The translations under genes were made by a program, and so were the position numbers. The notes beneath the pieces are model-generated. The model made no database searches and was not told the origin of the DNA. It worked only from the letters and a program-made list of their open reading frames with translations. This document shows, one piece after another, positions 1 through 64,000 of a stretch of 64,000 nucleotides of DNA. Source of the DNA: Macrostomum lignano (lineage: Eukaryota); the NCBI GenBank assembly GCA_002269645.1, contig NIVC01003799.1, forward strand, positions 1 to 64,000, written 5' to 3'. The stretch's first letter is position 1. Each line of letters opens with the position of its first letter.

Positions 1-188
1 TTACCGACTTGCAACTCGTATCCGGGCACCGGCTTGCTGGGATCTGCTGGGGTCTGAATTTCGGTTTGCTTCTTGAAGATTGTCGGCTCATTGTTGACGG
101 CGCATTTGTCGCTGGCTGACAAACCGCAGACTCCGTTGCTGAAGCCGAACGACCTGCCCAGTTGCTTCGGCTGCTCAGAACGGCGCAT
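1..188 (-). CDS. Possible first coding exon of a gene running off the left edge
   Basis: ATG at 188 opens a stop-free frame to the window edge (MRRSEQPKQLGRSFGFSNGVCGLSASDKCAVNNEPTIFKKQTEIQTPADPSKPVPGYELQV...). It is GC-richer than the adjacent DNA and ends in a possible G|GTAA donor at the edge. No family recognised. Confidence 0.3.
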   Translation of the reverse strand, partial: MRRSEQPKQLGRSFGFSNGVCGLSASDKCAVNNEPTIFKKQTEIQTPADPSKPVPGYELQVG

Positions 189-224
189 TTCGATTCGCTT
201 TGAGCAGATACTTTCAGTATTTGA

Positions 225-2119
225 TTGCAGCAGCAGGTGAGGGCCGGTACCGAGTCGAAATATTCTTGTTTGGGTGCAGGTTATGGAATTCCATCGTATA
301 GTGATAGTATAGGTTTTTATCGCCTAGCATCAAATTCGTTAATCACGTGGGACGTGAAATTGAGCAAAAAGTAAGCAAGTTCCGTGAGTTGCGGTAACTC
401 TTTTAATCCCCAGGACGCGTTTACAGACTCCTAGACTGACATGTAGAGAGACAATGACGTATACATGAGCATGTATTTGGCATCAAAAACAGGAAACACT
501 ACGCCTCTCACCTGGAGTAGCAAGAAGCAGCGGACAGAGATTGAGAAGAAGAACCAGTCTGAGCATTCTTGAATCTGTTGCAGCGCTTAGTTATCGTAGA
601 GCGTTTTCGTTGTCCTAGCAGTCCTCGCTCCTCCGGGGCGGCAACACATCCTCAAATTTTATGCATTTTTTGCTATTTATTGTTTTTGCAACTCAGGGCA
701 ACTAAGTTTTCATCCCTCTCATTCAGCCCCACTGTACAGTCGACTGGGGACAAAGTCGGTTTTAAGCGACAAAGTTTTAATATTATTATAGCTGCAGCCA
801 CATTGTTGTGCGCCCCTCCGTATCCATCCACCGCGAGCCTCATAAACAGAATTTATGCAAGTGGCCAGTGCAATCGTCTATTAATTGCCTCAGCAACAAT
901 CATATACTCTAGCTGTAGTGGGCGCTAATTGGATTTTCTGACCATAGCACTACTAGCATGCAAGGCCGGACTATTGCTCATTATGTTTGGAGGCCCGTCA
1001 CACTATTCCTAAAATTAATACTATCTTAAGCGTTTTGCATCGGTTATAGTTATTATGAGGTAGGGCATTGTCGTAAGAAGAACGACAATTTCTACAAGTA
1101 TTACATGCATGTGCTAGGATTATATTACTCAACAAAAAGTTGCAGCAGCAGGTGAGGCCCGTACCGAGTCGAAATATTCTGGTTTGGGTGCAGGTTTTGA
1201 AATTCCATCCGTTTAGCGATTAATACAAGTCAGTTCTTTACACCTGCATGGCATCGAATTCATTAATCATGTGGGACGAGAACTTTGTATAAGCAAGTGT
1301 TGTGAGTTGCGGTAACTCAAACTTCTAGACTGACAAGCAGAGAGACCTACATGTATGACCTAAGCGTTATGTATTCAGCATAAAAACATAAAACACTCCT
1401 GGAGCAGCAAGAAGCAGCGGACAGAGCTTGAGGAGGAACCATTCTGAGCAAATTTCTGCTTCTGCAGTTTTCTGTTATCGTGGAGCGCTTTTCCTAGTGT
1501 GCAGTCCTCGCTACTATGGGCGGCGGCGCATCAAATTTTATGCATTGTTTTTTCTGCTAATTGTTGATTTTGTAACTTGTGGCGACTATAAATTTCGTCC
1601 CTCTCATCCAACTCACTGTACGTAGCTGACTGGGGGGTCTGACTTAAGTTGAGAGTATGGGTTCACTGAAGCAACAGAGTTTAAAAATATGAATACAAAT
1701 GTAGCTGCAGCCACACATTGTCGTGTGTCCCTTCGTATCCATCATTCGTAGCCTCCGCAGCAAATCGCATATACTGTAGTGGACGCTAATTGGGGTTTTC
1801 TGATAAATAGCATAACTCGTAACTACTCGTAGCATGCAGTGACTATATGTAGACGTAGGCTTATTGCATTGTATTAGAGGCAGTCACATTGCTTAAATTC
1901 TTGCTGCTCCAGAAGTGTTATTTGTTTTTACGCTAAATAAATGTTCACGCTTAGGTCACACAAGTACATGTAGGTCTCCTGCGTGTCAGTCTAGCAGTCT
2001 GCAACTCACGACGCTTGTGCTTATACTTTTTGCAAAGTTCACGTCCCCACGTGATTAATGAATTCGATGCCATGCAGGTGTAAAGAACTGACTTGTATTA
2101 ATCGCAAAACGGATGGAAT
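225..2119. repeat. Diverged ~0.75 kb direct duplication plus a partial inverted copy
   Basis: 225-~975 and 1140-~1850 both begin TTGCAGCAGCAGGTGAGG and stay alignable (e.g. GTACCGAGTCGAAATATTCT, GAGTTGCGGTAACTC, AGCTGCAGCCACA, GCTAATTGG). ~1960-2119 is the reverse complement of ~1202-1355. Confidence 0.85.
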
Positions 2120-3572
2120 GGTTTGATATATCGCCTATATTACTTCACGGACTATAAGCGACAATTAAGTAGTCCGTGTATTACTTGAAGTTAATTAATG
2201 CATGTACATGTATGATGAACGACAATTAATTTCTATGCGCATACTAAAAATTGTTAGTAACAAAGAATTTGTTAGTAGCCTTACATTTACTGTATGATGT
2301 AGGCGCGTTGTATAAATTTTCTAAATCTGTTAAAGTCAGTTCAAGGACTACTAAAGTTTGTCCTTGAGTCAGTTCCGCGACAACAGATACAACGAATTCT
2401 ATATCTTAACATATCCTTTTATATATTTTAGCTGATGTGGATGTTTACCGATGTGCCATTCAAATTCATGTATATTAATAAATTCTATTGGAAAATTTAC
2501 AGGCAAGAGTTATGAACCTCTTCCAAATTCTCTTAAAAGGCTCTTCCCAGCTGATTCCTGGATAAAACGTTTAACAACAAAAAGCTATTATCAAAATGTA
2601 AAAAATGTATGTAAATTATTATTTTTTAAATGTATTGTATATTTTTTACATACACGTTGATTTCTTTTGCGACAGATATAGATTTCACGCATAAAAACAA
2701 AATAAATTTATAAAGTAAAATAAAATGTCAATGAAATAAAATATAAAACTACAGCTGCTTTATTTTAGAATGATTTTGTTTTAATATAATGTATATTTTT
2801 AACTAGTTTGACATAGAAAAATTCTAAGAAACAATCGGAGTACTTGCAACACTGGGCACCGGCACTGGCACTGGTAAGTGCAGATTCAGCTTCAGGGTGC
2901 TGTGAATATATTCGTGTACAAATCTTTTATCTTCCTTTTGTGTCCAAAGTGAAATGATTTTAAAAGCCAAGACTAAGTTTGGTCTGTAATTACAATATAG
3001 CTTATTGTACTTGTACGTATCTGTTGTTTCCAAGCTAAGCCTAAGATTTATCAAGGTGTCGCAATTTTTATTCTTATCTTTTTTAAAGTAGCTTTCTATA
3101 TCTATTTAGGTCAAACTTTGTTTTTTATTACCAATATTAAAAAGTTACATATAGGCATTCTAGTCTAATTGTCTAGCTAAACTAACTAATCTAGCTAGAG
3201 AACCCCAATTTTTCAGGATTGATTGCAACTTTTTATAAAAAATATGTTAGCTAATATTTTTAAATGTCTATCAGTTTATTCTTTTATTTAAAATTTTTTA
3301 TACTTTAGTCAAGTAAAAATTTTCTTTTCACTTGTGCATTCAAGATGATTTAGGATAATAATATACCAAGTACACTTATATAATACTGCACAAGCACTTC
3401 ATATCTCAAATCCCTAGAATTAAAACAAAAGTTGAAAAAAATTAATTATTTTAAGAAGGCTTTATCATCTGAAATTTTTACTAGTAGTAAGCTCTGTTAT
3501 GCTTAAAAAATACAATGTACCCAAATTCTACTTTTTGCTTTTCAGTCCAGCTGACATACACAGTGGCAGTCC

Positions 3573-6366
3573 ATGGGCAGCCACCGCTCACTGACAATTG
3601 AGTTTCTGGCCGAGCGCGCCAAGCACCAGGCATCGCGCCGCTGCGCTACTGACGAGCCAAGCCTGGACGAGCAGCTCTGCCGACTGCGCATCGGCTTTGT
3701 TGAATGGCAGTGCAGCTCCCTGCTGCACTCGCTGGCCTCTGGCAACGACTGGTGGACGCTGACGGCCGAGCAGCTGGCCAGAGCTCAGCTGGACAGCGGC
3801 CTGGGCTGCGCCCTCTGCCTCGCTCCGCCGGCAGCCTTGGTTGTGAGGCGCCGGTTCCAGCGGCCCACTGCCGGCTGCTGCCGTGTCTGCGGTCGCCGGG
3901 TCTGTGACGCCTGCTCGACTCACGACCTGCTGCTGTACTGCTCAGACTGCTGCACCAGTGAGGCCCCGGGGCCGCCTGTCTATAACATAAATTCTCTTTT
4001 CTACAAACTCAAGAATCGCCTCTCTACAACTCAAGAATCGCCTCTCTTCAGCTCTAAAATCGCCTCTCTACAACTCAAGAATCGTCTCTCTACAACTCAA
4101 GAATCGCCTCTCAACAACTCAGGAATCACCTGTTCTACAACTCAAGAATCACCTCTCCACAACTCAAGAATCGCCTCTCTACAACTCAAGAATCGCCTCT
4201 CCACAACTCAAGAATCGCCCCGAACCCCCAGGCGAGCTGGGCGCGGACCCGGTGTCGGCCGTGCAGTGGGCGCTGATTGGCCAGCCGGGCTGCCCGGAGG
4301 TCGAGCCGCGGCGCTCCCGTCAGCTGCGGATTTGCCGGCTCTGTCGCGACGGAGCCGTCGAGATGATGCGGCGGGCCACAGCCGAGGCTGCCGACCCGTC
4401 GGCTGAGCTGGTCGAACTGTACAAGGTTGGGGTTTTCTGGGGAGCCTCGGTTCTGGGATTTGATGGAGTTTGGATTCTGGGATTTGATGGAGCTTGGATT
4501 CTGGGATTTGAGGGAGTTTGGATTCTGGGATTTGAGGGAGTCTGGATTCTGGGATTTGATGGAGCTTGGATTCTGGGATTTGAGGGAGTTTGGATTCTGG
4601 GATTTGATGGAGTCTGGATTCTGGGATTTGATGGAGCTTGGATTCTGGGATTTGAGGGAGTTTGGATTCTGGGATTTGAGGGAGTTTGGATTCTGGGATT
4701 TGATGGAGTTTGGATTCTGGAATTTGAAGTATCAAGATCCGATCTGTGTGATCAACCTTCGATTTTGGGATTCGAGCGATCGATCCCCAGTTTTAGAATT
4801 TAAATTCATCGACAATGAAAGTGAATAGCGAATGATTCCAACTTGCTACTAACAGTAGGGTATCGATTTTTAACCAAAAACACTTCGCAGGGCCACCGTC
4901 GTCTGGCGGCCGACCTGACAGCGCGCTGGTCTGCTGTCGCGTCACTCTCGGCGCCGCTGCTCGAGCCGCGCCAGCGGGGCGCCGATTTGAGCAGCGCCAA
5001 TCTGCGCCGATTAGCAAAATCCCTGAGCGACCTGTCAGCCCTGTTAGACGATTATCACGTCTACATGGAGGGCGTCCGGACAGCCTCCGGCCTCGCCCAG
5101 CATCCGTCCGAGTCGGTCAGGCGATGCCACACCGCCATGCGCGCCTGCTTCGCTTCCGGCTACGCCGATTGGCGCGCCAAAGTCAGACGAATTCGCGCCG
5201 ACCTGGACTGCCTGCTGCCCGCCGACTGCATCACCCAGCTGGCCCGTCTGGCTGATCGGGACGCCCTGCAGGTGAGGCTTGAGGGAGTTCCGGTTGCTTT
5301 CGGTCGCTTCCGGTCGCTTTCTGTCGCTTTTGGCCCCTTCATGTCGCTTCTGGTTGCTTCCTGCCGCTTCTGGTTGCTTCCTGCCGCTTCCGGTCGCTTT
5401 CTGTCGCTTTTGGCCCCTTCATGTCGCTTCTGGTTGCTTTATGCCGCTTCCGGTTGCTTCCTGCCGCTTCCGGTTGCTTCCTGCCGCTTCCGGTTGCTTC
5501 CTGCCGCTTCCGGTTGCTTCCTGCCGCTTCCGGTTGCTTCCTGCCGCTTCCGGTTGCTTCCTGCCGCTTCTGGTTGCTTCCTGCCGTTTCCGGTTGCTTC
5601 CTGCCGCTTCTGGTTGCTTCCTGCCGTTTCCGGTTGCTTCCTGCCGCTTCTGGTTGCTTCCCGCTGTTTACAGTTGCTTTCTGTCGCTTTTGGTCTCTTC
5701 ATGTCGCTTCCGGTTGCTTCCTGTCTCTTCCGGTGCTTCGTGTTGCTTCCGACTGGTTTTGTTTCACTCTCGGCTGCTACCTATCAGTTCTGGTTCTTTT
5801 CTGTCACGGTCGCTTTCATTTCCTTTCTAGTCGCTTTGAGTCACTTCCAGTTGTTTTCTGTTACTTCTGGTAGCTCCAAGTCACTTCCAATAGCTCTCTT
5901 TGTCTCACCTCCGGTTGCTTCCGGTCAATCGCGCAACCAAGCAAACCTCAACCTACCAGCTCTATCTGTTTTCATAAACTCCCCATCCTCACAGGCGGTG
6001 CACCTGCAGGCTAGCCAGCTGGTCTACGAGATTCTCCATCGTCAGCGCCGCCAGCCGCAGGTGGCCGAGTTCGCGCCGCCGTTGATCCGCCTCTGCCAGA
6101 GCCTCGAGGACGAGCTCCGGCCGACGTCCGACGACTGGGAGGCCGACAGCCGCGCCGGGCAGCTCCTCATCAAGGAGCGCCTGCTCCGCCGCCCGCTGCT
6201 CGGCGCCGCTGCTGGACTCGACGAGCTCCGGGCTCGGCTGGCCCGCCGGCTGTCCTTCCTGGCCGAGCAGCTGGAGGAGCGCTGCTCCGGCCGGGCCGCC
6301 CCTGGCGTCAAACTGGCGCTGCAGCAGACGCTGGACGGCCTGCTGAGCGGGCAGGCGGCCGAGTAG
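3573..6366 (+). CDS. Rabenosyn-5-like protein with a split, degenerate FYVE-type zinc finger (4 exons, ~443 aa)
   Basis: Exons 3573-3957, 4232-4425, 4891-5271, 5995-6366; all GT-AG with matching phases (1,0,0). Cys pairs CALC, CRVC, CDAC, then a long insert and RICRLC, followed by a helical region (ELVELYK...HPSESVRRCHTAM) like the segment after the rabenosyn FYVE. Family call is from recalled similarity only. Confidence 0.6.
3995..4220. repeat. 22-bp minisatellite in FYVE-gene intron 1
   Basis: Tandem CTCTCTACAACTCAAGAATCGC units ending just before the AG at 4230-4231. Confidence 0.9.
4448..4735. repeat. 24-bp minisatellite in FYVE-gene intron 2
   Basis: Tandem TTCTGGGATTTGA(T/G)GGAG(T/C)TTGGA units; these explain the repetitive ORFs at 4208-4828. 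Confidence 0.95.
5290..5750. repeat. 20-bp minisatellite in FYVE-gene intron 3
   Basis: Tandem CCGGTTGCTTCCTGCCGCTT units. Confidence 0.95.
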
Positions 6367-6588
6367 CAGGCGTCGCCCCGTCTGACTTCTATCGGGCCAA
6401 AGTGTACCCGGGTTCGATTCCTCGCGTGGTTTTTTTGATTCGGGTTCTGTACAGCTCACGCCCTTGATGGCCAGCCTCGAAACTCAGCTGTTGCTAAGGA
6501 AAACTTTTTTTGGGGGGTGCAACTTCAACTGAATGGTCCAAAAAAACTTAGCCCCCCCAAGGCACAGAGTGCCAATGGGAGTCAGGGC

Positions 6589-6890
6589 CGCTGTACACCC
6601 TGTGTGAGCCCGCTGTACACCCTGTGTGAGCCCACTGTACACCCTGTGTGAGCCCGCTGTACACCCTGTGTGAGCCCATTGTACACCCTGTGTGAGTCCA
6701 CTGTACACCCTGTGTGAGCCCACTGTACACCCTGTGTGAGCCCGCTGTACACCCTGTGTGAGCCCATTGTACACCCTGTGTGAGTCCACTGTACACCCTG
6801 TGTGAGCCCACTGTACACCCTGTGTGAGCCCGCTGTACACCCTGTGTGAGCCCGCTGTACACCCTGTGTGAGCTCGCTGTATCAACCTGT
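6589..6890. repeat. 22-bp minisatellite (same family as 11368-11730)
   Basis: Tandem GCTGTACACCCTGTGTGAGCCC units. Confidence 0.95.
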
Positions 6891-7362
6891 GTGATGAGCC
6901 CGCTTGATTTGCGGCAACGCTCACAGCTCTCCCACACGCGATCAAGGCAACTTACTAACAGGGGTGGGCGGTCAAGTGACCCTCTATTTCTGCTTAATTT
7001 TTAACTTTGATCGCGTGCTCAGTATGTCACCATTGTTAGGGAGTAACGCTGATTTCTCAAAAAACTTCTGTAAACTTGCCGCATTCATCTGATTTGGAAT
7101 CGGCTTCTCACAAAAACGTGACAGTATTTTATTCTCGTCCAAATCGAAGTTAATTATCCACTCAATTTTTACTGTTGTTTTATACGGGCTAAGTTAAATA
7201 AATCAGCGTCTTTCCAGTGCAAGTACACTCGTTATTTTAGCATGAATATCAAGTGATATCCAGTTTCAGATTTTATTCTTGTTTTCTTACTGTTAGTATA
7301 CTTTTTTTAAGGTTTTAAAGGCTTTAAATTGATTTTAGTTACTATAAAATTCGTAATTTAAG

Positions 7363-8694
7363 GCCGATGACGTCACTGCTGATGACGTCACCGCTGATGA
7401 CGTCACTACAAAAGTTGTGCCGGGAAGTGATTGGGACGAAGCGGAGGAGCGATTGAAACTTGCCGAAGTGATTAGACAGCACGGATTGGTTCCGGTCAAC
7501 AATGACCTCGAGGTTAGTCACGTGACTGCTATGCTGTGCATCGGTGAGTCTGACTTTACAGGCTGACTTTAAGATTTTGAGCTTAGAGCATCAAGACTCG
7601 CTCAGTTTATGATTGCTCGACCCTAATGCCTGACTCACTTTTAATCTAACCTCACTGCTTTTTAATGGCCTAATTCTTGACTCGCTTGCCTTACCGACCC
7701 AATCCTTAAGGTACTAACTGCCTATTGACCTACTTGACTCCTTGACCCACTGACTGCTCACTGATTCACTTGGTCAAATCCTCGACCTACTTATTGATTT
7801 CTCACCGTCCCACTTGACGCAACACTTGACCCATTGATTGCACTGACCCACTTGACCCAATCCTTGACCTACTGATTGTTCACCGACCCACTGACCCACT
7901 TGACCCAATCCTTGACCCATTGACTATTCACCGACTCACTGACCCACTTGACCCACTGACTGTTCACCGACCCACTGACCCACTTGACTCAATCCTTGAC
8001 CCACTGACTGTTCACCGACCCACTGACCCACTTGACCTAATCCTTGACCGACTGACTATTCACCGACCCACTGACCCACTTGAACCAATTCTTGATCCAC
8101 TGACTGTTCACCGACCCACTGACCCACTTGACCCACTCCTTGACCCACTGACCCACTTGACCCAATCCTTGACCCACTGACTATTCACCGACCTACTGAC
8201 CCACTTGACCCAATCCTTGACCCACTGACTGTTCACCGACCCACTGACCCACTTGACCCAATCCTTGACCAGGCTCTCGCTACGTCGCCAAGGACTTGGC
8301 CACCCTGGAGGCGCACGGTGTCAAAGCCATCGTCAATTTGACGCCAGACGTGCCGAACTACTTCGCCGACAAGTTCGAGTACCTCCGGCTCAGCGTCGAG
8401 GACTCGCCGTCGACCGACCTGCGCCGGGAGCTGCCGGCCCTGTGCGAGTTTGTCGACGCCCAGCTGCGCCGCGGCAGTCGAGTGCTGCTGCACTGCCACG
8501 CCGGCATCTCTCGGGCGCCGTCGTTTACCGTCGCCTACCTGACGGCCGGCCGCGGCATGAACCTCGCCGACGCCTGCGCGCTGCTGCTCAGGTCGAGGAG
8601 TCACGTCAATTTGACGAACTTCGAATCCCAGCTGGCCTTGTTGGAGAGGGAGAGGCTGCTGGACTCGGCTGGGCGCGGGGGTCTGGATGAGTGA
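7363..8694 (+). CDS. DUSP19-like: Atypical dual-specificity protein phosphatase (5' end unresolved)
   Basis: Exons 7363-7543 (G|GTGAGT donor, phase 1) and 8273-8694 join to give EVSHVTAMLCIGSRYVAKDLATLEAHGVKAIVNL...VEDSPSTD...LLHCHAGISRAP. Has an intact CX5R catalytic loop and general-acid Asp, and no rhodanese domain is seen. No upstream ATG exon was identified. Confidence 0.85.
7730..8270. repeat. ~48-bp degenerate minisatellite in DUSP intron
   Basis: CACTGACTGTTCACCGACCCACTGACCCACTTGACCCAATCCTTGACC units running directly into the acceptor AG at 8271-8272. Confidence 0.9.
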
Positions 8695-8704
8695 CACTGC
8701 GATC

Positions 8705-8745
8705 GGGGTGTGATTGACTGAGTTGGGTGATTATTGATTGGTTGT

Positions 8746-8776
<31 letters not shown>

Positions 8777-9120
8777 GTTGATTGGTCGATTAGTTGGTTG
8801 ATCGATTAGTTGATTGATCGGTTGATTGATTGGTTGATTGTTTGATTGGATGATTGATTGATTGATTGGTTGATTGGTTGATTGGTCGATTAGTTGGTTG
8901 ATCGATTAGTTGATTGATCGGTTGATTGATTGGTTGATTGTTTGATTGGATGATTGATTGATTGATTGGTTGTTTGATTGGCTAATTGATTGATTGATTG
9001 GTTGATTGATTGATTGGTTGATTGGTTGATTGGTTGATTTATTGGTTGTTTGATTGGCTAATTGATTGATTGATTGGTTGATTGATTAGTGGGTTTTTTG
9101 ATTGGCTGATTGATTTATTA
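8705..9120. repeat. (GATT/GGTT)n compound microsatellite just 3' of the DUSP stop
   Basis: Seen directly in the sequence. Confidence 0.9.
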
Positions 9121-9564
9121 ACTTATTGGTCGTATCATAGATTGAATTGTTTATTTGAAAAGTTGGCTGACTTGTTTGTTATTAATCAGCCTAATATTTT
9201 ACTTATTTTGTGACACAGGTAACTATTAATGCACAATTCAGTGATAATTGCATCAAGTCAGCTTGCAGTACTGTATTTTCATTCACAGGCATCCATAGCT
9301 GTTTGCGGCATGCCAACTACTTTAATATTTCATATACAAATAAACAAAGGCCTGCAGTGTGTAGATAGATAACTTTTTGCTGAGTCATCGATCGGTTGCG
9401 AATTCGCGTAGCATTTTTTTCATCAACACGCAGTTTTCAAATCGAAGTTTCGTTTTTCGTTTTTTCTGTTTATTTATTTTAGCATCCATGCCATAACTGA
9501 TGGAGCTGGCAGCCACAGCTTCTCTGAGCTCATATTCTGGGACTCTGTCCAAAGTTTAAATTAA

Positions 9565-10710
9565 TGAAATTCGGAATGAGCAACTATGAAATTCAGAATC
9601 AGAATCTATGAAATTCGGAATGAGAATCTATGAAATTCAGAATCAGAATCAATGAAATTCGGAATGAGAATCCATTAAATTCGGAATCAGAATCTATGAA
9701 ATTTGGAATGAGAATCAACGAAATTCGGAATGAGAATCAATGAGATTCAGAATCAGAATCAATAATAAAATTCGGAATGAGAATCAATAAAATTCGGAAT
9801 GAGAATCCATTAAATTCGGAATCAGAATCTATGAAATTCGGAATAAGAATCAATAAAATTCGGAATCAGAATCAATGAGATTCAGAATCAGAATCTATGA
9901 AATTCGGAATGAGAATCAAACAGATTCAGAATCAGAATCAATGAAACTCGGAATCAGAATCAATGAAATTCGGAATCAGAATCTATGAGATTCAGAATCA
10001 GAATCTATGAGATTCAGAATCAATAAAATTCGGAATCAGAATCAATGAAATTCAGAATCAGAATCAATGAGATTCAGAATCAGAATCTATGAAATTCGGA
10101 ATGAGAATCAATGAGATTCAGAATCAGAATCTATGAAATTCGGAATGAGAATCAATGAGATTCAGAATCAGAATCTATGAAATTCGGAATGAGAATCAAT
10201 GAGATTCAGAATCAGAATCGATGGAATCCAGAACCAGAATCAATAAAATTCGAAATCGGTATCAATGAAATTCGGAATGAGAATCAATGAAACTCGGAAT
10301 GAGAATCAATGAGATTCAGAATCAGAATCAATGAAATTCGGAATGAGAATCAATGAAATTCGGAATCAGAATCAAAGAAATTCGGAATCAGAATCAATGA
10401 AATTCGGAATGAGAATCAATGAGATTCAGAATCAGAATCAATGAAACTCGGAATGAGAATCAATGAGATTCAGAATCAGAATCTATGAAATTCGGAATCA
10501 GAATCTATGAAATTCGGAATCAGAATCAATGCGATTCAGAATCAGAATCTATGAAATTCGGAATCAGAATCAATGCGATTCAGAATCAGAATCTATGAAA
10601 TTTGGAATCAGAATCAATGAGATTAAGAATCAGAATCAATGAAATTCGGAATGAGAATCAATGAAATTCGGAATGAGAATCAATGAAATTCGGAATGAGA
10701 ATCAATTTCA
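9565..10710. repeat. ~22-bp AT-rich minisatellite, ~1.1 kb
   Basis: Variants of GAAATTCGGAATGAGAATCAAT / GAGATTCAGAATCAGAATCTAT. Confidence 0.95.
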
Positions 10711-11280
10711 CCCAATCAGATCCAAGGTAATTTAAATCTAAGACAGTGACGTCACCCAAATTTAATACACCGAACACAGGGTTTCTCTTTATTCCAACTC
10801 GAAATTTCCCAGTGGGAGCCGCGTATTCGGAATAAGAATTCGGCCATAAAATTTCTCGAGTCCCCAAAAACTGCGGACCCCGGGGGAATCAGTTTCCGAT
10901 TGAAGTCCGCGCTGGTCAATCAAAACTGCCGTATTCCTGGAAACAAAAGTGCAATCAACGCCCTCAACAAGAGGCTGCGCAGGGCTGCAGCTCCAGCTGA
11001 GTTGGGGGGGGGGTCTGCAGGATGGAGACTCTCTTGGAGATTTAATAATTCATTCTGTTGACTGCCTCAGTTGCTAAGGATTTTAATTATTAAAGACAGC
11101 GCTATCCCCTTCCCCAAGTTCTTAGATCCCAAATCCCCGGGCACATTCATGGCTGTCCTCATCTGCAGCACCCTGTCATCAGTTCTCTGAGGAGGGATTT
11201 CGGTAACTGGGAGATTTTCCGCTGACTCTTCCGACCGAATTTTTGATCAGCTGATTGCTGAGAGCCGTCAGACCCGACAA

Positions 11281-12381
11281 ATGCTGCTGGTGCATCGCTA
11301 CGTTGGCCCGGCCCTGCTGCACGTGCAGCCCGAGAAGAGGGAGGAAGACGGTGAGGCGCGCTCTTGGCTCACTGTACACCCTGTGTGAGTCTGCTGTACA
11401 CCCTGTGTGAGTCTGCTGTACACCCTGTGTGAGTCTGCTGTACACCCTGTGTGAGTCTGCTGTACACCCTGTGTGAGTCTGCTGTACACCCTGTTTGAGT
11501 CCGCTGTACACCCTGTGTGAGGCTCGCTCTACAAACTGTGTGATGTCCGCTAGACACCTTGTGTGAGCCAGCTGTACACCCTGTGTGAGTCTGCTGTACA
11601 CCCTGTGTGACTCTGCTGTACACCCTGTGTGAGTCTGCTGTACACCCTGTGTGAGGCTCGCTCTACAAACTGTGTGATGTCCGCTAGACACCCTGTGTGA
11701 GTCCGCTGTACACCCTGTGTGAGGCCGGCTGTACAACTTGATTGAACCCACTGTAGATGAAGACTATTGCCTAAAATTTTAGGAGCACACATCCATGGGA
11801 AGTGAAGGTGGTGTAACGATGAACCGGTGTCAGGTTCTCTGGAAAATTCTCGCATCTAGCACTGAAGAGGCGCTGAAATCTTGTCTGCAGCCGCAGGCAG
11901 AACTCTTGCCCCGCTGTTATTGCTCTTATCTAACTTCTGGCTCAGTTCCAAGAGCTCCTGTCTCCCTGCCCCCCCCCCACCAGACTGGCGCAGCCGCTAC
12001 CAGCGCCTCGCCTGCCCGCGCCTCTCCGTCTGCAGCAGCGCCCCCCGCGTGGTGTTCAGTCTGGCCACCCTGGCGCTGCTCTCCGCCCTGGTGGCCGCCG
12101 TGCTGCTGTCCGCCGCCCTCTGGCACGGCCTCCGGGACTGCTGCTACCGCCCCGGCCTGGGGCTGGCCGCCCTGGCCGCCCTGCTGGCCCTGACTGCCCT
12201 GCTGCTGTTCGCCGGCCTCAGCGCCCACGGCAGCTGCCGGGCCAGGCGGCGACCGCATCCGGGCAACCCGCCGCTGCTGCTCACCGTCCGGACCGCGCCC
12301 GCCACCACTTCCGCTGCCATGGCAACAGATGGGGAGCCGGGTGCAGCGCCGGGCAATCGGCCGACGCCGGTAACTGTCTGA
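11281..12381 (+). CDS. Orphan small membrane protein, two predicted TM helices (~155 aa)
   Basis: Exons 11281-11350 (G|GTGAGG, phase 1) and 11984-12381 (CAG acceptor, phase 1) join in frame. GC3-rich exon codon style. Hydrophobic stretches VVFSLATLALLSALVAAVLLSAALW and GLGLAALAALLALTALLLFAGL; ends -PVTV. Confidence 0.65.
11368..11730. repeat. 22-bp minisatellite in the 2-TM gene intron
   Basis: GCTGTACACCCTGTGTGAGTCT units, same family as 6589-6890. Confidence 0.95.
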
Positions 12382-12394
12382 GCGACAGCAACCT

Positions 12395-12765
12395 GACAAC
12401 ACTAACAACAGCAGTAACAACACTAACAACACTAACAATAGCATTAACAACACTAACAACACTAACAACACTAACAACACTAACAACACTAACAACACTA
12501 ACAACACTAACAACAATAACAATAGCATTAACAACACTAACAACACTAACAACACTAACAACACTAACAACACTAACAACACTAACAACACTAACAACAC
12601 TAACAACACTAACAACACTAACAACACTAACAACACTAACAACACTAACAACACTAACAACACTAACAACACTAACAACACTAACAACACTAACAACACT
12701 AACAACACTAACAACACTAACAACACTAACAACACTAACAACACTAACAACACTCACATTAACAA
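12395..12765. repeat. (AACAACACT)n 9-bp repeat
   Basis: Near-perfect array right after the 12381 stop; produces the LLV/VVS pseudo-ORFs. Confidence 0.95.
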
Positions 12766-13484
12766 CCGCACAAAAATTAACAAAATTAACAAAAAACGAA
12801 TAACACTAACAAATTTAAGTATATCAGATTTTCTCTGTTTTTAATTGGTTTAAATGAACAATCAACTCTGTGACTTTAATTTAAATTCTGCATCATATCT
12901 GCTGTGGAAGAATTTGCATTGCATATGCTGAGCTTCAGCGAGCTTTAATCTGCGCCCCCCCATTCTCCCTCTGTACAGGCAGAGCCGTAGCAATGTACAC
13001 TTCCTGAAATGCGCTTGCTTAATCAAATTAAAATAAATTCAATTCCAGCTTTGAAACGTCGGCATTTCATTGACGTTTGAGCTGCTTGTCTGCATCAAAT
13101 GACATTCTTGCGATCCAATTCACTGCGGCCGGAGCTCGCTTCGGTAGGTAAATAAAGGAATGAGGCGGAAGGCCTTTTAGTTTCAATAGATGGAATGGCA
13201 GCGAAGAGTTTGTGCTGTTTTGCGCGTGTATTTATATATTTACAAACAACGCCAGATTGAGGGGCCAAGCCAAGGGAGGTGCGAAACAGGTGGCGTGGCG
13301 TGATTGGCTACGCCAACCCCCCCCCCCGGCTTAGCGAGCCGGCTAGCATGGCGCGCACCCACCCCACCTCAGCTAGACAGAGGCGGGGGGGGGGTTTCCA
13401 GTGCGGCTGCACTGGTGCTGCCGGTCGCGTAGTCTGGCCGCCACAGGAATTGGATTTCTGAGCTGAGAAGCACACACACCTCTT

Positions 13485-13830
13485 ACTCTCATCTCTCCCT
13501 CTCATCTCTCCCTCTCAGCTCTCACTCTCATCTCTCTCTCTCTCATCTCTCCCTCTCATCTCTCCCTCTCATATCTCCCTCTCATCTTTCCCTCTCATCT
13601 CTCCCTCTCAGCTCTCCCTCTCAGCTCTCACTCTCATCTCTCACTCTTATCTCTCCATCTCATCTCTCCCTCTTATCTCTCACTTTCATCTCTCCCTCTC
13701 ATCTCTCCCTCTCATCTCTCTCTTATCTCTCCCTCTCATCTCTCACTCTCATCTCTCCCACTAATCTCTCCCTCTCATCTCCATCCTTCTCATATCTTCC
13801 TCTCATCTCTCTCTCATCTCTCCCGCTCAT
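13485..13830. repeat. CT-rich (CTCTCATCTCTCC)n repeat
   Basis: Seen directly in the sequence. Confidence 0.9.
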
Positions 13831-14647
13831 TCCCCTCCTACTCTCCCTCCTAAACAGGAACAGTGAAGGAGAGGAGCTGATATCTGTGCAGTTAAAGTGC
13901 GCCTCTCCCATAAGCGGTGAGAGCAGGACTCATATAGCCTACTTTGAGACAAAAAACTTCGGCACGACTTTTTTCTTAGAGAAGCGCAAGCTTGGGGCTC
14001 GGGATTCAAGTGGATAAAAAGTGCAGTAAAAGAGCCACCCAGAAAGGTTTGGAGTAGATGCAGAGCCTCAACTGGAAGCTGGAAACAGGCAGCTCTGCTC
14101 GCCCCTGTGCTCACATAATTCTGTTTTGAGATGTCAGAGCGGGAGCGGCCCAGTTTACAGTGGCTAATTGCTTTTCTCCCACCCATTTAGGGGTCTATAA
14201 TCCTAATCCCATCCCCTTCTGGGCAGGAATTCGATAAACAAATGCAACTCCTATTTAACTATGAATGGCGCGTATTTAATGAAATTATCTGGACAGTTGC
14301 AGCTCTCTCCAGTTCTGTCTCAGCTCTCCTCGCTCATTTTAAACATGAACTTTGCATGCTCAACCTGAGCAACCCTGCCCCTGCTCCCCCTGTGAATCCC
14401 CCTTGCCTCTCATGTCCCAGGCTATCAAATTCCTAAAAATCTCTTTGCCTTCGGTGATCAATATTGACTCAAGGGGACTCACGCTCTCACACGCCACCGG
14501 AAATTGCGAATTGCTGTTTTCCGGCACGCAATTTCTTGTGCCGTTTTGAAGCAATTTTGCTGGTTTTCAGAGGCGGTTTAACAGGTTTATGGCAAGTATG
14601 GGGCAATGCGCTTGGATTACTGCTTGTCTCAGTGTCCCCTCCCGTCT

Positions 14648-15622
14648 GCACTCACATCTCCCCTCTCATCTCCCCTCCCATCTCCCCTCCCCATCTCCCC
14701 TCCCATCTCCCCTCCATCTACACTCCCATCTCCCCTCCCATCCCCCCTCCCATCTCCCTTCCCATCTCCCCTCCCATCTCCCCTCTCATCTCCCCTCCCA
14801 TCTCCCCTCCCATCTCCCCTCCCATCTCCCCTCCCATCTTCCCCTCCCATCTCACCTCCCATCTCCCCTCTCATCTCCCCTCCCATCTCCCCCTCCCATC
14901 TCCCCATCCCATCTCCCCCCATCTCCCCATCCCATCTCCCCCTCCCATCTCCCCATCCCATCTCCCCATCACATCTCCCCTCCCATCTCCCCTCCCATCT
15001 CCCCATCCCATCTCCCCATCACATCTCCCCTCCCATCTCCCCCTCCCATCTCCCCATCCCATCTCCCCATCCCATCTCCCCATCCCATCTCCCCCTCCCA
15101 TCTCCCCTCCCATCTCCCCCTCCCATCTCCCCCTCCCATCTCCCCCTCCCATCTCCCCTCCCATCTGCACTCCGATCTCCCCTCTCATCTCCCTTCCCAT
15201 CTCCCTCCCATCTCCCCTCCCATCTCCCCTCCCATCTCCCCCTCCCATCTCCCCATCCCATCTCCCCCCCATCTCCCCATCCCATCTCCCCCTCCCATCT
15301 CCCCATCCCATCTCCCCATCACATCTCCCCTCCCATCTCCCCCTCCCATCTCCCCTCCCATCTCCCCCTCCCATCTCCCCATCCCATCTCCCCATCCCAT
15401 CCCCCCTCCCATCTCCCCTCCCATCTCCCCCTCCCATCTCCCCCTCCCATCTCCCCTCCCATCTGCACTCCGATCTCCCCTCTCATCTTCCCTCCCACCC
15501 CCTCCCATCTGCACTCCCATCTCCCCTACCATCTTCCCTCCCACCCCCTCCCATCTGCACTCCAATCTCCCCTCCCATCTCCCCTCCCATCTCCCCTCCC
15601 ATCTCCCCTCCCATCTCCCTCC
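14648..15622. repeat. ~1 kb C-rich (CCCCTCCCATCT)n satellite with G-quadruplex/i-motif potential
   Basis: 12-bp units with GGG/GGGG runs on the - strand; explains the Pro/Ser/His and Gly/Trp ORFs at 14464-15706. Confidence 0.9.
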
Positions 15623-16229
15623 CAATTTTAAACACAGAATCATTCTGATCACAGCAGGGCAGTAACAACGATATGATGGAGTCAGGCATGAGTGCTGCTT
15701 GTCCATTTGGTAGAAGGATTAAAATCCCATATCGTGTTGCTAGGCCGGACCTGAATATCTCAAAACATAGGAGTTGTCCCCTGCAGCACAGCACAAGCAG
15801 AGCAGGGTCAGCTGTGACACTCAAGGCAACTCAGATCTTCGTTGAGCTTCTCAACTTCTGTCTCTCCCAGCCTGCAGCTGCTAAGCGCGTATGTTTATTA
15901 TTGATGAGGCGTGCTCGGGAGCTGGGAGCGGCTCTCAGCCCGAGCTACTCGAACAGTCCCCTAAGCTGCTCGTTCGCACCTTGTCGCAACCTCCTCTCGA
16001 ACCGGAAAGTCGACATTTATAGCTCTGGCAGCCGGCCGGGACTACCTGGGAGGGATCTCTTGGAAAGTCAAGCGAGTCACTGAATGGGAATTTTTTATTT
16101 TATTGCAACCATTGCTGAATTGGGTAATGTTTTGTTCTTTTGTGTTAACATGAAAACAGAAATACTTCAGTAAAAAACTAGAAATTCACTTAGCGTGATA
16201 GCCAATTCACGACTGCTGCAGTTCACTGT

Positions 16230-18110
16230 GCACAGTGACCAGTGACCAGTAATAAGTTATCATTGACACGTGACCAGTGACCAGTGATAAGTGATCAGTG
16301 ACAAGTGACCAGTGACCAGTGACCTTTAATCAGTGCTCAGTGACCAGTGACAAGTGACCAGTGACAAGTGACCAGTGACAAGTGACCAGTGACAAGTGAC
16401 CAGTGACCAGTAATAAGTGATCAGTGACAAGTGATCAGTGAGCAGTGACCAGTGACAAGTGACAAGTGACCAGTGACCAGTGACAAGTGACCAGTGACCA
16501 GTAATAAGTGATCAGTGACAAGTGATCAGTGAGCAGTGACCAGTGACAAGTGACCAGTGACCAGTGACAAGTGACCAGTGACCAGTAATAAGTGATCAGT
16601 GACAAGTGATCAGTGACCAGTAATATGTGATCAGTGACAAGTAGTAAGCGACCAGTGACAAGTGACCAGTGACCAGTAATATGTGATCAGTGACAAGTAT
16701 TAAGCGACCAGTGACAAGTGACCAGTGACCAGTAATATGTGATCAGTGACAAGTATTAAGCGACCAGTGACAAGTGACCAGTGACCAGTAATATGTGATC
16801 AGTGACAAGTATTAAGCGACCAGTGACAAGTGACCAGTGACCAGTAATATGTGATCAGTGACAAGTAGTAAGTGACCAGTGACCAATGACCAGTGACTTT
16901 GAACAGCAGTTTTCATTTTTTCAGACATCATAAAGTGGCGCTCGCTAAAATAAAACAAGCGTTTCTTAAAAACATTTGCCACTAACTAAAAATAGGCCTC
17001 AGTAATAAGGCCCTATTATCGAGGCACAATGCGAACTCTGATTTGGCTGGTGTCTGGGGGACGCCCCCCCTCCTCCCCTCCTTACCCCCTCCGGACTCAC
17101 TCAGATGCAGCACCGGCGGCTGTTTGCTCACCCGGGCGCGATTCGCATCCGTCACCTCGTAAAGTTCGTTAGCTTGGCTGCCTTCCCTTTCTCCCTCCCA
17201 CTGTCCTCCCTCCTCCTCCCTCCCCCCGAGCTCGGTCTGCGACTGCATTTAATTTTCCCAAGTTCCGCCTCAGCGCGCTCGGCCCCGCGGTCGCCTTCTC
17301 CGAGCACTGCCGAGGCAGCTCGCCCACTTTTCTGCTTTGCTTTGCTGCGCTCCGCCGTTTGGCTTCTTTTGCTGTCTGTGCGAGCGAGACAGAGTCGCAC
17401 AGGTTTTTCTATTGCCCTGCCAACTTAATCTCTTCCATCTCTTGTCCATCCATTCTGTTCTGTCTCGCTTCTATCTCTCTTCTATCTTGCTTCTGTCTCA
17501 CTTCTGTCTCACTTCTATCTCCTTCTATCTTGCTTCTGTCTCACTTCTGTCTCACTTCTGTCTCACTTCTATCTCACTTCTATCTCCTTCTATCTCACTT
17601 CTGTCTCACTTCTGTCTCACTTCTATCTCTCTTCTATCTTGCTTCTGTCTCACTTCTGTCTCACATCTGTCTCATTTCTATCTCCTTCTGTCTCACTTCT
17701 GTCTCACTTCTGTCTCACTTCTATTTCTCTTTTATCTCGCTTCCATGTCTCTTCTATGACCAATGACCAGTAATAAAGTGATCAGTGACAAGTGACCAGT
17801 GATCAGTGATCAGTGACAAGAGACCAGTGGCCAGTAATAAGTGATCAGTGACCAGTGACCAGTGACCAGTAATCAGTGCTCAGTGACCAGTGACTAGGGA
17901 ACTGTGATCAGTGTCGAGTGATAAGTGACCAGTGACCATTGACCATTGAACAGTAATAAGTGACCAGTGAAAAGTGACCAGTGACCAGTAATATGTGATC
18001 AGTGACAAGTAGTAAGTGACCACTTATCTCGCTTCTATCTCTCTTCTGTCTCTCTTCTATCACATTTCTATCTCTCCTTCTGTCTCACTTCTATATCTCT
18101 TCTTCTATCA
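16230..18110. repeat. Interleaved arrays: A (CAGTGAC/AAGTGAC) 16230-16900 and 17758-18022; B (CTATCTCACTTCTGTCTCAC) 17455-17757 and 18023-18110
   Basis: Two unrelated unit types alternate A-(unique GC-rich 16900-17450)-B-A-B. Confidence 0.9.
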
Positions 18111-18138
18111 CCTTCCACCTTCCGTCCTTCCCGCTCGC

Positions 18139-18218
18139 CAGGGCTAGTGCTAGGGCTAGTGCTAGGGCTAGTGCTAGGGCTAGTGCTAGGGCTAGTGCTA
18201 GGGCTAGTGCTAGGGCTA
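18139..18218. repeat. (GCTAGTGCTAGG)n 12-bp repeat
   Basis: Seen directly in the sequence. Confidence 0.9.
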
Positions 18219-18894
18219 GAGGCTCGCCCGAGTCAATTTTTGTGCACAAGCTCCAAATCAATGTCGTGGTGTAAGAGTCTGACGCGGTCACCGCTGGGCT
18301 GCTCTGTCCCTGCAGCTTGCATGCATTTTATTTTCAGTGTCCGCCGTGAATAACTGGTTCACTGACAATTTCCTTAATCATTCGCAGATTAAAAGCTCCA
18401 TTATTCAGACACTGGGGCATCTGTGGTGAGACGGTTGAACTTTTCTGGCCGGTTTAAACCTTCATCAATATTTTTCTTTCTAATCCGAGCTCTACTGAAG
18501 TAGACAGCAACATGCGGTTGCTTGACAGAAAGCAGGAGCAGACGCGGGCAATTGCATGCAACCTGCTCGGGGCGGGGAAGAGTGGAGCGGATAGTGGGGC
18601 AGAAATGACTGGAAAGAAGAAGCGATTCAACACGATTGGAAGGTGGGGGGGGGGGTGAAAGAAGAGGAGGAGACTGCAGGCCCCGGTCCCGTGCTCATTT
18701 CTCCCCCCCCCCTCAGCCACTCCCCGCCTCTCCTCCGCTCTTCCCCTTCTCGCCCTCAACAATGGAAAAGGCGGCTGGGAAGCGGCAGGCAGGCGGACAG
18801 CCCGAACTCGCATCCGCAGCTGCCCAGCCGGCCGCCCTGTCTTCAGCCTTTCCTCCCGTTTCTGTCTGGCATTTTATCCCCCCCGAGGGAGCAG

Positions 18895-19091
18895 ATGCGC
18901 CGTCAAGGAGGCTGCGCGGCTGCATCGCCACCGAGGTTGCTGGTCCGTTTTTGTCTGCTGCTTTTGCTGGGTAAGTGATGGAGCTTGAGAAACTTAACTC
19001 CAGCGGAGCTCAAAAATCAATGATTGATTAATCGCTTGTTTCCATAGCGACAAGAATAATGGCTTCAGAAGCTGGGTCTTTCTCTCTTTGT

Positions 19092-19123
<32 letters not shown>

Positions 19124-22100
19124 GCTCTCGTCGGCCAGCCTTCTTCGTCGCTCCATCGATCACCTGAAAGTGAAGTCTGGAGCTGGGAAGCCACATGCAG
19201 GGCGCTCCGGGGACAAGAGGACTAACTGCTTAGGATTTGAAACTGCTGCGCCGTCTGAAGTACTCTGGGGCACTCTGCCCCCCCCTCTCAGTGCTCTCTG
19301 AATCGCTCAATCGAACGAAGGAAATGCAATTTCAGCGGGTGACCAGCTTCAACCAGTTTCAAGCACTTGGCCCGGCCGCTCCCTCCGGCTGTTCTTTTTC
19401 TGTCCATGTTGTGTTGCAGGAGCATTGTCGTGTGTTTATCGCTTCTGTGTTTACCGAGAACTCAAACCTGCTATATGGTGCAAAGTGACGTTTATTGAGT
19501 ACAGATAGAGCTTAGTATGCTGCAGTATTTAAATTTCCTGAGTCAAGGATGCGCTGTGCTCAAACCGCTTCAGGCTGCGTCAGAGCCGCCAGCGAATCGG
19601 ACTGGCGGCCGAGGCCTGATGAGCAGGAGGAGTGGTCGCCGGGCGATCACCGCTGGCCGGTGGAGAAGCGCCTGACAACCCAGCTGCTGAGCCGCTACGC
19701 GCAGTGGGGCATTGTCGGCCGGCCGGTTGTCAACAGCTCAGACGTGATGACTGTCCGGCTGGGCCTGGCCCTGATTCAGATTCTTGACCTGGAGGAGAAC
19801 AAGCAGATGCTGCGAACCAACTGCTGGTTGAGATTCGTGAGTTCCATATTGGCTTTTGACACTCGGGACTGAATAGGGAAGGCTGCAATTCAAGAATATG
19901 CAAATACGAGGCTGCACCTGACTTGCGAACACCAATCTAACATGATGATTAATAACACATGTGACAACCTTCCACACCATTTCCAGACCTGGCGGGACAA
20001 CCTGCTGTCCTGGGAGAACTGGACCGAGCCGGAATTCCGCGCCATCCGGCAGATCCGGGTCGCACCATCGCAGATCTGGACGCCGGACATCAAGTTGTAC
20101 AATTTGTGAGGCTCGCCAATCAGTTTTTGATGTTGATTTATACAAAAACTACCAAGAGAGAGAATTTCTATCGTCATTTAAAACAATGCTTTGCTCTAAA
20201 CCTAAAACCTTGAGCAGTGCCGACGAGAGAACCATGGAGATCAGGGAGGCTCGAGTCGTCGTGGATCGCAGCGGCGAAGTTCTGTGGATTCCGCAGGCGT
20301 TGCTCAAGACCACCTGTCAGGTCACCATTATGCACTTCCCGTTCGATACGCAGGTGAATGTCTCTGTGACCTGTCTTGTCTGTAATTTCTGCGGCTAACT
20401 GTTTTCAGCTTGTGTCTCGCTAGCCCTCTTATTTAGTGAAGCCAGCTGTTTTGAGCAGTCAAGCGATTAATGGATTATCCAAAGTAGCTTTCCGCAAAGG
20501 GCAGAGCAGCCTCTCTGCTAATCTTCAGTGCTGATCTTCAGTCCCGATCAAAAATACCAGTTAAGCAGAGTTGGTCCCGTTTTGGAATGTTGCAGCTCAG
20601 TTGACTGCTTGCGTCACCTCGCAAGTGAAACTTGAGCTTGAGCATGTGACTCTCGCTTCAAAGTACCTGCAAGGTTCGATTCCATGCTTGTGTACAAAAA
20701 TTTGGCCTAGGGATTGGCATGCTTCTCCACATTCAAGCCCATTAAGTGCGCAAATGCATGGACATGACTATAACCATCTCCTCAGCTCTGCTGCATCCGG
20801 TTCGGATCGTGGACCTACGACGAGCGTCAACTGCTGCTGGACTGGTCCATGACGGACCTGCGACTCAACGACACCTACTCCATCCAGAAGTTGCTGCCGT
20901 TTGTCGACTTCAGTGATTACGTTGAGAGCAACGAGTGGGAGACGGACGGCGAGAGCGAGATGGACGTGGCGGACCCAGACGACCGGATCATGCAGATCCG
21001 CAGCGGCGTCACCTACCGGCACGAGCCCGCGCATGACTGGCTGGTCCGGCCGGTGCAGAAGAAGTTCCGCCTGCTGGAGTACCGCATCCGCATGATGCGG
21101 AACCCTTCGTTCTACGTTGCCATCCTGGTTGTGCCGTGCATCTTGCTGTCCATGCTCACCCTGGTTGTCTTCTGCCTGCCTCCTGAAGCACCAGCCAAGA
21201 TGCTCTTGGGTGAGGAGCTGTTGAGTTCCCCGATTGTTCTGTAAAGTTTATATAATTGGGATTCCTAACTCCGCCTCCAAAGTACTCGTACATGTAACTC
21301 AAAAAAGCCCTGAAAACCAAACGATTCCATGCAGGCATGAACATCTTTGTCGCATTCTTCATTCTGCTGCTGCTGCTTGCCGAACTCATTCCCAGCGCAG
21401 TGGAGACTTTCCCGCTGATCGGTAAGCACACAGTGAGTCAGACATGTAGGATTGGTAAGCATACAGTGAGTCAGACATGTAGGATTGGTAAGCATACAGT
21501 GAGGCAGACAAGTAGGATTGGTAAGCATACAGTGAGTCAGACATGTAGGATTGGTAAGCAGACAGTGAGGCAGACAAGTAGGATTGGTAAGCATACAGTG
21601 ATTCAGACATGTAGGATTGGTAAGCATACAGTGAGTCAGACATGTAGGATCGGTAAGCATACAGTGAGTCAGACATGTAGGATTGGTAAGCATACAGTGA
21701 GTCAGACATGTAGGATCGGTAAGCATACAGTGAGTCAGACATGTAGGATCGGTAAGCATCCAGTGAGGCAGACATGTAGGATTGGTAAGCATACAGTGCA
21801 TCAGACATGTGGGATCGGTAAGCATCCAGTGCATCAGACATGTGGGATCGGTAAGCATCCAGTGCATCAGACATGTAGGATCGGCAAGCATCCAGTGAGG
21901 CAGACATGTAGGATCGGTAAGCATCCAGTGAGTCAGACATGTAGGATCGGTAAGCATCCAGTGAGGCAGACATGTAGGATTGGTAAGCATCCAGTGAGGC
22001 AGACATGTAGGATCGGTAAGCATCCAGTGAGGCAGACATGTAGGATTGGTAAGCATACAGTGAGTCAGACATGTAGGATCGGTAAGCATCCAGTGAGGCA

Positions 22101-24953
22101 GACATGTAGGATTGGTAAGCATACAGTGCATCAGACATGTGGGATCGGTAAGCATACAGTGAGTCAGACATGTAGGATCGGTAAGCAGACAGTGAGGCAG
22201 ACATGTAGGATTGGTAAGCATCCAGTGAGTCAGACATGTAGGATCGGTAAGCATCCAGTGAGGCAGACATGTAGGATTGGTAAGCATACAGTGAGTCAGA
22301 CATGTAGGATCGGTAAGCATCCAGTGAGGCAGACATGTAGGATTGGTAAGCATACAGTGAGTCAGACATGTAGGATCGGTAAGCATCCAGTGAGGCAGAC
22401 ATGTAGGATTGGTAAGCATACAGTGCATCAGACATGTGGGATCGGTAAGCATCCAGTGCATCAGACATGTGGGATCGGTAAGCATCCAGTGCATCAGACA
22501 TGTGGGATCGGTAAGCAGTGCATCAAATTTAACTCAAATTTAATAAATAAGTCACAATTGCAGGTCGGTACTACTGCGTCAACATGGGCATCATAACGCT
22601 CTCGACTTTTCTAGTCACAATTATCGTTAATCTGCACTTTAACGGCGGCAAAAGCGGTCCGATGCCACCTCTGCTGAGACGCGTGAGTTGACCTCATCTA
22701 TTTTCCTCTCCCTGCTATTTTCAGTTTCCCTCCCGCCTTCCCTCGGCTTCTCCCAGACCTGCTTCCTGTCGCTCACGACTCGGCATGAAGGAGGCGGCGG
22801 TGGCCCCGGGACTTCCCTGCAGCTCTCCTCAACTTTCACTGCCCGCTGAATCTCTGCCGCTTAAAACCGGCGCCTCAAACCCGGCTACCGAGGAGGCTGC
22901 CGAGTTTAACGGCTTCTCCTGCCTATTCAGGACAAAAACTGGGATCACGAATTCCCGTCGTTGCCCGGCTGTGGCTGCCACTCTTGCAGATGAAGAAAGC
23001 TCGGGAGAGAAGCAGAGAACAGCCTCCTATGGGGCAGTCTTCATGTTAATAAAAAATCGGAAACTGCATCACTTCATTCAAAAATTTAAATAGATTTAAT
23101 TATTATGATGTTATGAGAGCTTTGAACCGAAAGTTTTACCAAAGCGATGCGATCCGATAGCTGGCACGATGCAGCCCTGTGATATTCGGAACTCAGAAAG
23201 TCGCAACTCGCCTGAGTCTGCCCTCCCGGAACAAAGTTGGCGTCTCTATCATTTCCCGTTGCTTCGGGGAATGGCGGCAAAGTGAATTATTGCCCCTACC
23301 TGCCCCACCCCGTCCGCCTCTCCGTGATTGCCGAGCTTCGCTTCGCCACCTTCCTCTCTCGTGCTCGGCCATCGCGCCGGTCGCATCCGCTCTCGGCCTC
23401 TCCTCAAAGGCTTTCCTCCCTCCATCCAGCTCGAGCCGACTTCGCCTTTTTCCTGGCTTTCACTAGCGCGAGACGCCGCCGAGTCAGAAAGGGAGACGGT
23501 GGGGGGGCGGAGAGGCATCGGGGAGGCTTCCTCCCGGCGAGATTGACGAGGCTGGGCGGCATAAAGGAGGAACTGCACGGCGGGGATGGAGAGAGGAGGC
23601 AGTGAATGGGCCGGCATAAAGAAGAATTAGGAGCCTGGCGCAGATCCCCCCACCTTTGTAGGCTCGGGCTCCTTTCTCTGTCGCCTCGTCCGCCCCACTT
23701 CAGCCCTGCTGCTGTCCTCTTGTTGTCATCGATTTCCCAATCACCGCCCGCATGGGCCATCGTGCCCTCAGGTGGACCGGCCGGCCTCACAGCGGGGGCG
23801 GGGCGGCGGATTAATCATTAGTGCAGTTCCTCTCGCTCGTTTCTTGCTGCGCTTACACAGAGGCGCTCCATCTGAGATGAGGCGATCATCATTATCCAGT
23901 GTGCCCGAGTCGGGAGACTGGTTAGCTGCTGCACTCCGCATCCATCCGGTTGGGATTTGAGCTCAAATGAGCAACTTTCAAGCCCGAATCCTGGCTTGCC
24001 GTCAATCTGAGCTCGTACTATGCAGTGCCCGGCTTATTCTTGTCTTTCAAACCTCACTACAGAGCCTGAAATTTCTTTTGACGCGGCGCGTCTCCTTTGA
24101 TCTTCTCTTCCTTGATTAAATTTCCTGCTGAGTTGTGTGTCCCCAGAAGTTCCCACTCGATAGCCCGACCGGGCGCTGCTATCAGACGTCCTGATGATTC
24201 TTCTTACGAGATGTCCGGCCAGAAAGCCTCCAGAGACACTACTTGAGTGAGTAGAAAGTAAGACATTTCCCCACCCTCCGTCTGCAGATCATGATCGAGG
24301 GCCTCGGCTGCCTGCTGCTGGTCCGCTGCCGGGCCCCGCCGCCCAATGACCCGGTGCAGCGGCGCGGCAGCGCCGACTCTGCCGGCCAGGCCGCGGGAGT
24401 ATCGGCTGCTGCCGCGTTGCCGTCGACATCTGCGGCAGCGTCATCGGCGGCGACGTTTGCAGTGTCGGGAAGCGTCGCGGGTCCATCCGGCTGCTCAGCC
24501 GGTGGTCACGGCGGCGGCGGCGGCGGCGGCATCACCAAGTGTCGCAACTTTCGTATCGCGGAGTCGTCGACGGCGAATCACCGCGGCAGCGGCAGCGGCC
24601 TTCTGGGAGTTCGCAAGGCCTGGGCGGCCGTTGGCGACTCCAGCCGACGGATGCCGCACGTCGGTTTGCTGCTGGGTTGCCCGCCGCATGTTGAGGAGGA
24701 TCTGCAGGAGATCAGCCGGCTCATCAGGATGTTCCTCGGCAAGAAGAAGGCCAGCGATGTGGCCAACGTGATCTCCATGGAGTGGCGGACACTGGCCCGG
24801 GTGCTGGACCGCCTGTTCTTCGTGACCTACCTGGTCCTCATCGCCACCTTCATCCTGCTGTTTATTCCCGCCCGGGTGCAGACCGTCCGCAGTCCGCCGT
24901 GCGGTGGCTCCGCGCGCAGCTGCGGCGTCGGCTGCAGACTGGGACCGATGTAG
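18895..24953 (+). CDS. Nicotinic acetylcholine receptor-family Cys-loop channel subunit, non-alpha type with anion-type M2 motif (8 exons, ~629 aa)
   Basis: Exons 18895-18970, 19574-19836, 19987-20105, 20218-20353, 20786-21209, 21335-21421, 22564-22682, 24288-24953; all phases match. Signal peptide, WTPDIKLYN, Cys-loop CQVTIMHFPFDTQLC, FGSWTYD, M1 YVAILVVPCILLSMLTLVVFCLP, M2, M3 YYCVNMGIITLSTFLVTIIVNLH, and M4 EWRTLARVLDRLFF. Confidence 0.95.
21418..22518 (+). repeat. 33-bp minisatellite (~33 units) beginning at the exon 6 donor of the nAChR gene
   Basis: Unit AT(C/T)G|GTAAGCAT(A/C)CAGTGAG(T/G)CAGACATGTAGG; the first unit overlaps the true exon end (ATCG|GT at 21421/21422). Confidence 0.97.
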
Positions 24954-24954
24954 G

Positions 24955-25160
24955 AGACTGGGGGATGCTGGGTGATGCTGGGTGATGCTGGGTGATTCTG
25001 GGTGATGCTGGGTGAAGCTGGGTGATGCTGGGTGATGCTGGGTGATGCTGGGTGATACTGGGTGATGCTGGGTGATGCTGGGGGATGCTGGGTGATGCTG
25101 GGGGATGCTGAGTGATGCTGGGGGATGCCGGGGGATGCTGAGTGATGCTAAGTGATACTT
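24955..25160. repeat. (GGTGATGCTG)n 10-bp repeat just after the nAChR stop
   Basis: Seen directly in the sequence. Confidence 0.9.
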
Positions 25161-26127
25161 TTGTGATGCTTATGCTGAAAATCTGAGCTGATGTAAGACA
25201 TTTTATGAAGCATCTTGATAGCTTCTTAGCTCTTATATCACTCTGCTATTTTAGCGCTGATTTTACGTCGTCCACAATGATCTTATTGAGTGTCCACCAT
25301 GGGTTATAATAGATTTGTAGATTTGTAAGAATGTAATAAATGTAATAAAATTTTAGTTTCTCTATATTCATTTCTATTCCCTACTTGCACTTGCTTTTCT
25401 GCGTCAATGCACATTCAATGCTATTTTGAGTGACCGCAGTTTGATTTTGAACTTCTATAATAATACAAGGAAAGCGAATTTGTTAAATTCTGGTAAAAGC
25501 GTCCAACTAATTCATAGATGACGGCAGTTGTGGTTTTGTATTTGAGAAGCGGTGCATTGGCTGTAGAAATAACAATATTGTTCATTGCGCGATTAAAATG
25601 TTGAACATGCGAGGAGGGACAAGTTTTTGGGCACAGTGTGGCGAATACTGGATAGATTCTGGGCAGCAATTATTCAGCTATTCAAAGCTTTCAAAAGTGC
25701 TTTTTGTACTGGTAAAAGTGCTCGAGTAACGTGGCTTGAGTAGGTAAACAGAAATATACATAGTTTTTGCTTGGTTAGTATTAAATTAGGAATAATGGTT
25801 AATTAATAAATAGGTACAAAATATTGTAATACACCCTACTTACTGAAGCATTCTGATTCTTTCAGTTTGGTTAATTCGCGGTGTGGAAGACAGAAGATAA
25901 TTAAACAGAAGCTTCGTGCATAGTGCGTGAGCGATGACGCAATCAATTGACGTCACGCCACAATCCGAAACCCGATTGGTTCAGAGACTTCCCAGAAAAT
26001 TAGAGACAGTCAACTTCATCGAGTATTCAATTCGTTGCTGATTGGCTGTTGAAATGTGCTGGTAGCTTAAATATGATTGGTCACAGTCTCTCAGCCAATA
26101 AGAAACCGAGTCGTGGACGCTATGACG

Positions 26128-29100
26128 TCACTGCAAAGAGCAGCGCCGGACGTCACCTGCCGCGCCCCTCCCGGCGCCGGGGTAGGCCTGGACGGCGCTG
26201 CGATCCAGCTGGCGGCGGACCTTTTCGGCCAGAGGCCGCCTGCCGATGCTGGCCAGGGCTTCGTAGAGCTCCCGGATGGGCGTGTCCTGCCGGTCCACGC
26301 CGTGGAACCAGATGCACAGCACTCGGTAACCGTGCTGCTTGTAGCTGCTCTCGTCTGGTGGATTATGGGCGAGGGTAAACTAATGCGTTAATATTATTTG
26401 AATGAAAATCCTTGATCAGCCCCATGTCCCAAAATCCTTGATCAACCCTCCCTGTCCCAACATCCTTGCTCAGCCCCCTGTCCCAACATCCTTGATCAGC
26501 CCCCTGTCCCAACATCCTTGATCAACCCCCTGTCCCAACATCCTTGCTCAGCCCCCTGTACCAACATCCTTGATCAGCCCCCTGTCCCAACATCATTGAT
26601 CAGTCCCCTGTCCCAACATCTTTGATCAACCGCCTGTCCCAACAACCTTGATCAGTCCCCTGTCCCAACATGCTTGATCAGCCCCCTATCCCAACATTCT
26701 TGATCAGGCCCCTGTCCCAACATCCTTGATCAGCCCCCTGTCCCAACATTCTTGATCAGCCCCCTGTCCCAACATCCTTGATCAGCCCCCTGTCCCAACA
26801 TCCTTGATCAGCCCCCTGTCCCAACATCCTTGATCAGTCCCTGTCCCAACATCCTTGATCAGCCCCCTATCCCAACATCCTTGATCAGCCCCCTGTCCTA
26901 ACATCCTTGATCAGCCCCCTGTCCCAACATCCTTGATCAGCCCCCTGTCCCAACATCCTTGATCGCCCCCTGTCCCAACATCCTTGATCAGCCCCCTGTC
27001 CTAACATCCTTGATCAGGCCCCTGTCCTAACATCTTTGATCAGCCCCCTGTCCCAACATTCTTGATCAGCCCCCTGTCCTAACATCCTTGATCAGCTCCC
27101 TGTCCCAACATCCTTGATCAGTCCCTGTCCCAACATCCTTGATCAGTCCCCTGTCCTAACATCTTTGATCAGCCCCCTGTCCCAACATCTTTGATCAGCC
27201 CCCTGTCCTAACATTCTTGATCAGCCCCCTGTCCTAACATCTTTGATCAGCCCCCTGTCCCAACATCCTTGATCAGCCCCCTGTCCCAACATCCTTGCTC
27301 AGCCCACCAGTGTACTGATGCTCGATGGCCTCCACGTGCTCCGTCTTGAATTGCCAGAACGCAGCCAGTTTTTTCCACTCGTTCTGGCGCAGGTGCTTGA
27401 AGGCCAGCTTCCACAGGTACTGCTTGAACTCCTCGGCGTAAGGCTGCTGAAACTCCCGCAACCGGTAGGTCGGCACGGTGCCGTTGTGCATCGCGTCATC
27501 AGCGGAGATCTCCTGCTCCAGCTCCTCCTCAGTGGGCTCGTTGATGTTGATGCGGTTCTCGTAGTCTGCCGGCTTGTACACCGCGCCATCGGAGTCCAGC
27601 TGGTCCACCAGCGCCGTCGGGTGCTTGGCCTCGCCGCTCTGCTGACGCTGAGGGGTCAAGGGTTTCGAACTAATTTCATTTTTATTGAGCATTTCAATTA
27701 GATTAACTCAAACATTTCTTCAATGACATTAGCTCTAATACCCCAGCTCCAATACCCCAGCTCCAATACTCCAGCTCCAATACCCCCGCTCCAATACCCC
27801 AGCTCCAATACTCCAGCTCCAATACCCCCGCTCCAATACCTCAGCTCCAATACTCCAGCTCCAATACCCCCGCTCCAATACCCCAGCTCCAATACCCCAG
27901 CTCCAATACTCCAGCTCCAATACCCCCGCTCCAATACTCCAGCTCCAATACTCCAGCTCCAATACCCCAGCTCCAATACTCCAGCTCCAAAACCCCAGTT
28001 CCAATACCCCAGCTCCAATACCCCAGCTCCAATACCCCAGCTCCAATACTCCAGCTCCAATACCCCAGCTCCAAAACCCCAGTTCCAATACCCCAGCTCC
28101 AATACCCCAGCTCCAATACCCAGTTCCAATACCCCAGCTCCAATACCCCTCACTCATTCAATTTTATACACGTCCCTTACAAAGTAAATAAAAACGTTAA
28201 AAGTGCTTACATAATGCATCATACTACTCACTAACCTATGCAAGTAGGCTTTGCAGAGTTATATACATTTATTTAAAAAACAAGCGTCCTGAGTGGAATA
28301 AAATTTTATCGAATAGAATTAACTAATTTTTATTATATCTTTTGATTGCGTAATTATTATATAATACGAACTCTGCGAAATCCTAAGTCAGAAATGTAAA
28401 ATAGACCATGGCAGCCTTCACCCCATTACAAACTACGAGCTAAACTGAAGCAAACTAGTTGAGCATGCTCACAGTTATATTTACCAACAAACCAAAAGTT
28501 ACAGGAACTTTGAAAATTGAAAGCAAAATTTTCAGCGACTTGCCTAACAGGGAGTGGGATCCTGAGCATAAGCGATTGTTATAATGATTTAAACAAAATC
28601 TATCTTTAACTTTATTTAACAATGTGAGTAAATAGGATTCTATAACAACTACTAAAAAGCACCTTCGAGGTTGCGGGGAGTCGAATGAAGTGTCCGAACC
28701 TCAAGGGTTGATATTCGAACTTGAATGAATGGTGCGGTTGCGCTCTAAGCTATAGGCTCGAAGCAGAGATACACGATGGTGTCAGTGTGTTGAACCTCTG
28801 CCTTACTGTTATGCGGCTTTACTGGTGGTCTAAATCGAGTTGTAAAAAGCTTTTCACTAAAAGCTATGACGAGACGTAATAAGCAAGAAACCACACTTGA
28901 AGCACTTTGTTTATTAGAAGAACGTAACACCCTGGAATGTAGCTCGTATCATTGATCCTTGATACACTAGGGAGATGGGCAAAATGCTACAGTGCAGTTC
29001 TTTTGTGCTTCTTCCTTGTGCTTTTGTCGCCCCTCCGGAGTTCCCTGCAGTCACGTGACGACTCTGAGCCAATGGCGCAAATTAATTTGTTTTGACTGTC

Positions 29101-31141
29101 GGTGAAGACGGTCGGGGATTCCCAAGGCCACTCTCGTGCATGTCTTGTTGTTTCCATCCTTTCTTGTACAGTGAAGCAGGGAGGTGGGTGCAAGTTGGGA
29201 ATTCCCTCCAAGGTCACTCGAAAATCATGCTAATGCCTCTCGGAACAGAGGTTGAATGTTACGTTCTTCTAGATCCTATTATAAGCTTGGTCAGTGATTG
29301 GCAGAAAACGAACCGTAGCCAGTCACATGGATGTGACTAAACCACAAAAATGTATTCGTGCAATAATATGCGAGAGTCATGCGAATACCTTCCCTCGTAT
29401 TAACTGATTCACAACTCCTCCAAGTGAGGGGGTTCGGCTTACCCGATTTGCTCTAAGCTTATGCAGCAAAGCTGTTCTTGTCTAAAAGACGGGTTTTAAG
29501 ATTTTAGCTAGAGAAGAGTTAGTAGGCGAGAAGTAATTATTTGTTTTTTGAAAGCAGTCGGCCAACCCAAGCGGTGAGCAAAATGTACTTTTAGAAAGTA
29601 AAGCGATAATTATGCAACTCCCGTCAGCTTCTGACCTTTTTCCTCTCCCTGTATCTCTCGGCCTTGATAATCATGTCCACCATGCTGATGTAGCTGCCTC
29701 TCGTGGCCAGGATGAGGGGGGTTTTCCCGGTCTGGAATGTTGGTGGGAATATTGGTGGGAATGTACATGCGTACTGAACAATACTCAAGGTCACTCGCTG
29801 TTGATTGGTTGTTGCAGGCTGCAGGCCTTGACTAAAAAAATAAAAAATAAAAATTTTAGACGGAACGGCTACCAAACTAGCTGACTAGCTATTCTAGTCT
29901 CTATTCTATTCTATTCTATTCTATTCTATTCTATTCTATTCTATTCTATTCTATTCTATTCTATTCTATTCTATTCTATTCTATTCTATTCTATTTCTAT
30001 TCTATTCTATTCTATTCTATTCTATTCTATTCTATTTCTATTCTATTCTATTCTATTACTATTCTATTCTATTCTATTCTATTTCTATTCTATTCTATTC
30101 TATTTCTATTCTATTCTATTCTATTCTATTCTATTCTATTTCTATTCTATTCTATTCTATTCTATTCTATTCTATTTTATTCTATTCTATTCTATTCTAT
30201 TCTATTCTATTCTATTCTATTCTATTTCTATTCTATTCTATTCTATTCTATTCTATTCTATTCTATTCTATTCTATTCTATTATATTCTATTCTATTCTA
30301 TTTCTATTCTATTCTATTCTATTCTATTCTATTCTATTATATTCTATTCTATTCTATTCTATTCTATTCTATTCTATTCTATTCTATTCTATTCTATTTC
30401 TATTCTATTCTATTCTATTCTATTCTATTCTATTCTATTCTATTATATTGTATTCTATTCTATTCTATTCTATTGTATTCTATTCTATTCTATTCTGTTA
30501 TATTCTTAGTGTTGCCAATATGAACATGGCAGATTAAAATCTGAAGTAGACTGTGCACTTTTACAACAGCGCTCTTGTAGGAATAAGTTTTAACTGCCGG
30601 CTTGCCGGAGCGCCGCAGTCATGGGGGGGGGGCAGCGGCTCACCTTGTCTCGCACGTTGATGGGGGCGTCGCACAACAGCAGAGCCTCAGCAGCATTTGG
30701 CTTGTTCTGCTCTACGGCCAGATGAAGCGGAGTCTGGTTGCGCTGGAGACGAGAGCGGGTCGGGATTAAAGCACGGCTGAGCTTGCCTGGGCTTTGATGA
30801 TTCTTTTATTAAACTGAAATTTGCGACTGCAATCGGTGTGCTCACGTTGTTGGGCAGGGAGGTCTCGCAGCCCAGGCTCACCAAGGTGAAGATTTGCTCC
30901 GCGCTGTCGTTTAGAGCGGCGTAGTGCAGAGCAGTGCTGTGCGTCTGGGGATTTCAGGGATGAGGCGGAGAGTCTGGCTGGGCGACCACTTCGAGAGAGG
31001 GAGAGAGGGAGAGAGAGGGAGAGAGAGGGAGAGAGAGGGAGAGAGAGGGAGAGAGAGGGAGAGGGGAGAGAGAGGGAGAGAGGGAGAGAGAGGGAGAGAG
31101 AGGGAGAGAGAGGGAGAGAGGGAGAGAGAGGGAGAGAGAGG

Positions 31142-31175
<34 letters not shown>

Positions 31176-31234
31176 GGAGAGAGGGAGAGAGAGGGAGAGA
31201 GAGGGAGAGAGAGGGAGAGAGAGGGAGAGAGAGG

Positions 31235-31266
<32 letters not shown>

Positions 31267-34200
31267 GGGAGAGAGGGAGAGAGAGGGAAAGAGGAAGAGA
31301 GAGGAAGAGAGAGGGAGAGATGGAGAGGGGGTAGAGAGGGAGACTGGGGAGAAAGGGATGGGATAAGACAGGGAGAGGAGAGAAAGAGAGGGGTAGAGAG
31401 GCAGAGGGAAGAAAGAGAAGGGGAGAGAGGGAGAGGGGAAATCACTACAAAATCAGTATCATTATCAGTGGCCATGGAATGAATTGGACAGTACGCCAAT
31501 TCTTCACCTCAGCCTCATTCCTATGCTGCGACTGAGACTCAGTCATACCGTTATTACTGTATCAGCTTCTTATTTTTATAAAAGATTATTTTCAGAAAGC
31601 GAGTTAGAACTCACAAGGTTCAGAGCGTTCACGTTGGCGCCGTGCTCTTTGAGATATTTGAGCACGTCCATGTGACCCTTGACAGCGGCCAGGTGGAAAG
31701 CCGTCATTTCGCGCTGAAATTTATTCACTCTGAAGGTGGAGTTGTATCAATAAAATAACTCAGATTGGGCTATGAAAGGCTTCCCTACCTCGGCGGTGGC
31801 GTTCACCTCGCTGCCGTGGGTCAGCAGGCAGCGGATCGCCCCGATATGACCCTTTTCAACCGCGTAGTGCAGCGGGATTCGCTCGCTTTCGTCCTTCTCG
31901 TTCACCAAGTCCCGCAGCTTGTACACCTCCCGGAGCAGCTCTTCTAGCACCTTGGCGCATCCGTTCTCCGCTGCCAGGTGCAGTGCCGTCATCTTTTTCT
32001 AAAGCGATGGTTATTTATTATGTAGTAACTATTTCATACCCACCTCACTCCCTACCCCTCCTCACTCCCTGCCCCTCCTCACTCCCTGCCCCTCCTCACT
32101 CCCTGCCCCTCCTCACACCCTGCCCCTCCTCACTCCCTGCCCCTCCTCACTCCCTGCCCCTCCTCACTGCCTGCCCCTCCTCACTCCCAGTCCATCCTCA
32201 CTCCCACCCCTTTGTCAATGCGTTACGACTAGCGTTACAAATGTCTTCCTGATTGGAGAGCCTGCAACAATGCAGAAACTCACTGCGTCCTTGACCATCA
32301 GATCAACCTCCGGATAGCTCAGAAGCAGTTGCACAACCTCAATGTTGCCTTTTCCAGCCGCAATCATCAGAGCCGTCTGGCCGTTCTACAGAAAGGAGCG
32401 ATAATATTGAAATCAATGTCTAAACATTACAGTCGATATTTAAAGCAACTCCACTGTCACCTTCTCGGTGTCATTCAGGATGCTCTTCTTAGTCTTGGTG
32501 AGGTACAGCCGCACCAGCTCGCAGTTGTTCTGGTCGGCCGCGATGTGCAGCGCGTGCATGCCGAGCTTGTTTCGTTTCTTGACGCTGGCCGACCGTTCCA
32601 GCAGCAGTTCTACAACTTCGATGTGGCCGAAGTAGGTCGCCCACATCAAGGCGGTCATGCCGTACTTGTCGGCCAGCTCGATGCCGGCCTTGTATTCGAG
32701 CAGGACTCGGACAGCCCCCGTCTGGCCCTTGCTGGCCGCCATGTGCAGCGCTGTGCGGTTCAGGTTGTTGCGACAGTCCACCTTCACGATCGTCAGCAGC
32801 TCCTCCAGACGGGCCTCCTTGCCTGTGCGGGCCGCCTCGTGCAGGGCGAGCTCGCCTTTGGACACTGCGGGTGAGTTTTTTGGTACCTGGATGGGTGTTT
32901 GGGTACCTGGATGGGTGTTTGGGTACCTAGATGGATGTTTTGGTTACCTGGATAGGTGTTTGGGCACCTGAGTGGGTATTTTTCGGTACCTGGGTGGGTG
33001 TTTGGGTGCCTGGATGGGTTTTTTGGGTGCCTGGATGCGTGTTTGGGTACCTGGATGGGTGTTTGGGTGCCTGTATTAGTGCTTGGGTATCTGAATGGTT
33101 GTTTGGGTACCTGGATGGGTGTTTGTGTACCTGGATGGGTGTTTGGGTGCCTGTATTCGTGCTTGGGTGCCTGTATTCGTGCTTGGGTATCTGAATGGTT
33201 GTTTGGGTACCTGGATGGGTGTTTGTGTACCTGGATGGGTGTTTGGGTGCCTGTATTCGTGCTTGGGTGCCTGTATTCGTGCTTGGGTATCTGAATGGTT
33301 GTTTGGGTACCTGGATTTGGAAGGTGTCGGTATTTGTGTTGATGGGACCCGAGCTACAGTTGGCACTAGGCCAGCTTTGTCTTAATTCCCTCATCTTAAT
33401 TCTTTTAACTCATTTTCATCTCCTGATAATCATAAAATATTTTTCAATCCCGCTGCACCAGCAGGCCGCAGCAGGATCAGAAATCATAATTCATCTTTTT
33501 TCGGCAGAAACTCTTTCAGAACGGTCTCACGCACTAAAAGGCTCCTCCAGTGTGGTCGCCATGTCGCAGTCATCCTCCGGTTTGAGAGGCTGGAAGCGAT
33601 GAGGGAGGAATTCCTGATGGGATTCTAAGCTTTTAGTCTTTTTATTGCATAAATTATGAATTTGCTTCTGTTTGCATTGCTCAAGCAGAATTTCTGGGGC
33701 GCTAAATAGACAAGATTTTTAGAGTCTCAAACGTCCCCGTTGAAAATTTAAAAAAAATTCGCCTGCAAGTTTTTAGCTCGTAACTATCCATTAAAAACAT
33801 TTAATTGCCAGCTGAAACTCACGGGGCAGCTGATTTTGGAAAAGAAAGATCGCAAACTGAGCAAAAACCTTAAACTAACTCGTAAACCCTAAACTAACCC
33901 CTAAACTAAACCCTAAACTAAACCCTAAACTAAACCCTATACTAAACTCTAAACTAAACCCTAAACTAAACCCTAAACTAAACCCTAAACTAACCCTAAA
34001 TTAAACCCTAAACTAAACTCTAAACTAAACCCTATACTAAATCCTATACTAAACCCTAAGCTAAACACAAACCTAAACCCTGACCTAAAACCCTAACCTA
34101 AACTCTAACTGCAACCATAACCCAAATGGTTGGCCGTCAAATATCGAACTTCAGAATCTTAAGAAAGAGCAATTGCAAGTGTTTTGCCCGACGTGGGCTC

Positions 34201-34272
34201 ACTTGTTTGTTAAACTTGTCCTTTTTTACAAAAGAATAAAAAGTCTATCGCGGTACTTACATCAGCGGCCAT
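26128..34272 (-). CDS. ANKDD1: Ankyrin repeat and death domain-containing protein (11 exons, ~580 aa)
   Basis: Exons 34272-34261, 33589-33535, 32864-32461, 32385-32284, 31998-31789, 31713-31615, 30944-30846, 30742-30644, 29731-29636, 27647-27308, 26354-26128; phases consistent. Several 99-bp exons each encode one ankyrin repeat (TALH/TPLH). VDMIIKAERY and the death domain LWKLAFKHLRQNEWKKLAAFWQFKTEHVEAIEHQ...YRVLCIWFHG match the ANKDD1 family. The first two exons are less certain. Confidence 0.9.
26410..27300. repeat. 25-bp minisatellite filling the last ANKDD1 intron
   Basis: CCCCTGTCCCAACATCCTTGATCAG units. Confidence 0.97.
27735..28147. repeat. (CCAGCTCCAATAC)n-type intronic minisatellite
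   Basis: Seen directly; explains the GVLELGYW ORFs. Confidence 0.95.
29900..30500. repeat. (ATTCT)n pentanucleotide microsatellite, ~600 bp
   Basis: Near-pure CTATT units in an ANKDD1 intron. Confidence 0.98.
30993..31440. repeat. Polypurine (GA/GGGAGAGAGA)n tract
   Basis: Seen directly, intronic. Confidence 0.95.
32040..32205. repeat. 17-bp C-rich intronic repeat
   Basis: CCCTGCCCCTCCTCACT units. Confidence 0.9.
32880..33315. repeat. ~20-bp intronic minisatellite
   Basis: GGTACCTGGATGGGTGTTTG and GTGCCTGTATTCGTGCTTGG variants. Confidence 0.9.
33880..34110. repeat. Telomere-like (CCCTAAACTAAA)n array in ANKDD1 intron 1
   Basis: 12-bp unit containing the CCCTAAA heptamer. Confidence 0.85.
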
Positions 34273-36967
34273 TGCTGGTGAATATTGGTCCCGCCGAGGT
34301 CAGCTAGGGGTTCGTAGCACATATACACACACTGTCTCTCTCTGCCTCTGTGTCTTTGTGAGCCTCTGCAATTTTAACCTAGAGAGCGAGAGAGAGAGAG
34401 AGAGGCAGGCAGACTGCGGAACTGCTGGAGCCGAGGCCTGAGGAGGCTGAAAACGGGGGGTTGCAGGAACGGCCACTTGTTTTTCCTCCCAGCTGCAGCT
34501 TGTTGGTGTTTTCTCTGGAGCAGCAGGCGAGCCAACAGTTTATTGTTGCCGATTGCCGCTGCTGCTGATGCCTGATTGGGAAGCTGGATGATGGGAGAGA
34601 AAGAGGGGTGGGGTGGAGGGGAAGGGGAGAGAGGGGGAGAGGGGGGAGGGGGGAGAGAAGTCGCATCCATCAGTGCAGCGGGCTCAGATCCCGCAGAGAG
34701 ACAAATGGAGATTAGCCAAGGGTGCAGGGGATGGGGAGCTGCATGAGGAAGTTGAGTCGGTTCTCAGCCTGAGCCTCACCCTGTCCACTTTTCTATTCCT
34801 GGCCCGCTCCTGTGCGCGCCGAGTGGATGATGAAGGCGGGCCTCATCCCTGGTGTACGCCGCAGCGGTGAGTACACTGCTGGGCGTACGCGGGGAACGCA
34901 GATCCCATGCTGCCTTACCCTGCATGCATTGCATGTCCAGATCAGCTCATTATATTCTTGTGTCAGAGTCTTTCAGGACAGTGGAGAACTCTGTCAGGTA
35001 AAAAATTCCCATCAGTTGTTTAAAAAAACAGGCACTGGCCCAGACCAGTCTGCATAAATATTTAGTTATGATTTATCACCCGGATCATTTTAGCTTGATT
35101 GGGCACTGCTAATAGAATAAAATACACGGATTGCTTGAAGTAGGTCGGTGTGTGCCTCGATTCCTGGAAAAATTAACTGAAAGAAAATTCTGCCCATTTT
35201 GCTGGCTCCTGAGCACCAATACTGTACGCAGGCACGCCCTCGTACATGTACACTCACTCAAACAGGATGTACAGCGGGCCTGACTTTCCAGGCAGTGTAC
35301 ACTCTATGTGAGCTATGAAGTGGTGGGTGGATCCTTTAAAATGAGGATCTAAATGCACAGAGGGTTGCTGTATAATGACTTTAAATACGTTTCGGCACTT
35401 GAAGATTCTGCAATGAGAGCTCCATAAATAAAGACAGCAGAAAGACAAGAAGACGGAGACAGGTAGAGAGACATTGATTCGGTGAAGATGCTACCCTCTC
35501 AAATTTAGCCTCGGCTTTGCTTCCGTAAGTCGATTTTGCGAGACATTCTACTGGAACTCAATGAATAACCATGTGTGATATTCTGTCACAATTTTAACTA
35601 CGAGTAATTTGATATCAGAATCAATAAATCATAAGCTAGTGTGGCGGAAAGTATAAGCATTGAGCAGACTTGTGTCCTCGTCCTGAGGGCGGTTATTGGC
35701 TAGATCTCCATAAGAGAGGATCTGTGGCGAGTGTTCATCATACAGCATTATACGCAGCAAAGAATTGACACGCCGGTTGGTTTGAGTCAATGACAACTGA
35801 AGCTGAATTGGTGATAAGTTTTCACCCATTTCCGAGATGAAGAAGTTCTTTTAGTGTTTTCATTCATAACTTCTGCCACTTTAATATAACCTTGAGGTCT
35901 TATTGGTAATCGCTTCAGCAGCCTGTCTGAGCTCACATGTACTCCTACCTTTTGCCTTTGAAGTTCTGCCTTCGAAATTCATTAACAAAGTAACGCAAGT
36001 AACGAGCGTAATCAGACAAAAATGAATAGAGCTAAAGTCTATCTAGACAAATAGATTTAGAGATTTAGCTATTATTATTATGTCGCGCTTGCATTTTAAA
36101 CCTGTCAGTCTTCAGATAAATTAGTCTAAAAACTCTTTTTCGAACTAAATTAACTTGATTTGAAATGCTCAAGAATAAATCTCATATTGACACAGTTGGT
36201 ACAACCAGAGAACCTGGAGAGCCATACGGATACTTCTGGGGCGTGGGACTTCAAGTGATTTTTTATTTCAGCATCAAGTTTTGCAAAGTTGCAGTCATTC
36301 AATAAAAAATATAGTACGTATTATCCGTATTGCTATAGGCTGGCGCAAAAACTAAAACTGTTCTAAGAACTGCGTCGGTGCATCTTTCAAGCTAAGATAA
36401 AGTTAGTAACCCAGTCACAGTAAGACTTCATGTTTTTACACTTTTGTCTTGATCGCGTTGTACGTGTTATCTAAGGATAGATAACTAATTTTACTGGCAC
36501 AATTCTGTTTAAATCAGACCAAGTGACACTTCTTGAACTTCATACAATCCCGTACCAAAATTTAGACTGTAATTATCTAATTTATTTTTTACCTAAGCAA
36601 GTACTGTGATTCTAATTTTGTTATTAAATACTTCTTCTAGCTTTGGGATCTGAGAGATCGCCAAGCCTCATTTGTCAAACCTGATTCCCTTCTTTTCACA
36701 TTCGATGAGATAGTAGTTGAAATAATTTTGAATTTTTTTATTCGAACGAAACTATAGACGACGTAGCAATAAAACAAAACATAATATTGAAAAATAGGTA
36801 TACTAAATTTAACGTCACTAATGTTTCTGTCATTATTTAGTAAAACTTTTAAAAATATGTGGTATTAATAAGCACAATATAAGTGTTATCTTTGCAATGC
36901 TACTGTAAACTGCGACTTTTAACACCGATTTTATCAGATAATTTTTGCTCCTCATTCAGCGCGGATA

Positions 36968-46025
<9,058 letters not shown>

Positions 46026-46254
46026 TCATCAAGCTGCTGTGTTGGCGGCAACTTCTGACCCCCGCCTTTTTTCCCGGCTTTGTAGCTCCTGGTCAAAGTC
46101 AATGCTCGGCGATCTGCTTTGCGAATTCTTTTGCGACTGGCTGGAGTCGTTTTAATTTGGGTCGGAATTTGATCATTAATAATGGCTTGTGGTAACTGAT
46201 TTATTTGTGAATGATGAGGATTGATGATGACTCCTTATAAAATAATGATTGTTG

Positions 46255-47105
46255 GCTGATCAGAAAATATTGATTAAGACTCATTATAAAATGATGAATG
46301 ATGACCCATTAGAAAATGATGATTGACGACTCATTAGAAAATGATGATTATGACTCATTATAAAAATGATGAATGATGGCTTATTAGAAACTGATGATTG
46401 TTGACTCATTAGAAAATGATGATTGATGACTCATCACAAAATGATGATTGATGACTCATCAGAAAATGATGATTAATGACCCATTAGAAAATGATGATTG
46501 ATGACCCATTCGAAAATAATGATTGATGACTCATCAGAAAATGATGATTGATGACCCATTAGAAAATGATTATTGATGACCGATTAGAAAATGATGATTA
46601 TGACTCATTAGAAAATGATGAATGATGACTCATTAGAAAATGATGATTTTTGGCTCATCAGAAAATGATGATTGATGACTCATTAGAAAATGATGATTAA
46701 TGACCCATTAGAAAATGATGATTGATGACTCATCAGAAAATGATGATTGATGACTCATCACAAAATGATGATTGATGACCCATTAGAAAATGATTATTGA
46801 TGACCGATTAGAAAATGATGATTGATGACCCATTAGAAAATGATGATTGATGACCGATTAGAAAATGATGATTGATGACCGATTAGAAAATGATGATTGA
46901 TGACTCATCAGAAAATGATGATTGATAACCGATTAGAAAATGATTATTGATGACCGATTAGAAAATGATGATTGATGACCCATTAGAAAATGATGATTGA
47001 TGACCCATTAGAAAATGATTATTGATGACCGATTAGAAAATGATGATTATGACTCATTATAAAAATGATGAATGGTGGCTCATTAGGAAATGATGATTGT
47101 TGATG
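46255..47105. repeat. 25-bp minisatellite 3' of CAMK4
   Basis: GATGAC(T/C)CATTAGAAAATGATGATT units; many contain TGACTCA. Confidence 0.95.
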
Positions 47106-47869
47106 ATGACTAGTTCGTGAATGACAGATAACTGGCTTAGTGATTAACGATTGCTGTCGACTATTTTTGTTTTGATTTCGAATGAAGTCCCAGGTAGAGA
47201 CAGATTAAAGTGTAGGATTTTTTCAGCTCCAAATTCAGTCATTATAACTAATTTTATATGACTTGTTTTTATTGAAATCTACTTATTTGTTTATTCTCTT
47301 TGTTGTTGATAAGTCTTCTTTGTGTACCTGCTGCCGCTATTGAACACAACTTCCCCAACCAGCCCCTTTCAGACAGTTGTAACTCTCCTTTGCTATTTGC
47401 TATTCGACCTCAGTATTTGCAGATCTTCTCAACTCAAAAGGTTGATTTTAGACGCTAATAAAAATAGGTTTATGTGAGCCGCTATTTATTCATCTGGCAA
47501 ATTTTACAGCTTTGTATTCTGAAAATTAGACGTGTCGCAGATTTTTCTTTCCAACTGTTTTTTAAGAGACTCTTCACATTGAAAACTGTTTGATTAGAAA
47601 AAATAAAACTGCACTCGAGTCCCTTCTACTCTACTTATAGCTACTCGAGTAAAGTAGTATCTTGATAAATGAATTTTCCTTCTTATGCGTTTTTTATTTC
47701 ATAACAATTACAACAAAGCATACATATATATATATATTTATTCAATGAATGACTTTACTTTATATCTGCGTAATCGCATGCAGAGATGAGAGACTGACGC
47801 TGCATCAGGATTTGGGATTAACATTTTAAATGGGCTGTTAAAAGAGTGGGAGATCCAGAAGAGAGTCGC

Positions 47870-48590
47870 TTTGTAGGGGCAGGGAGTGAGGTTGGTGTCT
47901 CAGAGAGTGAGGGGTAGCGGGCAAGGAGTGGGGTTGGTGCCTCAGATAATGAGGGGTAGCGGGGAAGAAAGTGGGGTTGGTGCCTCAGAGAGTGAGGGGT
48001 AGCGGGGCAGGGAGTGGGGTTGGTGCCTCAGAGAGTGAGGGGTAGCGGGGCAGGGAGTGGAGTTGGTGCCTCAGAGAGTGAGGGGTAGCGGGGCAGAGAG
48101 TGGAGTTGGTGCCTCAGAGAGTGAGGGGTAGCGGGGCAGGAAGTGGAGTTGGTGCCTCAGAGAGTGAGGGGTAGCGGGGCAGGGAGTGGGGTTGGTGCCT
48201 CAGGGAGTGAGGGGTAGCGGGGCAGGGAGTGGAGTTGGTGCCTCAGAGAGTGAGGGGTAGCGGGGCAGAAAGTGGGGTTGGTGCCTCAGATAATGAGGGG
48301 TAGCGGGGCAGGAATTGGGGTTGGTGCCTCAGATAATGAGGGGTAGCGGGGCAGAAAGTGGGGTTGGTGCCGCCTCAGAGAATGAGGAGTAGCGGGGCAG
48401 GGAGTGGGGTTGGTGCCTCAGATAATGAGGCGTAGCGGGGGCAGGGAGTGGGGTTGGTGCCTCAGATAATGAGGCGTAGCGGGGGCAGGGAGTGGGGTTG
48501 GTGCTTCAAAATGAGGGGTAGCGGGGGTAGCGAGTGGTGTTGGTGCCTCAGAGTGAAGGGTTAGCAGGGCTAGGGAGTGGGGTTGACGGC
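47870..48590. repeat. 43-bp G-rich minisatellite with G-quadruplex potential
   Basis: GGGGCAGGGAGTGGGGTTGGTGCCTCAGAGAGTGAGGGGTAGC; four G-runs per unit. Confidence 0.95.
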
Positions 48591-48772
48591 TCAGAGATAT
48601 AGAAGGACAGAATAAGATGGCAGTGTTTTTTCTTAATGAGAGGTCAAATCAATCGGAAATGACCATTGGGTAAGAGCGAGCCACATGCACATGTAACAAG
48701 AAAAAGCTGACCGCTTTCTCTGCTTTTACTAAAAAAGCAATTTGAATCTTGGTGAATCGATTCGAGCTGCAT

Positions 48773-51700
48773 TCATGCACAGACATCACCAGCTTCATCT
48801 GCAGCCTCCATTTGGACCGGCGGCTGCGGCGGCTGCGACTTCTGGTCCCGGTTTAGTCGAAGCCTCTGAAGCCGCCGACTTCTCGAATTCGGCGAAGCCA
48901 GCGCCTGCATCCGCAGGTGCTGCAGCTCCGCGTCTTTGCGCTGACGCTCGTATTTCCAGTTGCGCTCCACGTCTGAAATTTGGGAAGATGACTTGTAGCG
49001 AGAAAAACTGCAGTGAGGCCAAGTGGGAATCGGCAGTCTTACACTGGTAGTGCGGATTCCTTGGTGCCCAGCGCAGCTTCTCCCAGGCGAACAGGAGCGC
49101 CAGCAGCAGCGCCAGGCAGACCGCCAGCGCCAGCAGCTGCAGCCGGTTGGCAACGAAGAGGGAGCGGGCCACCACCTCCGGGCTCTGTGGATCTTCGGGT
49201 GGCTGAAATGCGAGACAGACATCCGCCTCACTGCCAGTGTGCTCAGATCCCCACTCCCGCAGACACCTGCCTCAATGCCATGCAGTGTGCTCAGATCCCC
49301 ACTCCCTCAGACACCTGCCTCACTGCCATGCAGTGTGCTCAGATCCCCACTCCCTCAGACACCTGCCTCACTGCCAGTGTGCTCAGATCCCCACTCCCTC
49401 AGACACCTGCCTCACTGCCAGTGTGCTCAGATTCCCACTCCCTCAGACACCTGCCTCACTGCCAGCGTGCTCAGATCCCCATTCCCTCAGACACCTGCCT
49501 CACTGCCCGTGTGCTCAGATCCCCACTCCCACAGACACCCGCCTCACTGCCAGTGTGCTCAGATCCCCACTCCCACAGACACCCGCCTCACTGCCAGTGT
49601 GCTCAGATCCCCACTCCCGCAGACACTCGCCTCACTGCCAGTGTGCTCAGATCCCCACTCCCTCAGACACTCGCCTCACTGCCCGTCCGTTCAAAAGTGA
49701 AGCAAGCAACTCAAATTCTTATGCCTTAGTCATAGCATGAGGCTTTGTGCAAACTTTTTTATAATTATCAGGATTCTTTGGGAAAAATCTAGGAAAAGAA
49801 GAGTAACACAGGAAATAACTTATTCTGATAACTGAAGTTTGCTGGCAGTCTGTAGTGCACAGACTCGAATGAAAAGAAAAGGAATTCGAGAAGATTTAGA
49901 CAACTGATGAAAGGCCTGCAGTCTGAGTGGGGGGGGTAGCGAGCTTCAGCTGATCAGCAGATAAATAAGTGCGGATGGACAGCCGCGACAGAAGCCAGAT
50001 CAGCCCTGCATGGTCCCACTTAGAGCTGGCCGCAAATGAAAATTTTGCATCCCAGAGATTGGATTTGGCGAGCGAAGTTCGCATGCATTCTGTTTTCCCA
50101 TCGGCATGCGGCAGCGGAGAGGATCCGGGATCTCGGGAACTCGCGATGTTGCATCAATGCTGAGTGATCTCGAAGGATGAACAACATTTTTAAATCATGA
50201 GAAATCCCTGAGGATTCTCCTTCAAGTCGAAGCCAGAGCCTTCATCATGTGCAGCTGCACTCGCATGTAACACCTCAGGAGCCATCGCCGACCTCTTCCT
50301 GATAAAATCTCAGACGAATCTATATGAACTCCCACGACTCCCATCCTAATCCCATGGAATCCCACTCGAATCTCACCCGAGTCCCACTCGAATCCACTGG
50401 AAGTCCCACCCGAATCCCGCCCGAATCCAATGGAAATCCCACCTGAATCCCACCCGAATCCCACCCGAATCCCACATGAATCCCACCCGAATCCCACCCG
50501 AATCCCACCCGAATCCCACCCGAATCCCGCCGAATCCCACCCGAATCCCACCCGAATCCCACCCGAATCCCGCCCGAATCCCCCCCGAATCCCACCCGAA
50601 TCCCCGAATCCCACCCGAATCCCACCCGAATCCTCTCGAGTCACCCCGATCTCCTCGTCCGCGTGCGCCAGCCCGGCCAGCCGTCCGTAGACGCTGAGCT
50701 GCTGTCCGAGGAGGCGGCTGGCAAGACACTCGGACAGTTTGTCGGGCAGGCCGCGGATGAGGAAGCCCCGCAGAGTGGGCCGCCTAACGAGCATCGGCTG
50801 GGAGACGCCGGCGGCTGCGGAGGCCCGCAAGCGGTGCGGGTGCTGCTGGCGGACGTGAAGGTACATGAAATGCTCCATCAGGACGCCGTGCGGAGGTTGC
50901 GAGATCCCCTGAGTGTCGTTGGACGGCGAGGACAGGCGGCCCTTAGGAGGCGACGACGCGGCAGCAGAAACCAGATCGGTCCAGGTGGGCACGACTGCGA
51001 TGATCCGAGAAGCATGAAGGGATCATGAAGGGAGAGACATGAAGGGGGAGGCGTGAAGGGAGAGGCCTGAAGGGAGAGGCGTGAAGGGAGAGGCGTGAAG
51101 GGAGAGGCGTCAAGGGAGAGGGAACAACCAAGCTTCATCACCAGACTCAAGCCGCCTCACCAACAGGGGCAGAACCGAACTCGTAAACCAAGCTCTCCTC
51201 GTGCGATCCGTCCAGCACAATCATCTGCAGTGCGAGCAGGGTACCAATGAGAATGAATGAGTAGCACAGGTATTATTGCCACGCGAAAATGCGCTGCAAC
51301 TGCCAAAACCAGCCTCACCCCCGCATCGATAAGTTTGGCGTCATCAAACTGCTGCATGCCCTGAGCGCTGAGCGCCGCAGTGATGCCAGCGGTGAACATT
51401 GACACGGCAACCAGGCCAAAGCTGATCCAAGCGAAGGCGAACAAACGGCCGCACACTGACTTGGGCGACCGATCACCGTAGCTGGGCGACGGGGGTTGAA
51501 TGGGCATGTTGCGGAGTAAGGTGGGTGCTAGCGGAGTGAGGTGGGTGCTAGCGGAGTGAGGTGGGTGCTAGCGGAGTGAGGTGGGTGCTAGCGGAGTGAG
51601 GTGGGTGCTAGCGGAGTGAGGTGGGTGCTAGCGGAGTGAGGTGGGTGCTAGCGGAGTGAGGTGGGTGCTAGCGGAGTGAGGTGGGTGCTAGCAGAGTGAG

Positions 51701-52739
51701 GTGGGTTCTATCAGAATTTGGTGGCTATTAGAAATTTACTATATTGTGATTGGAGTGGAGTGGGTGGTTCTAAACTTCCAAGCAAAGCCAATTCCAAACC
51801 AAATTACTTACCCAACAGTAGTCATGGTGATGAAGGCCCACCAGCAGCCCTCCCAGAAGCCGCGCACGAACGGCCTGGGAAATTCTTGCGAGTTGCGCAG
51901 CCGCTCTAGCAGCCAGATGGCGATGCCGGCGTAGCCGCAAGACAGCAGGATGACAAGCAGCAGCGGCCAGGCCTGCGCCACGGTGCGCAGCTGCCACGCG
52001 CCGTCGTCAGCATGCGGGCCGCCAGTTGTGTCCAGCCAGACCGCTCCTGGAAGTGAGGAGGTTCTGATGGAGACGGGCGTCGCTGGCCTATGCAGAGCCC
52101 ATTAGATGGGACATTTCTAATAACCGACTAGGTGCACAGATAAGGGCACAGATAAGGGCACTGATAAGGGCACTGATAAGGGCACTGATAAGGGCACTGA
52201 TAAGGGCACTGATAAGGGCACTGAAAAGGGCACTGATAAGGGCATTGTTGAGGGCAGTAATAAGCATCTCTTAATTTAATCTAATAAGTTAAATAAGTTA
52301 AGATCTGTGTTTGAGTTCTTAATGCTCAGTGGCTTCCTTTCAGACGTAAAATTGCAAACATCGGCCTTCACAAATGTCCAAGAAAGGCCAGACCTGGCGA
52401 CCTGGCCACAGGCAGGAACTGCACCGCGGCCAGCCGGTCCATCAGCGGAGTCCAGGTCGCCGGGAACCCGACGTTGCAGTTGCCTTCGGCAGTGGCGGCC
52501 AGCAGCCTGCTCTCGCTGCTCAGCTGGTGCAGCCGGTAGCTGAAGGCGCCGGGGCCGCGCCATTCAGCGGCGCACTGGTCGAGACCGGACCGCGCCAGGT
52601 CCCAGAAGACACCCTCGATGCCGTCACTGAGGTCGCCGATGTCGCCGCCGCTGATCGAGAGGTTGGCAGCCCGCTGCTGCGGCTGGCGCCAGTCGGAGAA
52701 GGGTGGCTGGCTGTGGAAGCAGATGTCCAGCACCTGCAT
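48773..52739 (-). CDS. GluR0/AvGluR1-like ligand-gated channel: S1-M1-P(TTVGYGD)-M2-S2-M3 plus cytoplasmic tail (N-terminus and one junction unresolved)
   Basis: Exons 52739-52394, 52046-51812, 51481-51319, 51224-51161, 50994-50645, [unresolved segment ~50300-50225], 49202-49043, 48972-48773. S1-like VLDICFHSQPPF...IEGVFWDLA; M1 AWPLLLVILLSCGYAGIAIWLLE; pore GFWEGCWWAFITMTTVG|YGD; M2 LFAFAWISFGLVAVSMFTAGITAAL; S2-like MIVLDGSHEE...GVLMEHFMYLH; extra TM LQLLALAVCLALLLALLFAW. Confidence 0.85.
49225..49685. repeat. 44-bp intronic minisatellite
   Basis: CTCACTGCCAGTGTGCTCAGATCCCCACTCCCTCAGACACCTGC units. Confidence 0.95.
50335..50640. repeat. 11-bp intronic minisatellite
   Basis: CCCACCCGAAT units. 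Confidence 0.93.
51015..52245. repeat. Three short intronic arrays in the channel gene (14-bp 51015-51120; 20-bp 51520-51708; 12-bp 52140-52245)
   Basis: GAAGGGAGAGGCGT, GTGGGTGCTAGCGGAGTGAG and GATAAGGGCACT units, each in a different intron. Confidence 0.9.
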
Positions 52740-52894
52740 CTGATTGGCAGGTCCGTAGATTCTCTTCTTGATCTGTAGATTGGTATCTAAATGTAGCAGA
52801 TCTATAGGTAATCACTGTATAGATCTATAGATATCGCAGATCGCAACTAGATCTACGTAGGTAGATTAGATCTACAGAAAGAGTACGTCTGTAG

Positions 52895-53475
52895 ACGCAG
52901 CTAGAACTGTAAATTAGGTAGACCTGTAGACGCAGCTAGATCTGTAGATTAAAGACCTGTAGACGCAGCTAGATCTGTAGATTAAAGACCTGTAGGCGCA
53001 GCTACATCTGTAGATTAAGTAGACCTGTAGACGCAGCTAGATCTGTAGATTAAGTAGACCTGTAGACGCAGCTAGATCTGTAGATTAAAGACCTGTAGGC
53101 GCAGCTAGATCTGTAGATTAATAAGTAGTCCTGTAGACGCAGCTAGATCTGTAGATTAAGTAGACCTGTAGACGCAGCTAGATCTGTAGATTAATAAGTA
53201 GACCTGTAGACGCAGCTAAATCTGTAGATTGAGTAGACCTGTAGACGCAGCTAGATCTGTAGATTGAGTAGACCTGTAGACGCAGCTAGATCTGTAGATT
53301 AATAAGTAGACCTGTAGACGCAGCTAGATCTGTAGATTAAGTAGACCTGTAGACGCAGCTAGATCTGTAGATTGAGTAGACCTGTAGACGCAGCTAGATC
53401 TGTAGATTGAGTAGACCTGTAGACGCAGCTAGATCTGTAGATTGAGTAGACCTGTAGACGCAGCTAGATCTGTAT
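52895..53475. repeat. ~35-bp minisatellite
   Basis: GTAGACCTGTAGACGCAGCTAGATCTGTAGATT(A/G)A units. Confidence 0.95.
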
Positions 53476-54044
53476 ACAGCCGACCGATCACTAGAGCTCC
53501 TTGCTGAGACCTGAGCCGGACTCTCCGGTAATGAATTTTAGCAGCCTGACCGACTCGCACCGTCTCTCGCGGCAGAAGCTCAGCGAAGCCAGCTGGTGCA
53601 TTGAAATTCCACGCAAATGCAGCGCGCGTCGGGAGGGGGCTGCTGCCCGGCCAAAACTTGGACCTATGAGGTGCAGCCTTTTACTGCCTGGCTGAAGTCG
53701 GCTCTTTGGGATCGGCTCTGCTTCTTTCTTTAGGGTTGGCGATTTATGAGAGCATAATTCTGAGTAAAATAATAAGCCTGGCAACTATTGTGCTCAGATT
53801 GTGAGTGTGAATATTGTCAGGCTGGCGATGAGGGTGAAACATGACTCATCTGGAGTCATGTCAACAGCGTTTGAGACCATGGGAATTACACCTGGAGGTA
53901 ATTTCCTTCGCTAGAATAACTTTTGCTTGGTTACAGTTCTTCTAGGATTGCTTGTTAGGGAATTCCCCTTGGCTGTTCTATTACAGCGGAGGATTCTACG
54001 TGGTAGTTCTACAGATTGGATAAAATTTTATCGGCACTACCATT

Positions 54045-54695
54045 GCTAGGGGGAATCCTCCTTAGCGGTAATACTGCTAGGTGGATTCTCCTTGGTTATA
54101 ATACTGCTAAGGGGAATTCTCCTTGGAGGTAATACTGCTAGGGGAATTCTCTTTGGTAGTAATACCTCTAGGGGAATTCCCCTTGGTGATAATACTGCTA
54201 GGGGAATTCTCCTTGGTGGTAATACTGCTAGGGGAATTATCTTTGGTGGTAATACCTCTAGGGGAATTCTCCTTGGAGGTAATACCTCTAGGGGAATTCT
54301 CCTTGGTTATAATACTGCTAAGGGGAATTCTCCTTGGAGGTAATACTGCTAGGGGAATTCTCTTTGGTGGTAATACCTCTAGGGGAATTCCCCTTGGAGG
54401 TAATACTGCTAGGGGAATTCTCCTTGGTGGTAATACTGATAGGGGAATTCTCTTTGGTGGTAATACCTCTAGGGGAATTCTCCTTGGTGGTAATACTGCT
54501 AGGGGAATTACCTTTGGTGGTAATACCTCTAGGGGAATTCTCCTTGGAGGTAATACCTCTAGGGGAATTCTCCTTGGTGGTAATACTGCTAGGGGAATTA
54601 TCTTTGGTGGTAATACCTCTAGGGGAATTCTCCTTGGAGGTAATACCTCTAGGGGAGTTCTCCTTGGTGGTAATACTGCTAGAAGGAATTCTCCC
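54045..54695. repeat. 33-bp minisatellite
   Basis: GGGGAATTCTCCTTGG(T/A)GGTAATAC(TG/CT)CTA units. Confidence 0.95.
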
Positions 54696-55159
54696 CAGTG
54701 GTTCAACTGATCTACTGTTTAGTATCTTCAGTAGATCCAGTAGAATTACCAACAGGGGTAATTCTTATTGGCGGTACTACTACTGAGGAAAATTGCTATT
54801 TTTTCGGTTAAGCTGCTGGGGTACAATTCCCTTTGGCACTTCTACTTCCTAAGTAAAAAATCCTGGCAGAAAACCCCGACACACCAAAGCAGACAGACAG
54901 CTACAAGGTTAAGAGATTGCCAGAGTAGGCTATTAATTTCTGAATCAGGACTGGAGCAGTCTGATCCTATTTGAGTAACATCTGACGTCTACAAGGGGAG
55001 GCAATAAACCTCCCAATCCCTAGATAATACTCGTAATTCCCATTTGTAAATGACAAATGGATCTGTAGCGACGTCACTTAACTATCATGATTGATGCACT
55101 TTAACGGCTTATGTTATTGCTTCTAAGTGAACGGCAAAATTTGTCTGCTCTCTTGTAAT

Positions 55160-55420
55160 AGCGAGGGAGGTCAGAAGGGGAGGAGGGTCAATGAGGGGAG
55201 GGAGGTCAGAGAAGGGAGGAGGGTCAATGAGGGGAGGGAGGTCAGAGAAGGGAGGAGGGTCAATGAGGGGAGGGAGGTCAGAGAGAAGAGAGGTCAGAGA
55301 AGAAGGGAGGTCAGAGAAGAAGGGAGGTCAGAGAAGAAGGGAGGTCAGAGAAAGGAGGTCAGAGAGAGAGAGAGAGAGAGAGAGAAAAGAGGTCAGGGAG
55401 GTAAGGGAGGTCAAAGTAAC
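55160..55420. repeat. Purine-rich GGGAGGTCA(G/A)-type repeat
   Basis: Seen directly in the sequence. Confidence 0.85.
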
Positions 55421-55824
55421 GAAAGACCTCCAGGAGTTTTGGTAGCTTCAAAAAGAAAAGCGCAGTAAAAGTAAAAAATGTTTAGAAAGGAATTATTTAT
55501 ATTAAGTAATTAAATAACGCTACAGTGCTTTGAACTGGCCATCTGTACGCGTTTATTTCGAGTTGAATTCATTCATATTAACGGTACCAGTCAGACGGTG
55601 TCAAACAATAATACTGAAATGCAATTTAAAGTTAAAACAGGCAATTCAAAGGCAATTTTAGTGCTGCGCATCAGCAGGTACTTTGAACAGCTGCCGATAA
55701 AAATCATATTTGCTTTAGCCGCAAAGCTTGTATGTAAAAAATTAAACCTTGGTTAATAAAGCAGACAAATGCTGAAGAGGAGTACATGTGCACTTATGCA
55801 AAAGTACAAAAGTAGCCGGAGCCC

Positions 55825-58703
55825 TCAGAACTCAGGCTGCGGACACCAGTTGGACTCAAAAACGAGTCGCTCAAAGACCAGCCGCTCCGGTGACCAAAGC
55901 GGAGGCGCATCCTCGGTGTCGCTCCGGTGACCCGGCATCCCGGTGTACCTGTGCGGCTCCACCGGCAGCGGCCAGATAGACAGGGCCGCCAGCCGGTCGG
56001 CATACAACCCGACAGCGTCGCTGGACCAAAAGTGCGGGCTGACGCCCGAGGCGGCAGGCAGCAGCTCATCAACAGGTAGCAGACGGTCGGGCAGCGAGCG
56101 CAGGCTGAGCAGCTTCCTGGCGCCCGACAGGCTGAGCACGTAGGCCACCGTCCAGTGTGAGTAGTTCGGCCTCACCAGCCAGCGGCTGCCCGGCACCCGG
56201 GTCTCCGCGCCCGCTAGCAGCGGCTTGCGGCCCAGGTACAGCAGATCCCAGGCGGGCAGGGCGTCGGCTTCGGCGAGCGCCGCCTCCGCCAGCGCTTCGA
56301 ATTCGGCCGACAAGTCGGCGTCGTCCTCCAGAACGATGGCGCGGGCCAGCCGGAGCCGACGAATTCGCCGCCAGACAGTCCGATGGCTCATCAGGCAGGC
56401 GGCTTCGCCCAGAGTCAGCGGCCGGCCGGTTGCGGGATCCCGGTAGCCGGGCAGCTGCCGCAGCGGTCTCCGGCGGCGTCGGCGACGAAGGCTGCGCCAG
56501 TCGACTGCGCGCACCGGCTGATAAGGCCAGCCGGCGTCCGACAGGGCGGCAGACAGGCGAGCAAGGCGCTCCGGACGGCGCGCGAGGCCAATGATAAACA
56601 CGGGCGGCGGATCCCGATGCGGATGCGGATGCGGATGCGGATGTGGATGCGGATGTGGATGCGGATGCGGATGCGGATGTGGATGCGGATGAGGATGCGG
56701 ATGCGGATATGAACGCGGATGCGGATGCGGATATGGATGTGGATGAGGATGCAGATGCGGATGTGGATGCGGATGAGGATGCGGAACAGGCGTCGCCAGC
56801 TGATCCCGCAGGTCGGTCAGCAGGCGTCGGAAGGCGCCCCGCTCCAGCAGGGCTGCGGACAGGCCGTCAATCGACTCCGGAGATGGCGGATAAAAGCCGT
56901 ACACTCGTCGGTTGTCAATGCGAGGCCGGAGCCGCCGGGCAACCCAGTAGAACAGCGGCAGGTCGTCAATGGGCCAGCTGGCCGGATAGTCGGCAGGCGG
57001 AGGGTGCAGTGCGACGTCCAGCCGGGTGCGCAGCAGCACGCAGGTGTGCAGCACGGCGGCTGGCTGCAGTCCAACCCAGCCGGGCTGGCGGGCCTGCACC
57101 CTGGCGTAGTCCCGGCCGCGCCTGTAGAATCCGTCCGGGCCGATGGCTGACCAGAAATTCGCGGCCAGAGAATTCGGCCGGCCGGTGAGCAGCAGCGGAG
57201 CGACGGCTGGGCGGCCGAGAGCGGCCAGGGCGGACAGGGTTGTCGGCTCGGTCAGCAGCGCATCGGCATCTAGCAGAAGCAGGAAGTCGAAGCCGAGTCT
57301 GGTGGCAGCAGTCAGGGCTCGCTGACGAAGGCCCAGCAGGTGGCGCATGCGGGCCTCCGGCCAATGCAGCTGGTCGGTCTCGCCAGGGTAGGAGGAGGGC
57401 TCCGTCTCCTCCTGAGAGCGGGGAAAGCAGCCAAACTCTTGTAGCGCTACTGCCAGCAGTATGGTTGGAAACTTAGGCCCCAGAATGCCTTAGAAGCTTG
57501 ACTAAGTTACGATTTGTGTGACTAGCCAAAGCTACTTAAATAATGCTCGAACTGATCAAATGCGACTCGTCTTTGGGCTACTTTAGGCCGAGTTAGCCAG
57601 ACGTAACAGCGGCTCCATTGAGAGCTCTTCTTTTAATTGGATGGCATTGGGCAGGGGGTTACTGCAGGGCCTGCGTTCATGTTGGGGTGGGTGGTGCTGG
57701 GCAGGGGGTACTGCAGGGCCTGCGTTCATGTTGGGGTGGGTGGTGCTGGGCAGGGGGTTACTGCAGGGCCTGCGTTCATGTTGGGGTGGGTGGTGCTGGG
57801 CAGGGGGTTACTGCAGGGCCTGCATTCATGTTGGGGTGGGTGGTGCTGGGCAGGGGGTTACTGCAGGGCCTGCGTTCATGTTGGGGTGGGTGGTGCTGGG
57901 CAGGGGGTACTGCAGGGCCTGCGTTCATGTTGGGGTGGGTGGTGCTGGGCAGGGGGTTACTGCAGGGCCTGCGTTCATGTTGGGGTGGGTGGTGCTGGGC
58001 AGGGGGTACTGCAGGGCCTGCGTTCATGTTGGGGTGGGTGGTGCTGGGCAGGGGGTTACTGCAGGGCCTGCGTTCATGTTGGGGTGGGTGGTGCTGGGCA
58101 GGGGGTTACTGCAGGGCCTGCGTTCATGTTGGGGTGGGTGTTGCTGGGCAGGGGGTTACTGCAGGGCCTGCGTACATGTTGGGGTGGATTATGCCTCTGT
58201 TATGCCGTTGGACTTTTGCAACCACACTATTCAATCTGTTCGGACCAGTCTCCTTCAATTATTTTCTACTCAGCGCCTAAGTTGGGTTTTATTCCCATTG
58301 CAAACAAATGGATTGCTAAGAGTTTCGCTTTCTACTTGCTGAATCATTGAGAACAGTTCCGGACTCACCACCAGCTGCACGAAGGCGTACCAGGGTCGGA
58401 GGGCTCGGCACCAGTCGGCAGCCACCGCGGCGGAGCCGTCAGAGCTGTGGTCCGTCATCAGCAGAAGACCGAGGCGACGTTTCGGGTAGCGCTGGCGCCG
58501 CAGGCAGGCCAGAGCGCGGCCCAGCGAGTGCGCCTTGTTGCGCGCCGGCACAGCCACCAGAATTGATGGCGCACTAGTTGAGGATGATGAGGCTGATAGG
58601 CTGGCTAAGGAGGCTGAGGCCAAGCCGACAGCCGCTGCGATGCAGCAAAGCAGAAGATGAGGCCAAAGCGAGAGAAGCTGAAGGAAAATGCTTGCGAATG
58701 CAT
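55825..58703 (-). CDS. COLGALT: Procollagen galactosyltransferase (GT2-like plus GT25 domains); start exon not located
   Basis: Exons 58703-58369 and 57411-55825 (phase 0 junction). Hydrophobic leader, [103 protein letters not shown]: the motif order of COLGALT1/2. Confidence 0.92.
57645..58185. repeat. 49-50-bp G-rich minisatellite in the COLGALT intron
   Basis: GTTGGGGTGGGTGGTGCTGGGCAGGGGGTTACTGCAGGGCCTGCGTTCAT units. Confidence 0.97.
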
Positions 58704-58704
58704 C

Positions 58705-59135
58705 TGAACTGTCAGAATCCTATGCTGTGTACATTTGAACTGTACAGAATCCTATGCTGTGTACATTTGAACTGTACAGAATCCTATGCTGTGTACATTT
58801 GAACTGTACAGAATCCTATGCTGTGTACATCTGAACTGTACAGAATCATATGCTGTGTACATCTGAACTGTACATAATCTTATGCTGTGTACATCTGAAC
58901 TGTACATAATCTTATGCTGTGTACATCTGAACTGTACATAATCTTATGCTGTGTACATCTGAACTGTACAGAATCATATGCTATGTACATATGAACTGTA
59001 CAGAATCCTATGCTGTGTACATCTGAACTGTACAGAATCATATGCTATGTACATATGAACTGTACAGAATCCTATGCTGTGTACATCTGAACTGTACAGA
59101 ATCCTATGCTGTGTACATCTTAACTGTACAGAAAA
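58705..59135. repeat. 32-bp minisatellite abutting the COLGALT acceptor
   Basis: TGAACTGTACAGAATCCTATGCTGTGTACATC units. Confidence 0.95.
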
Positions 59136-59437
59136 AAATATAGAAATCTAAGACGCCTCGTATCTAGAAGCAACGGTAACTTAGTATATTATTTTAAAAA
59201 ATCTTAACACTTGCTAAGGTCTAAAAATGATTTGATTTCAAGGCATGATTTTGGCTTCATTAGCAATGGTTAAATAATACTTGTTGCTAACCGGCGCTGG
59301 GAAATGCTACGGGATTCAAATGACTATATTTCTTGGTATCAAGATAAGCAAGGGTTAGAATTGATATAAATATGAAAATACTAAATTGAACTTCAAAAAG
59401 GCACTTTCTCAGCAGGACCGTTTAACTGAAAACACGT

Positions 59438-59510
59438 GGCTGCAGTGGCGCAGTGGTCTAAAACTTTTCTCTGTTGTGACAAAGGTCCAGGGCTCGAATT
59501 CAGCTATTAT
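59438..59510 (+). pseudogene. Degenerate tRNA-like sequence (tRNA pseudogene or SINE head, His-like loop)
   Basis: A-box-like TGGCGCAGTGG and B-box-like GGCTCGAATT at tRNA spacing; central TTGTGAC loop. The stems pair poorly, so this is not a functional tRNA. Confidence 0.45.
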
Positions 59511-59769
59511 CGAGAATAAATAAATTCGAGTTACAAGTTGAAATATGTTTATCAATCAACTGACTACTCAGTACGAGTAGTAGTAAAACCGTGCAACAAT
59601 GAATCATAAAAAGTCTGTCTGATTACACTCGGCAATAGCACGTGAACTAAACAGCTATAGAGCGAAAAAGCGATTGACGAGATTGGGCAAAATTTAGGGG
59701 AATAAATACTTGGGCTTGGGTATAGGGAGACTGCGCTTCAGAGTTTAATAAGTCATGGCTTGCCACCAC

Positions 59770-60160
59770 TCTACATGTACCCACCTCCTACCTTTCTACC
59801 CCACTCCCACCTGTCTACCCCACTCCCACCTGTCTACCCCACTCCCACCTGTCTACCCTACTCCCACCTGTCTACCCTACTCCCACCTGTCTACCCACTC
59901 CCACCTGTCTACCCTACTCCCACCTGTCTACCCCACTCCCACCTGTCTACCCCACTCCCACCTGTCTACCCTACTCCCACCTGTCTACCCCACTCCCACC
60001 TGTCTACCCCACTCCCACCTGTCTACCCTACTACCACCGGTCTACCCCACTCCCACCTGTCTACCCCACTCCCACCTGTCTACCATACTCTCACCTGTCT
60101 GCCCCACTCCCACCTGTCTACCCCACTCCCACCTGTCTAACCTACTCCCACCTGTCTGCT
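59770..60160. repeat. 19-20-bp C-rich repeat just 3' of the anoctamin stop
   Basis: CCCACTCCCACCTGTCTAC units. Confidence 0.95.
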
Positions 60161-60165
60161 CCAGC

Positions 60166-63013
60166 CTAATTAGTCTTCTTGACCCCGGCATCACCAGCTG
60201 CGGCCGCGGCCGTCTCGGCCAGGAACAGCCGCCTGTCCAAGGCCACCCTGACAGACGCGGGCACGTCGCTGATTGACAGGTAAATCAGAGCCCCGGCCAG
60301 CAGGATGAGGTGCTCGATGATGAAGGCCGCGGCAACCACATAGCGGCCCATGCCGGCAGCGATGATGGCCTCGGGCGCCGCGTCGGCAATCACGGAGTCG
60401 TACAGGGCGGGCAGCCAGGCCGCCAGCTGCTCGGAGGACACGCAGATGATCACCGCGTTGGTCAGCGCAGCCAGGCAGGTCTGCGCCGCCAGCACCGACT
60501 GCCAGGCCGCGGACTGGCGGGCGCCTCCCGCGGGAGCCACCGGCCGCCTTCGAGAGGGGTTTGGGAGAGCGAGAGGATTATTCGGACCGCGAATCTCCAG
60601 TCAGGAACACCAATTATCCACAGATGTAGCGAAAGTCATTAAAATCTCACCCTTTATGGTCCACAGATCCCAATTTAATCCCCAATAAGGAATCTTCACT
60701 CTCTCCGTCTGGTTTAAAGATAAATAATGGGTCACCTGGTCACAAAGCAGAGCCCCAGTGGGTCACCGGGTCACAAAGCAGGGCCCCAATGGGTCACCTG
60801 GTCACAAAGCAGAGCCCCAGTGAGTCACCTGGTCACAAAGCAGAGCCCCAATGGGTCACCTGGTCACAAAGCAGAGCCCCCAGTGGGTCACCTGGTCACA
60901 AAGCAGAGCCCCCAGTGGGTCACCTGGTCACAAAGCAGAGCCCCAGTGAGTCACCTGGTCACAAAGCAGAGCCCCCAGTAGGTCACCTGGTCACAAAGCA
61001 GAGCCCCCAGTGGGTCACCTGGTCACAAAGCAGAGCCCCCAGTGGGTCACCTGGTCACAAAGCAGAGCCCCAGTGGGTCACCTGGTCACAAAGCAGAGCC
61101 CCAGTGGGTCACCTGGTCACAAAGCAGAGCCCCAGTGGGTCACCTGGTCACAAAGCAGAGCCCCAGTGAGTCACCTGGTCACAAAGCAGAGCCCCAATGG
61201 GTCACCTGGTCACAAAGCAGAGCCCCCAGTGGGTCACCTGGTCACAAAGCAGAGCCCCAGTGGGTCACCTGGTCACAAAGCAGAGCTTGTAGGCGTCAGA
61301 CCGGGTCTCCACAGCGTTGGTGACGATGGCCAACAAGGAGGCCAGCGGGAAGGAGGAGGCGAACAGCAGGATGTAGCCATGCTGGATGCACATCTCCAGG
61401 TAGTCGTCGAACTGCTCATACTTATCGCTGGATACTTCAGCTAGCAGGGTCTTGTCCGTGACGCAATTGTCAGCCCGAGCGTCTTGAATTGAATCAACGG
61501 CGTCGCCTTCTTGAAGTGCCGGCTGCTGCTGCTGTTGCTGAGGAGGCTGCTGATCGGCGTCCGCCTTCTTGGCAGCAGCGTCGCGGAGTCGCCTGGCCCG
61601 GTCCTGGGCGAGCAGCAGGCAGTAGGGCAGCACCAGCTCGGTGGCGAGTCGGCGGAGGCAGTCGGCCACGAACAGGGTGAACAGCGCCGAGCGAAGCGCC
61701 AGCACGTCGAGCTCGTAGAAGGCCAAGTAGAGCGGGGCGGCGTAGTAGTCGAACGCCTCCAGGCAGTAGCGCTTCAGCACCTGCGGCGGGCACGGGGAAG
61801 TGTGGGTGAAGCGGGAAGTGAGTAGGTAAGAGAAAAAATATAGATAGGAGAGGACAGGGTGGATAAGGGAGGAGAGGGTGGCTAAGCGAGGAGAGGGTAG
61901 ATAAGCGAGGAGAGGGTAGATAAGCGAGGAGAGGGTTGATAAGCGAGGAGAGGGTAGATAAGTGAGGAGAGGGTAGATGATAAGCGAGGAGAGGGTAGAT
62001 AAGCAAGAATTAGATAGATAAACGAGGATAGGGTGGATAAGGAGTGGGTAGAGGAGAGGGTAGATGATAAGCGAGGAGAGGGTAGATAAGCGAGGATAGG
62101 GTGGATAAGCGAGGAGTGGGTAGATAAGCGAGGAGTGTGTAGATAAGCGAGGAGTGGGTAGATAAGCGAGGAGTGGGTAGATAAGCGAGGAGTGGGTAGA
62201 TAAGCGAGGAGAGGGTAGATAAGCGAGGAGTGGGTAGATAAGCGAGGAGTGGGTAGATAAGCGAGGAGTGGGTAGATAAGCGAGGAGTGGGTAGATAAGC
62301 GAGGAGTGGGTAGATAAGCGAGGAGTGGGTAGATAAGCGAGGATAGGGTGGATAAGCGAGGAGTGGGTAGATAAGCGAGGAGTGTGTAGATAAGCGAGGA
62401 GTGGGTAGATAAGCGAGGAGTGGGTAGATAAGCGAGGAGTGGGTAGATAAGCGAGGAGTGGGTATATAAGCGAGGAGTGGGTAGATAAGCGAGGAGTGGG
62501 TAGATAAGCGAGGAGTGGGTAGATGATAAGCGAGGAGTGGGTAGATAAGCGAGGAGGGGGTAGATAAGATAAGACGCTACCTGTGCTAAACCTTGCTAAA
62601 GAGTAGAATATAAAAAGTGCGGTAGTGCAGAAGCAGTGAAGAGTGGCCCCAAAACCTCCCCAAGCTGCCCACCCACCAGAGCGGACTCGTGCTCGGCCAC
62701 GGTGGGATGATTCTCCCATTTAGTCAGAGCCTCGGCCACCCGGCGGAACAGCAGGCGGTTGAGCACGAAGACGCCGGCGGAGTGCAGCACGGCGGCCAGG
62801 GTAGCTCGCCAGGCGCAGGTGCGGTCGAAGACGCGGCCGGGGCCGGCCTGAGCCGCCAGTACGGCGATGTGGAAGGGGTTGGTGTATTTGAACCTGTGCA
62901 CCGGCTCCACCATGCCCTGCAGATTCAGGCTGCACACGGTGTAAGCCAGTGCCACTAGCAGCATAGCAACGGTTGCTATGCCCGAGCAGGTCTGCTTCAG
63001 ACGGCGGCGCCAT
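60166..63013 (-). CDS. Anoctamin/TMEM16 (ANO10/TMEM16K-like), last three exons; 5' part beyond the window
   Basis: Exons 63013-62677, 61780-61269, 60547-60166 (phases 0 and 2 match). Motifs LTKWENHPT, YEQFDDYLEMCIQHGYILLFASSFPLASLLAIVTNAVETRSDAYKL, RRP, and FIIEHL are anoctamin hallmarks. Confidence 0.92.
60726..61287 (-). repeat. 31-32-bp minisatellite built from the anoctamin exon end plus its donor
   Basis: Sense-strand unit CTCTGCTTTGTGACCAG|GTGACCCACTGGG(G); ~18 copies. Confidence 0.97.
61850..62575. repeat. 19-bp intronic minisatellite
   Basis: GTAGATAAGCGAGGAGTGG units. Confidence 0.95.
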
Positions 63014-63054
63014 CTGTTTTTGTAGAATAAAATGCTATTCAAATTATTTCAGTG

Positions 63055-64000
63055 TTTGAATCTGCCTCTCCGCTCTCCCTCAGTGCTTGAATCTGCCTCA
63101 CCGCTCTCCCTCAGTGCTTGAATCTGCCTCTGCGCTCTCCCTCAGTGCTTGAATCTGCCTCTGCGCTCTCCCTCAGTGCTTGAATCTGCCTCACCGCTCT
63201 CCCTCAGTGCTTGAATCTGCCTCACCGCTCTCCCTCAGTGCTTGGATCTGCCTCTCCGCTCTCCCTCAGTGCTTGAATCTGCCTCACCGCTCTCCCTCAG
63301 TGCTTGGATCTGCCTCTCCGCTCTCCCCCAGTGCTTGGATCTGCCTCTCCGCTCTCCCTCAGTGCTTGAATCTGCCTCTCCGCTCTCATTCAGTGCTTGA
63401 ATCTGCCTCTCCGCTCTCATTCAGTGCTTTGATCTGCCTCTCCGCTCTCCCCCAGTGCTTGGATCTGCCTCTCCGCTCTCATTCAGTGCTTGGATCTGCC
63501 TCTCCGCTCTCCCTCAGTGCTTGGATCTGCCTCTCCGCTCTCATTCAGTGCTTGAATCTGCCTCTCCGCTCTCCCCCAGTGCTTGGATCTGCCTCTCCGC
63601 TCTCATTCAGTGCTTGAATCTGCCTCTCCGCTCTCATTCAGTGCTTGGATCTGCCTCTCCGCTCTCCCTCAGTGCTTGGATCTGCCTCTCCGCTCTCATT
63701 CAGTGCTTGGATCTGCCTCTCCGCTCTCCCCCAGTGCTTGAATCTGCCTCTCCGCTCTCATTCAGTGCTTGAATCTGCCTCTCCGCTCTCATTCAGTGCT
63801 TGAATCTGCCTCTCCGCTCTCCCTCAGTGCTTGGATCTGCCTCTCCGCTCTCATTCAGTGCTTGGATCTGCCTCTCCGCTCTCCCCCAGTGCTTGGATCT
63901 GCCTCTCCGCTCTCATTCAGTGCTTGAATCTGCCTCTCCGCTCTCATTCAGTGCTTGAATCTGCCTCTCCGCTCTCCCTCAGTGCTTGGATCTGCCTCAC
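63055..64000. repeat. 31-bp intronic minisatellite running off the right edge
   Basis: TG(A/G)ATCTGCCTCTCCGCTCTC(A/C)(T/C)TCAGTGCT units. Confidence 0.97.

Follow-up and report, generated by a model that had tools for sequence, protein, structure and literature searches.

A Macrostomum lignano gene for a probable non-alpha subunit of the spiralian nicotinic-type acetylcholine-gated chloride channels

Gene structure and receptor architecture

The stretch of DNA analysed here (the window) comprises 64,000 nucleotides of the Macrostomum lignano contig NIVC01003799.1. It contains a Cys-loop receptor gene on the forward strand, at about 19.5-24.95 kb, with at least seven exons. In the seven-exon model all introns are of the GT-AG type and the exons form a single open frame of 612 codons; all seven are covered by homologues in tblastn. 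No second Cys-loop gene and no alternative M2 exon were found within the window by tblastn of the homologues. The window also holds a single-exon gene encoding a 429-residue GT25 glycosyltransferase, with two database matches at 30-35% identity. The features of the receptor locus are the following.

18895-18970, forward strand: candidate signal-peptide exon A, MRRQGGCAAASPPRLLVRFCLLLLL, with donor G/GTAAGT in phase 1; speculative
19406-19484: alternative candidate signal-peptide exon B
19549-19836, forward strand: first confidently coding exon (tblastn of homologues), with a tentative 5' limit and a GT donor at 19837
19987-20105, forward strand: exon 2, loop A (WTPDIKLYN-), from AG/GT boundaries and alignment
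20218-20353, forward strand: exon 3, loop E together with the opening portion of the Cys-loop (...FPFDTQ), from splice sites, tblastn and alignment
20786-21209, forward strand: exon 4, second Cys-loop cysteine through M2 4', from splice sites, tblastn and alignment
21191-21199, forward strand: CCA GCC AAG, Pro(-2') Ala(-1') Lys(0'), the anion-type selectivity motif replacing cationic Gly-Glu-Lys
21210-21334, forward strand: intron 4, 125 nt, GT...AG, phase 1 in the Gly4' codon
21335-21421, forward strand: exon 5, covering M2 from 4' to 23' GMNIFVAFFILLLLLAELIP plus the first residues of the M2-M3 loop (SAVETFPLIG), from sequence and splice sites
21417-22517, forward strand: 33-bp minisatellite, 33.4 copies (TRF), at the start of intron 5 (21422-22563)
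22564-22682, forward strand: exon 6, M3 YYCVNMGIITLSTFLVTIIVNLHF plus the first residues of the intracellular loop, from splice sites and tblastn
24288-24953, forward strand: exon 7, low-complexity intracellular loop, MA helix, M4 EWRTLARVLDRLFFVTYLVLIATFILLFIP and stop codon, from splice sites and tblastn

In most homologues the N-terminus is a signal peptide. The frame of candidate exon A fits phase-1 acceptors at 19525/19526 and 19573/19574. Homology begins at about 19660 in the first coding exon; this exon supplies the helix at the N-terminus (VEKRLTTQLL) as well as loop D (TNCWLRF). Its junction NCWLRF/TWRD agrees in alignment with the M. lignano relative P0013, and the exon 2 junction LYNF/ADER with the clade consensus. 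The Cys-loop cysteines are encoded at 20315-20317 in exon 3 (C169) and at 20789-20791 in exon 4. The latter exon also covers loop B (FGSWTYDE), 12 residues inserted in loop F (20942-20995), a loop C that is longer and free of Cys (21005-21082), M1 (21104-21178), and then the M1-M2 linker with M2 from 0' to 4'. Exon 5 is 93% identical across its length to the M. lignano relative P0039 (tblastn).

The region 21191-21421, to which the original prediction referred, consists of the end of exon 4, the 125-nt GT-AG intron and exon 5. Positions 21191-21209 (forward strand, frame 1) encode P-A-K-M-L-L and the first base of a glycine codon, followed by a canonical GT at 21210. Read-through into intron 4 leads to a stop after 11 codons (GEELLSSPIVL). 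The AG at 21333-21334 is followed by GC-ATG-AAC-ATC-TTT-GTC..., that is (G)MNIFVAFFILLLLLAELIPSAVETFPLI(G), up to the GT donor at 21422. The spliced M1-M2 peptide, LPPEAPAKMLLGMNIFVAFFILLLLLAELIP, is identical to the one originally described, and removal of the intron yields the consensus M2 of about 200 homologues with no indel. The M1-M2 junction at the locus of the M. lignano paralogue P0007 is intronless, and thus the position of the intron adds no independent support. The prediction for the closest M. lignano relative reads through ('MLLGE...'), a suggestive observation. The minisatellite in intron 5 repeats the exon 5 splice donor 33 times, every copy in phase; TYGGTAAGCA occurs 33 times, against 0.22 expected.

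The product contains the Pfam domains Neur_chan_LBD (PF02931, 3e-45) and Neur_chan_memb (PF02932, 2e-25). The Cys-loop has the form C-x13-C with FPFD (CQVTIMHFPFDTQLC, residues 169-183), and M1-M4 were all located. The gene is therefore predicted to encode a subunit of a Cys-loop (pentameric) ligand-gated ion channel. PAK is not a chance motif, as it sits in a full receptor gene of this kind. All 60 PDB matches listed are nicotinic acetylcholine receptor (nAChR) chains (4e-60 to 1e-36, the best being alpha7 at 4e-60), in agreement with the nicotinic identity assigned originally; none of these 60 best solved-structure matches falls in the spiralian anion-type clade described below. The database homologues are all nAChR-like. 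The closest are flatworm proteins (E from 1e-146 to 1e-116), two of them named acetylcholine-gated chloride channels by their source, and the best database match has 72% identity over 47% of the length. The model retains 107 of the 114 columns conserved at 90% or more; the seven changes are mostly conservative, and five recur in M. lignano relatives or in another homologue.

The selectivity motif and the pore

The HMMER alignment of LPPEAPAKMLLGMNIFVAFFILLLLLAELIP to human alpha7 is gap-free, with PAK facing GEK. It gives the same assignment as proposed originally, namely Pro-Ala for Gly-Glu, Asn at 6' (21340-21342) and Val at 9' (21349-21351). Glu20' is encoded at 21382-21384. PAK was found in 178 of the 204 homologues parsed; Ala-Ala or Ser-Ala ahead of the Lys also counts as a form of the clade's motif.

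The M2 segments of the clade follow the signature G4'-(M/I)5'-N6'-I7'-F8'-V9'-A10'-F11'-F12', matched by GMNIFVAFF in the window gene, which differs from the consensus solely in having Ile instead of Val at 13' and LI instead of ST at 21'-22'. N6', F8', V9', A10' and FF11'-12' are near-invariant in the consensus of about 200 homologues, and N6', F8' and V9' are present in 88%, 96% and 84% of the members, respectively. The latter three residues are seen not only in flatworms but also in molluscs and annelids, and in a nemertean, a brachiopod and a bryozoan; an orthonectid has the pattern with L9'. The same pore residues were found in Lymnaea types B and K and in an alpha-type subunit of Schistosoma mansoni, a 915-residue PAK protein that is probably SmACC-1. 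The nematode outgroups have SEK or AEK with S6' and L9'. Thus the family as a whole has N6', F8' and V9' as its normal pore residues, and they are no peculiarity of the window gene. The original prediction had correctly noticed the Pro-Ala signature, but its "unusual pore lining" does not survive this comparison, and "altered gating", given how common these residues are in the clade, could be a family trait at most.

Positions 13' (Ile, hydrophobic) and 20' (Glu) resemble those of cation channels. Glycine and GABA-A receptors have one residue more in the M1-M2 linker, which the window gene lacks. With these three features, selectivity is unreadable from first principles. The subunit is predicted to be anion-selective by homology, on the grounds of the identical pore of tested relatives.

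Phylogeny and the non-alpha ligand-binding site

In the neighbour-joining tree (200 bootstraps), which includes two nematode outgroups (SEK/AEK, GEK-type), the window gene lies within the PAK clade, apart from these cation-type sequences. It falls into a flatworm-only non-alpha clade of 16 sequences with 100% bootstrap; its sister is M. lignano A0A1I8I5N8, also with 100% bootstrap. The homologues recovered include the cloned SmACC-2 (AHC04398.1; P0033 cluster) and Lymnaea nAChR types B, I and K. A phylogeny with the SmACC proteins and the anionic Lymnaea receptors had been proposed as a check, and it puts the gene inside the flatworm ACC (acetylcholine-gated chloride channel) group with 100% bootstrap. 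By sequence it is assigned to the spiralian anion-type nAChR clade (Lymnaea B/I/K, SmACCs) and, within it, to the flatworm non-alpha ACC subfamily of SmACC-2 and ShAR2beta.

The loop C region, GVTYRHEPAHDWLVRPVQKKFRLLEY, contains no Cys, and the YxCC motif of alpha-type subunits is absent. Loop C is about 10 residues longer in the alignment, and the 12-residue insertion lies upstream of it, after SNEW.TDGE; both insertions are common to the flatworm non-alpha subclade. The window gene retains the loop A Tyr, the loop B Trp, the loop D Trp and aromatic residues at both loop C positions, the one aligned to alpha7 Tyr195 being Phe. The loop B Trp is lost elsewhere in the subclade, where SmACC-2 reads GSMAYD and Schistosoma group 2 reads GSLTYD. 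The window subunit probably needs an alpha-type partner. Its non-alpha loop C, missing from the original prediction, bears on function more than Val at 9' does.

One further possibility, considered rather improbable, is that the flatworm non-alpha subclade has an uncharacterised ligand site and that the N6'/F8'/V9' pore is a structurally unsolved anion route on the nicotinic scaffold. Behind the former lie the long, basic, Cys-free loop C and the extra loop-F segment; the loop A Tyr and the loop B Trp persist in the window gene and the Schistosoma A0A3Q0KEK5 group. In the pore in question, Pro is substituted at -2', not inserted, and 13' is hydrophobic. Even with no Cys pair, such subunits might bind acetylcholine or a different ligand; alternatively, they might tune the pharmacology of a heteromeric chloride channel.

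Proposed function, alternatives and known systems

The observed gene structure, receptor architecture, clade placement, PAK motif, clade-typical M2 and lack of a vicinal Cys pair are best explained by an intact spliced flatworm gene whose product is a non-alpha subunit in the spiralian nicotinic-type acetylcholine-gated chloride channels, a reading that we consider likely. The clade and the nicotinic identity originally proposed are thus retained; the unusual pore and a gating change specific to this gene are not. Anion selectivity and acetylcholine gating of the window subunit are suggested by homology. Five subunits would form a pentamer, probably of the window subunit and an alpha-type ACC subunit. 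Acetylcholine would bind at subunit interfaces, to which the window subunit would contribute at least the complementary face, with its conserved loop D Trp. The pore would then open and pass chloride, because the cation-attracting ring of Glu(-1') is replaced by Pro-Ala beside the ring of Lys(0'), and the cell carrying the channel would therefore be inhibited.

Work by van Nierop in 2005 is said to have found that Lymnaea type B forms a working anion-selective acetylcholine-gated channel. In Schistosoma, SmACC-1 gave homomeric halide (iodide) flux on acetylcholine and nicotine, and RNAi against five Pro-Ala subunits produced hypermotile larvae (PMC4055736). SmACC-2 is classed as non-alpha (PMC4055736), and its role is founded on RNAi and localisation. 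In the literature consulted, no member of the flatworm non-alpha subclade is reported to function upon solo expression. MacDonald 2014 describes the Lymnaea channel simply as chloride-selective.

The main alternative concerns the ligand. The subunit may belong to the clade while acetylcholine does not act on its principal face to gate it; it would then have an obligate structural or complementary role, or contribute to a receptor for some other ligand. The absence of YxCC, the longer loop C, the insertion upstream of it, and the loss of the loop B Trp in other subclade members are consistent with this, and homomeric function of SmACC-2 is not reported (PMC4055736). However, the window gene keeps the aromatics of loops A, B and D and both of those in loop C, RNAi of SmACC-2 led to the same hypermotile, cholinergic-type phenotype as that of SmACC-1, and a complementary role fits the chloride channel reading too. 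We regard this alternative as unlikely. A special variant, in which V9' and N6' alter gating relative to other acetylcholine-gated chloride channels, is less probable. These residues do depart from L9' and T/S6' of the cation-selective nAChRs (alpha7, nematode outgroups), and 9' substitutions in vertebrate nAChRs shift agonist sensitivity and desensitisation. However, 84-96% of the clade members carry the same residues, including Lymnaea K and Lymnaea B, reportedly a functional anion channel.

Slightly less probable again is a channel that is cation-permeable or weakly selective despite PAK. Glu at -4' and 20', the hydrophobic 13' and the linker with no extra residue point in this direction, and work by Galzi in 1992, cited in PMC9874803, is said to have found that engineered alpha7 also required a change at 13'. 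On the other hand, tested relatives with the same pore pass anions, reportedly so for Lymnaea type B. For SmACC-1 this was observed as iodide flux (PMC4055736). The least probable alternative is an unexpressed or decaying copy: the gene is known from DNA alone, its 5' exon is only a candidate, and the 33 in-phase donor copies in intron 5 could disturb splicing. However, the seven exons have neither stops nor frameshifts, all splice sites are canonical, and the 107 of 114 conserved positions retained, with mostly conservative changes at the other seven, argue against decay.

Taken alone, one more member of a family known from Lymnaea since 2005 and from Schistosoma since 2014 has little weight. 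Together with PAK, N6'/F8'/V9' forms a signature of the whole clade that is conserved throughout Spiralia and need not be flagged in later scans. The channel class has been proposed as an anthelmintic target, and a relative of the non-alpha ACC subunits of schistosomes, from a free-living animal amenable to laboratory work, could be a safe model for pharmacology and structure.

SmACC-2 (S. mansoni AHC04398.1, Smp_142690) is 40% identical to the window protein over the full length (1e-121). SmACC-2 and ShAR2beta (S. haematobium AAX59989.1) likewise have no vicinal Cys, carry the same loop-F and loop-C insertions, and share the M2 core (M/I)NIFV(A/G)FF.LLLLLA. They have AAK, Met for the loop B Trp, and Lys20'; at these positions the window gene and the Schistosoma A0A3Q0KEK5 group have PAK, Trp and Glu. 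Together with a Macrostomum protein the window gene branches at the base of the non-alpha subclade.

Lymnaea stagnalis type B (ABA60381.1; 37% identity, 4e-92) has the same pore, PAK-MQLGMNIFVAFFVLLLLLAESTP. Lymnaea B/I/K and the alpha-type PAK subunit of S. mansoni are described in the literature as working anion channels opened by acetylcholine; they have a YxCC loop C of normal length and are homomer-capable, whereas the window gene is non-alpha. Vertebrate alpha7 has the same fold, a gap-free M1-M2-M3, and the same aromatics in loops A (Tyr), B (Trp) and D (Trp). However, it is cation-selective, with GEK, T6', L9' and a YxCC loop C, as opposed to PAK, N6', V9' and no YxCC. Engineered anionic alpha7 requires an inserted Pro, E-1'A and V13'T; in the window gene Pro substitutes for Gly and 13' is still hydrophobic.

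The nematode ACCs have the same proposed role, that of acetylcholine-gated chloride channels, and the same PAR/PAK-type motif. They form a GABA/glycine-like branch, and the SmACCs are separate from the C. elegans ACCs (PMC4055736). The best matches of the window gene are nicotinic throughout, which places it outside the nematode ACC-1 family. The window gene and the nematode ACCs are convergent, not homologous at the subfamily level.

Structure of the receptor gene

Stop-free segments with receptor motifs extend from 19.5 to 24.95 kb on the + strand. The gene model joins seven exons, all with canonical GT-AG borders, and its single open frame has 612 codons.

Exons of the receptor gene (GT-AG model)
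19549-19836, +, exon 1 (5' limit provisional)
19987-20105, +, exon 2
20218-20353, +, exon 3
20786-21209, +, exon 4
21335-21421, +, exon 5
22564-22682, +, exon 6
24288-24953, +, exon 7

The protein contains both Pfam Cys-loop receptor domains (3e-45 and 2e-25); its C-x13-C loop includes FPFD, and of its four transmembrane helices M3 and M4 are separated by a low-complexity loop. When 63 homologues were used as tblastn queries, all seven exons were matched, and no second receptor gene was found in the 64-kb window. In the alignment, homologue sequence is restored without indels at each exon junction, and 107 of 114 columns conserved at 90% or more are kept. The seven deviations are mostly conservative, five being common to M. 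lignano relatives or another homologue; no signs of decay were seen in this check of conserved columns across the model. The ATG at 19549 yields no signal peptide; most relatives do have one. Two candidate signal-peptide ORFs lie upstream of the first homologous exon, and both would join the phase-1 acceptor at 19573/19574 in frame.

Candidate signal-peptide ORFs
18895-18970, +, MRRQGGCAAASPPRLLVRFCLLLLL, strong G/GTAAGT donor
19406-19484, +, MLCCRSIVVCLSLLCLP..., weaker GTGACG donor

The codons CCA-GCC-AAG occupy 21191-21199, and the region of the original prediction begins exactly on the Pro codon. The frame of 21191 on the + strand reads PAKMLLG, followed by a GT at 21210; read-through meets a stop after 11 codons. 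A second frame, which follows the AG at 21333-21334 and ends at the GT donor at 21422, encodes (G)MNIFVAFFILLLLLAELIPSAVETFPLI(G). Joining 21209 to 21335 across the intervening 125-nt intron reproduces letter for letter the spliced M1-M2 peptide that had been predicted. This intron is absent from the M. lignano paralogue P0007 (positions 6001-8074 of a 14-kb locus from NIVC01000543.1), where the ligand-binding domain and M1-M3 are encoded by a single exon, whereas the window gene has six introns; intron content varies sharply among paralogues of the subfamily.

Repeats and other genes of the window

This eukaryotic window is very rich in minisatellites. The 102 TRF rows merge into 56 arrays with periods of 4-149 bp, covering 35% of the 64 kb, compared to 19% in the 14-kb M. 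lignano locus containing P0007. Several arrays are stop-free in at least one frame and inflate ORF lists. A 33-bp minisatellite (21417-22517; 33.4 copies, 92% matches) starts within the final five bases of exon 5, whose splice donor it repeats: TYGGTAAGCA occurs 33 times, versus 0.22 expected, at exact 33-nt spacing. The copies all share one phase, and no stop interrupts the array in the exon frame, where GKHTVSQTCRI recurs. Splicing from a later donor copy would lengthen the M2-M3 loop, a part critical for gating, by multiples of 11 residues.

Other coding segments in the window
8269-8691, +, dual-specificity phosphatase catalytic domain, open segment (Pfam DSPc 7e-24, motif HCHAGISR)
38400-38580 and 42521-42931, +, Ser/Thr protein kinase exons (Pfam Pkinase 1e-7 and 5e-11; HRDLK, CaMK-like C-lobe)
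51160-52101, -, potassium-channel-like pore segments (WWAFITMTTVG; Pfam Ion_trans_2 2e-5), probably exons of an ion-channel gene
55828-57489, -, glycosyltransferase family 25 domain (8e-22) in a 554-codon open segment
61268-63048, -, anoctamin (TMEM16) exons (Pfam 1e-27 and 8e-10)

The kinase frame also runs free of stops through a 30-bp repeat array (38041-38353) immediately before the first kinase exon. The single-exon glycosyltransferase segment is broken by a long His-Pro dipeptide run, and its best database relatives are only 30-35% identical. Within the anoctamin open segment lie the 19-bp repeats of 61841-62568, probably part of an intron.

Family placement and subunit type

The best 60 matches among solved structures are nicotinic subunits throughout, with alpha7 at the top (4e-60). 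The first database search produced 63 proteins. The highest-ranked (E from 1e-146 to 1e-116) are flatworm proteins from Fasciola, Opisthorchis, Clonorchis, Schistosoma, cestodes and M. lignano, and two of these carry the source name 'acetylcholine-gated chloride channel'; mollusc, annelid, nemertean and brachiopod proteins rank lower. The closest relatives are M. lignano proteins with only 58-72% identity. From these values, and from the glycosyltransferase having no match above 35%, the source was read as a species other than M. lignano that the protein collection lacks. One Schistosoma cluster includes the cloned SmACC-2 described by MacDonald et al. 2014, entered as AHC04398.1 (508 residues; 'acetylcholine-gated chloride channel subunit [S. 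mansoni]'). ShAR2beta of S. haematobium is listed in the cluster of the top match, P0006, although its sequence (AAK, loop B Met) fits the group of SmACC-2. When alpha-type members served as a search profile, the Lymnaea stagnalis nAChR types B, K and I were recovered. Full-length identity of the window protein is 40% with SmACC-2 (1e-121) and 37% with Lymnaea type B (4e-92).

In the neighbour-joining tree (452 columns, Kimura distances, 200 bootstraps), both the flatworm non-alpha group and the pairing of the window gene with M. lignano A0A1I8I5N8 have 100% bootstrap support. The tree and homologue searches agree with the earlier assignment to anion-type nicotinic receptors of the SmACC and Lymnaea kind. 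Schistosome Pro-Ala subunits and Lymnaea chloride-selective nicotinic subunits form one clade inside the nAChR tree, separate from nematode ACCs; SmACC-1 alone gives a halide flux activated by acetylcholine and nicotine, and RNAi of five Pro-Ala subunits makes larvae hypermotile (MacDonald et al., PMC4055736). A 2026 mollusc survey describes an 'Inhibitory-CL' nAChR clade with anion-type motifs (PMC13174522). The family is therefore already well known, and by sequence the window gene is assigned to it as a further member.

The alignment divides the clade in two. Mollusc, annelid, nemertean and brachiopod proteins and one flatworm group, the latter comprising a 915-residue S. mansoni protein (probably SmACC-1) and an M. 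lignano member, have a normal alpha-type loop C, Y-x-C-C-x-E-P-Y-P-D. The Cys pair is missing from the remaining flatworm proteins, in which SNEW-TDGE is followed by an insertion of about 12 residues and loop C is longer by about 10. To this set belong the window gene, several M. lignano paralogues, SmACC-2, ShAR2beta and two Cryptocotyle 'ACC' proteins. The window gene thus encodes a non-alpha subunit, a feature missed originally. Its loops A, B and D retain Tyr (KLYNF), Trp (GSWTYDE) and Trp (NCWLRF), respectively; the alignment, locally uncertain because of the insertions, places Tyr and Phe at the two aromatic positions of loop C. Together with the tree, the insertions specific to flatworms make it secure that the gene comes from a flatworm, presumably a macrostomid-like one. 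The Cys-less, lengthened loop C of this subclade is not known to be tied to any ligand or homomeric function.

Pore residues and predicted anion selectivity

Pore positions were numbered by a HMMER alignment of LPPEAPAKMLLGMNIFVAFFILLLLLAELIP with human alpha7, gap-free through M1-M2-M3, and every predicted detail (PAK in place of GEK, N6', V9') is present. The M1-M2 region was parsed in all 210 proteins fetched: positions -2' to 0' are PAK in 178, AAK in 18 (including SmACC-2 and ShAR2beta) and SAK in 4. Across these 200 sequences M2 is nearly fixed.

Pore residues: window gene; human alpha7; commonest residue among 200 PAK, AAK and SAK sequences
-2'/-1'/0': P/A/K; G/E/K
2': L; S
4': clade G, 98%
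6': N; T; clade N, 88%
7': clade I, 90%
8': F; L; clade F, 96%
9': V; L; clade V, 84%
10': clade A, 86%
11': clade F, 96%
12': clade F, 96%
13': I; V; clade V/L/I
20': E; E; clade E/D/K

The Lymnaea type B pore, parsed alongside, is PAK-MQLGMNIFVAFFVLLLLLAESTP, and that of the window gene is PAK-MLLGMNIFVAFFILLLLLAELIP. Two nematode sequences with SEK or AEK have S6' and L9', as in vertebrate receptors. This makes N6' and V9' a hallmark of the whole anion-type clade, compatible with normal function in its tested members. The pore lining is not, as had been thought, unusual for this family, nor does it imply anything special, such as altered gating, for this gene. Particular to the window gene are only Cys in place of Trp where M1 ends, Ala in place of Ser at -3' and LI in place of ST at 21'-22', and M. 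lignano A0A1I8F2P7 shares all of them. In P0040, a homologue from Dimorphilus gyrociliatus, the M2 segment occurs twice in tandem, LGMNIFVAFFFLLLLLANNTPP... then GMNIFVAFFLLLLLLADSTPP, which looks like two alternative M2 exons fused by the gene predictor.

Tested relatives and general knowledge of Cys-loop receptors suggest how a gene of this fold class, clade, motif and non-alpha character may function. The subunit would join a pentamer in which its partner is probably an ACC subunit of the alpha type. Acetylcholine would bind at subunit interfaces, to which it would contribute at least the complementary face. With the Glu(-1') ring lost and Pro-Ala beside the Lys(0') ring, the open pore would prefer chloride, and hence acetylcholine would inhibit the cell.

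Several features are caveats to the anionic reading. In engineered alpha7 the classical recipe for anion selectivity consists of three changes. It is only partly present here, as Pro substitutes for Gly rather than being inserted. Position 13' is hydrophobic, and Glu is kept at -4' and 20'. What makes the predicted anion selectivity credible is not the motif alone but the conduction of anions by relatives that have the same pore.
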